The position numbers and the translations under genes were made by a program. A stretch of 56,722 bases of DNA, taken from a virus. Lineage: Duplodnaviria > Caudoviricetes. Below are positions 1 to 56,722 of the stretch, piece by piece. The notes under the pieces are model-generated. The model was not told where the DNA came from, did no database searches, and worked only from the letters and a program-made list of their open reading frames with translations. The stretch spans positions 1 through 56,722 of the IMG/VR virus record IMGVR_UViG_3300042558_002627. One strand, written 5' to 3'. The stretch's first letter is position 1, and each line of letters starts with the position of its first letter.

Positions 1-1226
1 CTGCAGGGACTTTCCCAGCAAACGTAGGTGCTAACGGAGAGCGTTTTTACTTAATCTTTGACGAACCTTTGTTTGAAGAAACAAACGTACTTCGTGGCGA
101 AGTTGATGATTACCACTTGTTGGTTAAAAAAGCAATGGACGCAGGTTCTCGTTACAAAGTTGAAGTTGAATTAGTAACTGACAACTCTACTAAATCTGTT
201 CCTTCTGAGGAATTAGCTATCGGTAGTCGTTGGTCTAAATTCTACTCTTTGTCTCCTTCTACATTGTCTTACCAAGGTGCTAAGCCTTACTTTACTTCTC
301 CTTGGAGAATGGAAAACCGTCCTTCTACATTACGTATGGAGTATGAAGTTGCAGGTAACACAATCAACAAAGGTAAAAACGAACCATTAGAGTTTGGATT
401 TGCTTACAAAGGTCAGCAAGAATCAATTTGGATTAACTACCAAGATTTAGTTGCTCACCACCAATGTGAGGAAATGTTCGCTCGTATGTTGATGTACGGT
501 AAGAAAAACTGGACAGCTGATCACAAATACTTGAACAAAGATGACAAAACGAAATATGCTATCGAATCAGGTGCAGGTTTCTTTGAGCAAATCGCTCCAT
601 CTAACGTTCACTACTACAACTCTTATGACCTTGACTGGCATTTAGAATTGTTGTTAGATATGGGTGTTGGGAAAATTGAAAGAGGAAAACGTGTTATTCA
701 CTTGTTAACGGGAGAGTTTGGTGCAATCGAAATTTCGAAACAAATCCAAGCTAAATCAGGAACAGGTAAATTCACTGTAATCTCTGACAAATTCTTAATG
801 TCAAACACAGATCCAGGAAACTTAGGTGGTAAAAACACTAAAGGTTTAATGGAACCACAGTGGAACGTGTACGAATGGTACAATGGAGTTGTTATTATGG
901 TTGAGATCGTTGATTTCTTCGATGATGATGTATACTTCCCACAACGTCACCCTGATGGAAAAGGTCTTGTTGAGTCTCACCGTATCCTTGCTTTGGATTA
1001 TGGAGATAACGCAGGTATCTACCGTGTGAAACCAAAAGGAGTTCCAGATTACAATTGGGCTTATATCCCAGGTATGAGAGATCCATTCTCTCCTGCAGGT
1101 AAAGGTTCGCCGAAAATGGTAGCATCTCCTGTAGACGGATACTCAGTACACTTCCAAAAATGGGGTGGATTGATGATCGAAGACCCTACAAAAGTTGTAG
1201 ACTTACGTCTTTCAGTAGAAAGATAA
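1..1226 (+). CDS. Major capsid protein (crAss-like, HK97-fold), 5'-truncated
   Basis: Frame is open from base 3 (AGTFPANVGANGERFYLIFDEPLFEE...), so the gene starts before the window. Sequence (ENRPSTLRMEY, SGAGFFEQI, YIPGMRDPFSP, IEDPTK) and position at the head of a crAss-type structural module fit an MCP. A hairpin follows. Confidence 0.8.
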   Translation, partial: AGTFPANVGANGERFYLIFDEPLFEETNVLRGEVDDYHLLVKKAMDAGSRYKVEVELVTDNSTKSVPSEELAIGSRWSKFYSLSPSTLSYQGAKPYFTSPWRMENRPSTLRMEYEVAGNTINKGKNEPLEFGFAYKGQQESIWINYQDLVAHHQCEEMFARMLMYGKKNWTADHKYLNKDDKTKYAIESGAGFFEQIAPSNVHYYNSYDLDWHLELLLDMGVGKIERGKRVIHLLTGEFGAIEISKQIQAKSGTGKFTVISDKFLMSNTDPGNLGGKNTKGLMEPQWNVYEWYNGVVIMVEIVDFFDDDVYFPQRHPDGKGLVESHRILALDYGDNAGIYRVKPKGVPDYNWAYIPGMRDPFSPAGKGSPKMVASPVDGYSVHFQKWGGLMIEDPTKVVDLRLSVER

Positions 1227-1243
1227 TAACTATAGAAATGTAT

Positions 1244-1278
1244 CCCCTTGGAGCTAATCACTCCGAGGGGGCATTTTT
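1244..1278 (+). terminator. Putative intrinsic terminator after MCP
   Basis: CCCCTTGGAG-ctaatca-CTCCGAGGGG stem (one G-U pair) followed by gcATTTTT. Confidence 0.65.
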
Positions 1279-1306
1279 AAAAGAGAATTAATTAAGACAG
1301 CAAAAA

Positions 1307-2245
1307 ATGGAAACACAGACAGCAAAAGACGTGGTTTACGGTTCATTCTTACAAAACAGAATTGTAGCTATAAAACCAGTAGAATCATCAGGGAAATGGA
1401 GTACCCTATTAGTACAAGGACAGGATAACAAAAAAGATCCTTTCATGTACAACAAAGCAAAACGAAGCTTCCAAGTTCCACTTAACAGTGCAGCATTTGG
1501 AGGAGGAGTTAAAGTAATTTTAGACGATCAGAAGAGAGTTAAAATTCAAAAATACATGGAGTCTTTTCCTAACGGAATGACTCAAAAAGAGTTCTTTGAA
1601 AAAGAGTTAGGTGTAGATTTAAATCCTACACTAAAACAAGAAGACAACTTCTGGAGAACTGATAGACGTGGACGTGTGATTCTAACTAAAGAAGGAATCT
1701 CATTAAACTTAAATCAGTCTTTAGATATGTTAAAGTACTTGATTTTATTAGCAAACAAATCTCTTATCTCGCCATCATACGATGATAGAAATTTGAAAGC
1801 TACTTACGAGTTTATGGTCGTAGACGAAAGTAAGGTTACTACTAAGAAATTAGAAGAAGCACAAGTACGAGCTCAAGCTTGGGCAAAATATGCTGAAGTT
1901 ACTAACAGTAAGAAAGCTACTATCGGATTTATTAAATCTCTAGGTAGAACTATACCTGCTACTGCTTCAGACGAGTGGTTGAAAAATGAAGTCTTGAATA
2001 TAGTGGATACCAATCCTACATATTTCTTAGAAATCGTTAATCACCCACAATACTCTGAAAGAATCTTTGTTCAAGAAGCTGTAGAAGCTGGAGCAATTAT
2101 TCGTAAAGGAGAAAAACGTTATACCTTGGATAACGGTTCAGAATTAGGGGACATGACTGATGTTATTCAGTACTTGCTTAATCCTGATAACCAAGAGGTT
2201 AAACTTAGAATTAAAGCAAAAATTGATTTGACAAAACGTAATTAA
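1307..2245 (+). CDS. Conserved crAss-like protein immediately downstream of MCP, function unknown
   Basis: 312 aa ORF with A-rich leader, in the position of the conserved post-MCP gene of crAss-like phages. Confidence 0.6.
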   Translation: METQTAKDVVYGSFLQNRIVAIKPVESSGKWSTLLVQGQDNKKDPFMYNKAKRSFQVPLNSAAFGGGVKVILDDQKRVKIQKYMESFPNGMTQKEFFEKELGVDLNPTLKQEDNFWRTDRRGRVILTKEGISLNLNQSLDMLKYLILLANKSLISPSYDDRNLKATYEFMVVDESKVTTKKLEEAQVRAQAWAKYAEVTNSKKATIGFIKSLGRTIPATASDEWLKNEVLNIVDTNPTYFLEIVNHPQYSERIFVQEAVEAGAIIRKGEKRYTLDNGSELGDMTDVIQYLLNPDNQEVKLRIKAKIDLTKRN

Positions 2246-2247
2246 TT

Positions 2248-3012
2248 ATGACTGCAAACGAAATGGCTGATAAATTGGATGAGAAACTAGACAGAATGGA
2301 TAGTTTCGGATCTCCAGGATATGAAGACTTTGATTATTCTTCAGTTCTTACTGAAGCCGCGCAGTTGTATGTTAAAAAATATTTTGACGAATTAAACAAT
2401 AGAAAAGGCAAAGGCTTTGAAGAAATTGAAATAAGAAATCAAGGATTAGGAGCATTAGTAAAGGATGCTCCTTCCTTGACTCCTTCAGCATCACAAGTTG
2501 GCGTTATCGTCAATACTAATGTAACAGGGAAGTTCTTTGATTTACCGACAGATCACATGTATACTATATACGAGGAGTGTGTAATTAATAAGCAAGAATG
2601 TGGAACTAATAATCCAATCGTAGCTTACGTAATACCAGTCGCGCATACAGAAATGCAAAGATTTAATTGGAGTAAATATAAAAGACCTTTTTACAAAAAT
2701 TACGGCGACTGTAGAGTTTGGCGCTCAGAATTCTCAAGACAAGTAACAGGAATTCTGCCATCAGCTCCAGCAACAGCCAAAAGACATGAGATCTTTACAG
2801 ATGGAACATTCGATATAGTAACTTACCATATGCGATATGTTAAAAATCCTAAAGATATAGTAGTAGACAGAACAACTACTGCTAACCAACGTAACTGTGA
2901 GTTAGACGAGTCTACACACGTAGTTATAATTGACATAGCTGTAAGCTTAATGTCAGACAGAATTAGAGAACAAAGATTACAAAACATAGAGCAGTTTAAA
3001 GAGCTCGAATAA
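2248..3012 (+). CDS. Putative tail ring / head-tail connector protein
   Basis: 254 aa; SPGYE, YVKNPKDI and CELDESTHVVIIDIAV motifs resemble crAss ring proteins; synteny. Confidence 0.6.
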   Translation: MTANEMADKLDEKLDRMDSFGSPGYEDFDYSSVLTEAAQLYVKKYFDELNNRKGKGFEEIEIRNQGLGALVKDAPSLTPSASQVGVIVNTNVTGKFFDLPTDHMYTIYEECVINKQECGTNNPIVAYVIPVAHTEMQRFNWSKYKRPFYKNYGDCRVWRSEFSRQVTGILPSAPATAKRHEIFTDGTFDIVTYHMRYVKNPKDIVVDRTTTANQRNCELDESTHVVIIDIAVSLMSDRIREQRLQNIEQFKELE

Positions 3013-3044
3013 TTAACAATAATAATAATTAAAACTTAAAAACA

Positions 3045-4322
3045 ATGTTAAGAAAAGCTAACAACGTATTCAGCGTTATTCTTGATGATGTTACTGTCAC
3101 TACCACTTTTAGTGCTGGAGATCTTGTAACAGATGCAAACTTACCGAAAGGTGGTGTAGTATTAGTAGACTTGGGTAACCGTTTCTTGGGAACAAGTGCT
3201 TATGCAGCTTTGGCAAATGGAGCTCAATTCCGAATTGTACAAGGTAAAGGAGTTGGTGTTCCTTTAATGAAAACACCTGTTCTTACTAAAGGGAACACTA
3301 AAATGACAATTGCTAAGCACAAGCCAGCAGTTCAACAAGTTACTACTATTGGTTACAATGGTACAACTGGAGCTTTGCCTGTAGCAAGCAACACAGATTT
3401 CTGGATCAAAATCCGTAAAAGAGATAATGATGCAGCTAACCGTTCTCAACCTTTTAGTTTATTTGCTGGACCAGTTCGTACTGACGCAACAGGTACTCAA
3501 GCAGAATTAGCTTCTATGTTAGTTAGAAACGGATGGCAAAACTTTAAAGACGAGCCAGCTAATCAATACTTGAAATTTGAAGCTACTTGTGATGCAGCAG
3601 GAGCTGTACCAACAACTACTACTACTTTTGCAGCAGTAAATGGTTCTCGTACAGTAACAGTAGATGCATTGCCAGGTAACGTTGCTGTAGGTGATTATAT
3701 TCGTCTTGAAGGTACAGCTGTAAGTAGCCCAGTTTACAAAGTAACAGGTCTTTCAGGTCTTAGTATGGTATTAGATTCTCCATTTACAGGAGCAACTGCA
3801 ACTTACGCTGTAGCGGCTACACGTCGTATCACAGCTGTATTAGCTGCTGCTGCTAACTTTGGAGTTCGTATCACAGGTATCGCTGCACCATTTAATGTAA
3901 ACACTTTCCGTGATTACTATGCAAATCGTTTCACTGCAACTTTCTCTGATTCTACTGCATTAGTTACAGCTACAATGGGAGCTCGTAATGGTAGTGGAGT
4001 TTGGCAACAAGTTGCTATGGATGAGTATATGTCTTACGGTTTCGAAGGAGAAAACAACCAATTGGCTGTTCCTTCTATCCCTCGTGACCAAGATGTAAAA
4101 ATCCCAGGTATCGGAGGTGTAACAGCTGCAACAGCACGTTACTCTTCATTAGATATCTCTTGGGAAGAATCTATGATGGGTCTTGTTAATTTAGCAGGCG
4201 GAAAAGGAAATGTAGTATTCTACGTTAACTTGAACGGTTCTGGTAACTTATCAGGTACAGGATCTACAGGTGAAATCTTAGTTACAAACTTAGGATTGAC
4301 TCCAGCAGATTTTAACGCGTAA
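3045..4322 (+). CDS. Putative auxiliary capsid / structural protein
   Basis: 425 aa, rich in Ala/Thr/Gly beta-type sequence, with codon usage resembling the MCP; followed by a terminator; syntenic with the crAss auxiliary capsid gene. Confidence 0.55.
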   Translation: MLRKANNVFSVILDDVTVTTTFSAGDLVTDANLPKGGVVLVDLGNRFLGTSAYAALANGAQFRIVQGKGVGVPLMKTPVLTKGNTKMTIAKHKPAVQQVTTIGYNGTTGALPVASNTDFWIKIRKRDNDAANRSQPFSLFAGPVRTDATGTQAELASMLVRNGWQNFKDEPANQYLKFEATCDAAGAVPTTTTTFAAVNGSRTVTVDALPGNVAVGDYIRLEGTAVSSPVYKVTGLSGLSMVLDSPFTGATATYAVAATRRITAVLAAAANFGVRITGIAAPFNVNTFRDYYANRFTATFSDSTALVTATMGARNGSGVWQQVAMDEYMSYGFEGENNQLAVPSIPRDQDVKIPGIGGVTAATARYSSLDISWEESMMGLVNLAGGKGNVVFYVNLNGSGNLSGTGSTGEILVTNLGLTPADFNA

Positions 4323-4335
4323 TTCTCCAACCCTC

Positions 4336-4387
4336 AGTAGCCTGCCACGAAATTTTGCTGTCGAGTGGTGGGCTACTATATTTTTTT
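4336..4387 (+). terminator. Intrinsic terminator
   Basis: AGTAGCCTGCCAC...GTGGTGGGCTACT 13-bp stem (two G-U pairs) followed by ATATTTTTTT. Confidence 0.7.
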
Positions 4388-4388
4388 A

Positions 4389-4396
4389 TATCTTTG
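4389..4396 (+). promoter_or_regulatory. Bacteroidota sigmaA-type -7 promoter element (TAnnTTTG)
   Basis: TATCTTTG in the intergenic region, just after the terminator and 16 nt before ATG 4413; no clear -33 TTTG. Confidence 0.55.
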
Positions 4397-4412
4397 ATAA
4401 AATTTTATTCCT

Positions 4413-5240
4413 ATGAGTTTAATTCCTCAAATATCTCTATCACTAGGCAATAGATGTAATACTGTTACAATTGAAGAATTGACAGGAGTATATGTTTCAA
4501 CTACTAACGTTGGCGGATGGGGTACTCCTAACATAAATACAAATGCTGTAACTTATGCTGCAGTAAACGTATTTCCTTCAACAGGAGCTGTAGTAAGTGC
4601 AATATGCACAGGATCAATCTCAGGAACTTTATTCACAGATACTACCCACCTTTCAGGTAATTTTGCTGTAGGTCAAATGCTTACAGGAACTGGTATTATA
4701 CCAGGAACAATGATTGTTGCTGTAATCACAGGAACAGGTAATAACAACGGAGGAACTTATATTGTAAATTATTCACAAACAGTAGGACCTATTACAATTA
4801 GTGGGACTCCTGTAATGGGAACTTACATATTAAAAAATGGTACAATAAACGTTTACTCAGGTAACATTACTGCTCCTACACCTGCACCATTCATTGCTCT
4901 CGAAGACCAATCTTGGTCTAATCCAGATGGAATTTACGAAATTGTTTATACTGTTACTAACGGTACTAATGTATATACAAACGAAACTCAACACCAATTA
5001 TTCTTATGTAACCTTTGCAGTTGTAAAGATAATTTAGTGATGAAACTTCTTAACGCTTGTTCTTCACCTGCTACTATTAAGCTTAAAGAACAAGTAGACC
5101 AAATGGAAATGTTTATTTATGGAATCGAATCAGCTTTTAGTTGTGGAGATTTTGACACTGCTGAAAACATTTTAACAGCAGCTTCAACTTATTGTCAAAC
5201 AGTATCTGATTGCAGCGGCTGTGGCTGTGGAGGATGTTAA
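4413..5240 (+). CDS. Putative tail hub / fibre-docking protein with Cys-rich C-terminus
   Basis: 275 aa; WSNPDGIYEIVY; ends CQTVSDCSGCGCGGC; position before the fibre genes. Confidence 0.5.
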   Translation: MSLIPQISLSLGNRCNTVTIEELTGVYVSTTNVGGWGTPNINTNAVTYAAVNVFPSTGAVVSAICTGSISGTLFTDTTHLSGNFAVGQMLTGTGIIPGTMIVAVITGTGNNNGGTYIVNYSQTVGPITISGTPVMGTYILKNGTINVYSGNITAPTPAPFIALEDQSWSNPDGIYEIVYTVTNGTNVYTNETQHQLFLCNLCSCKDNLVMKLLNACSSPATIKLKEQVDQMEMFIYGIESAFSCGDFDTAENILTAASTYCQTVSDCSGCGCGGC

Positions 5241-5251
5241 TATAATGTATT

Positions 5252-5764
5252 ATGTGTAAATGTAAAGATTGTAAAGGTTTAACGCTTTTAAAAGGAAGTG
5301 ATGGTAGAGGAATTGTTTCCATTACAAATAATGAAGATGGTACATTTACTTTTCTATATACAGACGGTACAACTTATATTTCACCTGATTTAACAGGTCC
5401 TCAAGGTGAGCCAGGAACTGATGGCACAGATGGTACAGACGGTACTGATGGAACTAATGGAACAAATGCTTATAAATTTACTAGAAGATTTTTTATGGCA
5501 GAAGGCGGGGTAGTTACTATTGCTAGATCCGTTTTACTTGGATGTTCTGCATTACCTGTAGGATGTTTTGGTTTAGAGACTTTTGCTTCTTTATTAGATT
5601 TTCATGTTCAAATTTGGACAAATAATGCAGAAACTCCTTCCGATATTTGGACTTTAGATAATACTAGTTTTGATGTTGCTGTAAATAATGCTACAGGATT
5701 AATAACTATTACTAGAATTGCGGGAAGTATAGACCTTTATATAAGAGTTGTAATATTAGCGTAA
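5252..5764 (+). CDS. Collagen-like repeat tail/fibre protein
   Basis: Starts MCKCKDC; contains DLTGPQGEPG(TDG)4TNGTN Gly-X-Y repeat. Confidence 0.6.
   Translation: MCKCKDCKGLTLLKGSDGRGIVSITNNEDGTFTFLYTDGTTYISPDLTGPQGEPGTDGTDGTDGTDGTNGTNAYKFTRRFFMAEGGVVTIARSVLLGCSALPVGCFGLETFASLLDFHVQIWTNNAETPSDIWTLDNTSFDVAVNNATGLITITRIAGSIDLYIRVVILA
5396..5467 (+). repeat. 9-nt coding repeat (Gly-X-Y, mostly GTD)
   Basis: ggaactgat ggcacagat ggtacagac ggtactgat ggaactaat ggaacaaat. Confidence 0.8.
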
Positions 5765-6048
5765 TGAGCTGTTCTACTACCATAGAAATAACTGAGGATA
5801 TGAATCCTGAAGTTGCATGCTTTATTACTTTAGTATGGCAGTCACAATGTGACTTTGCTCAATGTGTACAGTCTTATTTAACTCAAATGCAGTTTGGAAT
5901 TTTTAATTGCGAAGCATTAGAAAATTTAAAAAATAAAAGAAGAGCATTAGAAATACTTAACTGTTACGATGTTAGAGATATTCCTAATGATACTACAGAG
6001 TACAACTTCTTTACATATAATCAAATGAAAAAACTTTTAAACTCATAA
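5764..6048 (+). CDS. Small Cys-containing structural protein (possible second tail hub subunit)
   Basis: 94 aa, TAATG-coupled to the upstream gene. Confidence 0.4.
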   Translation: MSCSTTIEITEDMNPEVACFITLVWQSQCDFAQCVQSYLTQMQFGIFNCEALENLKNKRRALEILNCYDVRDIPNDTTEYNFFTYNQMKKLLNS

Positions 6049-6050
6049 TC

Positions 6051-7964
6051 ATGAATATTAATAAAAAACTTAGTCAAAACGGAGAGCATGAGACTAATGC
6101 TGGAATAGACTTATACAAAAGTAGAAATACAGGAGACTTAGAATATAAGGACCATTACGGTAAAACTGTAACTATTGCTGACCATACTTATGTAGAAACA
6201 AGTATGCAAGAAGTTATAAATAATATTCAAGATGGGTTTACTTTAGATTTTAAAAAAGATTCAGTAGGACCTAAAGTAAGTTTTATAAAAGCAAGCGGCA
6301 GTGATCCTGACAATCCTGAGCATAGAGATATTATTATTCCTGGGTTATTAGAAATTACTCGTAGAAATTCTGGAGGTATTTTTAATTATGCTTACGAAGA
6401 AAGTTTTGATGGAGAAGTTAGCCCTCTTCATACTGCTTGGAATACTCAGTATGTAGATGCTGAAAATACTACTTGGGCTCCATTAGCAAATATTTCTAAT
6501 AGAACTTTTACTGTTTGGAGAGAAGCTATTGTAATGCCTTCAGGTAGTTCTGTGGCCCCCCAATATGTAGGAATTAAAACAGTAATGCAGTTTACTAATC
6601 CTGAATCAGGAGAAACTCGTTATTGGTTATTTGAGTTTACTTATTGGGGAATAGGAAATGACGATGATTATGGTTTTGGTTATGATCGTTATGAAATCTT
6701 TCCTTCTGTTTTCTTTGAGCAACCATCTGCTGCTAATACAAATACTCCACAAACTATTGATATTATTTCTGAAGGAGTACATTTAACAAGAAATACTAAT
6801 GGGGGTAGTTTATATAATATTTTAGTAGAAAATAATAACAATAATGGAGTATCTCCAAAAAATACTCGTTGGAATAGTGTGTATACAGATACTCGCTCAC
6901 AGTATAATGGTTTTGCTGATTTATCAAATGTAAAATCTCGTGTTTATTCAAGTTTTAATCATGCTTTAGATGATAATGTAAATGACAATATAGATTCAAC
7001 TAAATTAATAATGCATGATTTAACTACCGATTTATATTGGAAAATTGTATTTAATAGTTGGGACAATTCAGGAGCAGATCCAGGAGGAGTCAATACTTGG
7101 ACTGTCACAAATGCAGGTTCAGGATATGAAAATGGAGATTACTACTTAAATGGTACAGGAGGCACAGGAGCAGAGTTTTCAGTATATATTACTGTTGTTG
7201 ATGGAGTACCTACTATTCTTTACAGTGGATATAGTGGATATGATTATACTGTAGGTGACGTAATAACTTTTCCTGGAGACGGTATTGATAATATGTTAAC
7301 TATAGTAATAGATAGCATTTACACTAACGGAGGTTTTAGCTATTATCGTCAAGTTATTCCTCAAGGAGATGCTGTTAAATTTGCTGATGGAACAGAATTA
7401 GATAGTGGACTATTTAATAGTTGTCCTGAAGGAAGTACAATTAATACAGAAATATATGGAACATTCCCATGGATCCTTGCTCCGACTATGTCTAAAATTT
7501 GTACAAAAGTAATAGATATCAATGATAATCCTGGTTTTCAAGGATATAGAGTAAATGCTTCATATCTTGTACAAGAAGATAATTTTGTCGTTGCTTATGT
7601 AGGAACTATAGTAGTAGAGAGTCCTACAATGTTATCTGAAGAATTATCTTGGAAAATTACAGGAAATCTAATAAGTAGAGCAGATGATATATTACCACAG
7701 TCTACTGTTAATTCTGGATTTGCTAATGGGGCTACAATATGGGATAATGATAATGGAAGAACAATTCCAATCGATTTAGTAGACATACTAATTCCTACAG
7801 CAGAAGAGGTAGACGGTGTATTCTACTATGATCTTTTCTTAATAGCAGCATCAGGTGCTACTAGATTAGATGGAGAGCCAATTCTTTTTTCTACTGTAAT
7901 TAATTTTGAATTAGAAGTTTTAATTACAAAAGGAGACACTGTAAATTTTGTACAGTTTATATAA
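6051..7964 (+). CDS. Putative tail fibre / receptor-binding protein with an internal domain duplication
   Basis: 637 aa; two copies of a DII...TR...GG..N...SP..T.WN...YW...F..W...GF.Y.R module; VTNAGSGY segment typical of phage tail proteins. Confidence 0.55.
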   Translation: MNINKKLSQNGEHETNAGIDLYKSRNTGDLEYKDHYGKTVTIADHTYVETSMQEVINNIQDGFTLDFKKDSVGPKVSFIKASGSDPDNPEHRDIIIPGLLEITRRNSGGIFNYAYEESFDGEVSPLHTAWNTQYVDAENTTWAPLANISNRTFTVWREAIVMPSGSSVAPQYVGIKTVMQFTNPESGETRYWLFEFTYWGIGNDDDYGFGYDRYEIFPSVFFEQPSAANTNTPQTIDIISEGVHLTRNTNGGSLYNILVENNNNNGVSPKNTRWNSVYTDTRSQYNGFADLSNVKSRVYSSFNHALDDNVNDNIDSTKLIMHDLTTDLYWKIVFNSWDNSGADPGGVNTWTVTNAGSGYENGDYYLNGTGGTGAEFSVYITVVDGVPTILYSGYSGYDYTVGDVITFPGDGIDNMLTIVIDSIYTNGGFSYYRQVIPQGDAVKFADGTELDSGLFNSCPEGSTINTEIYGTFPWILAPTMSKICTKVIDINDNPGFQGYRVNASYLVQEDNFVVAYVGTIVVESPTMLSEELSWKITGNLISRADDILPQSTVNSGFANGATIWDNDNGRTIPIDLVDILIPTAEEVDGVFYYDLFLIAASGATRLDGEPILFSTVINFELEVLITKGDTVNFVQFI

Positions 7965-7999
7965 TTCATTAAACTAATTAAAATTTTAAAAATAACATT

Positions 8000-8191
8000 A
8001 TGACAAATTTAATTCCATCAGAAGATAAATGGCCTAGCCCTTCTACAGAAAATACAGCAGAAACCTCCACTTTTATTGGAAAAGAACCAGATAGAAGAGA
8101 AAAAATAGCTCAAATGCGAAGAACATTAAAAGAAAATCTTATTGCTAAATATAGTGATAAGGAAGGTGCTGCAGTTAAACCAAGAATTTAA
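8000..8191 (+). CDS. Hypothetical protein
   Basis: 63 aa ORF filling the intergenic space, with A-rich leader. Confidence 0.5.
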   Translation: MTNLIPSEDKWPSPSTENTAETSTFIGKEPDRREKIAQMRRTLKENLIAKYSDKEGAAVKPRI

Positions 8192-8203
8192 TAAAATAAA
8201 ATC

Positions 8204-8554
8204 ATGCCAAATAGAGAAGTCACAATAGCAGGAGGTCCTAATAATACCAAAGCAATGGTAACAGGGCAGCAAGAATTAGTAGTAAAAATTAATTCTTCAA
8301 GTCCAGGAGCATTTACTCCATCAGGAATAGTAAAAACTCCTACAATTAGTCGTCCATCAAATACTACAGGTACAATTGCTGCAGGAGCTAATGCTGTATC
8401 AATTGCTAATGTTGGAGCAGCAGATGGAACAGTTGCAACAGTTACATTAAAAGCTGGAGAAACTATCAATTTTGATGCAGGTGCTAATAACACTTTAACT
8501 TCAATTGCATATGTTGCAACAGGAACTGAGTTTTTAATTATTACTATTTCTTAA
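8204..8554 (+). CDS. Small beta-rich structural (tail accessory) protein
   Basis: 116 aa, Ala/Thr/Gly rich, within the tail cluster. Confidence 0.5.
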   Translation: MPNREVTIAGGPNNTKAMVTGQQELVVKINSSSPGAFTPSGIVKTPTISRPSNTTGTIAAGANAVSIANVGAADGTVATVTLKAGETINFDAGANNTLTSIAYVATGTEFLIITIS

Positions 8555-9114
8555 TGTCTACACGTATAGACATAGATAAATACACTCAAAATCCATTGGG
8601 GTATCTGAGTAGACTGTATACACAGACTAACTCTAGTACCCCTATAACTAATACAGCTGTAGAAACTTCTTTGTTAGACGGTGGTTTAGGTACTCTTACT
8701 GTTCCTGCTGACGGATTTAGAGTTGGAGATAGCTTCCATGCTGTACTTACAGGACATATTAGTTCAGTAAACAATCATACGTTACGCATTAGAGTTAAAA
8801 CTGATGGAATTGTATTAGCTGATACAGGAGTAATCACAATGGCATCAACAACCGCTAAGCATTGGAAATTAGAGGTTGAGTTTGTTGTTAGAGCGATAGG
8901 AACTTCAGGGGTAGCTAAAATTGCTACAGGCGGAGCTTTCTTCTACACAAAGAATGCGTCTAATGCATTTGAAGGAACTAACTTCTCTACTGAAACATCT
9001 ACAGGGTTCAATACTACGATAAGCAATACATTAGCAATCACCGCACAATGGGGACAAGCAAATGCAGGAGACTCTATTTATTCAGAAATTTTCACATTAA
9101 ACAAAACTTATTAA
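8554..9114 (+). CDS. Putative tail fibre/spike subunit
   Basis: 186 aa, beta-rich, TAATG-coupled at both ends. Confidence 0.5.
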   Translation: MSTRIDIDKYTQNPLGYLSRLYTQTNSSTPITNTAVETSLLDGGLGTLTVPADGFRVGDSFHAVLTGHISSVNNHTLRIRVKTDGIVLADTGVITMASTTAKHWKLEVEFVVRAIGTSGVAKIATGGAFFYTKNASNAFEGTNFSTETSTGFNTTISNTLAITAQWGQANAGDSIYSEIFTLNKTY

Positions 9115-10514
9115 TGAGCACTAATATAAATAGAGTTTTACCAGGTGATATATATGATGCAGCAGTTAATAGTAACACTCCATCTATTATAAATACTTTT
9201 GCTACGCAGTTAGATCTGGCTAATATTAATAATCCAGGTAATGCCAATTTATTAATATCAGGAGGAGCTTCATGGTCTGGTACAGGAATGGTATTTAATA
9301 CCACAGCTCTTGAATATCAAATATCTGGAGTTCTTCTTACTGCAAATCCACAAACAGTAACATTACCCACAAGTAATCCAACAAATCCTAGATTTGATGC
9401 AATAGTAGTAGATGAAGCTCGTATAGTTTCTGTTATATCAGGAATACCTGCCGCTAATCCACTTACTCCAGCAATTGATGAAAACTATGTTCTTTTACAA
9501 TATGTATTGGTTGGAGCTGGTGCAACTGTACCAACAGTAACTAATGAGTTTGTATACAGAGAAGGATCTAGTCCTGATTGGCTACCAGTTTCGGTACCAG
9601 GAACAGCTCCTTTACTAGTTGCAAATTTTTCAAGTACTTTTCCTACACCTTTTCAAGGTAGTCAATGTACTCTTGTAAATGCACCTACCTTTAATAGTGG
9701 TAAGTATATTCAGTATACAAAACCAACAGGTACTATTGATAGAGCAACATTTGCTTTTTTATCATTTAGAGTTAATCTACCTGCAGCTTTGGCAGCAAGA
9801 AATATTCAAGTATCTCTTTTCAATGGAACTACTTTGATAGGATCTGTTCAAGCTACAGCTTGGGGATTAAATATGAGTAGTACAAATAACTGGCAATTAG
9901 TATCTATCCCTACGGGATCATTTGGAAATGTTGCTATTACTACAATCACAAGAATTAGATTTTTTCTTACAGGTACAGCAGCAAATACTTTCTCTACAGG
10001 AATAGATAGATACGCTCTTGATGATATAAAATTCCAATCTGGATTTGGACCACAATCAAATGTAGCAACTATAGATGTAGAAAATAATGGGGCGCCTGTT
10101 GGATCTACGGCTAAGTTAAATTTTATACCAACTCTAGGAACAACTTGGTCTTTTGTGAATGATATCATTAATAATAAAATAGATGTAAGGGCTTCTTCTA
10201 AAAATGCAATTATAACACCTGAAGTAGTTTCAATTGGTAGAAATTTAGTAAGTACAGATGCTGGAAAATTTTTAATTGTAGATTCTGCAACTCCACAATC
10301 AATGACTATTGAACTAAATAGCCTAGTTAGTATACAAGTTGGAGTAGTAGTTAAAATTACACAACAAGGTACTGGTTCTGTTAATATAGTTAATGCAGTT
10401 GGTGTAAATTTATATTCTAGTGGTGGTGGAACTAGTATTCCTGGTCAATATAATGTAGCAACACTTACAAAAACAGCAACAAATACTTGGTATTTAGAAT
10501 TTAGCTTAGTTTAA
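9114..10514 (+). CDS. Putative tail fibre protein with possible carbohydrate-binding beta-sandwich
   Basis: True start is probably ATG 9114 (TAATG overlap; MSTNINRV), not 9048. Contains NPRFDAIVVD, a WQLVSIP...DDIKF CBM-like segment, and a C-terminal ITQQGTGSVNI...ATLTKTATNTWYL module common in phage fibres. Confidence 0.6.
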   Translation: MSTNINRVLPGDIYDAAVNSNTPSIINTFATQLDLANINNPGNANLLISGGASWSGTGMVFNTTALEYQISGVLLTANPQTVTLPTSNPTNPRFDAIVVDEARIVSVISGIPAANPLTPAIDENYVLLQYVLVGAGATVPTVTNEFVYREGSSPDWLPVSVPGTAPLLVANFSSTFPTPFQGSQCTLVNAPTFNSGKYIQYTKPTGTIDRATFAFLSFRVNLPAALAARNIQVSLFNGTTLIGSVQATAWGLNMSSTNNWQLVSIPTGSFGNVAITTITRIRFFLTGTAANTFSTGIDRYALDDIKFQSGFGPQSNVATIDVENNGAPVGSTAKLNFIPTLGTTWSFVNDIINNKIDVRASSKNAIITPEVVSIGRNLVSTDAGKFLIVDSATPQSMTIELNSLVSIQVGVVVKITQQGTGSVNIVNAVGVNLYSSGGGTSIPGQYNVATLTKTATNTWYLEFSLV

Positions 10515-10523
10515 AATATAAAA

Positions 10524-10709
10524 ATGGGAACACAAATATTTATAAAATCAGATGGTTGTAAAGTAGAGTATACTAAGATTAATGCTCATTCATTCTCTAT
10601 GAGCCCTATTATAAATAATGGAGAAAGTCCTTCTCCAGTTCTTTACTATGGTGGTAAAAATGGTCCAGAAGGACAAGCTACATGGTCAAGAAATTTTTAC
10701 ATTAAATAA
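10524..10709 (+). CDS. Hypothetical small protein (tail cluster)
   Basis: 61 aa ORF with A-rich leader. Confidence 0.5.
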   Translation: MGTQIFIKSDGCKVEYTKINAHSFSMSPIINNGESPSPVLYYGGKNGPEGQATWSRNFYIK

Positions 10710-10718
10710 AACTTACTA

Positions 10719-12041
10719 ATGAGTACATCAATACAAATATCATCTGCAGGATTAACAAACGTTAACTATTCTAACGTTGCTTGGGTAGACGCTATTAATG
10801 GAAATGACCTTACAGGAGTAATAGGTGATTTTACAAAACCTTTTGCAACAGGAGCACAAGCAGTAAATACTGCAAATTCTTTTGGCTTTACTGCTACTAA
10901 TAGAGGATTAGTATATATTAGACGTGGGCAATACTCTGACCAAATTCAACTTTTAGCAAACATAGATTTTTACTGTGAACCAGGGACAGTTTGGACTTTA
11001 GGTGGATTTGTTGATACAGCAACAACAGGATCTGTAGGAATCTATGGTTCAGCAAAATTTGTATTAAATTCACGCCCTTTAAGAGTTGATTTTTCATCAA
11101 CTATTTATATGGAATTTGATGAAGTAAATCAAAATACTACCTTATCAATAGGAGCAATTGAAGTAGTGCCTTTAGCAGCTTACTCGGCAAATGTCACTAT
11201 AAATTGTAATAGAATATATTCTAATTGTAGAAATGCATATGCTATTACAATCCGAGGTAATGCTAATTTTGATCTAAACGTTACAAAAGAAATTAAAGGA
11301 CCTTACCAAGTTATTTTTATTAGACAAGCTGCTGATGGTACATTGTGGAACGGAACAGGCGTTATAACCTGTCCAAGAATCATTTGTGAAAATGGAGGCT
11401 ATGTTGGTAATTCAGCTGCTTTTAAAAATGCAGTATATTTCTTTAGTGTAAATTCAGCTACTAAATTAACTATTAATGGAGATATTATCAATGAAGCAAC
11501 TGGCTATGGTTATTCAATTCAAAGTTGTATTGTATCGACTGCTGCATCTTCACATTCTATTATAGTTAATGGATCTCTTATAGGTAATATTTCAGTTGGA
11601 TTAATTGCTGAAGGCAATGTAAGATTTGTTTTAAATGGAAATGCTTCTTCAACTGAACATGCTGCTAGATGCGGCGGAAGTGCAAATATTATTTTTAATA
11701 ATTCACGTTTAATAAAATATTCAAATTTTGGAGGAACTGCCGTAGTTGTTTTAAATGCAACTTGTATTGCTTATTTTAATAATTGTATGCTATATAATGG
11801 AGAACCATTTGGTCCTTCCATTGTTACTATAGCAAATACAACAGCAATTGGATATTTCTATAATTGTGTAGGATACTCAGTGGGAACTATTAATGCGCGA
11901 TTTGTTTGGACAGGAGGCGCTGCTGCCAAAATTGGAACAATAAATACACAATCAAATCAAATAAATGACCCAGCTTGTGTTGAACAATTCTCAGTTTCAG
12001 GATTTACACAAAATGCATTACTTGTCTTACCTAATTTTTAA
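10719..12041 (+). CDS. Putative tailspike / beta-helix receptor-binding protein
   Basis: N-terminal WVDAINGNDLTG...KPFAT...VYIRRGQY is typical of right-handed beta-helix starts; Asn/Ile/Cys-rich repetitive body. Confidence 0.6.
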   Translation: MSTSIQISSAGLTNVNYSNVAWVDAINGNDLTGVIGDFTKPFATGAQAVNTANSFGFTATNRGLVYIRRGQYSDQIQLLANIDFYCEPGTVWTLGGFVDTATTGSVGIYGSAKFVLNSRPLRVDFSSTIYMEFDEVNQNTTLSIGAIEVVPLAAYSANVTINCNRIYSNCRNAYAITIRGNANFDLNVTKEIKGPYQVIFIRQAADGTLWNGTGVITCPRIICENGGYVGNSAAFKNAVYFFSVNSATKLTINGDIINEATGYGYSIQSCIVSTAASSHSIIVNGSLIGNISVGLIAEGNVRFVLNGNASSTEHAARCGGSANIIFNNSRLIKYSNFGGTAVVVLNATCIAYFNNCMLYNGEPFGPSIVTIANTTAIGYFYNCVGYSVGTINARFVWTGGAAAKIGTINTQSNQINDPACVEQFSVSGFTQNALLVLPNF

Positions 12042-12046
12042 TTAAA

Positions 12047-12376
12047 ATGGAAATTACTAATATAGCAACAACAGTTCTAGTAGATAACTACGAAACTTCA
12101 GTAGGTGAAATTGTCACAGATAATGAAGGTACTAAAGTAATTACATTAGTAGCAGCAGAATTATCTCCTGAAGATTTTATTACATATTCAAATTATGTGT
12201 CTTTGTATATGGAAAAGTCAAGTATAAAAATTACAAATTCAGATGAACAGTTTGTAGTAACAAGAATAACTTCCTTTCCTGTTACAGAAGAAACAGTAGA
12301 ATTTGATTATGCTTCTTTGTCTACATCAGACCAAGATATTTTGCATAACTTCTACAATTTATTATTACAAAAATGA
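12047..12376 (+). CDS. Hypothetical acidic protein (possible fibre chaperone)
   Basis: 109 aa acidic ORF directly after the tailspike. Confidence 0.45.
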   Translation: MEITNIATTVLVDNYETSVGEIVTDNEGTKVITLVAAELSPEDFITYSNYVSLYMEKSSIKITNSDEQFVVTRITSFPVTEETVEFDYASLSTSDQDILHNFYNLLLQK

Positions 12377-12834
12377 AGCTAAGACTCTTATATCTCACTA
12401 TTATTCTAATAGCTTTTTTAACGAGCTGTCATGATGCTAAATATCATTTAGATAAGTTCTATAAGAAAGGTGGAGTAATCACTTGTGATACAATCTATGT
12501 ATCAAAAACAGATACTCTAGTTGTTAAAGGTAAAGATGGCAAAGATTCTTTAGTCTATATTACTAAACAAGTACCATGTAATTGTCCGCAGGCTACTGTA
12601 GAAACAAGATGGAAGACTAGATTTGATAATAAAAGATTTGCTGATTCAATGAAAATAATTGCTAAGATGTATGATGATTCCTTAGCTGCTGCAATTAAGA
12701 TTAACAAGCAAAATAATAAATCTGAAATTAAACAAGTAAAATATAAAGAAAGAGCAGGATTTCCTTGGTGGATGTTATTTCTTTCTTTAATTTTAGCTAG
12801 CATTTTATTTATCATTAAACAATTTAAGAGATGA
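12373..12834 (+). CDS. Lipoprotein with C-terminal TM helix (unimolecular-spanin-like architecture)
   Basis: MKLRLLYLTIILIAFLTS-C lipobox; C-terminal FPWWMLFLSLILASILFII hydrophobic helix; in the lysis cluster. Confidence 0.6.
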   Translation: MKLRLLYLTIILIAFLTSCHDAKYHLDKFYKKGGVITCDTIYVSKTDTLVVKGKDGKDSLVYITKQVPCNCPQATVETRWKTRFDNKRFADSMKIIAKMYDDSLAAAIKINKQNNKSEIKQVKYKERAGFPWWMLFLSLILASILFIIKQFKR

Positions 12835-13091
12835 CAACAGAGGTTATGATGTTCATATTAGCTACTGCAATAGGAATCATTGGGTATTTTTTAAGAATTG
12901 TACACGCGGATGTACGTAAAAATACAGAAGAGCAAGGAAGACTTAAAGGAAAAATTGAGTTAGTAGAACAAGAGAATAGATTAAAATATCAAGCTATTCA
13001 AGAACAAACTCAACTGGAGATTAAGATGCTTGCTAAGAATGTAAGTGATCTTTCAATTGCTGTTAAAGAATTAATGATAAAAATAAATTAA
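12831..13091 (+). CDS. Single-TM membrane protein with coiled coil (holin/antiholin-like)
   Basis: N-terminal VMMFILATAIGIIGYFL followed by a coiled-coil-like region. Confidence 0.5.
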   Translation: MTTEVMMFILATAIGIIGYFLRIVHADVRKNTEEQGRLKGKIELVEQENRLKYQAIQEQTQLEIKMLAKNVSDLSIAVKELMIKIN

Positions 13092-13092
13092 T

Positions 13093-13368
13093 ATGGTACT
13101 ATCTGCTGAAGCTCCTTCATTTGGAGTATTTGAAACACTAACCCAATATGGGGCACTAGGAGTCGTAGTCCTAGGATTAGGAGCTGTTCTTTGGTTTATG
13201 CTAAAGAGACAACTTGCTTCTGAAGACAAATTAAAAACTAAAGTTGATGAGTTACAAAAAGAACTCACTACTTATATTGCTTCAGATGCTCAAAAAACTA
13301 CAGAGGCTTTGAACAATAATACAAAGGCTCTTGAGAAATTACAAGACATAATAATCTCTAAGCGATGA
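13093..13368 (+). CDS. BhlA/UviB-like holin candidate
   Basis: LTQYGALGVVVLGLGAVLWFML TM segment followed by a coiled coil. Confidence 0.5.
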   Translation: MVLSAEAPSFGVFETLTQYGALGVVVLGLGAVLWFMLKRQLASEDKLKTKVDELQKELTTYIASDAQKTTEALNNNTKALEKLQDIIISKR

Positions 13369-13718
13369 AAAACAAGCTTATATTACTTGGACTTATAGCA
13401 ATTATCATTGCTCTTATACTTACTCAAATACTTGAGAGTGGAGCAGAGCATGTTGATGTTGTTGATACAGCACAAACTCTTCAGGCTGATAATAAAAAAT
13501 TAACTGTAGAGAATGGAATACTAGAGTCAGATGTAAAACAGCTTGAACAAACTGTATCAACTGCAGAAGAACAATTAGCACAAACACCTATTGCCGAAAC
13601 TGTTGAGGTTATTAAAAAAGTAAAAATTTACATTCATGACACTATTGTAATACATGATACAGTAGTTATCAAAGAACAGAAGAATTTCTGGGGTAAAACT
13701 AAATCAGACACACTATGA
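13365..13718 (+). CDS. N-terminally anchored coiled-coil protein (i-spanin-like)
   Basis: MKNKLILLGLIAIIIALIL anchor, coiled coil, IHDTIVIHDTVVI repeat. Confidence 0.45.
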   Translation: MKNKLILLGLIAIIIALILTQILESGAEHVDVVDTAQTLQADNKKLTVENGILESDVKQLEQTVSTAEEQLAQTPIAETVEVIKKVKIYIHDTIVIHDTVVIKEQKNFWGKTKSDTL

Positions 13719-13993
13719 GAAAATTATTTAGAGAGCTCATTTCAGATGACAACAAAATAAATGAACAAGCCTTTGTAGGTGTAGTAGCATTCTTTGCTAT
13801 GGCATTTATTTTAATAGTTGATGTAGTTACAGGTATCTTAGGTAAGGAATTAGTTATTAAAGAGTTTATCTTTGATGGCTTTATGATTCTAACATTAGGT
13901 GCGTTTGGAATTACTACAGCTGGTAGAATTATGTCACTAAAGAAAAAGACTAAAGCAAAAGAAAAAGAGACTTCAGAAGAAGTAGTAGATTAA
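13715..13993 (+). CDS. Two-TM holin candidate
   Basis: Two hydrophobic helices and a charged C-terminal tail, directly upstream of the endolysin. Confidence 0.5.
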   Translation: MRKLFRELISDDNKINEQAFVGVVAFFAMAFILIVDVVTGILGKELVIKEFIFDGFMILTLGAFGITTAGRIMSLKKKTKAKEKETSEEVVD

Positions 13994-14010
13994 CAATAAA
14001 AATAAACAAT

Positions 14011-14469
14011 ATGCAATTAAGTAAGAATCTAGCATTAGCAGAAGTAATGAGATCAGAGACTGCTAAAAGAAAAGGAATTAGTAATATGCCTACACCAGAG
14101 CATATTGAGAATTTTAAGAAACTAGCTGAGAATGTATTCCAGCCAATTAGAGAACACTTTGGAGTTCCTATTCATATTTCATCAGGGTATAGAAGTAAAG
14201 CTTTAAATACTGCTGTAGGTGGAAGTTTGTCTAGTCAACATTGTACAGGTGAAGCAATTGATATTGACATGGATGGAACATCTATTACTAATAAGCAAGT
14301 TTTTGATTTTATAAAAGAGAACTTAAACTTTGACCAAATGATTTGGGAGTTTGGAACAAATGCCAATCCTGACTGGGTTCACGTATCATACGAGTCTACA
14401 GGAAAACAGCGTAAGCAAGTTTTGAAAGCAGTTAAGCAAGGAGGTAAAACCGTATATAAACCTTATTAA
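14011..14469 (+). CDS. Endolysin, peptidase M15 family (Zn peptidase)
   Basis: SSGYRS..LN..VGG...SQH..GEAID and WVHVS zinc-ligand motifs. Confidence 0.85.
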   Translation: MQLSKNLALAEVMRSETAKRKGISNMPTPEHIENFKKLAENVFQPIREHFGVPIHISSGYRSKALNTAVGGSLSSQHCTGEAIDIDMDGTSITNKQVFDFIKENLNFDQMIWEFGTNANPDWVHVSYESTGKQRKQVLKAVKQGGKTVYKPY

Positions 14470-14470
14470 T

Positions 14471-14629
14471 ATGAAAACAAGAAACAGTTGGAAATTCCGC
14501 AGAAAACAGTGGGATAAAGTCGCAATTAAAGTTAGATTAGGAGCAATAGATTTTCTTTGTATAGAAGTAGATATTTCTAGAGAGTTTTATATGCTTACTA
14601 TTTTAAATTTTACTATTAAAAATAGATAA
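14471..14629 (+). CDS. Small hypothetical protein (52 aa, not in the ORF track)
   Basis: MKTRNSWKFRRKQWDKVAIKVRLGAIDFLCIEVDISREFYMLTILNFTIKNR*, tightly packed between neighbours. Confidence 0.6.
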   Translation: MKTRNSWKFRRKQWDKVAIKVRLGAIDFLCIEVDISREFYMLTILNFTIKNR

Positions 14630-14631
14630 AT

Positions 14632-14772
14632 ATGGCTAAGATTAATTCTTCAGATACAGGAAAAAAAATATCTGTAAAAGTTAGTAGACCAGGTGTACAT
14701 GCTAAAACAAAGACTTCTGCGCTTAAGACTTCTCGTAATTATAAGAAAGCTTACGGCGGACAAGGAAGATAA
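14632..14772 (+). CDS. Small highly basic protein (46 aa, not in the ORF track)
   Basis: MAKINSSDTGKKISVKVSRPGVHAKTKTSALKTSRNYKKAYGGQGR*. Confidence 0.6.
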   Translation: MAKINSSDTGKKISVKVSRPGVHAKTKTSALKTSRNYKKAYGGQGR

Positions 14773-14786
14773 TTAAAAATTAATTG

Positions 14787-14794
14787 TATATTTG
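14787..14794 (+). promoter_or_regulatory. Bacteroidota sigmaA-type -7 promoter element
   Basis: TATATTTG in the intergenic gap, 6 nt before ATG 14801. Confidence 0.5.
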
Positions 14795-14800
14795 CTTATT

Positions 14801-15523
14801 ATGTTATCATTACAGGACTATCAAGCACAAATAGATGAGGCTCTTGCGATTAACTCGATAGAGTCAACTTATTCGTATGAATTCTATACGGATTTAATTA
14901 ACGAACAACGTGCGTTATGGCTTCGTAATGAGTATAACAAAAATCGAAGTATTGATCCTTATGTAATACAAGATTTAAAATGTGTGGAGCTTGAAGAGGT
15001 AAGCCCTATAGATTGCTGTATTACAGTTCCAACAGGATGTAAAGTATTGCGAACTAAAGTAAAAATCCCGAATACTATTGAGTTATATTATACTAAAGGA
15101 ATCGTAACAGTGGGCCCTGCAGATATTATGCAGCCTCGTTTTGTTTTTGTCGATTACTCTAGAGTTCCTTACGTAGGAAATGGTAGAACAACTCAGAGAG
15201 CTATTTATGCATTTTTATACGATAGTTACTTATATATTACTAGTAAAAATCCTAGTACTATATTAATGAAATATTTAACGATTAGAGGAATCTTCGAAGA
15301 CCCTACTTCATTAGGAGACTTCATGGATTGTACTACTAATCAAACTTGTTGGAAACCTTCAGATCCTTATCCGATTAATCAATGGATGTGGGCTTACATT
15401 AAACCTTATATTCTACAGCAACTGATGCAGAAAGGCGGATTGCCGTATGATAGTTCTAATAATGCACAGGATTTAAGATCAGATTCTGGACAAATGGCAG
15501 CACCACAAAATGGAGGACAGTAA
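14801..15523 (+). CDS. Putative tail ring protein
   Basis: Probable start ATG 14801 (MLSLQDY); IQDLKCVELEEV, IRGIFEDP and DPYPI motifs resemble crAss ring proteins; synteny. Confidence 0.6.
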   Translation: MLSLQDYQAQIDEALAINSIESTYSYEFYTDLINEQRALWLRNEYNKNRSIDPYVIQDLKCVELEEVSPIDCCITVPTGCKVLRTKVKIPNTIELYYTKGIVTVGPADIMQPRFVFVDYSRVPYVGNGRTTQRAIYAFLYDSYLYITSKNPSTILMKYLTIRGIFEDPTSLGDFMDCTTNQTCWKPSDPYPINQWMWAYIKPYILQQLMQKGGLPYDSSNNAQDLRSDSGQMAAPQNGGQ

Positions 15524-16052
15524 TACATACTTAAGAAGAGGAAAAGGTAAACTTGCAGGAGATGTAAAGAAATCTGCATTTTATTTGTTCTATAAGAACA
15601 ATGCTAAAGAAACAGTATTACCTAGAAGTACTTATAACGCTTTTGTAAAAGAATTGCTAATGGCTTATAGTTCTAATGTAGTAGAAACAGGATTAGAATT
15701 AAAAGTAACTAAAATAGGAAAATTAAGAATTAAAAGCAGTCACCTAAATTTTTTTAAGAAAAACGGTGAGCGCTCAAAAAGCTTAAAACCTAATTGGCAC
15801 GCAACTTGGGAATACTGGCACACTAAATATCCAGGATTAACGAATGACGAGATTGTAGAAATAAAAGACAAGAAAGTTATTTTTCATGAGAACGAACATT
15901 CAGACCAAGAATTTTATGAACACCATTGGGATAAGTTAACGTCTAATGTAAAATTTAAAAGCTTTTACAAGTTTAAAGCTTCTAGACAATATTCAAGATT
16001 ATTAGCCAAGGTGGTTAAAGATCCAAACAGAAAAGTATTTTATTATGGATAA
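15510..16052 (+). CDS. IHF/HU-like DNA-binding protein
   Basis: Basic; ELKVTKIGKLRIK...FYKFKASRQYSRLLAK resembles the HU/IHF fold; matches the position of the crAss IHF-like gene. Confidence 0.55.
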   Translation: MEDSNTYLRRGKGKLAGDVKKSAFYLFYKNNAKETVLPRSTYNAFVKELLMAYSSNVVETGLELKVTKIGKLRIKSSHLNFFKKNGERSKSLKPNWHATWEYWHTKYPGLTNDEIVEIKDKKVIFHENEHSDQEFYEHHWDKLTSNVKFKSFYKFKASRQYSRLLAKVVKDPNRKVFYYG

Positions 16053-16338
16053 AATGATGATAGCAGAATTAGGAAGAATGAAAGAAACTCCTAATTCAGG
16101 TAAAGAAGTAGAAGCAGAAACAAAATGTATTAAAAAACAATTTGCTGATGGTTCTTCTGAAGAAGTAACCGTAGAAAAAGTTGATGGAGGATATATTAAA
16201 ACAGTGTGTAAACGTTTTAAAGATTCTGAAGGCTGCTGGCAATATACAGATGAAAAGTCTGTACATACAGAAGATCCTTTAGAAGAAAAAACTTCTATAG
16301 TAGATAGATTAGAATCAGTACTTAAAGGAATAGGATAA
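16045..16338 (+). CDS. Hypothetical protein
   Basis: 97 aa ORF overlapping both neighbours. Confidence 0.55.
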   Translation: MDKMMIAELGRMKETPNSGKEVEAETKCIKKQFADGSSEEVTVEKVDGGYIKTVCKRFKDSEGCWQYTDEKSVHTEDPLEEKTSIVDRLESVLKGIG

Positions 16339-17162
16339 TGTACGCAGGGAAAACAGTTTCATATAAAGCAATCATTGATAAGGCCATTAGAGATTTTGGC
16401 TTTAACTACGATATCCACGAAGAGGAAGGAGTAGAGTGGTTGGCAGAATTCATGGCACATACTAATGTAGGAGTGACTATGGAGGAGAAAATTGCTTATA
16501 TCGAAGTCTGTGATGCTCGCGGAGATTTACCTTTTGACCTTTACAAGATTGGCCAAGTAGCTCACGTAGAAGGAGTTATGACTATCGAAGATGCAGAATG
16601 TGGTAAAGGAAGAATGTATCCAATGCGTTGGAAAACAGATTACTTCCACAAAAGATATCACAAAGATACTCGTGACTATACTACAGAAGCTAGAGAAACT
16701 TATACCGTTGGACAAGGATATATTTTCCCGTCAATGGACAAAGGAATTGTAGCAATGTCATACAGTGCAATACCGACCGACGAATGTGGCTATCCTACTA
16801 TTCCTGCAGAGCAACAATGGATGGAAGCAGGAGCTCACTATATTGCTCACAAGATTGCTAGAAAATTATGGTTAAGAAATGAACTTGCTGGTGATAAATA
16901 TCAAATTATTGAAAGAGATAGAGATTGGTATTTTGCACAAGCAGTTAATCATGCTAAACAATGGAACGGCGTAGACGAAGCAGAAACAGTGAAAAATTCT
17001 GTAGTAAGAACTATTCCTGATCTACAGGCGCATGCTTCTTTCTTTGCAAATATGCAGTTGCCAGAGCAACGTAAATTTAGACCTAAAGCAGGAATTGGTT
17101 TAGTGTCTACAATCAATGTTATAACACAAAATACTCAAGGTAGTAATCCAGCAACATCATAA
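16338..17162 (+). CDS. Tail tubular / ring protein (P22 gp4-like position)
   Basis: GDLPFDLYKI, MSYSAIPTDECGYPTIP, RDWYFAQA; immediately precedes the muzzle gene as in crAss-like phages. Confidence 0.65.
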   Translation: MYAGKTVSYKAIIDKAIRDFGFNYDIHEEEGVEWLAEFMAHTNVGVTMEEKIAYIEVCDARGDLPFDLYKIGQVAHVEGVMTIEDAECGKGRMYPMRWKTDYFHKRYHKDTRDYTTEARETYTVGQGYIFPSMDKGIVAMSYSAIPTDECGYPTIPAEQQWMEAGAHYIAHKIARKLWLRNELAGDKYQIIERDRDWYFAQAVNHAKQWNGVDEAETVKNSVVRTIPDLQAHASFFANMQLPEQRKFRPKAGIGLVSTINVITQNTQGSNPATS

Positions 17163-20100
17163 TGGAAAGACAGATTAATACATACGGAGGAATGAATATG
17201 GATGCTGCTTATGATACCATAGCAGCTAATCTATATGTAGATGCAGTTGATATTAGAATATCGACTACCAAAGGAGAATCTATGGGAGCATTTACCAACA
17301 TTCAAGGTAACGTAGAATCTTTTGAAATTCCTTCTGAAGGAGATTGGGGTATTGCTGTAGGGGTTCCAGAAATTATCGGATACACAACTATTAGAAGTAG
17401 AATTATACTTTTTGTAGCAGACGACTCTAATTCTAATGGCTGGATATACGAAATACAATATAACGAAGCTACTCGTGAAATCCTTCCTGGATTTCCTAGT
17501 TTACTTTATTTTAATGCTGCTTTAAATTTTAGTAAAGAGTTTCCAATTGAGGCATTAGGAAGATACGAGCAAGCAGGAATTCAACGAGTTTATTGGACAG
17601 ATTATAATAATTATCTGCGTTCAATAAATATTAGTTCTCCTGTTTTATTTACAACTCCTCCTGGACTAATCGATATTTATCCTGATACAATTTTTGTTCA
17701 GCCTTTATTGTCTAACATTCTTAATGGGGGAAGTCTATTAGTAGGAGAATATCAAGTAGCTTATAGAGTAAGAACGGCTGATGGTAAAGAATCTTTAATA
17801 TCTCCGCCAAGTAATCTAATTCATGTTACTTCTAAGTCTGAACTATTAACGCAGTCTGCCCAATATACAGGAATGACTAAAGGAGCAAATTCTGGAAAAG
17901 CATTAAGTATTAATGTAGATGTAAGTAACTATGCAAGTTTTACAGAAATAGATGTTTTCTTAATTTTTCATGAAGATTTTAGAGCCTTACCTGAAGTAAC
18001 TTACGTAGAGACTAAAGCTATTTCTGGGTCAATAGTAAACTTCATTATCACAGGAAATGAAGAAACTGCTTACATAATAGAGTACGCAGAATATATAGCA
18101 AAATCTTTTGCTTTTAAAACTGCTAAAAGTATTACTCAGAAAGATAGCTCATTAGTAATTGCTAATTTAAAGTCTTCTAACTTTTCTATTCAAGATCGTT
18201 TAGCAGACTTAAATGAAACTTTTGATACTGACGTAGTACGTTATGATTATTTAGCTACTACAGATAACGATAAATTTTGTAAAAGATATAACAGAGATGC
18301 ACAATGGAGTGATGGATGGTTTAATGACGATCAATTTAAATATCAATCTGATGGTGTAACTTTAGGAGGACAAAGTGATAATATTAGTTTTAAATTTCAC
18401 TTAGAACAATTTACTCTTGATGGAAGTCCTACAAATGGTTTTGTCAATGTAGCTAACGTTCCCGATTACGGCCCTGTTCCGCCTCCTCATAATTTAGATG
18501 ATGGCGCCAATTTTTACCAAAATATTACTTTTCCAAATAATGCTTCTCCGTTTATTTCAGGTTTATTACGTGGGTATAAGCGCGGAGAAACATATCGTTT
18601 CGGGATAGTATTCTATAATAAAAAAGGAGAGAGTTCTTTTGTAGAACATTTATGTGATATTAAGTTTCCAGATATCTCTGACCAAGATGATGTGCCGAAT
18701 AATTCGGGGACTACTTATTTTCCATTAACCACTTCTAGTGGTACTACTACTTACGGGTATGCCCTAGGAGTAGAGTTTACTTTAGACTTTTCTACTTGTC
18801 CAACTTTTTTAACAGAAATAGATAGTTATCAAATAGTAAGACTAGAAAGAACTAATGTAGACAAACGACGCATTACTTCAGGTATTATAAAAGCCTTTGC
18901 TGATATTGATATAGGAGCTCCTAACACTGGATTAGATTTTGATTTAACTCAACCTATTGGAGGTTCTGTAGTATCAGGAGGAAGTGATATTTATCACATT
19001 TATCCTGAAAACAAAATAGGAACTACTTTTAATAATTTACATGGAGTAACTCGTCCTTACGGAGATGTACCAGGAGATTTTATTGCTTTCCACAGTGCAG
19101 ATGTTTCTTATAATTTTGATAATATAGGAGAGTTAATTACTTCTACTAATAATGCATGCGTACTTGTTACAGGAGGTCTAAACCATCCTGCAGGTGTTCT
19201 TTTACCTACAGTAGATTTATCAGGCCCTGAAGACTTATGTAAAATAGCTCAAGATTATAGAGTAACTATGCGAGACATAATTGACTTACAAAGTTTATCT
19301 CCAGAAAATATTAAGATTTGGGCAAACGGCAAATCAAAAGTAGGGATGTACTCTACTTCAGAATATACCGATAATGTGATTGGGCCTTTTGATGTAGGAG
19401 GTACAGCTACTTACTTGCGTAATTATTCTGCTAGTTATGACACTATTACTAGTACAGGTATTAATGATCCTCAAGGAAGTCCTGCAGCAAATAGTCCTAA
19501 TTTTGAAATTAGTAAAGGCGCTACAGGAATTATCGGTAAAATAGGAAAATTATTAGTAGATCCTATTGATGCAGCACCAATTCCTGCTTCATCTTTGTAT
19601 GATAATTTTTCAAATTTTGTAACTGTTTCTACAGGATCTGAGTCAGCATTTATTCCTATTGTAGATATTGTTCTTCCTAAAGAAGAAATTTACGGAGGAT
19701 ATACTAATGATGTATTAGCAGCTAATGTTTTTATTTCTGCTTCTCCAATTATTCCTGTAGGAGAAACTAATCCTAAAGTATTTGGTGGAGACATTTTTAT
19801 AAACATGTTTACTTTCCAAAGTGGAACTATTGAATTAGATACAATATTTTACAAAAATGCTGGGGGACTTTCTCCTGATGCATTTGGAACTTCTTATTCT
19901 AGAACAGGAGCTTTTCCAGTAGAGTCTTCTATAAATATTGATTTAGCACAAGGAGCTACTATAAAGACTGGAGTTAAATATACAGAAGCTTTAAATGGTA
20001 CTCAGAATACAGTACTTAGACAAGAGACTGCTAATACTTACACACAGTATGGAGAAAATTTGTTTATGTATGCTTACAACACAGTATATTCTCAAGAAAA

Positions 20101-21421
20101 TAATAATGTAACTTTCTTTACTAAACCGTTAAACTTTGATAGTACTTCAGCTGCCAATGACATCCGAGCGTATTTATCAAATGTAAAAATCAACGGAGAT
20201 AAGATCGATGCTTGGACAAAATTCGGCGCTAACAACTATTATGATGTTGACGACTACGGTCCAATCAATAAAGTAATCAATTGGAAAGATACAGTTTACT
20301 TTATTCAAGATAGAGGCTTTGGAGCTTATGCTATCAATAGAGCTGCTATCACTACTACTAATGACGGAGTTCCTACACAATTAGGTACAGGTCAAGGATT
20401 TGGTAAACACCAATATTTTTCTAAAGAGCATGGAGCAATTCATCAATGGGGAATAAAAACTACAGACTCTGGTATATATTTATTTGACGGTATTCACAGA
20501 AAGATTTTTGTATTTAGTACTTCAGGAAATGGAGGAGGAGAAAATAATCCTTTATCAGAAATTAAAGGATTACATAGTTTCTTACAATTACTTCCTGATG
20601 GAGTATTCTATAGAAAAGAAAATCAAGGAGATAATCCAATAAAAGGTTACGGAGTTACTATTGGAAAAGATAGAATAAATGATGAAGTAATTTTTACATT
20701 CCTATCTACTACTCCTAGAGTATTAGACATTGTTTCAGGAGAAACTTATTATCCAGGAGATATTATTATCTATGAAGATTCATATTATGTAGTAAATGAA
20801 GAATTTACAGCTTCAGCAAATCCTCAAATTTTACAAGGACAATTAGAAAAATATACGGACCCAGTATCAATTAATCCTACGTTACAAGCAACTAGTATTG
20901 TATATGACGAATTGATGCAGCAGTTTTCTTCTAAGTACTCAGCTACTCCAAGAATGTGGATAGAGAACGGAGATATTTTATTGTCTGCTGATCCTGCTGA
21001 AGGAAATCTTTTATACACGCACAACATTGGTAATTGGGGAGAATTCTATGGTAATGTAGAAGAAGCTTCTATTACTTTAGTAATTAATCCACAAGCTGAT
21101 ATAAATAAAATTCTTCGTACTTTAGAATTCAATTCTATTGTAAGAGATGATTTAAAACAAATAGATAGATCTGTTACTATTACTGCTTTTAGAGTCGAGA
21201 CTCAAGACCAAGATACAGGAAAGATTCCTTTCTCTTCAGGTAGAATTAAACGTAGATTTGATAAGTGGAGAGTTAAACTTCCGAGAGATACTAACTCAAT
21301 AAATCAACGTGCACGTTTGAGAAGTACACATTTTATTGTAACTTTATACTTTGATAATAGCGACAATAAAGAATTTATAATGAATCGTTTAATATCGTAT
21401 TTCGACTATCAGATATTCTAA
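17162..21421 (+). CDS. Tail stabilization / muzzle protein (P22 gp10-like)
   Basis: 1419 aa; N-terminal GGMNMD, VYWTDYNNYLRSINI, GYKRGETYRFGIVFYN, FGGDIFI and YGPINK motifs of crAss tail stabilization proteins. Confidence 0.75.
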   Translation: MERQINTYGGMNMDAAYDTIAANLYVDAVDIRISTTKGESMGAFTNIQGNVESFEIPSEGDWGIAVGVPEIIGYTTIRSRIILFVADDSNSNGWIYEIQYNEATREILPGFPSLLYFNAALNFSKEFPIEALGRYEQAGIQRVYWTDYNNYLRSINISSPVLFTTPPGLIDIYPDTIFVQPLLSNILNGGSLLVGEYQVAYRVRTADGKESLISPPSNLIHVTSKSELLTQSAQYTGMTKGANSGKALSINVDVSNYASFTEIDVFLIFHEDFRALPEVTYVETKAISGSIVNFIITGNEETAYIIEYAEYIAKSFAFKTAKSITQKDSSLVIANLKSSNFSIQDRLADLNETFDTDVVRYDYLATTDNDKFCKRYNRDAQWSDGWFNDDQFKYQSDGVTLGGQSDNISFKFHLEQFTLDGSPTNGFVNVANVPDYGPVPPPHNLDDGANFYQNITFPNNASPFISGLLRGYKRGETYRFGIVFYNKKGESSFVEHLCDIKFPDISDQDDVPNNSGTTYFPLTTSSGTTTYGYALGVEFTLDFSTCPTFLTEIDSYQIVRLERTNVDKRRITSGIIKAFADIDIGAPNTGLDFDLTQPIGGSVVSGGSDIYHIYPENKIGTTFNNLHGVTRPYGDVPGDFIAFHSADVSYNFDNIGELITSTNNACVLVTGGLNHPAGVLLPTVDLSGPEDLCKIAQDYRVTMRDIIDLQSLSPENIKIWANGKSKVGMYSTSEYTDNVIGPFDVGGTATYLRNYSASYDTITSTGINDPQGSPAANSPNFEISKGATGIIGKIGKLLVDPIDAAPIPASSLYDNFSNFVTVSTGSESAFIPIVDIVLPKEEIYGGYTNDVLAANVFISASPIIPVGETNPKVFGGDIFINMFTFQSGTIELDTIFYKNAGGLSPDAFGTSYSRTGAFPVESSINIDLAQGATIKTGVKYTEALNGTQNTVLRQETANTYTQYGENLFMYAYNTVYSQENNNVTFFTKPLNFDSTSAANDIRAYLSNVKINGDKIDAWTKFGANNYYDVDDYGPINKVINWKDTVYFIQDRGFGAYAINRAAITTTNDGVPTQLGTGQGFGKHQYFSKEHGAIHQWGIKTTDSGIYLFDGIHRKIFVFSTSGNGGGENNPLSEIKGLHSFLQLLPDGVFYRKENQGDNPIKGYGVTIGKDRINDEVIFTFLSTTPRVLDIVSGETYYPGDIIIYEDSYYVVNEEFTASANPQILQGQLEKYTDPVSINPTLQATSIVYDELMQQFSSKYSATPRMWIENGDILLSADPAEGNLLYTHNIGNWGEFYGNVEEASITLVINPQADINKILRTLEFNSIVRDDLKQIDRSVTITAFRVETQDQDTGKIPFSSGRIKRRFDKWRVKLPRDTNSINQRARLRSTHFIVTLYFDNSDNKEFIMNRLISYFDYQIF

Positions 21422-24400
21422 TGAAAAAGAAGCCTAAAAATATACCTAGTCCATATGAATTTGAAGGTACTCCAATCTTCAGAGATACTACGGATTTGCC
21501 TTTTTTAAACGGAGGTCCATTAGTAGATAAGACAAATCATGGTAAATTATTAAATAGTATATATGCTTCTGCATTAGGAGATTACTATGCCAATGGCGGT
21601 ATGTTAAAAAGAGCTGACGGTTCTTCTTCTCCAAGAGGTTTATGGGATAATATTAGAGCTAAAGCTGCTTCTAATAAAAGAGCAGGAAAAGAAGGTAAGG
21701 CTCCTAGTAAAGAAATGTTGGCTCAAGAAAAAAAGATTAACAGAGAATATAAAGAAGGGGGTCAATTTGTTACACCATATTCTTTGCCTGAAGATAGTTT
21801 TATGCAAGGAGGAAGAAATTTACACAATAGTGTATACGCATCTTCTCCTGGACAATATCCAGCACCTTATAACTTTGGCGGAACATTACACAATAATCTA
21901 GCTACTAGACAACAGATGTATATGCCGCTAGATCATATTACTCGCGAAGGTGGTTCTATTTTATCAATGTCAAATACTCCGCAATTAGAAGGAGAAGGTA
22001 AAGATTTAGATTATAAAAATGGTGGTCATATGTATCCTGATGGAGGCCAGCTTTTTACATATTCAGGAAGACCAGGTGCTACTTATCAAAAAGTAAATAA
22101 CCAATGGTATATTAATACAGATAAAACTAACGGTGAATTTATTCCCGTACAGGATCCAACAGGAAAACGCACTGCTTTATTAAATGCTCAAGCTAAACCA
22201 ATGGCTATGCCTGCTAATAAGTACCAACGTAATTATGATCCATTATTAGACAGCAAACCACAAGTAGCGGAGAGTACTGTACCTAAAAATAGTTTTGATG
22301 CAGGCATGCAAAAAAGTGTGCAGAATAAATTAAGTCAAGGTGCTGCAGAAAATCAAGCTGTTAAAGCAGAGACTATTAATGCAATAAAAAATTCTGCAAC
22401 TCTTACTAAAGAACAAAAAAATGAAATTCTTTTAGATCCAAAAAAAGTAGAAGAATATAAATATTTAGGAGAAAATGCTGTTTACGGAGATCCTAATCAA
22501 GGAGCTATAAAAGAATTTGATCCTAACGATAAACCTAACAGAGTTTGGGAAATAGTTACTAATCCCCTTACTGCTTTCGAATATGCTGTTTCTGGAGGAG
22601 GTGTAGAAAACATGCCGCGCAATATCAATGAAATGCGCATGGCAGGTATTGATCCAGGAGTAGTAGAAGGTAGAAATTTAGTAGGGAATGCAATAAACTC
22701 TAATCTTAATTTATTAGATGCGGGCGATAAGTTTACGCGCAATGCTGAAGAAGGAAAATACTTAGCAGCTTTAGGAGAAGGAATGCGTTTTATTCCAGCA
22801 GGAGCAGGAGCAATAGCAGGTACTAAAACATTAGTAAATCAAGCAGAAAGATTAGGGTTACAAAATGTTGCCACAGGTAAAGCTAATTTTAGCGATTTAT
22901 TTGTTAGAGACGATTTGTATAATATTAAAACTGTAGAAGGATTAGCAAATTACAAAAAAGCTTTAGCAGAAGGAAAAATTAGTGCTACTAATAATAGATT
23001 CTATAGTACAGAATCTAATCCAGATTTCTTAAACTATATTAAAGGAGAAGAAGAAGTATTCTTACATAGAGTTCCTCAAACAAAAGCAGCAGCTGCTGGA
23101 AAAAGTTTAGCAAAGATAAAACCAAAAGGAGATGCTTTAATGGCTAGACAACGTAGTCTTCCTCCATCTGCTGATGTAGACGAGTTAATTGCATCAGGAG
23201 AATTAGCAGGATACTCTGATGAAACATTACAATCTCTTAAAGAAGTTGCGGCTAATCCAGAAGGATATTGGAATTTAGATGTTTATAAAAACAATCCTGA
23301 ATTACAAAAACTAATAGCAGATCCGCACTTAGTAAATCGCAATGAGCATTTTTTAAAAAGACCTGCTGTTGAAGATTTTAAACTTACTAATGTTGAGGAC
23401 ATAACAAAAAATGCCCCAGCATTAATAGATGTTAAAAAAATAGGAAAAGATGCATTAAAAGGATATGAAACTTTAAATCCTTTAGGTATTGCTGGGTCTA
23501 AAACTGCACCAAGTAGTATAGAAGAAATTGATAAATATAAATTAGGAGGAACTATGAACTTTAAATCAAACGCAGATTACCATAAATGGTTAGCTTATGG
23601 ACATGCAACAGGTGCATTCGAAAAAACACCAGGTAATCAACCTATAAGTGTTGCTGGAAAATCTCATAATGTACAACATGCATTAGGAGGAAATATGTAT
23701 GCAAGCGGAGGATTTGCTAATGCAGGATTTATGGCTTTGCCTAAAGAGGTTCAAGCTAAAATTAGAGCAAACACATTTGCAGAAGGTGGGCCAATGGAGG
23801 CACAGTTAACAGAATTTACTGAAGGAGGACGTCACGAAGAAAATCCTTTAGGAGGAATTCCTCAAGGAACAGCTCCTGATGGAGGTTTAAATTTAGTAGA
23901 ACAAGGAGAAACTAAATTAAATTCTTCTAATTATATATTTTCAGATTCTTTAAAAGTTGACAAAGTAACTGCAGATCAATTTGCTTTACCTAAAAATGAA
24001 GTAGGAAAAACTTTTGCAGAAATTTCTAAGAAATTGAATAGACCTAATTCTCGTAGAGAAAATGATACTATCGAACAAGTAGCTATCAAAAGAGATTTAG
24101 ATAATCTAATGAACGCACAAGAACAGTTTAAGCAAAAAGAAGTTCAAAAGAAAATGGATGAAATCCAAGCTTTAGACCCTAATGCTTTAGCAGGATTACA
24201 ACAAGGTGCGCCACAACAAATGCCTCAAATGGATCAAATGCAACAAATGCAAGGAGCTCCTGAGATGCAGCAAAATGTTCCACAATCTGTACAACCTATG
24301 GGAATGCCAGAAGGACAACCTATGGACCCTAATCAAATACCTCCTGAGATGTTAGCACAGATGCCTGAAGCACAACAAGGTCAACCTGTTATGGCTATGG

Positions 24401-26850
24401 GCGGTGGTATGTATAAATGTGGAGGCAAGATGTATAATTTTGGTGGAAGCATGTACGACTTTGGTGGATTCGTAAAAGAAAACAACGATGCATTTACTCA
24501 AGCAGGAACTGGTGCTTTAAAAGGTGCAGGTAAAGGAGCTATGATGGGAGCTAATCCAGTATTAATGGCGGCTACAGGAGGATTATCTGCTCCTATTGGT
24601 GCAGTTTTAGGAGGTTTAGCTGGAGGTATTTCAGGAGGAGTAAAAGGACATAAACAAGATGAAGCAGAATATAAAGCTAAAATTGATGCTGCTAATAAAG
24701 AAAGACTAACTGGAGTACAAACAGAAATTCCACAAGAAGCTTCTAATAATACAGCAATGGCTTTAGGACAAGCAGCTTTACAAGGAGGTCAAGATATGAT
24801 GGGAGCTTTTGCAAAAACGCCTACAGCACCAGCAACTCCTACTTCAGGTGGAGGAGTTCCAGTAATGGATAATGCAGGAAATCAAATGACAGGTACAGGA
24901 GATGCATATTCTTGGAATTCAGGTAATATGCCGACAATGCCTAATAATATGGTTAATGCTGGTATGCAAAATAATCCTTATCAAGGATTTAGAGCAGGAG
25001 GATTTGCACATAATGCAGGTCCAATGGGACAACCTTTAACTAATCTTTATGCAGAAGGAGGTTTTATGGTAGATCCAGGAGAACCAGGTGGACCTGGAAC
25101 TTCAGCAAACCCAACAGCTTTGGCTCCTGTTACAGTAACTCGACCAAAAACTTCTGCTCCAGCAATTGCTTCTTATAATCCTACTTTAGGAAGTGACTAC
25201 GCAAGTCAATATACTTCAAGTTTAGAAGGCTACAAAAATAATCCTAAAGACCCTAAAACAGGAGCTCCTATGTATGGTTCAGGAGGATCAGATGCAGGAA
25301 GTCCTACAGGTACAGGAGGAGATTACCGTCCTTATACTACTGCAGAACGTGCTGCTAGAATTAAAATGATAGAAGGACTACCTGCTACAGAATTACGTCC
25401 TGATTATTTAGAAGAGTATCAAGTATTAAAAAATAACAAACCTTATTTTGTTGCTTCTCAACAGCCAGATAAATATATTTACGAACCTTATGATTTACGT
25501 AAATATACTCCACCAACAGCAGAATCATTATCTACAATGTATCCACCTGCGCCAGACCCTAATGCATTAAAACAAAATTATTACACTGATGCAAACACTG
25601 GTCAAGTAGTAAAAGATTATGATCCTACAACTGGACAAATGGTTCCTAGAAAAATTGAAGGATTGACTACAGGAAGTATTCAATATAGTCAACCATTAGA
25701 ACAAATGGCTAATGATCCAGCAAGATTAGCAGCAAAAGCACAACAAGTTGAACAACGTAATGAAAATGTTGACTTATTAAAAAATATGACTGCTGAACAA
25801 AAAGCAGCAATGAGAGCTGCTGGTCAATCTCCTAGACAATTTTTAGGATTAGATCAAGAATCGAATACTACTCAAAAAGAAATGGGAGGTTACTTAGATT
25901 CTCCCACAGAAGACGATATGATTAATCATCTTACTAATCTCCAACAGTCTGGAGCTACTCACTCTTTTTTACGTGGTGGAGGATTTAGTCTTGAAAGAGA
26001 TTCATTAGGAAATATTGTTCCTTATAAAGTAGATTATGATGCACTAGATAGTGCAGCTTCTTTAGATAATCCTTATAATAAAGGAAGTTTAGCAACTAGA
26101 ATGGCTTTACCAGATAGTAATGTAGATTTTGCTAATATGACTGAAGAAGAAAAAGCAAAAGTATTATCTGATTTAAAAGAAGTTGATGAAACTTTAAAAT
26201 ACAAGAATCAAGATTTAACTATGAATCAAACTCTTGCTCAAGGAGTAGGTCAATTACTTCCTGCAGCATATAATCTTGGTTTAGGATTGTTTGGTAAAGT
26301 AGATAAATTAGATCCAAGAAGCTTTTACCAAAAAGCAGATTTTTCACCATGGGAATATAATATTGATCCACAGAAAAAAGAAGTACAACGTTCTTATGCT
26401 CAATTATCAAAAGCTGCTAGAGACACTGGTTTAGGTGGAGGATCCTACATGAGTAATATGCAACAAGCAGCTATGAGTCGTAACGAAGCAATGTCTAAAC
26501 TTTATGCAGAAAAACAAAATGTAGATGCGGCAAATGCATTAGATGCTAAAGTAAGAAACAAAGCTATTGAAGCCGCTAATAAAGGAGTTTTAGCTAATGT
26601 TACAGATTACAATATTAAAGCTAGAGAAGCTAAGCAACAAATGGCTGCTGCAGGTTTAAAACAAGGAGCAGATGCTGCTAGAAGTTCTGCAGAAATGGCT
26701 GCTCAAACTGCATACATGAAATTAATAGCTCCTGAATTTGCAGGAACTTTTAAATACAATACTATCTTTGATCAAGCATTAGCAAAAGCTGAAGCAAAAG
26801 CGGCAGCAGCAGCTAAAAAGAAAAAAGAAAAACAAGATAATCAAGCATAA
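21421..26850 (+). CDS. Virion cargo/ejection protein 1, low complexity with repeated xxxGG motifs and a glycine zipper
   Basis: 1809 aa; GGRHEENPLGGIPQG...VEQGETK..YIFSD segment; ~20 [YFMH]xxGG-type motifs; Q/M/P-rich tract; follows the muzzle gene. Confidence 0.65.
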   Translation: MKKKPKNIPSPYEFEGTPIFRDTTDLPFLNGGPLVDKTNHGKLLNSIYASALGDYYANGGMLKRADGSSSPRGLWDNIRAKAASNKRAGKEGKAPSKEMLAQEKKINREYKEGGQFVTPYSLPEDSFMQGGRNLHNSVYASSPGQYPAPYNFGGTLHNNLATRQQMYMPLDHITREGGSILSMSNTPQLEGEGKDLDYKNGGHMYPDGGQLFTYSGRPGATYQKVNNQWYINTDKTNGEFIPVQDPTGKRTALLNAQAKPMAMPANKYQRNYDPLLDSKPQVAESTVPKNSFDAGMQKSVQNKLSQGAAENQAVKAETINAIKNSATLTKEQKNEILLDPKKVEEYKYLGENAVYGDPNQGAIKEFDPNDKPNRVWEIVTNPLTAFEYAVSGGGVENMPRNINEMRMAGIDPGVVEGRNLVGNAINSNLNLLDAGDKFTRNAEEGKYLAALGEGMRFIPAGAGAIAGTKTLVNQAERLGLQNVATGKANFSDLFVRDDLYNIKTVEGLANYKKALAEGKISATNNRFYSTESNPDFLNYIKGEEEVFLHRVPQTKAAAAGKSLAKIKPKGDALMARQRSLPPSADVDELIASGELAGYSDETLQSLKEVAANPEGYWNLDVYKNNPELQKLIADPHLVNRNEHFLKRPAVEDFKLTNVEDITKNAPALIDVKKIGKDALKGYETLNPLGIAGSKTAPSSIEEIDKYKLGGTMNFKSNADYHKWLAYGHATGAFEKTPGNQPISVAGKSHNVQHALGGNMYASGGFANAGFMALPKEVQAKIRANTFAEGGPMEAQLTEFTEGGRHEENPLGGIPQGTAPDGGLNLVEQGETKLNSSNYIFSDSLKVDKVTADQFALPKNEVGKTFAEISKKLNRPNSRRENDTIEQVAIKRDLDNLMNAQEQFKQKEVQKKMDEIQALDPNALAGLQQGAPQQMPQMDQMQQMQGAPEMQQNVPQSVQPMGMPEGQPMDPNQIPPEMLAQMPEAQQGQPVMAMGGGMYKCGGKMYNFGGSMYDFGGFVKENNDAFTQAGTGALKGAGKGAMMGANPVLMAATGGLSAPIGAVLGGLAGGISGGVKGHKQDEAEYKAKIDAANKERLTGVQTEIPQEASNNTAMALGQAALQGGQDMMGAFAKTPTAPATPTSGGGVPVMDNAGNQMTGTGDAYSWNSGNMPTMPNNMVNAGMQNNPYQGFRAGGFAHNAGPMGQPLTNLYAEGGFMVDPGEPGGPGTSANPTALAPVTVTRPKTSAPAIASYNPTLGSDYASQYTSSLEGYKNNPKDPKTGAPMYGSGGSDAGSPTGTGGDYRPYTTAERAARIKMIEGLPATELRPDYLEEYQVLKNNKPYFVASQQPDKYIYEPYDLRKYTPPTAESLSTMYPPAPDPNALKQNYYTDANTGQVVKDYDPTTGQMVPRKIEGLTTGSIQYSQPLEQMANDPARLAAKAQQVEQRNENVDLLKNMTAEQKAAMRAAGQSPRQFLGLDQESNTTQKEMGGYLDSPTEDDMINHLTNLQQSGATHSFLRGGGFSLERDSLGNIVPYKVDYDALDSAASLDNPYNKGSLATRMALPDSNVDFANMTEEEKAKVLSDLKEVDETLKYKNQDLTMNQTLAQGVGQLLPAAYNLGLGLFGKVDKLDPRSFYQKADFSPWEYNIDPQKKEVQRSYAQLSKAARDTGLGGGSYMSNMQQAAMSRNEAMSKLYAEKQNVDAANALDAKVRNKAIEAANKGVLANVTDYNIKAREAKQQMAAAGLKQGADAARSSAEMAAQTAYMKLIAPEFAGTFKYNTIFDQALAKAEAKAAAAAKKKKEKQDNQA
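24391..24470 (+). repeat. Tandem 21-nt / 7-aa coding repeat (MYxxGGx)
   Basis: MAMGGG-MYKCGGK-MYNFGGS-MYDFGGF. Confidence 0.75.
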
Positions 26851-26875
26851 TAGATAATAACAAATACAGATAATC

Positions 26876-29617
26876 ATGCCAATTAGTCCATATAGTACGC
26901 CCATTCAATATGAATACAAGCCTCTAAATTTATCAGCTTTTGCTGCACCCCTTAGTGCAATGCAAGAAAAATTTGATATTGCTACAGAGGCTATTGATGC
27001 TGCGGATTTCAATTTAGCAAATCTTCCTTATGGGACAGATCCTGAAAGAGCAAAAGAATTGATTAAGACTGTTAAATCTAAAAGAGACGAGCTTGCTAAA
27101 AATTTGGCTGAAACGAAAAATTATAAGCAAGCAGCCTCTAAACTTCGTGAACTAAATACTCTTTGGCAGAAAGATCCAGAACTAAATGCTCTTCAAGCTA
27201 ATGCTAAGTTATGGGCAGAACGCGATAAAGCAGAAAGAGAAAGAATTGACAAGCCAGGAGGAATTACTCGTGACCAATATTTACAATGGAAAGATAGAGA
27301 GATTCGTAAATACAAAGAAAATAAAGGAGCTGCTTTTACTGCTACTGCTGCTGATAAACAAGGAACATACAATCAAATTACTGGACAAACTGGACGACTT
27401 GCTGATTTATCTAAAGATTTAGAAGAACTATCTTGGAAAGTAGCTAGTGCTGTTCCTGAAAATAAAATGGATGCTTTCCGTTCAGCAGGTATCGATCCTA
27501 CTACTCTTGATGCTAAATTTGTTAAGACTGTAGTTGAGGAAAAAGATGCTAAAAAAATAGCACAATTAACTTCTGATTACCTTCGTACTTTACCTAGATT
27601 TAGAGATTGGGCAACTGAAGTAGCAGATTATAACCATGATCAACTACAACAAAATCCTGAAGCATACAAACAAGTTGCTTCAGAATTAAATGATAAGTAT
27701 TTATCTAGTCTTAACTATCAAATATCAGCAATTGAAAAAGCTGCTAAGAAAGATAAAAATCTTTTAAAAGGTGCTGAGTATACAGACTTAATGGAAGAAA
27801 AAGCTAAAGCTGAACAAGCTAAACTTACTGGAGAATACGATGCTACTGCTACTAAAAATTTATACACCCATCAACATTTAAATAATGTTTATGACATGGG
27901 AGCTTTGGGTAAAGTTCTTGCGTATAAAAATGTTACGCATGATTATACTTTCAGAGACATGCCAAATGAAGGAGACGGTTCTGGAAGTGGTAGTGGTAAC
28001 GCTGCTACAGGAGATGGATTCTTTATACCAAATTCTGAAGAAAAATGGTCAATACCAGATTTAGGTAAAACAAAAATAAGTGCAGGAAAACAGTTATATG
28101 AAACTGTAAAGAACATTAATAAACTTGCTGCAGGTAATGTAAGATTAGCTATTTTAGGAAAACCAGGGACAACAGAGTATAAAAAATTAGTAAATAATCC
28201 AGATCAAATTAGAGCTAGACAAGAACAACTCTTTACTACATTAACTCAAACAGTAGCTAATGGAGGTAATTGGAAAAACTTTAAAAATGCAATTAATAAT
28301 AAAGGAATTGTTTTATCAGATAATTTAGCTAGAAGCCTTTGGAAAGAAATGACTACTCCAGATGCAGAAGGTGGAAATCAAAGTTTAACAGAGTATGCTA
28401 ATTATTTAAAAAATTCTGAAGAAGTTGCTAGTGTTTATAATACGGCAAATTCTACCTTAACTCAGATAAAATCTAAAGTAAAAGAAACAGAAGAATTTAA
28501 ATTATTCACAGCAGGATTAGAAGAATATACTCCAGCAGAAGCTATAATTTATGGAACAGGTATTGACGAAATGGGTAACGAAGATTACGGAGATCCTAAA
28601 TTGCAAAGATTATATAATCCAAAAAGTTATACAAAAGAGCAATTAGCAAAAGCAGGTTATACTGGTGGAAAAGTTTTAAGTCTAGGACAAATTGCAAAAT
28701 TACGAGGATATAAAAATGTTCAAGATGCTGTAAATAAAGGATATAATTTTGGAGAAGTATTAGTTAATGGAGTAGATTTAGAAACAGGCCAAGGAATATC
28801 AGCTGGATTAGGCGGACAAGCTGGTACTATTTCAGATATTCTAAACAGAAAAGTAAATCAAATTTATAATAATGATCTAACTAAAAATGAACAATCTTAT
28901 AGATTTGTTAATGATAAAAACTTAGATAAAGAAATGGCACAATATTTTTTAGGCGCTTCTGATTTAAGTTCTTTCTTACCTGCTTATAGTTCTAATTGGA
29001 AAAATGTTAATGGCTTCGATGAAGATGGAAAATTAGCTGCTGGTACAGTTTTAAACATCAGTGAGAATAGAAGTCCTAAAATAGTAATGCATGGTAATAG
29101 TATGTTCTTCGAAGTGCCTATTAAGTACGATAAAGATGGTAATGGAAGCGCGGATACTGAAGGAACTGTTACTATAAAACCTAAAGCTGGGACTAATATT
29201 AAAATAGGAGATTTGTTGTATAAATTAGATGCTGCTTCTAGTGGAGGTACTCAACTAAATAAGCAAACTAATGATATGATTAAAGCAGCAAGATTTGATA
29301 ATGCTTTTGCTGGAAATAATTTATCTCCTCAACTTATACAATCTGTTGGAGTAACTCCATTAGATCAGGGAGGAAAAAGAATAGAACTATATTCAATTCC
29401 TTTTGATGCTAATTCTAGATTATCAGTAGTAAAAGTTCAAGGTAAAGTAGACAATAATCCAGTATTGAAAATTGCAATATCAGATAATAGTGGTAAATTT
29501 ATTCGTTATGCTCCTAACGAAGAAACTGGAAAAGACTGGTATTATAATGCAGATTCTAACGAGGCCGCTTCTGCTGCTAAAGTATATTTAATGGGAGCAT
29601 TAAACCCAGGAAGATAA
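26876..29617 (+). CDS. Virion cargo/ejection protein 2
   Basis: 913 aa; N-terminal YKPLNL; helical; lies between cargo 1 and the virion RNAP genes. Confidence 0.55.
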   Translation: MPISPYSTPIQYEYKPLNLSAFAAPLSAMQEKFDIATEAIDAADFNLANLPYGTDPERAKELIKTVKSKRDELAKNLAETKNYKQAASKLRELNTLWQKDPELNALQANAKLWAERDKAERERIDKPGGITRDQYLQWKDREIRKYKENKGAAFTATAADKQGTYNQITGQTGRLADLSKDLEELSWKVASAVPENKMDAFRSAGIDPTTLDAKFVKTVVEEKDAKKIAQLTSDYLRTLPRFRDWATEVADYNHDQLQQNPEAYKQVASELNDKYLSSLNYQISAIEKAAKKDKNLLKGAEYTDLMEEKAKAEQAKLTGEYDATATKNLYTHQHLNNVYDMGALGKVLAYKNVTHDYTFRDMPNEGDGSGSGSGNAATGDGFFIPNSEEKWSIPDLGKTKISAGKQLYETVKNINKLAAGNVRLAILGKPGTTEYKKLVNNPDQIRARQEQLFTTLTQTVANGGNWKNFKNAINNKGIVLSDNLARSLWKEMTTPDAEGGNQSLTEYANYLKNSEEVASVYNTANSTLTQIKSKVKETEEFKLFTAGLEEYTPAEAIIYGTGIDEMGNEDYGDPKLQRLYNPKSYTKEQLAKAGYTGGKVLSLGQIAKLRGYKNVQDAVNKGYNFGEVLVNGVDLETGQGISAGLGGQAGTISDILNRKVNQIYNNDLTKNEQSYRFVNDKNLDKEMAQYFLGASDLSSFLPAYSSNWKNVNGFDEDGKLAAGTVLNISENRSPKIVMHGNSMFFEVPIKYDKDGNGSADTEGTVTIKPKAGTNIKIGDLLYKLDAASSGGTQLNKQTNDMIKAARFDNAFAGNNLSPQLIQSVGVTPLDQGGKRIELYSIPFDANSRLSVVKVQGKVDNNPVLKIAISDNSGKFIRYAPNEETGKDWYYNADSNEAASAAKVYLMGALNPGR

Positions 29618-29644
29618 AATTTTCTAAGGTTTAATTAGATTATG

Positions 29645-29652
29645 TATCTTTG
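29645..29652 (+). promoter_or_regulatory. Bacteroidota sigmaA-type -7 promoter element
   Basis: TATCTTTG in the intergenic gap, 18 nt before ATG 29671. Confidence 0.55.
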
Positions 29653-29670
29653 TTATTATAAATAATCATC

Positions 29671-32600
29671 ATGGCAAAAAAACAAGTTCCTGTAGTAGTA
29701 CCTACTAGTCCACGACACGACATGATCCAAAAAATTGTGGATCAAAAAGTGGATAAGACTTTAGGGTTTAATCAAGAAGTAGTTGATAAATTAGGTGTAG
29801 GAGAATCAGGGGAATACTCAGGACTTCAAAAAATCTATAAACAAAAGAATGCTGATATTTTTGATCCTTATGAGGATTATGTAGATAGAGGGACTTTACA
29901 TGGAGGACAATTTTCCATGGAAGAGTTGGGAAAAATTCGTGCAGAAAATCAATCTAATTGGGAACAAGCAAGACATGCTGTAGGCAGAGTAGCGGTTAAT
30001 ATAGTTCCTCAAATTATTGGAGGACTTTCCTCAATGGTTGATGTACCTGGTTATTTTAGCGCAGAAGAAGCTGCTAATAATCAATTAGTTAATTGGGCAC
30101 AAGATCTTAAAAAAGAAGTAGACAACGATTGGTTTCCTATTTATGAAGAAAACCCTGGACAATCTATGAATTTATCAGATCCTGCTTGGTGGATGTCTCG
30201 TGGTTCTGGATTAGTAGAATCCATAGGATCATTTGCTGTAACAGGTATGGTTGGAGGTAAAATTGCGTCTACTGTACTAGGAGGAGTAGGAAAACTTACT
30301 AGAGGTAAAGATTTAGCTCGTGCTGTTCTTGGAGCAAATAAGTCACAAAGATTATTAGGAGGAGCAGAAGCACTTACTAATGCTACCATGATGAATCAAG
30401 CTGAAGCAACTATTTCAGCAACTCAAGTATTTAATGATACTTATAAAGCACGTTTAGCTCAAGGATGGGATGCTCCTAAAGCTAAGCAAGCAGCGGCTGA
30501 AGCTGCTGCTACAACAATGAATATCAATAAAATTAATATTCTTTTAAATCTTTCATCTGCTGCTGCATTCCTTAAACCTATACAAGGAGGAAGTAGAAAT
30601 TTAGTAAAGCTTACTTCAGGTTTAGGAAAAATTACTGAACTAGCAAAAGAAGGAGGACAAGAAAGTCTTGAAGAACTTATCAATTTAGTTGCAGAAAAAG
30701 CTGGTACAGCTAAAGGTAGAGGAGAAAAGTATACAATGAAAAATGCCCTAGAAGATATGGGCAGCATGGAAGGTTTTGAAGCAGCTTTTCTTGGAGCTCT
30801 TGGGGGTATAGGTCAAAAAGGAATTATTAATGCTACTGAGTATTCTAAATACGGTGCAGGAAATACTAAAGATGCAGAAGGAAATCGTATTAGTAAAGTA
30901 GAGTACGAAAGAGGACAATATGCTAAACAACAAGAAGTAATTAATGAACTTAAAGAAAAAGGAGTTAATGTTACTGATGTAATGAAAAATTTCAAGGACA
31001 ATTTATTGTTCCAAGAAAAATTAACGGAAGCTGAAGAAAAAGGAGACCAAGCTGAAGTAGATAAATTAAAAGAAGAGTTGTTTGAAAATCAAGCAATTAA
31101 AGCTTTTCAATCTGGTACTACCGAAGTATTAGAAAATTTATACAGAGCAGAAGCTGAAAGAAATCCAGAAGAAGTGGGGCAGGATCATATTGATCGAGCT
31201 AACGACGCTTTAGTTCAGCTTAAACAATTAGAATCTATTTACAATAACTTTGAAGGATATGAAAATGTAGATGAAATATTCTTCAACCGTGCTAATAAAA
31301 GTAGAGCAGATCGTAATCTTAAATATGTTGAGGGATTAAAAAAAGAAAGTGATTTTCAATTAAGTAAAGACCTTCATTCAATTGCTAAAAAATATTCATA
31401 CGAAAGAGAACGTCCTATTCTTATTAAAGAAAATGGAGAAGTAGTAAGAACGGAAATAGCGACTGATACAATTCCTCTTTCATATTCTATGTCTAATCTT
31501 GATGAAAATCAAGGACATACAGAAGCTGAGCAAAAAATTTATGATAAGTTTTTAGCAGAAGTTAAAGCATTACCATCTTATAAAAACTCTACAAGTTACG
31601 GAGAAACAGTAGACAAGATGCAGAACTTAGTTACTACTGCTGATCAAGAGTTTGCTGAAATTACTAGTAAAAAATATCAAATTACATTTGCTGAGAAAAA
31701 AGCAAAAGAAGCAGAGAAAAAAGCTGCTTTTGAAGCAATTAGCAGAAGTACTTCAATGGCTGAAGTAGAAAAACTTCGTGATGCTTTTGACGATCCTATG
31801 TTAAAGAAAGCTGCAGAGAATAAATTAGCAGATTTAAAAAAAGCTAATGACATTGCAGCTAAGCAAAAGCAAACAACTTTTGTAGTACAAACATTTAATG
31901 ACAAGATTAAGAATGCAACCAAAGATCAATTAGAACAGTTGCGTACAGAAATTGAAGAGGCAGAGTTATCTCAGAATCATAAGACAGATTTAAATCTAGC
32001 TTTAGATAAAAAGATACGTGCACTAAATGGTGAAGAAACAGAAGAAGATCTAGCAGAGGATGCAGAAGAAGATAATCCTTTAGCAGATGTAGATTCTCGA
32101 ACTCCAGAAGAAATTGCGGCTGAGGTGGAAAAAGAAAACGCTAGTTTTGACACTACTCTTCCTAAAGATTTACCAAATCCAAATACAGAAAAACAAGATG
32201 TAGAAGGAGAAGTAGGAGAAGCTGCTGTTAATTTAGCTCAAGAAGATAAAACATTAGTTATCGGCGAAGATGCAGAAGGTAACTTAATTTATAGCTATGA
32301 TAGAAGTTCAGAAGGATATAATCGTGCTGCGTATTTATCTAAAGAGTTCAATCAAAAAGAAGTTCTTGGAATTGTTTATCGTAGTGACATAGACAATACT
32401 GTAGATAATTTAGAATTATTAGATCCAGATTACTTAAATGCGGGAGCAGAACTAAACCTACAGGTTGATTCTGAGTACGCAGGAGAAAAATATGATCCTA
32501 CTTCTAATACCCGAGAAAAAATTTCTTGGTCAATGCGAGAAATAGAATTACAAAAACAAGCTGATGCTCAAGGAATTCTATTAACAAGTTTACCTGAATA

Positions 32601-35600
32601 CATCGCTGAGGTTCCTATTAAAGTAACTGATAAAGACGGTAATACAGTATTCTATGTACACGACAATGCATGGTATAGAGCAGAAAACTTAAATGCTACT
32701 GCTGAAGAAATTGTTGAAGATAAAGCTCGTAACTTTAAAATCCGCGAGACTATTGTCAAAAAAAATGAACCAGTTAAATCTAAAGTACAATACAAAAGCT
32801 TTGGTAAATTATTTAAAACTTTTGACGGAGAATCTCTTCCTGTTTCTATAACAATGCCTGATTCTAAGTTAATTTTAGCAGTCGGACGTGACGGTGCATT
32901 TGAATTACCTGGTAATGCTAACAAACTATTAAATGGCGGAACTATTTTAAATAGCCCAGTATCTGAAGGTAGATTATATGCTATCGTCAAAGTAGGCCCT
33001 AAAGATTACATGCCAATTCCTTTAGAAAGAAAACCTATTTCTAAAGAAGTTATTAATACAGTAATGTTTGCAATAGAAGCGCATTTGACTGGTGATCAAG
33101 AAAATCCTATAGTAAAAGCTATTAGAGAATCTTCATTAAGTTTAGACATTACTACTACTTCAGGTTTAGCAGAATATTTAAATCAATTTATTTACCTATT
33201 TCCTACTCAAGGACCTGCAGGTTTAGAAAATTATTTACTTCGTGGGGGAGGCCAAAATACATTAAAATCTAATATGCCTTTGATCAGTGTTACTGCAACA
33301 GGAATCGAATTCGGTCGTCCTGGTGTTAACATGGGATCTTATGTAGATAAGAACGGTAATAAAGTTACTAAGTGTGCTATTACAGTTTCTGCTAACTTTA
33401 AATCTAAAGGTGGGCAAGCTACTAATCAAGCAGGTTTAGATAAACTACGTGCACTATTAGAAGATCCTAGATATACTCCTCTTGCAAATGCAAGTAGAAA
33501 AGATCTAGCTAAAAACGCAGATTCAATAATTATTTTAGATGCAGAAGGAAATACTAATACAGTAAAATATCCAGACTTAGTAAAAAATTCTCATCAAACA
33601 AATATCTTATCGATAAATATTGGTACTGAGGAAGAACCTAAGTGGGCTTATACTATCCAGCCTACTATTCTTTTTGATACTGCATTTGCTGGTATAAAAC
33701 CTACTAAGAAAAAAGCAGCTGCTACTCCAAAGATTAATAAAGTTACTCCTGCACAAAAATCTTCTTTAAGATATAAAGGAGTAAACCCTACTGTAGATGT
33801 AATTGTTACTAAGATAATTAACGGTGAGCCTCATGTTTTAATTATCAAAAGAGGAGCCAATGCAAAATCTGAACCTAATAAATTAGCATTTCCTGGAGGA
33901 TTCCACGACACTACTGCAAAAGCAGGTAATAAATGGAAACCTGGTAAAGAGACTGCAGAAGAAGCAGCAATGCGAGAAGTTAAAGAAGAAACTGGTTTAG
34001 ATCTAGAAGGACTTCCTTTAGAACAAGTAGGAGTATTCGATGATAGAACTAGAGACCCTAGAAATTCTAACACTTCTTGGATATCTTCTACTGTATACAA
34101 AGTCACTATCCCTGAAGATTTTTCTGGATCTACTGAAGTATCTGGACAAGATGATGCTCAAGATGCTAGATGGATTCCTGTATCAGAATTAAGTGCTACA
34201 GATAAATCTGAATTTGGATTTGATCATGCTGATATTTTAGAAAGTGAAGGATTAATTTTTACAACTACTGACCTTGAAGCAGAAAAAAAATCTAAAGTAT
34301 CTACCCTAAGAGCAGAAGAGCAAGCAGAATTAACTAAGGCTATCCCTAACATAGATGAGTATAAGGTTGATGGTGAGATAGATAAGGAATCTATGCCAGC
34401 GGATGTTAGAGCTAAGTATAATAAAATTTATGACAAGTACGATAAATTAATAGCCCCATTACTTCCTAAAAAACCTACTGCTGAACAAGAAGTAGAAGAA
34501 CTTACAGGAGAAGCATTGATTGAGGCTTATGCCCAAGATATTGCAAAAGGAATTGAAGATAAAAGTCAAATTGAACAATACCTTGAAAATTTAAAAGAAG
34601 GATTAGTTCCTGAAGCAGATGCTGTAGATATGGGATTTAATTCTTTACCAGAAGCAATTGCCTCTTTTGAGAAAGCATTAGAAATTTTTAATAAGAATGA
34701 AGCTGACTCTAAAACTATTACTTTACCAAGTGGATTAAAAGTTACAGTAAATAAAAATACTAAAGACTCTAATCCAATAGGAGAAGATAGTGTTGATGAG
34801 TTAATGACTGCGCTAGATGAAGATCAATTAAAAGAGCAACGTGATGAAATAGATCAAATGCTTATTAGAGGATTAGATACACAAACTCAATCATCTTTAA
34901 TTGCTTATTTGTCTTCAGATATTATTCAAGCAACTCTTAGTGCTAAAGAAGTAGGCGGACTTAAAAGTGTAAAAGTTAAACCTATATTAGACAAGCATTT
35001 AGAATCATTAAAAGAATTATCTAAGTTTTATAAAGAACAAGGATTAGATAATAAAGCAGCACGTCTAGATGCAGTCATTGATCAATTCGATAAAGTTAGA
35101 AGATTAGTAAATCAAAACATGAGTCTTTTATCTACAGGAACTGTAAAAGAGGATATCGAATTAGATGCTAATGAAGATGCGGGAGGATTAGTACGCAACA
35201 ACTATACAGATGATTGGGCATTTACAGTGAATCCTAAATCTACTACTTCAGAAGATTTGAAAAAATTCTTCAGTATGATTCAAGCGCAAGATGAAAATGG
35301 GCCTATAGTTAACTTACTAGGACTCCCAGAAATTCTTCCGTATGATACTGTATATAATACTTTAAAAGGACTTTTATCAAACAAGCCTGCAGACTACGAC
35401 TTAATGATTAAGATTCTAGAATTAAATACAGAGAAATTCCCTTGGATTAACTCTGTAATAGATCTTTTAGAAAAAAGTAATACTCCTGATAAAATTAAAA
35501 ATGAGTTTGTTTCAGGAATGGTGGGCCATAATATTCACATGCAGTTTGTTATGTGGAGTAAAGATCGTAATGGAAACTACTCTTTACAAAAATGGTCTAG

Positions 35601-38277
35601 TAACTCTTCAGCAGTAGAAGAAAGACTACGTGCTATATGGAATTCTAACTTAAAAGGTGTAGGTACTAGAAGTAATTTGATTACAATAAACGAAGATGAT
35701 GAATACATTTTTGATAAGACTGTAGGTAATACACTAATTGCACAAGCAGCAGAATTTGCTAAAAACCCAGAAGCAGTAACTAACGAAGAATTAGCTAATT
35801 GGTTAGGACTTTTTGGAATTGTAATCAGTGATAAAACTTACGAAGATTTACGTAAAGGTAAGTTTAATAATAAGGGTCGTAAAAGTTGGAATGCATTATT
35901 CACTGGTGGAAAAGGTTTAGTTAAAGCATTAGCTAGAACTTTAGATGCAACACTACAAGGAGAAGTATCTTTTGATGATGCTAAGATTCTAACAGATTCT
36001 GTAGTAAAAGCATTGGCTAAATTAGAAGCTAGCAATAACCTAAGTGTTTATAGCAACTCTTTCCAAGCAGGTGGAAAAACTGTGTACTCTTACGGAAATA
36101 ATAATTTCCTTGTAAATAGAATGCGCGATCTTACAGCATACAATAATGAAACAGGGACATTTGTTAATCAAGATTTGATCGATAAATTACAAAATATTTC
36201 CTTTAGTAAAAATAGTAGTTGGCTTCAAGATCTAACCGAAGATGGGGCATTGGGTGATACAATGCGTAATACTTTCAGAATAAACTATTTATCCCTAGAA
36301 GCGCTTAAAAAAGCATTTACTAAATCTCAAGATAACAGAAAGCTAAATAACTTAACTGCTGCAGAGCACGAAGTAATTAAAATTGCTTTCTTCCAAAATG
36401 TTTCTGGAGATACTCTTAATGGAGAAGATAGAAGAGCTGTAGACTTCTTTTATCCTACTATGTCTGATAAGACTACTATGTTGACTATCAGCGCTTTAAC
36501 TCGACAATTAGTTTTAAGTGATGGAGAAATTTCGGATAAAAATCTAGAAACATTATACGATACAATTGTTGTTCCAGAAATAAACAGAATTCGAGATAAG
36601 CAATCTGATAACATTAAAGGATACGAACCTAACTATTTCTATTTCTTCCACAGCCTTAATTCTTTAATGGTTCCTATGGGAATAGACGTTAATGGAAATG
36701 TTACTGAGAAATCATTCCTAGATATTGTTAAAGATAAAGACAATACTTTATATTCTCCTGAAGTTAAGCAGGCAGTAATGGAAGAAATCAAAAGTATTTT
36801 TGATGGATTACTAGAAAAGAAATTAGAAGACTGGGGTAAACTAGGAATTGGATTAAAGCTTACAGATAAAAATAATAGAGTAACTGATAACTATACTTTC
36901 TTAGATAAGGAGTATATGTCTAAAGTAGCTAAAGTAGGTAAAGGAGTTGACAAGGTTAGTTACGCAGCAATGGATTATTTATTCAATAATTTAATTGCCA
37001 ATGCTGAAGCTTATAAATTATTTGCTGGAGATCCTGCTTTATATGCAAAGTTTAATAGCAAGAAAAGCTTAGAACAAAACCTAGAAGAAACTTTTACTAA
37101 TATTGGTAAACGTCTTGCTGGAGATATTGCACCAGGTATGGAATTAGCAGACAGTGCTAATAATAATTACTATCAAGTATTTATGCAGGATAAAAAGATT
37201 GATAGTAATAATGTAAAAGACACTGCTCAAAAAGAATACTTTAGTAAAATCATGAGTAAGTTTGGAGAAAACTACTCTGGAATAGAAGGTTCCGATGCTC
37301 AGGAATATACTACTTGGAAAGAGCACTTATATGTAATGCAGCAATTAGGTCGATTGACTAAAGCTCAATATGATAAAATTTATAAACAATTAGAAGGACA
37401 GTCTAAAGGAGATTTTAGAAAATCTAATATACTTTCTTATGATGATATAAATATTGTCATGCAGCCTTTAAAACCTGTATATGTAGGCAACACTGCTTCT
37501 ATAGAAGATAATGCAGACCGTAGAGTTTATATTAAGTCTTCTAGTTTTCCACTACTTCCCCAATTAACTTTAGGAATGCAAATAAATAAAATTCGTAAGG
37601 GATTAGAAGCATTTGAAGAAGAAATGTCGGGTACTACTAAAGATGGTAAACCTGCATTTGTTAGAGCTTCTTTTGGAACTGCAAATAAAGTAGGGGCTGT
37701 TAAAAATGCTGTAGAAGTTTTTGATAATAATGGTAATGTTGTTGATAACTTTAAAGTAAGCCTAGATAATACGCTATTACTTTCTAGATCAAACTTCAGA
37801 ATTCAGCAAGATGTTCCTTACAAACGTGAAAAAGATGCTGTAAATATTGGAACACAAGAACGTAAGCTATTATTTGTAAATACATTAGATCTAGAAATTG
37901 AACCAGGTGTTAAAGGTCAAGATTTAATGGATCTTTATAATCAAAACTATCAAGATTTATACGAATATGCTTACGAAGAGTTATCTAAGAAACTTGGTCT
38001 AGTTAAAGAAATAACTAGTACAAAAGACTTAACATCATTGTTAGCGATGCCATCTTCAGATATTTTTGAAAGAACTTCTGAATTAGAAAAGCAACTTAAA
38101 AGCGTTAGTCCTATTAAGAAAGCAGAACTGCAACAAGATTTTGCAGAGGAAATAGGGGATGATAACTTAGAAAGAGTTAACTTTATAAACAAAAATTTCG
38201 ACAATATAGTTGAAGCATTGATGTCATCAGACATGGCAATCTTCAAAGACGAAAATAATGAATTCAAAAAATGTTAA
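29671..38277 (+). CDS. Giant virion protein: N-terminal membrane/helical region, Nudix hydrolase domain, and N-terminal (beta-like) half of the virion RNA polymerase
   Basis: 2868 aa; Nudix box ETAEEAAMREVKEETGL (~33950-34000); crAss vRNAP-type motifs PTMSDK, LFAGDPALY, KRLAG, SDAQEYTT (~37291), QPLKPVYVG, YIKSSSFPL, RIQQDVP. Confidence 0.75.
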   Translation: MAKKQVPVVVPTSPRHDMIQKIVDQKVDKTLGFNQEVVDKLGVGESGEYSGLQKIYKQKNADIFDPYEDYVDRGTLHGGQFSMEELGKIRAENQSNWEQARHAVGRVAVNIVPQIIGGLSSMVDVPGYFSAEEAANNQLVNWAQDLKKEVDNDWFPIYEENPGQSMNLSDPAWWMSRGSGLVESIGSFAVTGMVGGKIASTVLGGVGKLTRGKDLARAVLGANKSQRLLGGAEALTNATMMNQAEATISATQVFNDTYKARLAQGWDAPKAKQAAAEAAATTMNINKINILLNLSSAAAFLKPIQGGSRNLVKLTSGLGKITELAKEGGQESLEELINLVAEKAGTAKGRGEKYTMKNALEDMGSMEGFEAAFLGALGGIGQKGIINATEYSKYGAGNTKDAEGNRISKVEYERGQYAKQQEVINELKEKGVNVTDVMKNFKDNLLFQEKLTEAEEKGDQAEVDKLKEELFENQAIKAFQSGTTEVLENLYRAEAERNPEEVGQDHIDRANDALVQLKQLESIYNNFEGYENVDEIFFNRANKSRADRNLKYVEGLKKESDFQLSKDLHSIAKKYSYERERPILIKENGEVVRTEIATDTIPLSYSMSNLDENQGHTEAEQKIYDKFLAEVKALPSYKNSTSYGETVDKMQNLVTTADQEFAEITSKKYQITFAEKKAKEAEKKAAFEAISRSTSMAEVEKLRDAFDDPMLKKAAENKLADLKKANDIAAKQKQTTFVVQTFNDKIKNATKDQLEQLRTEIEEAELSQNHKTDLNLALDKKIRALNGEETEEDLAEDAEEDNPLADVDSRTPEEIAAEVEKENASFDTTLPKDLPNPNTEKQDVEGEVGEAAVNLAQEDKTLVIGEDAEGNLIYSYDRSSEGYNRAAYLSKEFNQKEVLGIVYRSDIDNTVDNLELLDPDYLNAGAELNLQVDSEYAGEKYDPTSNTREKISWSMREIELQKQADAQGILLTSLPEYIAEVPIKVTDKDGNTVFYVHDNAWYRAENLNATAEEIVEDKARNFKIRETIVKKNEPVKSKVQYKSFGKLFKTFDGESLPVSITMPDSKLILAVGRDGAFELPGNANKLLNGGTILNSPVSEGRLYAIVKVGPKDYMPIPLERKPISKEVINTVMFAIEAHLTGDQENPIVKAIRESSLSLDITTTSGLAEYLNQFIYLFPTQGPAGLENYLLRGGGQNTLKSNMPLISVTATGIEFGRPGVNMGSYVDKNGNKVTKCAITVSANFKSKGGQATNQAGLDKLRALLEDPRYTPLANASRKDLAKNADSIIILDAEGNTNTVKYPDLVKNSHQTNILSINIGTEEEPKWAYTIQPTILFDTAFAGIKPTKKKAAATPKINKVTPAQKSSLRYKGVNPTVDVIVTKIINGEPHVLIIKRGANAKSEPNKLAFPGGFHDTTAKAGNKWKPGKETAEEAAMREVKEETGLDLEGLPLEQVGVFDDRTRDPRNSNTSWISSTVYKVTIPEDFSGSTEVSGQDDAQDARWIPVSELSATDKSEFGFDHADILESEGLIFTTTDLEAEKKSKVSTLRAEEQAELTKAIPNIDEYKVDGEIDKESMPADVRAKYNKIYDKYDKLIAPLLPKKPTAEQEVEELTGEALIEAYAQDIAKGIEDKSQIEQYLENLKEGLVPEADAVDMGFNSLPEAIASFEKALEIFNKNEADSKTITLPSGLKVTVNKNTKDSNPIGEDSVDELMTALDEDQLKEQRDEIDQMLIRGLDTQTQSSLIAYLSSDIIQATLSAKEVGGLKSVKVKPILDKHLESLKELSKFYKEQGLDNKAARLDAVIDQFDKVRRLVNQNMSLLSTGTVKEDIELDANEDAGGLVRNNYTDDWAFTVNPKSTTSEDLKKFFSMIQAQDENGPIVNLLGLPEILPYDTVYNTLKGLLSNKPADYDLMIKILELNTEKFPWINSVIDLLEKSNTPDKIKNEFVSGMVGHNIHMQFVMWSKDRNGNYSLQKWSSNSSAVEERLRAIWNSNLKGVGTRSNLITINEDDEYIFDKTVGNTLIAQAAEFAKNPEAVTNEELANWLGLFGIVISDKTYEDLRKGKFNNKGRKSWNALFTGGKGLVKALARTLDATLQGEVSFDDAKILTDSVVKALAKLEASNNLSVYSNSFQAGGKTVYSYGNNNFLVNRMRDLTAYNNETGTFVNQDLIDKLQNISFSKNSSWLQDLTEDGALGDTMRNTFRINYLSLEALKKAFTKSQDNRKLNNLTAAEHEVIKIAFFQNVSGDTLNGEDRRAVDFFYPTMSDKTTMLTISALTRQLVLSDGEISDKNLETLYDTIVVPEINRIRDKQSDNIKGYEPNYFYFFHSLNSLMVPMGIDVNGNVTEKSFLDIVKDKDNTLYSPEVKQAVMEEIKSIFDGLLEKKLEDWGKLGIGLKLTDKNNRVTDNYTFLDKEYMSKVAKVGKGVDKVSYAAMDYLFNNLIANAEAYKLFAGDPALYAKFNSKKSLEQNLEETFTNIGKRLAGDIAPGMELADSANNNYYQVFMQDKKIDSNNVKDTAQKEYFSKIMSKFGENYSGIEGSDAQEYTTWKEHLYVMQQLGRLTKAQYDKIYKQLEGQSKGDFRKSNILSYDDINIVMQPLKPVYVGNTASIEDNADRRVYIKSSSFPLLPQLTLGMQINKIRKGLEAFEEEMSGTTKDGKPAFVRASFGTANKVGAVKNAVEVFDNNGNVVDNFKVSLDNTLLLSRSNFRIQQDVPYKREKDAVNIGTQERKLLFVNTLDLEIEPGVKGQDLMDLYNQNYQDLYEYAYEELSKKLGLVKEITSTKDLTSLLAMPSSDIFERTSELEKQLKSVSPIKKAELQQDFAEEIGDDNLERVNFINKNFDNIVEALMSSDMAIFKDENNEFKKC

Positions 38278-38279
38278 TA

Positions 38280-38768
38280 ATGGAAAAATTACTTACAGAA
38301 AACGAGATTAAATTTCTCAATATGTTCGGTAAATTAGAGTTGACTGCGTCACATGTGTATCAGCACCTTACTAATCGAATGAAGACTTTAGGTTACTTCG
38401 GCGCAGAAAAATTCTTTTTATCAGAATCTTTAGACGAAAGAAAGCATTACAATACAATAGAACAATTTATGAACGACATGAATTGTGAGCTTTCTGTAGA
38501 GTCTTTAGACCCTGTAACTAGCTCTGTAGCTGGTATTGGAGACGCTTTAGATATGGCTTACAAAATGGAAGCGGATCTTTTAGCAGCTTATGAAAAAGTA
38601 GCCAATTCCGAAATATCAAGAAAAACGTTAATTTTGCTTCAAGACTTTATTATGATACAAGTATCAGCAGTAGGGGAATATGGAGATTTAATTAACCGTT
38701 TAAAACTTACTGATAACATGTTGCTGTTTGATGCAGATATGTTAGAAAGAAGTGAGAACGAAGGATAA
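38280..38768 (+). CDS. Ferritin-like (non-haem ferritin family) protein
   Basis: ELTASHVY...GYFGAEKFF..ESLDERKH...ALDMAYKME...LQDFIMIQ ferritin four-helix pattern; probable start ATG 38280 (TAATAATG). Confidence 0.75.
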   Translation: MEKLLTENEIKFLNMFGKLELTASHVYQHLTNRMKTLGYFGAEKFFLSESLDERKHYNTIEQFMNDMNCELSVESLDPVTSSVAGIGDALDMAYKMEADLLAAYEKVANSEISRKTLILLQDFIMIQVSAVGEYGDLINRLKLTDNMLLFDADMLERSENEG

Positions 38769-38782
38769 TAAAAAACAACAAC

Positions 38783-41700
38783 ATGTCAAATTGTAAGTAT
38801 TTTGTCAATGGTGATTGGGTAACTGAGAACCAATTAAAAGAGCTTTTGAATGCTGGGCTATTAGATAATTTAGTTTCTAATGGAACTGTAGAAGTAAAAG
38901 GCTTTAAAGTAGACAGCTCTAAGTTGCTTAAAGCAGAAACTACTAAAGTTACTAGTGATAATATTCCTGCAGTAACATTGGCAAACATATTAGCAAATGA
39001 GATTAAAAGCCGACAAGGCTATACTCTTAACATGTTGTCCGCATTAGAATTAACTAATCCTACTGCAGAAGAAAGAGCTAATGGGGTAGAACCAGATTTC
39101 AAAATTCCTTTATGGGCATCGCCGTATGCAAATAAATTTGAAAGTTTACTTACATCTTTAGTAAGTAACAAAATAGTTAAGCAAAAATTCCCAGGAAATT
39201 CTTACATCTTAGGTTCAGAAGAAGGGTTCCGAGTTAAAGAAGGGGACGAAGCAGCAGGAGAATTAGGAAAATCTAACATCGTATTTACTTCTAACTTTGA
39301 TCCAGAAAAAGGATTACAGCCAATGCGTTGGGATTTCGAAAATAAAAAGATTCTTCCTGCGCAAATAATGATTCCATTTAAATTCCGCGACGAATCAGGA
39401 GAAATTCTTTCTTTGAAAGATTTTACTACACTAGAAGAGGGAGGAAGAATGGTATTAGATACTACCAAAATTCCAGACAAATTACTTCAACTATTTGGCT
39501 TCCGTATTCCTACACAAGAGCGTAACTCTATGGCCGCTGTAGAAATAGTAGGCTTCTTACCTGAAGCATCAGGAGATCTTGTCTTAGCGCCAAGAGATTT
39601 TACTAAGCAAATGGGATCCGATTTTGACGTTGATAAATTGTACACATATATGTACAATCATTTCTACGATAATAAAACTGGGAAACTACATACCAACTTT
39701 GTTTCTGATAAAAAGAAAATCAAAAGTTTCATAGAAATTACAAAACAAAGTATTGAGGATATAAAAGAAGAATTTAAACTTTCTAAAGAGCAGAAGAAAA
39801 TTTTAAATGCTTACATCCAAGAGGCTAATGTTAGTTTAACAGATCAAGATTATTCAGAAAGACGTTCTAAAGGTGAGGAAACAGAATCTGAATTATCTAG
39901 AATGGCTGCAGAAATTTTAAATTTCTCACTTAAAGGAGAACTAAAAGAAAAGTTAGACTACAATATCAATCAACTATCGATATTAAGTAGATCTTACAAA
40001 GCTTCTCGACAAAATAATATCTTAGATATTCACCATAGAATTATGACCTCTTCTAATCCTGAGATCATATCTTCTATTATGGCCCTAGATTCCTTTGGAG
40101 AATTTGAAAAATTAGCTAAGGATATCAACACCTTAAGAAATACTGACGGCGCAATTCCAATTATTCTTTCTGACGTCTATCAAAGAACTAAATATATTAA
40201 TGCAACTGCAGGTAAAAATGGTGTAGGATCTTTCTCACTAGATTCTACGTTTAATGCAACTGCACAAGGTAAACAACTTACTATACAAAATTTATCTGCA
40301 GAAAATAAAGAATTATTATTTGGTACTGTTCAAGAACCTAGAACTCCTACAGCAGCAGAAATTTTAGAAGCTAATGACCCTATTGCTACTTTTGGAAATG
40401 TAGTTTCTAAAGGAGATTTATCTAATAAATATACTCTTCGTTCTCAAGCAATTATTAATCTTGCTAAAGCAGAAAAAAGAGAATTAACAGATAAAGAAAA
40501 AGAATCTTTAAAATACAAATCTACTATCATACGAGCTCTTCAATCAACGGCAGTGGATAATGAGAAAGCACAGATCCTTGATAAATTAAATATCAATGAT
40601 GAAACTTTTGATGCTATCCGTGCAATGGCCCTATTAGGGTTTGAAGAATCAGAAATAGTAGGATTAATAACTCAAGATATTATCTGGGAGTTTATTGATA
40701 AATTGAAAGACGCGCGATCTTCCTTGACTTCTTATAATGCAAATGCAAGTGCAGATATATTCCAAGAATTAATTGCTAAGTACGATCCTAGTAAATCCTA
40801 CGCCGCACTTGATGCTGATAGAATAGATTCTTATTCTGCTAAATCTGGAGTAGAGCTTATTGCTAATATTGGAAATAAAACTCTTGTGCCTCTTAAAGAA
40901 GGTACTACTCCTGATTTTCATCTAGAGCAACTAGCATTATTAGATAAATTCTTAAAGTTAACAGCTACAGGAAAAGACATCAAAGTATTGCAGTCTTCTA
41001 TTAATACTGAGTCTAGCGGTATTCCTAAATCATTATTGGAGACAAAAACTAAAGTAGAACAAATAGAACGTTTGCCTTACTTAAACATTTTCAATGCCGA
41101 TAAATTATTAGGTGAATACGAGGTAACAGGATTAAGTAATCCTACTACTATTAATGGATACGCTGCGTATTACGGAGCAATGTTTGCTAATAAAATATAC
41201 GATAAGTATTTCCCATATAAACAAACAGGGTTTAATGCGGTAGTAGGAGAGATTATGTCTCATACTCCAAAAGGAGATACTATAAGTTTACCTAAAAAGA
41301 CTACACTTCAGCAAGAGATTTTTGATCAAGTAAAATCTTATCTGTATTCGAATACTAATACTAATTTATTTGGAGATAATCCTGATATAGAAAGACATAG
41401 ATTATTCATTGATACTAAACAAAATAAAAGTTTAGCATCTATTTTAAATGAACTATCTAATACAACTTGGTTCCAAAAAAATGGATTCTTGAATAAACTT
41501 TCGTTTGACATCAATAAAAATGGTACTATTTCTAGAATTAACTTTGAAGCAGCAGCTGGAGAAAATCTAGATGAAAGAAATATCTATGATGGATTTAATT
41601 ACTTGCTTAGTAAAAACTTTGCAATTGGAAACTACAACGGTATAGATTATACTAGTCGTATTTTAGCACAAGAGCTTGTTGCAGCAGCTTTCTTAGAAGG

Positions 41701-44700
41701 AGGAAATCAAGGTGCTAAACAATATTTAAAATACGTTCCTGTAGCTTATTTAAAATCATTAGGATTTGGTGAATATTTACAAGGAATTCCTTTTGATTTC
41801 CAAGAAACTTTCTTTGGAAATATAGTAGAAGAAACTGTTATTTATAATCAACCGTCTACTTTTACTCGTCAATATTTTCAAAATAACCCTGATCTAGTTA
41901 AAACAATAAACTTATCAGACATAGAAAATAATAACAATAAAATTCCTGATTCTTTTACTTTAAATAAAGAAGCATTAGCAGATAATTTTGTAGATACTAT
42001 TGACCCTGCAACAGGAGAAGCTACAAAAGAACAAGTACATTTCCTATCTATTTACGATAGTAAGTTACCTTCTAACTATGCATTATACGAATTTGACAGT
42101 GTGTCTCGTGTATATCGTAAAATTTCTGTTTTATCAGGTAGTTACGGATTTGTTGGGTATAACTCACAGTCTAAAAATAGCATGCCTACTGAGATTAAGA
42201 ATTTATCTACAGCAGCCCCAGTAGAACAAGGAGCACCTGGATATACAATAAATAATATTCCAGTAACTCCTTCTAAAAAATTCGACCTCAATGTAGTTAA
42301 TAATCCTACTACTCCTACAACTACTGCAGGATTACCTATCAACAGAAAATTATCTGGTACTAAAGAAGCTTTAGATGATTTATTAAATAATCTAGAAACT
42401 TCTAATGAAGTGTCTACTTTAAATACGCAGTTAATTCAATTGATTCGTACTTTAGAATTACCTCAAAACTTCAAAGTTGTATATGATGATACTTTAGAGT
42501 CTAGAGGTAATTATAATTCCGAAGAATCAGTTCAAACTTTGACTATAAATTTAAAAGATCCTAACAATAAAAAAGTAAATGATTTAGCTACAGCAGTTGT
42601 ACATGAGCTTATACATACGTTTACCGCTGATAGTATTCAAAAGTATGAAGATGGAGACTTGGATAAATTGTCTGCTAAAACTATTGCAATTATACAGCAA
42701 TTAGAGTCTTTACAAAAATTATATATTGATGAGCTAGTAGCTAAAGAAGGACCAGAAGGATTAAAAATATTTGAGAAAAAATATTTTGATTGGAAAGCAG
42801 GATTAGCAGATGCTCCTAAAGTATCCAAAGAACAAATAGCTAAATACTACGGAGCTATTAAGTTGACAGAGTTTGTTACAATGGCTTTAACTGATGCAGA
42901 ATTTCAAAAGCATTTAAATGATATTACTGATGAAACAGGTTTATCAATGTGGGAGCAATTAAAAGAGTTGCTATCTGACTTATTAAATGCATTAGGACTT
43001 GATATTAAACCTGGATCTGCTTTAGCAACTGCTATTAAAGATAGTATGGATTTAATTAAAGCTAATCAAGATGCTTTAAAAGAAAACAATATTGAAACTA
43101 AGCAATTTATAGAGTTTGGTAATACTTATAGATTCCAAGTAGATGGTAACGGTAAAGTAATTAAAGCAGAATATGCTCAAGGTAACGGTGTTTACAAAGC
43201 GATGAACGCTAAAAATAGCCAAAAGAAATATGACGAATTAAAAAATAAACCTGAAATACAAAAAACAGCAGAAGCTAAAATTACTGAAGATACTATTAAT
43301 AAATACGAATTATTCCCAGGAGTATTTGCAAATGCTGGGCAAACTGAAGCTATTGATAAATTAAATGACTTCTTAAAATCAGACGAAAAAGCTTTCTTAT
43401 TAGAAGGTAAAGGAGGAACAGGTAAAACTACTATTATCAAACAAGTAATTGCAAGTTCTGCAATTAGTGGTAAAAAAGTATTAGCAATTGCTCCATCGCA
43501 TAAAGCTAAAAAAGTATTAGCTAGATCTTTAAAAGATTTAGATGTTACTGTTAAAACATTGGCTTCTGCTTTAGCAATTAAACTTGATGAAAGCACAGGT
43601 AAATTTGAACCTGATGAATATGCTAGAAAAAAAGGAAATGTTCCTATTGGAAATGGGCAAATTATAGTTATTGACGAAAGCTCTATGGTATCTGATGCAT
43701 TATTAGCAGAGATTAAACAGTGGGTATCCGCAGGAGCTAAGGTAATCTTTATGGGTGACCGCGCACAATTACCTCCAGTAGGACAAGAAAAAGACAGTGA
43801 TGTTTTTGGATTAAAAAATCGATACGAGTTAACTGAAAAAATGCGTCAAGCAGCAACTTCTCCAATTATAAATATTGGAAGCAAGATTGCAGCAAACGCA
43901 GAAAACGATACTAACAGAGTAGCTAATCCTATTACATCTTTAGACCGTGTTAATAGTACAGATGTTGTAAGTGGCTCATCAATTACTTGGGAAAGTTCAG
44001 AAAGCGCTGCGTTAGATCAATTTGTAGAAGATTTGCAAAAAGCTGAAGGCGATGTAAACTTTGCTAAAATAGTAACGTTTAACAATCAAAACCATAAGAG
44101 CCCTCAAAGTGTTAAAAATCTTAATACTAAAGTTCGTCTTAAATTATTTGGAGAACGTGCATTAGGAGAAAAATTTATTCCTGGAGAAATTTTAACAGCT
44201 TATGATTCTTACAATCCTACACAAGGAAAAGAAGAAATAGATATAGTATTCTTTAATAGTGAGGATATGATTGTTGAAGCAGTTAAGACTATACAAGGCC
44301 GCCCAGTGACAGTAGAAGTATTTTCAGGAGCAAAGGGAAGACGCTCTGCATCTTTCAATTTTGATGTAGAAATGCTTACTTTACAAAATGATGAAGGCAA
44401 AACTATAACTAAATTTGGTAGTCCTGTAGAAATTCCTGTAATTGCAGAGTCTAGTAAAGAAGAATACTCAGCAGTTTTGAATAAATTATGGTCAACTGAT
44501 CGACAAATGGCTTATGCATTGCAAGCTAAATTTGGAAATTTAGAATATGGATACGCAATAACTTCTCACAAAGCTCAGGGCTCTACTTATACTAATGTTT
44601 ACGTGATGGAAGATAACATCATGGGGCCAAGTAACGGTGGTAGCATCAAAGCTAAGAGTCAATCATTATACGTAGCAGTCTCTCGCCCTACTACTAAATT

Positions 44701-44956
44701 AGTAATGGTATCTAGTAAAAATGACGAAGCTCCTATAAAAAGAACAGGCTTAGATTTATCTAAACTTTCTGGTAAATTAGAAGATTACCAAACTTTCCCA
44801 ACATCAAGTTACGGAGAAGAAGAAGATAGAATGAGTAATCGTCCTAGCCAGGATGATTATGAAGCTTATCAAAGAATGATGGGAGACGAGCTATTATCAG
44901 AATCTCCGATTAATAGTGATAACTTGAGAAATTATTTGTTAATTTGTGGTAAATAA
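38783..44956 (+). CDS. Virion RNA polymerase catalytic (beta'-like) half fused to a zincin-like protease domain and a Dda/RecD-like SF1B helicase
   Basis: GFRIPTQ...GSDFDVDKL catalytic DxDxD (39620-39634); AVDNEK; HELIH (42602-42616) with downstream EFVT; Walker A GKGGTGKTT, IDESSM, GDRAQLPPV, YAITSHKAQGSTY, LYVAVSRP. Confidence 0.85.
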   Translation: MSNCKYFVNGDWVTENQLKELLNAGLLDNLVSNGTVEVKGFKVDSSKLLKAETTKVTSDNIPAVTLANILANEIKSRQGYTLNMLSALELTNPTAEERANGVEPDFKIPLWASPYANKFESLLTSLVSNKIVKQKFPGNSYILGSEEGFRVKEGDEAAGELGKSNIVFTSNFDPEKGLQPMRWDFENKKILPAQIMIPFKFRDESGEILSLKDFTTLEEGGRMVLDTTKIPDKLLQLFGFRIPTQERNSMAAVEIVGFLPEASGDLVLAPRDFTKQMGSDFDVDKLYTYMYNHFYDNKTGKLHTNFVSDKKKIKSFIEITKQSIEDIKEEFKLSKEQKKILNAYIQEANVSLTDQDYSERRSKGEETESELSRMAAEILNFSLKGELKEKLDYNINQLSILSRSYKASRQNNILDIHHRIMTSSNPEIISSIMALDSFGEFEKLAKDINTLRNTDGAIPIILSDVYQRTKYINATAGKNGVGSFSLDSTFNATAQGKQLTIQNLSAENKELLFGTVQEPRTPTAAEILEANDPIATFGNVVSKGDLSNKYTLRSQAIINLAKAEKRELTDKEKESLKYKSTIIRALQSTAVDNEKAQILDKLNINDETFDAIRAMALLGFEESEIVGLITQDIIWEFIDKLKDARSSLTSYNANASADIFQELIAKYDPSKSYAALDADRIDSYSAKSGVELIANIGNKTLVPLKEGTTPDFHLEQLALLDKFLKLTATGKDIKVLQSSINTESSGIPKSLLETKTKVEQIERLPYLNIFNADKLLGEYEVTGLSNPTTINGYAAYYGAMFANKIYDKYFPYKQTGFNAVVGEIMSHTPKGDTISLPKKTTLQQEIFDQVKSYLYSNTNTNLFGDNPDIERHRLFIDTKQNKSLASILNELSNTTWFQKNGFLNKLSFDINKNGTISRINFEAAAGENLDERNIYDGFNYLLSKNFAIGNYNGIDYTSRILAQELVAAAFLEGGNQGAKQYLKYVPVAYLKSLGFGEYLQGIPFDFQETFFGNIVEETVIYNQPSTFTRQYFQNNPDLVKTINLSDIENNNNKIPDSFTLNKEALADNFVDTIDPATGEATKEQVHFLSIYDSKLPSNYALYEFDSVSRVYRKISVLSGSYGFVGYNSQSKNSMPTEIKNLSTAAPVEQGAPGYTINNIPVTPSKKFDLNVVNNPTTPTTTAGLPINRKLSGTKEALDDLLNNLETSNEVSTLNTQLIQLIRTLELPQNFKVVYDDTLESRGNYNSEESVQTLTINLKDPNNKKVNDLATAVVHELIHTFTADSIQKYEDGDLDKLSAKTIAIIQQLESLQKLYIDELVAKEGPEGLKIFEKKYFDWKAGLADAPKVSKEQIAKYYGAIKLTEFVTMALTDAEFQKHLNDITDETGLSMWEQLKELLSDLLNALGLDIKPGSALATAIKDSMDLIKANQDALKENNIETKQFIEFGNTYRFQVDGNGKVIKAEYAQGNGVYKAMNAKNSQKKYDELKNKPEIQKTAEAKITEDTINKYELFPGVFANAGQTEAIDKLNDFLKSDEKAFLLEGKGGTGKTTIIKQVIASSAISGKKVLAIAPSHKAKKVLARSLKDLDVTVKTLASALAIKLDESTGKFEPDEYARKKGNVPIGNGQIIVIDESSMVSDALLAEIKQWVSAGAKVIFMGDRAQLPPVGQEKDSDVFGLKNRYELTEKMRQAATSPIINIGSKIAANAENDTNRVANPITSLDRVNSTDVVSGSSITWESSESAALDQFVEDLQKAEGDVNFAKIVTFNNQNHKSPQSVKNLNTKVRLKLFGERALGEKFIPGEILTAYDSYNPTQGKEEIDIVFFNSEDMIVEAVKTIQGRPVTVEVFSGAKGRRSASFNFDVEMLTLQNDEGKTITKFGSPVEIPVIAESSKEEYSAVLNKLWSTDRQMAYALQAKFGNLEYGYAITSHKAQGSTYTNVYVMEDNIMGPSNGGSIKAKSQSLYVAVSRPTTKLVMVSSKNDEAPIKRTGLDLSKLSGKLEDYQTFPTSSYGEEEDRMSNRPSQDDYEAYQRMMGDELLSESPINSDNLRNYLLICGK

Positions 44957-44962
44957 AGAAGT

Positions 44963-47900
44963 ATGTCAATAGCATGTCCTAATAAGAATTCTAAAGAGTG
45001 GAAAACTCTTGTAAAGCAGACAGGAGAACAGTTAGCAAATCTGGCTTTTGTATCAAATGAATATAGAATTCCCGATGTAAAAAGTTCTACAGAAATTAAA
45101 AAGGCTATCAAGTTCCAATCTAAAGTGGAAAATTTTGCAGGAGTAGCTTCAAGACTAAGAAAGTATAACCAACAAAACGGTACTTCTCATTACTTTACTT
45201 TTAAAAATGTTTGGGGTAATACTTTTGAACTTACTTTAAAGTACAATTATTTACCAGTCAATTTAGAAAAACAAAGACAGAGAGAAGCGGCTAAAGGGGA
45301 CCCTTTATATGCTATTAACGATTTTGATGCACCTGCTTTTAATTACATGTACCCAGGAAGTAGTAGCCAGATTAGACCTAGCTCTAACATTGATGAATTA
45401 ATTCCTGGTGCAGAGACTCAAGTAATTGCTGTAGAAAAATTAAGAAAAGACAAAATAAATACAGCAATAATTAAGCAGCGTCAAGAACTAGCTAATGTAA
45501 AAGATGCTGTAGAAATGCGATCTATTCTCAATAAAATTGAGAGTTTAGTTAAAAGTTTAGAAGGGACTGAATCAATTAGAGGTGCTCAAGAACGGCTACT
45601 ATTAGCGGGTGAAATTAAAGCATTTGAAGAAGTAGAAATTTTTGGAAATTTGCAATTAAAAGAAATTGAGAAATTATTAAATAATCCTGCAATTAGCGCA
45701 GACGATGTTTATTATGCTCAACGTATTATAGATCTTTGGTTAAAAGCTGGAGATTTTTCTACAGACCCTCGTGAACATATTTTCTTAGATGAAGATGAGT
45801 TTAATACTAAGGAAATTCGTTCTAAGTTTAGAGCTCTTGCTGCTACAGCACAAGATCTTCAAAGTAAACTTATTCCTATTCGAGAAGAACATACTACAAA
45901 TTTTGTAAGACAATACACTGATGGCAAATTAACTCAAGAAGAAATCTTTAAGAATATTCGTGATGTCAATAAAGTTGCTGCTATGACCTTAAATTTAAGT
46001 CGTCACGGTGACGCAATGTTACAAGCAGGTTTTGCTGCGGTAGAGGCTGCTAATATTTCCGCACAGCAAGAAGCATCTGAAGTGTGGAAAGAACTAGATG
46101 AACTTACTACAAAATTCTTAAAAAAATCAGGGGGTAATTTTAATATCTTAAAGCAGTTGACTGAAGATGGAAAAGAAACAGGAAGAACTGTTACTCGTTT
46201 TTCTTCAGAATTTTTTGAAACACGTAATTTATTATTAAAAAGAGCCTTTAAAACTGTTGATGCAAAAACTAAAAAAGTTACTAAGAATGCTGAGGCAGTC
46301 AAAACTTTTTTTAATTGGACTAATACTAATACTATTTCTTTTGATCCTAGAATCTTAATAGAAGATAGTCTATTAGATAATAGTATTATGCCAGAAAGTT
46401 TCTTATACAAAAGAGTTACTTATGATGAAGGTAGTCGCCAAAAACATATTGAAGAATTAAAGAAGCATTTAGGAGAAAAAGGATATGAATTCTATATTGA
46501 ACGTGCAAAAGAAAAAATAGAACAATTTAAACTTAGACGTGATGCTGCTTATGAAAGTATGCATTCTAAAAGTGAATTATCTAAAGTCGAGCAAGATGCT
46601 TTATTTGAAAATTGGTTAAGAGAATATTCTCCTTATTGGTCTATGGATATGATGGAAAATCCTACTTCTCGACAAAAAGGAAAAGATTCTTTCTATTCTC
46701 CAAAAGGAATGCGTGAATACATTATTCAAGTTCCTAGAAAATTTACTGCTGAAGGAAATACAAAATGGTACGATAAGAACTACGCTAAGATTGAGGCAGA
46801 TGATGATTTATATGCGTACCATAATTATATGATGAAGACTTTAAATAGCCTTCGTTATATGTTGCCAGAGCAAAAAAGAGCTTTAATGGGAGTAGGTGTA
46901 TTGCCTACTATTCAAAAAAGTTTAATGGACACATTCCAAGAAAAAGGAATGATGATGGGTGTTATTCCTTTTTGGGATAAAATGAAGCAACTTCAAACTA
47001 CTACGGATTTAGCTACAACAGTTTATTCTGATGTAAATCCTTTAACAGGTAGTATTGAAAAGAACATTCAAATTCAATATGTAGAAGATAATCAAGCTAG
47101 AGTAAAAACTTTAGTACGTCAAATGCAAATTAAGCATGAGCAAGAGACAGGAAAACCTGCTACAAATGAGGATAATATTAGATTTACTAAAGAAACCAAA
47201 GATTTTTTATCAAAAGAAAAATCTTGGGATGTTACTAAAATCTTAAAAGCATACTCTTTAAATATTCTTGCATATAAACACAAGTCTTTTATCGAGCCTC
47301 AAATTAAATTACTTGAGCAGGAATTAAAAGCTCGTAAAGAAATAGTAACAAATAAAGCGGGTCAAGCTCAAGTAGATGAATACGGTAAACCTTTAGAAAG
47401 AGAGGGCTTAAATAATCTAAAATCTGCTTGGGATTTCTTTATGGATTCTACTTTTTATGGAGTAGGAGGTCGTAAAGTAGAAGGAGTTACTAAGACTAAA
47501 CTCTATACAGATGCCGAAAAAAAACGTAAAAAAGAGTTAGAAGCTCTTTTAGAAAAGGAAACTGACGAAGAAAGTAAACAATTTTTACAAGGACAAATAG
47601 ATTCTTTAGGAGGATTTAGAACAATAAGTGGTGTAGGTGATACAGCACTTAAATACATGACTCTTAAAGGATTAGGATGGAACTTTTTCTCAGCCTTTTC
47701 CAATATAGGATTTGGTACTATTTCCAATTTAATCCAAGCATCTGATGGTCGAGAATACTCAATGGCAGATATGCGAAGAGCATATATATTAACTTTAAAC
47801 TCAGTTGGAAGAAATTTAAGTTTTAATTACTTAGACGGAGTAAATAGTAATGCCTTAAAAATTAGAACATTAATGGATAAATGGGATTTACTACAAACTT

Positions 47901-49012
47901 CTAACAAGGAGTTGTACGACATGTCCCAAAAATCATCAATGTCTAAATTAAAAAGATTTGGGCCATTTAGTTTGCAAGAACGTTCTGAATATTTAAATAT
48001 TGCTCCCGTAATGATAGCAACTATGCTATCAAAAAAACCAGATAATTCTCCTCAGTTTCCTGCTATAGGTCCTGATGGAGAAGTAGTTACTATATGGGAT
48101 GCATATGATATTTCAACAGGAAAATTAAAAGAAGGTTTTACTTCTGAAGTAGATGAAGTCAAACTTGTGCAAAAAATTAGAAGAATAGTAGAAATGAATC
48201 ATGGGGATTACAATAATGCCCTACAAGTAAAATCTACTATTAGTGGAAGATTATTAAGTCAATTCCGTACATGGATGTTTGAAGGATTTGCTAATAGATT
48301 TCAAGCAGCAGATCCTGATTACGGATTAAGCTATGGATTAGATGAAACTTACATTCGAAAAGGACGTTATCGCAGTTACACTAAAGGCCAGTTACTTACT
48401 ACTGGTGCAGCAGTTGGAACTATGTTTTTACCAGGTGTTGGAACCGCTCTAGGAGCAGGAATCGGTTATCTGGGCGGTAAATTTTTTGGCATGCAGACTG
48501 ACGAAAGTGTTTTAGGGGATACTTTATATACTTTAAAACAATTAGCTCGCAAATTGATGTTCCAAAAAACTCAATTTGGGGATAAGTTTACAGCAGTTGA
48601 TGCCGCTAACATGCGCAAAAATATGACGGAGCTTTACTTAATGATGGGTCTTATGGGAATAGCTTTATTCCTTAAAGGATTAGCGGGAGACGATGATGAT
48701 GAAGAACAAGTTGTAACTAATTTCCTTCTTAATCAAACTATCCGACTTCAAACAGATATCGGGTTCTATACTAATCCATTAGAAGCAGAAAAATTAACTA
48801 AAACTGCTGTTCCAATGGCTGCATTAGTAGACGATGTTAGAACTCTTTTTGTAGATATTGGGGGGCATCTTAATGATGAAAAAGGTGACGAAGTATTTGA
48901 AAGCGGACCGTTCAAAGGAAACAGTAAATTCCTTACACATTTAGGAGAAGCAATTCCTGGAACATCACAAGGAATTCGATTATACCGTACAGGACAACAA
49001 GTTATGGACTAA
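44963..49012 (+). CDS. Third giant virion/ejection protein of the RNAP cluster
   Basis: 1349 aa; MSIACPNKNSKEWK start; HGDYN...GRLLSQFRTWM, KGRYRS and AANMRK motifs like terminal crAss cargo proteins; glycine-zipper segment. Confidence 0.65.
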   Translation: MSIACPNKNSKEWKTLVKQTGEQLANLAFVSNEYRIPDVKSSTEIKKAIKFQSKVENFAGVASRLRKYNQQNGTSHYFTFKNVWGNTFELTLKYNYLPVNLEKQRQREAAKGDPLYAINDFDAPAFNYMYPGSSSQIRPSSNIDELIPGAETQVIAVEKLRKDKINTAIIKQRQELANVKDAVEMRSILNKIESLVKSLEGTESIRGAQERLLLAGEIKAFEEVEIFGNLQLKEIEKLLNNPAISADDVYYAQRIIDLWLKAGDFSTDPREHIFLDEDEFNTKEIRSKFRALAATAQDLQSKLIPIREEHTTNFVRQYTDGKLTQEEIFKNIRDVNKVAAMTLNLSRHGDAMLQAGFAAVEAANISAQQEASEVWKELDELTTKFLKKSGGNFNILKQLTEDGKETGRTVTRFSSEFFETRNLLLKRAFKTVDAKTKKVTKNAEAVKTFFNWTNTNTISFDPRILIEDSLLDNSIMPESFLYKRVTYDEGSRQKHIEELKKHLGEKGYEFYIERAKEKIEQFKLRRDAAYESMHSKSELSKVEQDALFENWLREYSPYWSMDMMENPTSRQKGKDSFYSPKGMREYIIQVPRKFTAEGNTKWYDKNYAKIEADDDLYAYHNYMMKTLNSLRYMLPEQKRALMGVGVLPTIQKSLMDTFQEKGMMMGVIPFWDKMKQLQTTTDLATTVYSDVNPLTGSIEKNIQIQYVEDNQARVKTLVRQMQIKHEQETGKPATNEDNIRFTKETKDFLSKEKSWDVTKILKAYSLNILAYKHKSFIEPQIKLLEQELKARKEIVTNKAGQAQVDEYGKPLEREGLNNLKSAWDFFMDSTFYGVGGRKVEGVTKTKLYTDAEKKRKKELEALLEKETDEESKQFLQGQIDSLGGFRTISGVGDTALKYMTLKGLGWNFFSAFSNIGFGTISNLIQASDGREYSMADMRRAYILTLNSVGRNLSFNYLDGVNSNALKIRTLMDKWDLLQTSNKELYDMSQKSSMSKLKRFGPFSLQERSEYLNIAPVMIATMLSKKPDNSPQFPAIGPDGEVVTIWDAYDISTGKLKEGFTSEVDEVKLVQKIRRIVEMNHGDYNNALQVKSTISGRLLSQFRTWMFEGFANRFQAADPDYGLSYGLDETYIRKGRYRSYTKGQLLTTGAAVGTMFLPGVGTALGAGIGYLGGKFFGMQTDESVLGDTLYTLKQLARKLMFQKTQFGDKFTAVDAANMRKNMTELYLMMGLMGIALFLKGLAGDDDDEEQVVTNFLLNQTIRLQTDIGFYTNPLEAEKLTKTAVPMAALVDDVRTLFVDIGGHLNDEKGDEVFESGPFKGNSKFLTHLGEAIPGTSQGIRLYRTGQQVMD

Positions 49013-49015
49013 AAT

Positions 49016-49046
49016 AAAGACCAGTTTTTAACACTGGTCTTTTTTA
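49016..49046. terminator. Probably bidirectional intrinsic terminator at the junction of the convergent modules
   Basis: AAAGACCAGT-ttttaac-ACTGGTCTTT hairpin flanked by A- and T-tracts between converging stop codons. Confidence 0.7.
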
Positions 49047-49315
49047 TCCCAAGGAGGTATGAAATAATATTCAACTCTATCTTTTAATTCTTTACCCCAT
49101 TTTTCTTTAAATGGGTTCCACAATCTTTGCATTGCATCCCATAAATCATCTCCCGATACCCATTCTCCAAAAGACATTGATGTTACTCCTCCATCTTCAT
49201 CAAAAAATGTAGTTACATCACAAGAATGATTATGATGGCAATAAAGATTTTTAATTTCTGTACTACCATAAGCTCCTTCTACACTATATGTAGTTTTTAC
49301 TCTTGTGTGGCTCAT
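49028..49315 (-). CDS. Hypothetical protein
   Basis: 95 aa ORF in a packed minus-strand operon. Confidence 0.6.
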   Translation of the reverse strand: MSHTRVKTTYSVEGAYGSTEIKNLYCHHNHSCDVTTFFDEDGGVTSMSFGEWVSGDDLWDAMQRLWNPFKEKWGKELKDRVEYYFIPPWDKKDQC

Positions 49316-49698
49316 CTCTCTATTTTTTTAAATTCTTCAATTTCTTCGTCAGTTAATTCCTGAATAACACAACGATTTAGATCTACTCCACTATTCAATA
49401 AATAAATAATAGTATGAAGACCTACCCCGTCATTCTTAGCAATCAACTCTGCAATTTTTTCAATAGTAAACATTAAGTCTGCAGATGTTATCTCATCTAC
49501 GGTCCAGATGTTTTTCTTATCTTGAGCCATTGTAGATTTTAATACAGCTACTGCTTTACGAACAGCTTCTGCTTCCCTAGCTCTATACTTATTAGTACCT
49601 TTTAAATCTAATTGACAATTCTGAACCACTTGTAGAGCAGAAAGTAATGTAATGTAACTAATTGTATCTTGGCTCGGCAGTCTCTTCTCCTGTTCCAT
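49312..49698 (-). CDS. Hypothetical protein
   Basis: 128 aa, overlapping start/stop with neighbours. Confidence 0.6.
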   Translation of the reverse strand: MEQEKRLPSQDTISYITLLSALQVVQNCQLDLKGTNKYRAREAEAVRKAVAVLKSTMAQDKKNIWTVDEITSADLMFTIEKIAELIAKNDGVGLHTIIYLLNSGVDLNRCVIQELTDEEIEEFKKIER

Positions 49699-49937
49699 TA
49701 TCTTAAAATTTTATCTAATTGATACTTCATCACTTTGTAAGAACTTTTAACTGCGCTGCTTTCTTTTGTTCCTGAAATACTCCAATTATGTTCTTTATAA
49801 AAAGGAGAAGCATTTCTTGATATTTCAAATCTTTTGTAATCACTGTAGTCTGTTTTAATTCTTTTTTCTGCATCGTCTAAAACAGCTATCATTCTTTTTA
49901 ATTCCTCTTTAGCAGAGGTAATATCTTTAATCCGCAT
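49698..49937 (-). CDS. Hypothetical protein
   Basis: 79 aa, coupled to neighbours. Confidence 0.55.
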   Translation of the reverse strand: MRIKDITSAKEELKRMIAVLDDAEKRIKTDYSDYKRFEISRNASPFYKEHNWSISGTKESSAVKSSYKVMKYQLDKILR

Positions 49938-50292
49938 TTTTTTTAATATAAGTTGTTAATAATGTATACTTTAGATTTTGAAAAACATCACTGTTTAAAT
50001 CTAAAGCAACTACTTCTTCTAATTCTTCTTCTTCTTCAAACTCATCTAATTCTTTAAACCTTTCCATCCTAAAAGCAGGTTCTTGGATATCATCTATAAG
50101 ATGAATATAAATAGGCATATTGACTACCTCTTTTAAAAGTATTCCTGTTACTATATCATCATTGTTGATAATATCTCTTATAGTATAGGTTTCTCCTTCT
50201 TTAATCCATTGCTTGTAAACATTCCTTACAAAGGCTTCTTTACCAGGTTTAATAGAATCATCTATACAAACGACTTTTTGACCAATTCTCAT
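49927..50292 (-). CDS. Hypothetical protein (SH3-like N-terminus)
   Basis: MRIGQKVVCIDD...GETYTIRDI. Confidence 0.55.
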   Translation of the reverse strand: MRIGQKVVCIDDSIKPGKEAFVRNVYKQWIKEGETYTIRDIINNDDIVTGILLKEVVNMPIYIHLIDDIQEPAFRMERFKELDEFEEEEELEEVVALDLNSDVFQNLKYTLLTTYIKKNAD

Positions 50293-50528
50293 AATATGTT
50301 TTCTTTTTTTAAAACTTTCCTGAAATTCCTTATTATACCGTGTTTAAGTTGATTAGATGTACGGTGTTCTAAATGCAAACACCATACAGAACTGTTTATG
50401 TAGACTTTATATCCTCTTCTAGTATGTATTACTCTCCAATTGTAAAACCTACATAAACGTTCTATATCTTTCCAATGTAGATTATGAGAAACATTATCAA
50501 CTGCTTGTAATATTTCTTCATTACTCAT
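50289..50528 (-). CDS. HicA-like small protein (tentative)
   Basis: LHWKDIERL...W.....G..V....LHLEH....LKHGIIRNFRKVL resembles the HicA pattern. Confidence 0.45.
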   Translation of the reverse strand: MSNEEILQAVDNVSHNLHWKDIERLCRFYNWRVIHTRRGYKVYINSSVWCLHLEHRTSNQLKHGIIRNFRKVLKKENIL

Positions 50529-51346
50529 TAGATAATACTTAATTCAATTAAAATTGCTCTTACTTTTTCTATCAATTCTTCGATAGTTCCATCATTGACA
50601 ATCTCATAATCAAATGTTGCATCATCAAGAGCTGTTTCACTAGGATGTAATAGTTGCTGTTCTTCAAATTCTGTAGCTCTTCTAGTAATATGTCCATCTG
50701 TAACTATATTATAGTTTTTATTAGGACGCACTACGCGGATAGTAACACCTTCTTTAGATTTAACAGCAGCTAATTCATTAGGAAATCTTGTATCAGTTAT
50801 AATCCAGTTAGGTAGGTTAGATGCAATATAAGTAACACTTACTCTTGTATACGTATCAGGCTTATAATCTGCCATAAGAGAATTAACCCATACATTTTCA
50901 TGTAAACCATTTCTCATAGCTTCAGTTCCTAATTTTTGAAGAAACTCTCTTACAGTCATTTGATTATGTTGTTGAGTATTGCCCTTTCCTGATAACCATA
51001 TATTATCTGGTTTGTAGGGAATAGTCTTTACTGCAACTTGTCTACTTCCTCCCTTTCTAATAATACCGTAAGTATCCCACTCAGGACCTAATACAGTCTT
51101 CTTAAACTCCTGATCTTCTAATTGCTCTCTTGTACAACCTAACATCATACAAGCAATATCTTTTAGTTTATCAGCAAACTTTTTAATTTTCCAATTATTT
51201 GAATTAAATCTACTAAATTCTTTAAGCATTAACCACTTTTCATAAGAATTTTTAGTAATATCATTAGGAGATTCAGTTAAATACTGAATAATACTGCCTA
51301 CAGTGTCTTTACCACTTCCTATTTTTCCAGATATACTAATTATCAT
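50528..51346 (-). CDS. Deoxynucleoside monophosphate kinase (T4 gp1-like)
   Basis: ISGKIGSGKDT, FADKLK, REFLQKLGTE, IITDTRFPNE, HPSE. Confidence 0.85.
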   Translation of the reverse strand: MIISISGKIGSGKDTVGSIIQYLTESPNDITKNSYEKWLMLKEFSRFNSNNWKIKKFADKLKDIACMMLGCTREQLEDQEFKKTVLGPEWDTYGIIRKGGSRQVAVKTIPYKPDNIWLSGKGNTQQHNQMTVREFLQKLGTEAMRNGLHENVWVNSLMADYKPDTYTRVSVTYIASNLPNWIITDTRFPNELAAVKSKEGVTIRVVRPNKNYNIVTDGHITRRATEFEEQQLLHPSETALDDATFDYEIVNDGTIEELIEKVRAILIELSII

Positions 51347-51795
51347 AGCTCAGGTGCTTTAAATTTGTGGGACTTTAATACTTTATTGTCAGAAAAACGG
51401 TAAGTTATAAATCTACCTCTAACTTCCTTAGAGTATGTATTAATACCTTGCTCCATGTAATGTCTATATGTTAATATAGCATCGTCTAGGGTAGCATCTG
51501 CTTTTGACATATTACTTTCGTAAATTGCTTCAATAGTTTTTTGTGGATCGATACCCATTTCGAACATTGCTCGAATAGTAACCCATAAAAGATCGCCTAA
51601 ACCGTCTTCTGTTTCTTGTAAGTCTTTACTTAGGATAGCATCTTTAGTTTCTTGAAGCTCTTCGTCAATCAATTTCATCGACAGAGTGACTCTTTCTTGT
51701 GAAGGGAACCCTTTTTCCTCTTTCATAGGCAACCCGAAGGTGCGGCTCCAGTCTTCGACTAATTCCTGGATTGACTTTGTTGAATTTTTTTCCAT
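51343..51795 (-). CDS. MazG-like NTP pyrophosphohydrolase (PRA-PH/DR2231-like)
   Basis: LIDEELQE...DGLGDLLWV...IYESNMSK...KVLKS. Confidence 0.8.
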   Translation of the reverse strand: MEKNSTKSIQELVEDWSRTFGLPMKEEKGFPSQERVTLSMKLIDEELQETKDAILSKDLQETEDGLGDLLWVTIRAMFEMGIDPQKTIEAIYESNMSKADATLDDAILTYRHYMEQGINTYSKEVRGRFITYRFSDNKVLKSHKFKAPEL

Positions 51796-52117
51796 AATTA
51801 AAATAAAATTGTTTTTCTAATCTGCTTAAGTCCTTCCAACTGTATTGTGGAAGATCAGAAAGCATTTGTTCTTCAGAGAAATAGGCTTCGGTTTTACTAC
51901 CAAGTATGCATTTAGGCATACCAGCATTTACTGCTGCCATAATCTCTTTAAAATTACCGTAAATGTTATTTAAAACATTTTCAGTGATGTCAAATTTACG
52001 ACAAATTAATCCTTCAGGTGTTCCGCGAATAATCTCGTCACGAATAGCTGCTAATTCTGTTCTAGTAAAATCTTTTTTAATTAAAAAGTTACCATTTAAT
52101 GATATTCTCTCCTCCAT
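51665..52117 (-). CDS. Hypothetical protein (possible HTH at N-terminus)
   Basis: 150 aa; GTPEGLICRKFDIT is HTH-like; 3' end overlaps the next gene by 131 nt. Confidence 0.5.
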   Translation of the reverse strand: MEERISLNGNFLIKKDFTRTELAAIRDEIIRGTPEGLICRKFDITENVLNNIYGNFKEIMAAVNAGMPKCILGSKTEAYFSEEQMLSDLPQYSWKDLSRLEKQFYFNYGKKFNKVNPGISRRLEPHLRVAYERGKRVPFTRKSHSVDEID

Positions 52118-52772
52118 ATAAATGTGTTATTAAATTATTTACTTGATCAAAATTAGGGCATTCCCAATCTCTTCTTTCTAAAGAAGCTTTCATCGGATGT
52201 TCCCATGAAAATACATGTTGATTGTGGGATAATACTTCTGAATATTGTTGCGCTTCTTTTCCCCAAAGTATAAAAATAGTACCTGGTTTTTCCGCAACAA
52301 TTTGATAGAGGATAGAACCAAAGAATTTCTTCCATTGTTTCTTGTGGCCTTTAGGATCTCCTTTGGGACAAGTGAGACTCCTGTTTAACATTAAAATTCC
52401 TTGTTGCGCCCAGCTTTCAAAAGTAAAGTCAAAGTCCAAATTAAGATGACCATTTACTTTTTCTATTCGATTACGAATCTCTACTGCTGCAGGATTTTGA
52501 GAAATAGTAGATGTATCAGAGAAAGATAGTGGCCCAAGTCCAGTATGTGGATGTGGCTCAGTTCCTATGACTACTACTCGTAAATTTTCCCATGGACATA
52601 ATTTAAAAGCTTTAAAAATCTCCTTAGAATTTTCTGGATAAACAGTATCCATCGCGTATTTAACAGATACAAAATCCATTAATTTCTGCATGTAGGGGTC
52701 TTTAAGCAATGGTTTTAATATCATCGCCCAACCTTCTCCCAGTTGATTAATCCAATACTGTTTTCCGTACAT
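52089..52772 (-). CDS. Uracil-DNA glycosylase family-1-like protein with divergent active site
   Basis: IFKAFKLCPWENLRVVVIGTEP, ESWAQQGILMLN, H...W, IFILWGKEAQ, HP, F..VN..I...G...I.W. Confidence 0.8.
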   Translation of the reverse strand: MYGKQYWINQLGEGWAMILKPLLKDPYMQKLMDFVSVKYAMDTVYPENSKEIFKAFKLCPWENLRVVVIGTEPHPHTGLGPLSFSDTSTISQNPAAVEIRNRIEKVNGHLNLDFDFTFESWAQQGILMLNRSLTCPKGDPKGHKKQWKKFFGSILYQIVAEKPGTIFILWGKEAQQYSEVLSHNQHVFSWEHPMKASLERRDWECPNFDQVNNLITHLYGGENIIKW

Positions 52773-52792
52773 GTTATTAGTTTAGATTAGTT

Positions 52793-52817
52793 AAAAAGCC
52801 CCTGAATTAACAGGGGC
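52793..52817 (-). terminator. Intrinsic terminator
   Basis: Minus strand GCCCCTG-ttaatt-CAGGGGC followed by TTTTT. Confidence 0.7.
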
Positions 52818-52847
52818 CGTCTTTCTTTATAAGAAATATACACTCAA

Positions 52848-52879
52848 TAAAATAGGGGGGAGCCTATTCAAACTCCCCC
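52848..52879 (-). terminator. Second hairpin/terminator overlapping the stop codon of 52864..53481
   Basis: Minus strand GGGGGAG-tttgaatagg-CTCCCCC followed by CTATTTT. Confidence 0.5.
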
Positions 52880-53481
52880 GTTGGTTCTAATTTTTCACTT
52901 AGAAAAGTATATTTTTTGAGCGTATCTACACATAATGTCTCTGCCTCCATATCTATAATAGGCCAAACTTCTTGGTCATATAGATTGGCTGCAGAATTAG
53001 GACTACTTAATCTTTCTTCCCAGCTTTCTTTTAAAGCATGTGCTTTATTCAGAACTAGAGGAAGGGTAAAAGGTTTACCGTCGAAGAAATAATTTCCTAG
53101 GATCAACTTTTTAGCTTCTTTACTTACTTCAGAATATTTACCTCTTACGATTAAATCATAATCAGGTTTCAATTCTTTAGAAATTGAGAAGACCATTACC
53201 AAGGAATTATTCTTTTCGTAGTCATCTTTGTAATTAGGAAATCCACACATAGTGGTGTAAAATGCATCAAAATCAACATCTCTATAATTTCTCAATACTA
53301 GAAAAATACAGTCTTCTTTATAGCTACTAATATCCTCATCAAAAAGATAGGCATTTATAAATCTATTAGTGAACAACTGTTTTCCGAAAACATTTTTTAC
53401 ATTACATGTAAATAAGTCTTTAGGGATTTCTAGTAAAGGAAATAAAAAAGTTGCAGTCTTTGTGAATTTTACTTTACTCAT
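52864..53481 (-). CDS. Hypothetical protein
   Basis: 205 aa, coupled to the nuclease gene; FINAYL and GKYSEVS motifs. Confidence 0.6.
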   Translation of the reverse strand: MSKVKFTKTATFLFPLLEIPKDLFTCNVKNVFGKQLFTNRFINAYLFDEDISSYKEDCIFLVLRNYRDVDFDAFYTTMCGFPNYKDDYEKNNSLVMVFSISKELKPDYDLIVRGKYSEVSKEAKKLILGNYFFDGKPFTLPLVLNKAHALKESWEERLSSPNSAANLYDQEVWPIIDMEAETLCVDTLKKYTFLSEKLEPTGEFE

Positions 53482-54494
53482 ACTGTGATATCGATTTTTC
53501 CGTTGTTTGTATAATACTCTTTAGGATAATCCCAATTATTAGTGTCTAATGCATACTGCAATCGATCTAATGCTTGATTGAATCCTTCTAATTCTTTACC
53601 ATTTCGTAGAAATCCACCCATCAATCCAACTTCTAATACCTCTTCAGGTACTCTAAAAATCATTGGATTATTAACTAAGTTTGTTTCTACTACAATATAC
53701 AAAAAATCTTCTAAAACGTAGCCCTGATCAAGTAATTCTTTGATTTTTGGGTGTACGGATAATCCGAAAGTATATACTGCTGCTTGGAAATCATAGCGAT
53801 AAGTAAAGAACTCGTATTTGAAATCATTTATCGATTTTCCTGTAGTTTTGAAATCAATCGGAGTAATTCGTTTTTTACCATGGTTAATTCTAACACGGTC
53901 CAATTCTCCTTTCATTTCAAATCCTTTGTAATTGAATTCCACAATAAATTTATCCCAAAATTCTACATTAGGCTCGTGTTTTGCTACTACGTATTTACGA
54001 ATAAATTCATTAGACTTAAGAGCCATTACACAGCTCACTGCTTTTGCATACTCGCTTTCAGTAATAATAGTTCTACCATTGATTGACTTTAACAATTGAA
54101 AGTAACCTTTACCTTCAGCTAGAATTTTGTCAATTCTTGTGTCGTCTTTCCAATTATTGTAATAAGAGACTTTATTACACTGCTCCAAGATAAGTTCTCG
54201 AACATTTACTCCAGATCCTTCAGGAAGCGCTATCTGTGCGGCTACTACTCCATCAACGATGGCTTTGATAGTATCACTGCATCCTGCATCATCCGAAATC
54301 TTATAGAATTTGTTTTCAAACTCTTCTTTATTACCTGTCAACATAATATCTACAACACTGCCAAAGACAAAATGCGGAGCAATCGACTGCTCACCTTTTT
54401 CTTGCTGTGCTTTTGCACGTAGATACTCAAGAGGACTAATAAGAATTTTCTTTAGAACACTCTGATTCAATTTGCTTATTTTTGAATACTCCAT
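53478..54494 (-). CDS. PD-(D/E)XK exonuclease (RecE/DUF3799-like)
   Basis: LNQSVLK, FGSVVD, KGELDRV...IDFKTT, YRYDFQAAVY, FLYIVVE. Confidence 0.8.
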   Translation of the reverse strand: MEYSKISKLNQSVLKKILISPLEYLRAKAQQEKGEQSIAPHFVFGSVVDIMLTGNKEEFENKFYKISDDAGCSDTIKAIVDGVVAAQIALPEGSGVNVRELILEQCNKVSYYNNWKDDTRIDKILAEGKGYFQLLKSINGRTIITESEYAKAVSCVMALKSNEFIRKYVVAKHEPNVEFWDKFIVEFNYKGFEMKGELDRVRINHGKKRITPIDFKTTGKSINDFKYEFFTYRYDFQAAVYTFGLSVHPKIKELLDQGYVLEDFLYIVVETNLVNNPMIFRVPEEVLEVGLMGGFLRNGKELEGFNQALDRLQYALDTNNWDYPKEYYTNNGKIDITV

Positions 54495-54496
54495 AT

Positions 54497-55027
54497 TTAT
54501 TTTTTTATTAATCCTTTTACTAAATCTTCAAGAGTTAATTCTAGTGTCTTAATTTCATACACTAACTTTCTATCTTTAAAATTTAATACAGGGATGAATT
54601 CGTAACTAGTTTTTCTTAAATGTTTGACAGTATCGTCAGGTAGAATTCCTTTCTTGATCAATACGTCATCTAGACATTTTAACCAGATAAGAGCTAGATT
54701 ACCAATATCCCAATTAGGATCGTAATCCACGGGAGCAGGGTTCCAACTTACTTTACGTTTTCCTGTTGTTTTGTCCAACACCATTTTCATATTCCCAAAA
54801 TTTATAGGCGCATACACCGTAAGAACAGTCTCGACTGGGCCTTGAATTGTAAGATTTTCTGGAATATGTTTTTCAATATATCCGTGCATAGCTGCTACTA
54901 GAGCAGCTCTTGTTGAAAAGTGCACAGATGCATGAATTTTGTTATAACCTATCTTAATCCATTCCTTTTTATTCTTAGGTATGTGCGTGATAAATTCTGG
55001 AAATTCTAATTTAATTTCACTTACCAT
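54497..55027 (-). CDS. RusA-like Holliday junction resolvase
   Basis: WDIGNL...KCLDDVL..KGILPDD acidic motif pattern of RusA. Confidence 0.6.
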   Translation of the reverse strand: MVSEIKLEFPEFITHIPKNKKEWIKIGYNKIHASVHFSTRAALVAAMHGYIEKHIPENLTIQGPVETVLTVYAPINFGNMKMVLDKTTGKRKVSWNPAPVDYDPNWDIGNLALIWLKCLDDVLIKKGILPDDTVKHLRKTSYEFIPVLNFKDRKLVYEIKTLELTLEDLVKGLIKK

Positions 55028-55037
55028 ATCAATTGTT

Positions 55038-56198
55038 TTATAGCCACTGTAAATTTTCAGCTTTTATTTCTTCAACTTCTTCTACTTCCTCAATAACTTT
55101 AGGAGTAAAATCAGAATAGATGTTAAAAACATAATTATTATTTAGAGTAGCCAGGATTTCATAAGATAATGTAATATTCTTAACCTTAAATACGGCAGAA
55201 TCACCTTTACTAAGAACTTCTCCACTATATTTTGTAAGCAAATAATTTACTGCTTCTACTGTAAGAACTCCTTTATCCATCATACTTTTAACAATACTAT
55301 CTAAAGTGCTTTGTAACGTATATCTATCTTTTTGTAAATAAGATAGTAACGATTTGAAATTAACATGATCTTTAGTTCTAGAGTCTGCCATTTTATGATA
55401 AAATTCTTTAAATAGTAGATGAATAAAAAGAAGACTTTCCTTGTATCGACTATTCGCCATAATCTCCATTGCTATTACATGATTATCATTATCCGAACTT
55501 TTAAACATTTCTGACAACTGTTCAAAAACTTCTTCAGTGATTAAGATAGCATCATCACCATTTAATTCTCCAATTAACTCGGACTCATTAAAAATAGGTA
55601 TATTTTGCAAATCAGTTATCATTTCGACATACTGTTCTTCTACAATGTCAACATAGCAAGAACTTCTATGTAATTGTGCAGCAGAACCAGCATTAACAAT
55701 TTGGTTTTTATACGGTGGCAAATCCTCACTACAAAAATTGTACATAGAAGACCAGTCTGAATAAACCTTACTACCTGAATAATTATCCAAAGCTAAATTT
55801 ATAGAAGCAATATCTTTATTATCCAAAAGAGGCTCTAATAAAGTAAAACATTCTTTAAAATTCTCTACAGGGATAGTATAATACCAAGTACTTTTAACTA
55901 TCTTACTTACAGAATGTTTATTTCCAAATACAGCAGTTGCTTCTTTAGGATCTTTTACAATCTTAATATTGTAATCTAAAACAAGTTGCTTAAGTTTTAC
56001 TCTTGGAATATTTACACCAGGCATAAAAAATAATTTATCACCAATTTTAGGAGAATATTTCTCTGTAGTAGCTTTTAAATTATTTTTCATTTCTTCTGAA
56101 AGTATCGCTGGACGATAACTAGTTTCTAATCTAACATCTAAAACACCGTCATGACCTACATGGCATATGGGCACATTTAATACTAAAAGATTTTCCAT
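55038..56198 (-). CDS. Hypothetical protein with BRCT-like N-terminal segment
   Basis: 386 aa; LFFMPGVNIPRVKLKQL...IVKDPKEATAVF; adjacent to the AAA ATPase. Confidence 0.45.
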   Translation of the reverse strand: MENLLVLNVPICHVGHDGVLDVRLETSYRPAILSEEMKNNLKATTEKYSPKIGDKLFFMPGVNIPRVKLKQLVLDYNIKIVKDPKEATAVFGNKHSVSKIVKSTWYYTIPVENFKECFTLLEPLLDNKDIASINLALDNYSGSKVYSDWSSMYNFCSEDLPPYKNQIVNAGSAAQLHRSSCYVDIVEEQYVEMITDLQNIPIFNESELIGELNGDDAILITEEVFEQLSEMFKSSDNDNHVIAMEIMANSRYKESLLFIHLLFKEFYHKMADSRTKDHVNFKSLLSYLQKDRYTLQSTLDSIVKSMMDKGVLTVEAVNYLLTKYSGEVLSKGDSAVFKVKNITLSYEILATLNNNYVFNIYSDFTPKVIEEVEEVEEIKAENLQWL

Positions 56199-56205
56199 AA
56201 TATTA

Positions 56206-56722
56206 CTATTTTAAAGCCATTTTAGCGACTTCTGGGTTTAACATTAGTTTACTGAATTTTGATTTATTACCAGAAAGCAATTCTTTGATGATGTAATATT
56301 TAAGATCATCTGTAAAAGAAACACAAGTAGTAACAATGTTAGAAATTCTTTGAATCATTGCTTCAGGAATACTCTCTGTAGTAGCTTTTGTCAATGCAAA
56401 ATTGATAATTCTAGTAGAAACTACACTTGCAATATCCGCGCGGAATTCGTCATCTTCTCCAATCATGTCTTTCAATGCTCCAAAAACATACTTTTCATCT
56501 TTAGTTAAGATATCTTCAGGCCCAATAATTCTATCTAGTTTATTATTAATAAACATAGTAAACATTGAACTAAAGTCATCTCCAACTGAACCTTCGCCAA
56601 TCATTTGAATAATAGGTAATCCTTCTTCAAACTTTTGGATAGAGCTAATAGAATTAAAGAATGTAGTTACACTTCTAGGATTAACTTTCTGAGTAACTAA
56701 TTCTGGATTCATCAACAAAAAG
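56206..56722 (-). CDS. C-terminal part of an AAA+ ATPase (MoxR-like), truncated by the window end
   Basis: LLMNPEL...VNPRSVTTFF lid/sensor-2-like motif; the frame runs off the window; Walker motifs are not visible. Confidence 0.5.
   Translation of the reverse strand, partial: FLLMNPELVTQKVNPRSVTTFFNSISSIQKFEEGLPIIQMIGEGSVGDDFSSMFTMFINNKLDRIIGPEDILTKDEKYVFGALKDMIGEDDEFRADIASVVSTRIINFALTKATTESIPEAMIQRISNIVTTCVSFTDDLKYYIIKELLSGNKSKFSKLMLNPEVAKMALK

Follow-up and report, generated by a model that had tools for sequence, protein, structure and literature searches.

How can a phage operate one RNA polymerase when the two halves of its catalytic core are encoded by separate genes with a ferritin-family gene between them? 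The question is raised by a 56,722-nucleotide stretch of DNA (the window) from an uncultured phage. The phage is a member of an uncultured crAss-like lineage, and its nearest cultured relative is Flavobacterium phage FpV4. The PHROG family of the giant proteins is annotated as virion structural protein. All the features described here are on the + strand. P1 (29671-38277, 2868 amino acids) joins a giant virion protein, on its upstream side, to the N-terminal portion of a virion RNA polymerase, the first double-psi barrel region. It ends with ...NNEFKKC and a tandem TAA TAA (38275-38280), the second TAA sharing one base with the ATG of the ferritin gene. This gene (38280-38768) encodes 162 amino acids from a conserved MEKLL start. 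An in-frame ATG is also present at 38271, and the ATG at 38280 is the start kept in relatives. The ferritin gene ends with TAA TAA and a 14-nt spacer separates it from P2 (38783-44956, 2057 amino acids), whose N-terminal sequence is MSNCKYFVNGDW. P2 consists of a leader, the C-terminal half of the Connector, the second barrel, the remaining polymerase sequence (up to about residue 1431) and, after it, a Dda-like SF1 helicase (43100-44716, residues 1440-1978). The next giant protein (44963-49012, 1349 amino acids, N-terminal MSIAC) follows with no passenger gene between. The split arrangement is also found in 14 other IMG/VR contigs, thus the P1/ferritin/P2 split is neither chance nor an assembly error. 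Related boundaries were grouped into three classes, 39 contigs in total: class A, cut in the Connector (this phage and the 14 contigs, ferritin in all); class B, upstream of an unsplit polymerase core; and class C, without detectable polymerase.

The polymerase motifs lie where the earlier note had placed them. SDAQEY (2541), QPLKP (2598), RIQQDVP (2710) and GTQERKL (2727) are in P1. The second-barrel catalytic metal-binding motif, from GFRIPTQ (residues 239-245) to DFDVD (280-284), is in P2 at 39497-39634. The catalytic motif of the gp66 family, named for the phage phi14:2 polymerase, is DFDxD with Ile or Val in the fourth place (bioRxiv 10.1101/2020.03.07.982082), and DFDVD has this form. 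P1 and P2 together are homologous to both barrel regions of this family. The link to gp66 rests on pairwise BLASTP, tblastn on the P1 side, and a class B profile. By BLASTP, P1 matches gp66 788-1127 (E 4e-17) and P2 227-292 matches gp66 1308-1373 (E 3e-13), a stretch that holds DFDID at 1361. A tblastn search of phi14:2 with the C-terminal part of P1, covering the P1 side only, gave E 2e-8. The class B profile matches gp66 791-1382 (3.8e-43) and connects both halves to it. A profile of the P2 N-terminus showed no match to gp66 or to any PDB entry.

Three comparisons locate the break. Both halves match phrog_16227, the profile of one giant protein, with P1 2533-2778 aligning to 2748-2991 and P2 65-1431 to 3005-4337. 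In the alignment with the unsplit FpV4 gp32, P1 ends at residue 2777 (gp32 2884) and P2 begins at residue 66 (gp32 2900); 15 residues lie between the aligned parts in gp32, as against 91 + 65 residues plus a gene here. The last stretch of P1 that is collinear with unsplit polymerases (37291-38004, residues 2541-2778, ending ...KKLGLV) follows gp66 to about residue 1167. A MAFFT alignment puts the break between SELG (from 1164) and KRKLYDML (from 1176) of gp66, near residues 1168-1175. The gp66 Connector has been described as residues 1095-1238, with DFDID at 1361-1365 (bioRxiv 10.1101/2020.03.07.982082). By alignment, the break is inside the Connector, between the two double-psi beta-barrels, and the earlier proposal that the polymerase is split within its core stands.

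The position of the break is spanned by a short loop in all 15 unsplit relatives compared, which are up to 59% identical. This set is made up of FpV4, phi14:2, Kehishuvirus, two proteins of class B and, among the unsplit relatives examined, the 10 closest. In one of them, P0098 (59% identical), ...KLGLV-DGQST-IPA... spans the break. QQDxP and DFDxD are 436 residues apart here and 261-335 residues apart in the 12 unsplit relatives that have the QQDxP motif. The last 90 residues of P1 and the first ~60 of P2 do not align with any of the 15. These terminal segments, the extra tail and leader that had been noticed in the sequence, are not collinear with unsplit polymerases. The tail (38005-38274, residues 2779-2868) has a conserved core at residues 2834-2868 (38170-38274), ERVNFINKNFDNIVEAL...EFKKC, with an invariant Cys as the last residue, and is predicted to form three helices. 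The leader (38783-38959, residues 1-59) has its conserved core in residues 1-32 (MSNCKYFVNGDWVTENQLKELLNAGLLDNL) with an invariant Cys4; its predicted structure is a beta-hairpin and then two helices.

The break does not follow an ancestral boundary. Judged from sequence comparisons, a single-chain enzyme appears to have been split secondarily and recently, the split form being nested within unsplit relatives. On a quick polymerase tree class A requires 2-3 changes of state, and the history would therefore be one of repeated gain or repeated loss. The phage shares with phi14:2 gp66 and FpV4 gp32 the sequence of both barrel regions, the DFDxD motif with V or I in the fourth place and a neighbourhood of giant virion proteins. 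In the gp66 family, however, both barrels and the Connector are in one polypeptide, whereas here the Connector is interrupted by stops, a ferritin gene and a new start, and ~150 extra residues form the new ends. In addition, the enzyme is fused upstream to a gp67-like protein and downstream to the SF1 helicase. A literature search found no published description of a cassette-split crAss-like phage polymerase.

The same order of tail, stop, ferritin, start and leader recurs at two other boundaries, those of classes B and C, as the recurrence test proposed in the earlier note had predicted. In class B, comprising 11 contigs, this tail and leader are found upstream of an unsplit polymerase core, at a distance of about 1400-2400 residues, and the boundary is 1858-2243 residues upstream of DFDxD. 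Seven of these contigs have the ferritin gene; in the other four there is only a 35-nt spacer. By BLASTP, the class B polymerase has a 23-residue bridge at the class A break. The class B profile runs collinear first with P1 1714-2817 and next with P2 64-311, and P2 4-57 matches positions 3-56 of the class B profile. In class C, all 13 contigs have a giant protein with a single Cys, at the final or penultimate position, followed by ferritin and by a protein beginning MAKPC...; no polymerase was detected in the class C giant proteins. In 39/39 contigs the tail and the leader are present together and face each other across a single boundary. A search of 1.84 billion representatives with the leader profile gave 94 matches (protein clusters). 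In 91 of these the match begins within the first 12 residues, and in none of the 94 is the leader internal to a giant protein. The tail, ferritin and leader are homologous at three different boundaries. A search for the means by which the cassette moves showed no mobility gene, no flanking repeat and no target duplication. The reading in the earlier note is to be amended in that the tail and leader are not products of the break. They are a natural boundary module between consecutive giant cargo proteins of related phages that predates the break and is passenger-free in four contigs.

The terminal cysteines, which the earlier note had passed over, are the best conserved feature of the tail and leader and mark every boundary in the block. 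The giant proteins are nearly cysteine-free apart from one cysteine per end toward the neighbouring protein. P1 has two in 2868 amino acids, at 1235 and at 2868, its last residue. P2 has two in 2057, at 4 and at 2055 (...LICGK). Cys2868 of P1 faces Cys4 of P2, and Cys2055 of P2 faces Cys5 (MSIAC), the only cysteine of the next giant protein. Thirteen of 13 boundaries in eight phages have a C-terminal-side Cys opposite M-x(1-3)-C. This Cys is at or next to the C-terminus in 12 of them and about 9 residues from the end in Kehishuvirus. In unsplit homologues a Cys is found within the last 5 residues in 99 of 120, and it is the sole Cys in 63. All 54 leader matches of at least 1000 amino acids have a Cys within the first 6 residues. 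The cysteines of phi14:2 gp66 are only at 3 and 2179, which gives it Cys-tipped chain ends as here.

The explanation that we consider likely to be the best as a whole is that a single-chain two-barrel polymerase was cut at a surface loop of the Connector by gaining a gene-boundary cassette. The cassette would be composed of a helical Cys-ended C-terminal tail, a stop codon, the ferritin gene, a start codon and an M-x-C leader of hairpin and helices. The tail would dock on the leader, and the terminal cysteines of both would bond as a disulfide in the particle. P1, P2 and the protein after them would then be carried as a single chain, resembling an unsplit protein to which a loop had been added. 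Once in the host cytoplasm, the link would be freed by reduction, and the freed halves would act like the cellular beta and beta-prime subunits, one barrel each. The cassette probably re-links the polymerase halves.

Docking was modeled with ESMFold2. The complex of tail and leader was returned as 'weak support' with a score of 0.43 (best of three controls, 0.02). In this band, according to the calibration, wrong complexes outnumber right ones unless the pairing was already likely. At least 84% of the contacts agreed among the runs and the partner pLDDT was at least 66. Of 157 solved complexes, 116 reached the mark used, as did 2 of 215 mismatched pairs; with scores of 0.60 or below, those that reached it were only 18 of the 157 and both passing mismatches. 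Of the cassette that the earlier note had pictured as breaking the polyprotein while keeping the halves associated, the split, the extra ends and the recurrence are confirmed, and the binding of tail to leader is weakly suggested by this prediction.

Two reported systems resemble the proposed arrangement. In the cryo-EM structure of cyanophage A4, gp26 receives the C-terminal helix of gp27, which a Cys1715-Cys5 disulfide holds in place (PMC12002296). A Cys near one C-terminus facing a Cys near the next N-terminus is also found here, and a similar geometry, with a C-terminal helix docked on the next protein of the chain, may apply. In the A4 pre-ejectosome, however, the bond is seen and, as reported, is one link between ordinary ejection proteins, whereas here it is inferred and would re-join the halves of an enzyme core. 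In Aeromonas phage Aeh1, the NrdA gene is split by mobE, and the insertion-derived C- and N-terminal tails are reported to be needed for activity (PMC3045599). There too the gene of an essential enzyme is interrupted by another gene, and the ends so formed bear tails not seen in unsplit homologues. As in our proposal, these tails are suggested to bring the fragments together with no splicing of RNA or protein. The inserted gene is a homing endonuclease in Aeh1, whereas here it belongs to the ferritin family. The Aeh1 tails, as that report describes them, are unique to one insertion, but those described here are a conserved Cys-tipped family at three or more boundaries and in 94 protein clusters.

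The middle ORF is a ferritin-family gene, as had been noticed. It matches Pfam PF00210 with 40.9 bits (cut-off 24.5) over residues 14-146 of 165. Among PDB entries, 25 ferritin sequences match it with E values of 7.6e-6 to 1e-3; no PHROG matched. E20, Y27, E53, H56, E97 and E133 are invariant in 14/14 ferritin sequences, and their spacing is like that of bacterial ferritin di-iron (ferroxidase) ligands, which we presume these putative ligands to be. The ferritin ORF alone has 73-95% DNA identity to that of a class B phage. Sequence comparison describes ferritin as a frequent, separately exchangeable passenger in the boundary spacer. The idea that the break created a site for inserting genes gained no support, in that ferritin is the sole passenger type among 39 boundaries, present in 35 and with no passenger in the other four.

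The docking explanation was weighed against three others. It is unlikely that the boundary simply shifted and that the halves are held by their barrel-to-barrel interface, with the tail, leader and cysteines serving as per-protein signals for capsid targeting, ordered ejection or protease recognition. Cellular polymerases have their barrels on separate chains with no such tails, according to the gp66 report (bioRxiv 10.1101/2020.03.07.982082), and since those barrels associate without them, the tails may be dispensable for association. The beta and beta-prime subunits also have one double-psi barrel per chain with the active site at the interface, although that division is ancient, fixed and without docking tails, whereas the split here is recent and secondary. 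The leader heads very different proteins in classes A, B and C, as a generic signal might, and the complex prediction is only weakly supportive of a dock. Against per-protein signals stand the facing of tail and leader in every contig and the disulfide-bonded pair reported in the A4 structure (PMC12002296). In addition, the first, middle and last proteins of the chain carry a C-terminal cysteine only, both, and an N-terminal cysteine only, a layout in keeping with pairing and at odds with per-protein signals. A part for ferritin in the mechanism, either as an oligomer that the tail and leader bind and that serves as a hub or is co-packaged, or through iron-oxidizing chemistry that closes the disulfide in a reducing or anoxic host, appears very unlikely. 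Such a part would suit a gene that sits precisely within the spacer at 35 of 39 boundaries and in three protein contexts, that has invariant putative di-iron residues and that is retained even where swapped between lineages. However, four class B contigs have the tail, the leader and both cysteines but no ferritin, and Cys-tipped boundaries without ferritin occur in phi14:2, FpV4, Kehishuvirus, cr271_1 and cr110_1, and between P2 and the next protein.

We regard it as extremely improbable that expression of the two ORFs restores a single chain in the particle, whether through a self-splicing intron, a split intein, ribosomal bypass or recoding of a stop codon. Some gut crAss-like groups are reported to have frequent introns, inteins, recoding and variable polymerase gene boundaries (PMC7886860). 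P1, however, ends in tandem stops, and TAA ends both P1 and ferritin in 13/13 relatives checked; ~500 nt with a conserved gene inside would have to be skipped; and the leader is N-terminal in 91/94 clusters. The tail and leader also evolve as coding sequence. Their differences rank codon position 3 > 1 > 2 in both. Their uncorrected pN/pS is 0.56-0.61 as against 0.34-0.43 for the core, and this weaker constraint counts against the preferred docking explanation. A group I or II intron was rejected; the flanks are coding in character, and Rfam at a permissive threshold gave no intron match above chance in 37400-39400 (best E 0.066, a microRNA family). A split intein was also rejected. Pfam showed no Hint or intein domain in P1 or P2, and the tail begins VKEIT and the leader ends ...SDN followed by Ile, thus intein nucleophiles are absent. 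The cysteines are at the outer, not the inner, ends.

The preferred explanation, a cassette-cut polymerase with tail-leader docking and a terminal disulfide, can be extended to a broader reading that is somewhat unlikely to be correct. In it, the tail and leader would be a transferable kit for cutting any giant injected protein at a surface loop and re-linking it, so that it is still packed and injected as a disulfide-linked string whose subunits are freed in the reducing cytoplasm. Ferritin would provide iron-based oxidizing chemistry to close the disulfides within the cell or would be packed cargo, the kit would have moved between unrelated phage lineages, and the beta/beta-prime arrangement would have been replayed. 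Independent of this extension, the locus appears to record a recent natural change from a single-chain two-barrel RNA polymerase to a two-chain enzyme cut between the barrels. Close unsplit relatives are on hand, and matched pairs therefore allow a test of the long-discussed relation of single-chain to multisubunit polymerases. The boundaries of injected giant proteins are marked by a pair of small, conserved, Cys-tipped end-pieces that appears portable between sites and lineages. If the ends bind and bond, this would explain the ordered packing and injection of very large cargo in crAss-like phages, and large proteins could then be split and re-linked with a compact pair of natural tags.

Phage ferritin, so far unexplained, now has a definite genomic address and testable roles. 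Its presence at 35/39 boundaries exceeds what is expected of a neutral passenger, and the best explanation assigns it no necessary role.

Four large genes lie head to tail on the + strand of the window, encoding a 913-aa protein (26876-29617), the 2868-aa P1 (29671-38277), the 2057-aa P2 (38783-44956) and a 1349-aa protein (44963-49012); genes elsewhere in the window include those for a major head protein and further virion proteins. P1 and P2 are the upstream and downstream halves of a virion RNA polymerase. P1 ends in ...EFKKC followed by TAA TAA, the second of which overlaps the ATG (38280) of a small ORF of 162/165 aa located between the halves. This ORF also ends in TAA TAA, and P2 starts 14 nt downstream with MSNCKYFVNGDW. 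Two further enzymes are built into the halves. A NUDIX domain in P1 (residues 1375-1511, 33793-34203; Pfam 8.9e-14, PDB 3i9x 1.1e-10) might act on host nucleotides or RNA caps after injection. A Dda/RecD-like SF1 helicase is fused at the C-terminus of P2 (residues 1440-1978, 43100-44716), as it is in many unsplit relatives (Pfam AAA_30 and UvrD_C_2 in P0099, P0105, P0107 and others). A promoter and terminator scan of the + strand, unsuited to the host group of this phage, gave matches at chance level, and a DNA search of a phage collection with window 36500-41000 gave no match.

The earlier note described P1 and P2 as one polymerase split within its core. This was confirmed, and the motifs it quoted are all where it placed them. 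Both proteins match phrog_16227, a profile of single giant proteins, P1 2533-2778 at positions 2748-2991 and P2 65-1431 at 3005-4337. On the unsplit gp32 of the Flavobacterium phage FpV4 (4287 aa), the P1 alignment ends at residue 2777 (gp32 2884) and the P2 alignment begins at residue 66 (gp32 2900). In gp66, the virion RNA polymerase of phage phi14:2, residues 788-1127 align with P1 and 1308-1373 with P2 227-292, and a multiple alignment places the break between SELG (from 1164) and KRKLYDML (from 1176). The gp66 preprint describes a single chain in which a Connector domain (1095-1238) links the two barrels and DFDID, the catalytic motif, occupies 1361-1365. This puts the cut within the Connector, between the barrels. 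Searching the PDB by phmmer with whole P1 and P2 recovered only NUDIX and helicase relatives and not gp66. A profile of 11 P2 N-termini from boundaries of the window type (class A) also had no PDB match; run locally, it matched FpV4, Kehishuvirus and class B proteins (a second boundary type) and not gp66.

The C-terminal segment of P1 (the tail) and the N-terminal segment of P2 (the leader) could in principle be parts of the ancestral enzyme, co-linear with unsplit polymerases, or the split point could itself be an ancestral gene boundary. A search limited to longer proteins gave 409 relatives (3601-5000 aa, E <= 1e-10), with identity up to 59% among the best 120. The 10 closest unsplit relatives examined from these 120 all have a short loop at the break site, ...KLGLV-DGQST-IPA... 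in P0098. In the window, P1 runs 90 residues further past KKLGLV, and about 60 residues of P2 precede IPAV. QQDxP and DFDxD are 279-335 residues apart in the same 10 proteins, 305 in FpV4 and 261 in gp66, compared to 436 in the window. The break point is also uninterrupted in Kehishuvirus and in two class B proteins. Because the unsplit relatives have only a short loop in an unbroken chain, the two end-pieces are not co-linear with the unsplit enzymes, nor is the split point an ancestral boundary.

The split arrangement is real and conserved. A ferritin query retrieved 13 IMG/VR contigs, and all of them have a giant ORF, a ferritin and a second giant ORF in this order, with TAA ending P1 or its counterpart (13/13). 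The gaps are -1 to 11 nt before the ferritin and 7 to 16 nt between the ferritin and the next start. An intron, an intein or recoding could each restore a single polypeptide; these readings were rejected on account of the tandem TAA codons, the TAA in the relatives, the failure of Rfam to find an intron over 37400-39400 and of Pfam to find an intein, and a coding pattern in the end-pieces. The tails and leaders of 11 class A sequences differ most often at codon position 3, then 1, then 2, and uncorrected pN/pS is 0.56-0.61 compared to 0.34-0.43 in the adjoining core.

The tail and leader are found at other gene boundaries as well. Alignment of the ends sorted the loci into two classes, and a census by leader alignment gave 24 loci. 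The partial locus L031, which has no upstream region, was set aside. Class A, of which no member is a cultured phage, consists of the window and 14 contigs, with the ferritin and a Cys-ended tail in 14/14; the downstream protein has DFDxD at 266-280 residues from its start in 13/14 contigs (280 in the window), the other, L044, being truncated. In class B (11 contigs) the tail/leader boundary is 1858-2243 residues upstream of DFDxD. The class B tail is exemplified by ...IVDKNFEDIAIQLANSKDERFFNENNEFKKCK and the leader by MAC[KQ]YWY..W..E.EFK..L..GL. The polymerase core of this class is unsplit, the P1-matching and P2-matching stretches being separated by 23 residues in BLASTP. In a class B profile, positions 829-1889 correspond to P1 1714-2817, positions 3-56 to the leader (P2 4-57) and positions 1861-2068 to P2 64-311. 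With the leader at the start of the profile and the body of P2 at 1861-2068, the leader has moved relative to the protein body. The ferritin is present in 7/11 class B contigs. The other four (L047-L050, near-identical) have only a 35-nt spacer, at about 7959-7995 of the locus, from ...IGEKQC to MACKYWY; this is the sole ferritin-free form found for the tail/leader boundary, and it keeps both the MAC leader and a tail ending in Cys.

A third class was found by searching with leader-bearing proteins that have no polymerase motif. Class C shows a giant protein, a ferritin and a protein with a MAKPC leader (MAKPC.YQLPG.D.WMSE.EFK...) in 13/13 contigs (L032, L057-L068; 21-65 kb), which belong to a separate group of phages. 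The upstream protein has 1316-1842 aa and a single Cys, last or next to last, with two loci incomplete. The class C neighbours contain no DFDxD and no other match to the window proteins or the class B profile, and no relatives of the class C protein P0057 were found in viral contigs. Several small, very Cys-rich proteins (14-19 Cys) are encoded just downstream of the giant pair.

A leader profile searched against 1.84 billion representatives gave 94 matches, including 14 class A-type clusters, 15 class B-type clusters and 26 long proteins that lack the motif. In 91/94 the matching stretch begins no later than residue 12 of the protein, the exceptions being one repeat protein and two short unrelated proteins, and none of the 94 has the leader inside a giant protein. 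Tail and leader HMMs found no additional copy in P1, P2, FpV4 gp32 or the phi14:2 proteins; a fused tail-leader remnant suspected by eye in P1 at about 1630-1720 was rejected, the HMMs matching the true ends only. The earlier note envisaged a cassette of tail, stop, passenger gene, start and leader that breaks a protein and opens a site for inserting genes, and proposed looking for its end segments at other split points. They do recur, in classes B and C, and the cassette is to this extent largely borne out, but the end-pieces are a pre-existing gene-boundary module and not a product of the break, and ferritin is the sole passenger seen.

The history of the split was followed in a quick polymerase-core tree with 39 rows: 12 of the 15 class A sequences, 6 of class B and 21 unsplit, 18 of the last chosen from the best 120 of the 409 relatives. 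Rows P0122 and P0120 have very long branches and are unreliable. Class B forms one clade (support 100) adjoining Kehishuvirus and phi14:2. Class A is in a different clade (support 99), among the unsplit proteins P0098-P0108, and requires three state changes, at least two of them forced by well-supported branches. This nesting indicates that the split is derived and was gained or lost more than once. The boundaries of the giant cargo genes also differ in place by clade (Kehishuvirus L001, phi14:2 L018 and FpV4 L002 compared to class B). The Kehishuvirus polymerase begins at a point equivalent to about 700-900 in the class B protein, and in FpV4 two giant cargo proteins are fused. A cysteine pair is kept at every giant-cargo boundary in this comparison.

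The small ORF belongs to the ferritin family (Pfam PF00210, 40.9 bits against a cut-off of 24.5), with matches to 25 PDB ferritin sequences. Residues E20, Y27, E53, H56, E97 and E133, putative di-iron ligands as in bacterial ferritin, are invariant in 14/14 ferritin sequences. At the protein level the window ferritin shares 85-88% identity with those of the class B contigs L005 and L006 and only 64% with the ferritin of the nearest class A relative. DNA identity to L005 is about 0.4 outside the ferritin ORF and 0.73-0.95 over it (0.68 in one 60-nt bin); the high-identity tract (window 38274-38753) has its edges at the ORF ends, and the flanking tail and leader are at about 40%. DNA identity to the class A contig L008 peaks in the tail and leader. 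The jump in identity to L005, limited to the ORF, shows that the ferritin is swapped separately between these phages. In a ferritin tree of 33 rows class C forms one clade, with class A and class B rows interspersed on short branches, a mixing that well-supported branches do not force. No mobility gene or flanking repeat was found, and the resemblance of DLTSLL to TLANIL at the break, suspected of being a short target duplication, is unsupported, no DNA repeat being present. An 18-nt inverted repeat, 83% complementary, is present at the ferritin start and the P2 start (38280-38297 and 38792-38809) and may be chance in AT-rich DNA.

Cysteine is almost absent from the giant proteins outside their mutually facing ends. 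In the window, cysteines are at 1235 and 2868 of P1, 4 and 2055 of P2, and 5 only of the next protein. In phi14:2, gp67 has Cys1797 only, its last residue, gp66 has 3 and 2179, and gp65 has 3 only; FpV4 gp32 has Cys4286 only. The pattern fits 13/13 boundaries examined in 8 phages, with the Kehishuvirus cysteine about 9 residues from the C-terminal end, and the facing pair kept in cr271_1 and cr110_1 along with internal cysteines. Among the 120 unsplit homologues, the best of the 409 relatives, 99 have a Cys within the last 5 residues, 63 of these as the sole Cys, and 13 have none (median 1; overall frequency 0.04%). All 54 leader proteins with 1000 aa or more have a Cys within the first 6 residues, and 26 of the 28 with the polymerase motif have another within the last 5. 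Unlike these cargo proteins, two virion-region proteins of the window are cysteine-rich, at 4413-5240 (12 Cys in 275 aa) and 10719-12041 (11 Cys in 440 aa).

The tail is predicted to form three helices (pLDDT 73.6) and the leader a β-hairpin followed by two helices (pLDDT 70.5). Complex prediction for the pair reached a mark of 'weak support', with a score of 0.43 compared to 0.02 for the best of three controls; the mark is reached by 116/157 solved complexes and 2/215 mismatched pairs, and at scores of 0.60 or less by only 18/157 solved complexes and both passing mismatches. At least 84% of the contacts agree between runs, and partner pLDDT is at least 66. In the cryo-EM structure of cyanophage A4, the C-terminal helix of the ejection protein gp27 is inserted into gp26 with a Cys1715-Cys5 disulfide (PMC12002296), and in crassvirus particles both the tail and the portal-vertex protein gp57 have structural disulfides (PMC10172136). 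From the prediction and these disulfides we infer docking of the tail on the leader, with a bond between their terminal cysteines in the particle. This would make P1, P2 and the next protein behave as a single string, whose members would be released by reduction in the host. Crassvirus polymerase-associated proteins are thought to be partly unfolded during tail passage, in the sections available of the crAss001 atlas, where disulfides are mentioned for gp57 and tail proteins only (PMC10172136). The words cysteine and disulfide are absent from the gp66 preprint.

Gut crAss-like phages are described, in the available part of one survey, as having variable polymerase gene boundaries, introns and inteins, and a split by a ferritin cassette is not among the boundary variants noted there (PMC7886860). 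No account of the ferritin cassette or the terminal cysteines came up in literature searches. The nearest known parallel to the gene arrangement is Aeh1 NrdA, which is interrupted by the gene for the mobE endonuclease and has insertion-derived tails essential for activity (PMC3045599). In the window the passenger is instead a ferritin, and the end-pieces are a conserved family, reused at several sites and carrying cysteines.

Follow-up and report, generated by a model that had tools for sequence, protein, structure and literature searches.

Paired terminal cysteines at the gene boundaries of giant crassvirus cargo proteins

The cargo locus and its cysteines

The window analyzed here, a stretch of 56,722 nucleotides from a member of the Caudoviricetes (IMG/VR record IMGVR_UViG_3300042558_002627), carries three giant genes, P1, P2 and P3, with a small ORF between the first two. 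The relevant features are as follows.

29671..38277, + strand: P1, a giant cargo protein of 2868 aa, with a NUDIX domain at residues 1375-1511 and a match to PHROG 16227
38020..38274, + strand: P1 tail module of about 85 residues, ending in Cys 2868 (codon 38272-38274)
38280..38768, + strand: ferritin-like ORF, 162 aa from its second ATG (first ATG at 38271)
38783..44956, + strand: P2, the RNA-polymerase-bearing giant protein, 2057 aa
38783..38962, + strand: P2 head module of about 60 residues, with Cys 4 (codon 38792-38794)
39620-39634, + strand: DFDVD motif of P2, residues 280-284
42602-42616, + strand: HExxH motif of P2, residues 1274-1278
About residues 1440-1978 of P2, + strand: SF1/Dda-like helicase domain
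44717..44953, + strand: C-terminal tail that follows the P2 helicase domain; Cys 2055 (codon 44945-44947) is the third-last residue of the protein
44963..49012, + strand: P3, last of the three giant proteins (1349 aa), related by profile to crAss001 gp49 and phi14:2 g065
44963..45352, + strand: head domain of P3 (residue 1 up to about 130), with Cys 5 (codon 44975-44977)
Upstream of P1: a cargo-1-like protein of 1809 aa with 1 Cys
Also upstream: a second giant protein of 913 aa with 0 Cys

Both gene order and sequence placed these genes in the Crassvirales cargo/RNA polymerase module. Ring proteins, the muzzle and cargo protein 1 were located upstream of the giant genes, with matches to PF24228, PF25702 and PF25710, to PF25731 at 7e-132 and to PF25725 at 2.5e-25. 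Residues D280, F281, D282 and D284 of the DFDxD motif were invariant in the P2 alignment, and this motif was also present in crAss001 gp50, phi14:2 g066 and DAC15 gp076. Profile homology to the characterized trio of crassvirus proteins was detected, with P2 matching crAss001 gp50 (9.8e-31) and P3 matching both crAss001 gp49 (1.3e-19) and phi14:2 g065 (3.7e-19). The sole matches of the P1 profile were FpV4 gp32 and the first protein of Intestiviridae. Searches of PDB sequences with phmmer and with profiles returned helicase, zincin and 'internal virion protein' matches only; the phi14:2 polymerase, gp66, whose structure is solved, was not found by these searches. Packaging of the cargo in the capsid and its subsequent ejection are known for crAss001 and phi14:2 (PMC10172136; 10.1101/2020.03.07.982082).

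P1 contains Cys only at residues 1235 and 2868, the latter being its final residue; P2 contains Cys only at residues 4 and 2055, and the sole Cys of P3 is residue 5. A recount of the ORFs and their Cys gave 5 Cys in 6,274 residues, with four of the five no more than 5 residues from ends that face each other, and the two free ends (the N end of P1 and the C end of P3) had zero Cys, as the first-pass annotation had stated. Its treatment of P1 and P2 as adjacent genes was wrong, as the ferritin-like ORF sits between them. P3 is in frame with P2, from which it is separated by a TAA and two codons, an arrangement not kept in relatives, and all four of the terminal Cys codons in the window are TGT. 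The two giant proteins encoded directly upstream are Cys-poor and without terminal Cys. Multi-Cys end clusters are present elsewhere in the window (4413-6048).

Assuming uniform Cys placement, the probability of at least four of five Cys falling within the four facing 6-residue zones was ~1e-9, a post hoc value for the window alone. When the ends were assigned a Cys rate of ~1%, that of the other proteins of the window (95 Cys in 9,536 residues), the probability of all four zones being hit was ~1e-5, again post hoc and for the window alone. As these chance values are post hoc, the real test was conservation, and the relatives provided it.

Conservation at gene boundaries and loss on fusion

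The homologues were enriched for terminal Cys, as the first-pass annotation would lead one to expect. A head Cys was present in 83/85 relatives of P3 and 111/120 relatives of P2, and a tail Cys in 118/120 relatives of P2 and 115/119 relatives of P1; every exception was either truncated relative to the window protein or a fused form. Two of the four P1 homologues without the tail (P0273 and P0321) end near the fusion point; no contigs for these two were found in a metagenome scan, and viral scans gave other relatives or nothing. C2868 of P1 was invariant in 33 aligned sequences, as were C4 and C2055 in the P2 alignment, while Cys 5 of P3 was the sole invariant residue within the first 160 and also the earliest invariant column when P3 was aligned over its full length. 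One conserved Cys per partner would be expected of a redox-labile inter-chain disulfide.

Junctions between adjacent giant ORFs were scored in the IMG/VR relatives for a tail Cys located 0-3 residues from the C end and a head Cys at residues 3-6. Both Cys were present at 45 of 46 junctions, neither at 1 and a single Cys at 0, in a set where many loci are close relatives and where L030-L032 have identical end strings. A tail Cys was always accompanied by a head Cys on the following protein, a pairing that had been suggested from the window, and the partners co-vary, both or neither, as would be expected of a disulfide. The lone junction without either Cys resulted from a 13-nt tandem-duplication frameshift inside a fused gene. 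Inspection by eye detected a Lys or Arg at positions -3 to +2 around the tail Cys in 41/45 junctions, a soft point given that these proteins are Lys-rich.

Interior Cys numbered 26 in 173,090 residues, compared to about 1% in the other proteins of the window. Gut Suoliviridae and Intestiviridae have 5-13 interior Cys per giant protein, and the rule of no other Cys is hence looser in these families. The tail Cys of crAss001 gp50 and cr10_1 gp32 is located 8-10 residues from the end. In crAss001, the expected partners would be gp47 C2339 and gp50 C5 at one junction and gp50 C2404 and gp49 C5 at the other. The pattern was present in crAss001, DAC15, phi14:2, FpV4, crAss002, a p-crAssphage relative and gut Suoliviridae, and was spread across the order (Steigviridae, Suoliviridae, Intestiviridae and FpV4).

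Absence of the Cys pair from fused genes was a further expectation, and the junction Cys were indeed gone from P1-P2- and P2-P3-fused proteins. No Cys was present within 150 aa of the fusion point in 31/32 P1-P2-fused proteins, and the P2-P3-fused proteins of loci L037, L040, L042, L050 and L053 (3,668-4,454 aa seen) had zero Cys. Some crassviruses encode the giant cargo as one ORF. On a tree of the polymerase core, no fewer than 3 changes were needed to account for the P1/P2 split state and no fewer than 4 for the P2-P3 fused state. The cut sites are not homologous, the DFDxD motif being located at residue 280 of P2 in the window versus residues 1361-1483 in the middle protein of phi14:2, DAC15 and crAss001; the P2 profile alignment begins at residue 1308 of gp50. 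A Cys pair was present at each cut although these sites differ, and was kept in crAss001, where gp47 and gp50 are on opposite strands. An additional cut, about 1,000 aa upstream, was detected in L044, L045, L052 and L059. In effect, the polymerase cargo is one polypeptide of about 6,000-7,500 residues that is encoded by one, two or three (perhaps four) genes depending on the lineage.

Modules at the split ends and the ferritin-like insert

The split proteins carry additional sequence at their facing ends, a feature that the first-pass annotation had overlooked. At the P1/P2 junction, a tail of ~85 aa and a head of ~60 aa occupy the place of a linker of ~10-15 aa in the fused orthologues, while at the P2/P3 junction of another clade than that of the window a tail of ~75 aa and a head of ~30 aa were replaced by ~18 aa on fusion. 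By comparison with this other clade, the C-terminal tail of P2 in the window is probably also split-specific. The exchange of both modules for a short linker in fusions indicates that the two ends leave the same point of the fold, an indirect sign that the two sulfurs may come within bonding distance.

When residues 1-230 of P2 alone were modeled with AlphaFold2, the head scored pLDDT values of 48-65 and residues 61-130 scored about 80. The P3 head was modeled with a mean pLDDT of 87.3, with Cys 5 in an N-terminal coil before helix 1, and a Foldseek comparison of this head to the PDB returned zero fold matches at E <= 0.001. As the P3 head folds confidently on its own, it may have a function other than docking. 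Heads are exchangeable, as P0196 and P0197 are P2 homologues with a P3-type head. A common origin of the P2 and P3 heads was rejected (hhalign E of 0.079 over 18 columns, not significant), as was a common origin of the P1 and P2 tails, for which no alignment was obtained.

The ORF between P1 and P2 matched Pfam PF00210 with 40.9 bits against a cut-off of 24.5, assigning it to the ferritin-like superfamily. Translation may start at 38271 or, more likely, at 38280; the first ATG overlaps the Cys codon of P1. This ORF was present in the P1/P2 gap of 12/12 window-type split loci of the census set and in L066, and was not found in fused-gene loci, one weak match in L049 excepted. An intein or split intein was discounted, as the insert forms an ORF of its own, with separate start and stop codons and in a different frame, and had only Ferritin and Rubrerythrin matches.

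A proposed linear cargo thread, its alternatives and related systems

Given the observed Cys pattern and its conservation, together with the both-or-neither rule and the modules seen only in split forms, we lean towards a thiol link, most likely a disulfide, as connecting these proteins head to tail in a single linear thread of cargo. The chain interpretation of the first-pass annotation was upheld in part: enrichment, co-occurrence and loss on fusion support the order P1-P2-P3 and a functional link between the two proteins that meet at each boundary, while we infer the use of a disulfide rather than other thiol chemistry, its formation after release, a 1:1:1 stoichiometry, the role in ejection and the uncoupling in the cytoplasm.

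Wherever the cargo is cut, the upstream piece ends in a short module and the downstream piece starts with another, each with a single Cys. In the proposed series of events, where the docking, the disulfide, its timing and a part in ejection and release are all presumed, these modules would dock in the infected cell. Once the virion entered an oxidizing setting, the two thiols would form an inter-chain disulfide, so that P1, P2 and P3 would become a single thread free of branches, whose overhangs would not exceed about 5 residues. The linked proteins would pass through the portal and tail partly unfolded and in a fixed order, and the reducing cytoplasm would open the links and free the parts. 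The near-absence of further Cys would prevent cross-links that would knot the thread; a requirement for a linear thread would explain both the location of Cys at the very ends and the purge of all other Cys. Gut crassviruses live without oxygen and hence oxidation in nature is uncertain for these phages; the crAss001 disulfides were observed in purified virions (PMC10172136). A fuller version, held more tentatively, is that the whole polymerase cargo, about 700 kDa in crAss001 (where the masses reported in PMC10172136 add up to about 694 kDa), is post-translationally assembled into a single covalent linear thread via terminal disulfides, with entry into the cytoplasm bringing about a timed release of the polymerase, helicase, protease and NUDIX parts.

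The Cys pair could also be a covalent link of consecutive proteins that serves a purpose other than threaded ejection, such as equal amounts for packaging, holding the polymerase inactive in the virion or a redox switch for its activation in the cell. The same comparative evidence (both-or-neither junctions, tree changes and loss on fusion) fits this explanation, and virion polymerase activation and fused polyproteins are discussed in the Drobysheva preprint (10.1101/2020.03.07.982082). We regard it as unlikely but worth serious consideration, as it explains neither why almost all junctions have their Cys no more than about 5 residues from the very ends nor the purge of all other Cys.

It is improbable that the thiols share a metal ion or use some other thiol chemistry instead of forming a disulfide. 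The first-pass annotation had allowed for this, the ferritin-like gene is positioned exactly at the P1/P2 cut in the window clade, and the end clusters at 4413-6048 would suit metal sites. Each end, however, has one invariant residue, no His or further Cys is conserved close to it, two ligands would not make a stable site, and the ferritin gene is absent at P2/P3 and at every junction of the cultured phages. A site of the zinc clasp or hook type was similarly rejected, since three or four conserved ligands would be required and one invariant Cys per end was found.

Binding of each terminal Cys to a third partner (the portal, the capsid interior or another cargo protein) rather than to the Cys of its neighbor is less probable still. 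While the tail of crAss001 contains several inter-protein disulfides (PMC10172136), the free N end of the first protein and the free C end of the last never have a Cys, and the tail Cys and the head Cys come and go as a pair.

Effects at the level of nucleic acid or translation (ribosomes reading through the P2 stop into P3 or hopping between Cys codons, or start/stop overlap constraints) might be read into the shared frame of P2 and P3, the uniform TGT codons and the overlap of the first ferritin ATG with the P1 Cys codon, but can be dismissed, as crAss001 and DAC15 keep the pair with the first gene opposed to the next two, gaps range from -8 to 505 nt with varying frames, and a start codon is located 2-5 codons ahead of every head Cys. 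Convergent genes in these two phages, together with the variable gaps and frames, ruled out readthrough and bypass, and at a junction of the gp47/gp50 type a translation effect is refuted by the opposite gene orientation.

The favored disulfide-linked thread has a parallel in the AB toxins (diphtheria toxin and the clostridial neurotoxins), whose inter-chain disulfide is opened by cytosolic reduction after translocation. The likeness is one of working: two chains, joined by a single disulfide, cross a narrow channel unfolded, and the reducing cytosol then opens the bond. There is no homology, and the toxin chains derive from a nicked precursor with internal Cys, whereas the crassvirus chains are separately translated with terminal Cys. 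In modular PKS/NRPS with their docking domains, and in T4-like 'genes in pieces' generated by insertion, C- and N-terminal add-on modules restore order and contact. The crassvirus tail and head modules are split-specific in a similar way; the contacts in those systems are non-covalent, whereas the crassvirus ends add a Cys pair. The P1/P2 insert carries a ferritin-like gene and no homing endonuclease.

Virions of phiCrAss001 contain inter-subunit disulfides (tail hubs, ring proteins R1/R2 and a gp57 dimer), and partial unfolding is needed for their cargo to leave (Bayfield et al. 2023, PMC10172136), although the word cysteine does not occur in the main text of that paper. These disulfides belong to the same virus order and likewise covalently join Cys of separate gene products, but they staple a fixed structure, whereas the window-type Cys, with their putative links, are found on cargo that is ejected, a single Cys at the very tip of each end. 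Schitoviridae resemble crassviruses in having giant virion RNA polymerase cargo that is almost Cys-free, and the suppression of Cys in their ejected proteins (N4 gp50; DEV gp71-gp73) has been ascribed to unfolded passage past the periplasmic disulfide machinery (PMC11445570). According to the account given there, N4-like cargo has zero conserved Cys and a polymerase of one polypeptide, while crassviruses retain exactly the boundary Cys. The N4 vRNAP is a single 'beads-on-a-string' giant protein; the crassvirus trio, if linked, would equal one such thread, with continuity due to side-chain links rather than peptide bonds (PMC13434306). The relation of the three polymerase-associated proteins to the N4 polymerase is posed there as an open question, and the exit and order of the five crassvirus cargo proteins are also stated open questions (PMC10172136; PMC13434306).

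The rule of one Cys pair per boundary, and none when fused, accounts for repeated splitting of the giant gene without loss of function. If the linkage is real, the thread would be re-stitched at every cut, leaving evolution free to split or join the giant gene. No phages are more abundant in the human gut than crassviruses, and the rule provides a concrete hypothesis for crAss001, DAC15, phi14:2 and FpV4. No description of terminal-Cys linkage of crassvirus cargo was found in the main texts searched, which included the phi14:2 work as a preprint; such linkage, if true, would be a general means of delivering an ordered protein set through a narrow channel and the first known case of ejection cargo concatenated by side-chain bonds. 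The Cys pair also serves as a marker that distinguishes true gene boundaries from frameshifts and mis-set starts, examples being L041, L066 and crAss002 gp33.

Terminal cysteines of the giant cargo proteins

The window derives from a crAss-like phage, in which the gene for the major capsid protein is followed by those for ring proteins 3/4, 2 and 1, the muzzle protein, a cargo-protein-1-like protein, a 913-aa protein and the three giant cargo proteins P1, P2 and P3.

17162-21421: muzzle protein (PF25731, 7e-132)
21421-26850: cargo-protein-1-like protein
29671-38277: P1, 2868 aa, with a NUDIX domain
38783-44956: P2, 2057 aa, with polymerase motif DFDVD at residues 280-284, HExxH at 1274-1278 and an SF1/Dda-like helicase at ~1440-1978
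44963-49012: P3, 1349 aa, with a profile relationship to crAss001 gp49 and phi14:2 g065

The cysteines listed by the first-pass annotation, which had proposed that those at facing ends form disulfides or shared metal sites chaining P1, P2 and P3, were confirmed at residues 1235 and 2868 (the last residue) of P1, 4 and 2055 of P2 and 5 of P3. Cysteine makes up ~1% of the other proteins of the window (95 in 9,536). For the window alone, the chance of such a terminal pattern was ~1e-9 with cysteines placed uniformly and ~1e-5 under a generous null with ends at 1% cysteine; both values are post hoc and, hence, the relatives carry the weight of the argument.

Among relatives drawn from a 5.8-billion-protein collection, the C-terminal (tail) cysteine of P1 was present in 115 of 119, the N-terminal (head) cysteine of P2 in 111 of 120, the tail cysteine of P2 in 118 of 120 and the head cysteine of P3 in 83 of 85; interior cysteines amounted to 0.007-0.013% in these sets. 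All of the relatives without a terminal cysteine were either fused forms or, at the end concerned, truncated relative to the window protein. Two of the P1 exceptions, P0273 and P0321, whose contigs were not recovered, end near the point at which the fused forms diverge.

P2 and P3 share a reading frame in the window, with only TAA and two codons between them (44954-44965), a spacing not kept in the related loci L003, L004 and L005. The HExxH motif (zincin-type; 42602-42616) is invariant in the polymerase-bearing P2 of the window's clade, and is located in the third protein in phi14:2 and cr7_1 and in the first protein in Intestiviridae and crAss001. The open text of a preprint on the phi14:2 polymerase (10.1101/2020.03.07.982082) assigns the protease domain to gp65 orthologues. 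A Lys-rich stretch right after the Met is frequent in cargo proteins and P1 homologues (window 21421 and 29671; L007, L010 and L011) and may function as a leading or packaging signal.

Split and fused junctions

A census was assembled from 47 IMG/VR loci fetched with the P3 profile, plus L005 and L006; L001 to L004 were excluded, being on the same contigs as L019, L014, L018 and L026. With a junction defined as the boundary between two neighboring ORFs, each 600 aa or longer, 46 were obtained from loci that are not independent (e.g., identical end strings in L030 to L032). The first-pass annotation had raised the questions of whether a C-terminal cysteine co-occurs with an N-terminal cysteine in the next protein and whether both are absent from fused genes. 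Co-occurrence was borne out in 45 of the 46 junctions, with a tail cysteine 0 to 3 residues from the C-terminal end and a head cysteine at residue 3 to 6, while no junction in this census had a single cysteine and one had neither. The latter, in L041, is due to a 13-nt tandem duplication (4680-4790) that causes a frameshift within a fused gene with no other interruption. Similarly, P1 of L066 is interrupted by a single in-frame TAG (15587-15592) with no cysteine on either side, and the true P1/P2 boundary of this locus carries the usual pair. From their sequences, these cysteine-less breaks look like errors or mutations, and the rule may help to separate true gene boundaries from breaks of this kind.

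Joint absence from fused genes was also found. No cysteine was present within 150 aa of the fusion point in 31 of 32 P1-P2-fused proteins, the exception being gut phage cr10_1, with a cysteine 117 aa away. The six full-length P1-P2 fusions (3,744 to 4,866 aa) had none near the fusion point, and five had one cysteine only, at the C-terminal end; P0316 had an additional interior one. The P2-P3 fusions of L037, L040, L042, L050 and L053 (3,668 to 4,454 aa visible) were devoid of cysteine; in L045 and L059, the sole cysteine retained was the head cysteine facing the upstream tail cysteine. On a polymerase-core tree (quick IQ-TREE; 44 rows, 965 columns), with long-branch caveats for five rows, at least three changes were required for the split state of P1 and P2 and at least four for the fused state of P2 and P3.

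Split P1 extends ~85 residues farther at its C-terminal end, and split P2 ~60 residues farther at its N-terminal end, than the fused orthologues, in which a linker of ~10 to 15 residues takes the place of both extensions; at the P2/P3 boundary of another clade, ~75 and ~30 residues are replaced by ~18. This exchange of split-only extensions for a short linker indicates that both ends probably leave the same point of the fold, bearing add-on modules. In AF2 models, the P3 head (residues ~11-130) formed a confident alpha/beta domain (mean pLDDT, 87) with Cys 5 in the preceding coil, and the P2 head modeled alone was poor (pLDDT, 48 to 65). The P3 head fold had no match in the PDB, and profile comparison did not show kinship of the heads to each other or of the tails to each other.

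A ferritin-like ORF overlooked by the first-pass annotation lies between P1 and P2 (38280-38768; PF00210, 40.9 bits). In each of the census set's 12 split loci, which belong to the window's clade, and in L066, this gene occupies the P1/P2 gap; it was absent from the fused loci of the census set save for one weak match in L049. The gaps of L014 to L032 suggest that tail module, ferritin-like ORF and head module travel with the split as one cassette.

Distribution across Crassvirales

Cysteine positions in giant cargo proteins of other Crassvirales
crAss001: gp47, only Cys 2339 of 2341; gp50, Cys 5, 1334 and 2404 of 2412; gp49, only Cys 5
DAC15: pattern as in crAss001
phi14:2: g067, only Cys 1797, the last residue; g066, Cys 3 and 2179 of 2180; g065, Cys 3
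FpV4: gp32 (4287 aa), only Cys 4286; gp33, Cys 3 and 1461
Gut Suoliviridae (cr118_1, cr50_1, cr6_1, cr7_1): fused giant with terminal Cys, then protein with Cys 3-4
Intestiviridae (LMMB, cr3_1, crAss002): single junction, Cys pair present

In this survey, the cr10_1 partner gene was not located and the third gene of cr128_1 was truncated at the end of the locus. Otherwise, the paired-cysteine rule extends over the order, including cut sites that are non-homologous. The DFDxD motif is at residue 280 of window P2, but in the middle protein of Steigviridae it is at 1361-1483, and the P2 profile alignment to gp50 begins at gp50 residue 1308.

The crAss002 protein gp33 fits the pair only if translation is taken to begin at an internal Met located 32 codons downstream of the annotated start. 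Ser-Cys follows this Met (L064, 9270-9370), matching how the LMMB and cr3_1 orthologs begin, and the annotation seems to place the start 32 codons too early. Read with table 11, late genes of cr6_1 and cr7_1 (L061 and L062) show numerous in-frame stops (9 to 148 per gene), as stop-codon recoding would predict; the terminal cysteine pattern persists despite these stops. Weak relatives of the C-terminal portion of crAss001 gp49 occur outside Crassvirales, among the virion proteins of two 145-kb Cellulophaga phages (phi17:2 and phi4:1) as well as in a Leptolyngbya phage.

Proposed linkage of the cargo proteins and a second set of facing cysteines

That both cysteines act together at each boundary is very probable. 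With a single invariant residue per end, a disulfide is a better fit than a metal site. Readthrough, ribosome hopping and overlap constraints are ruled out as the cause because the first gene and the other two are on opposite strands in crAss001 and DAC15.

A bond joining the extreme C-terminal end of one chain to the extreme N-terminal end of the next would give a practically unbranched polymer, and the absence of all other cysteines would prevent loops, as would be expected of a thread that crosses the tail in a partly unfolded state. Transit of this kind has been proposed in the open texts on crAss001 cargo (PMC10172136) and N4 (PMC13434306); the former also describes crAss001 virion proteins joined by disulfides, and Cys-free ejected proteins are described for N4-like phages (PMC11445570). 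The full disulfide-thread reading, for which we infer docking, oxidation, timing and release, is favored by a slight margin only. No description of terminal cysteines on crassvirus cargo was found in the open texts searched, including PMC10172136, 10.1101/2020.03.07.982082, PMC11445570, PMC13434306 and PMC13576161; the word cysteine is absent from the open texts of the first two.

A second set of cysteines at facing ends was observed in the tail-fibre region (window 4413-6048).

4413-5240: ORF ending in a Cys-Gly cluster
5252-5764: ORF with a weak collagen-like match and three Cys within the first 7 residues
5764-6048: ORF with Cys at residue 3

With several cysteines at an end, either a shared metal site or multiple disulfides would be plausible. 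All three features were kept in eight of eight IMG/VR relatives (L068 to L075).
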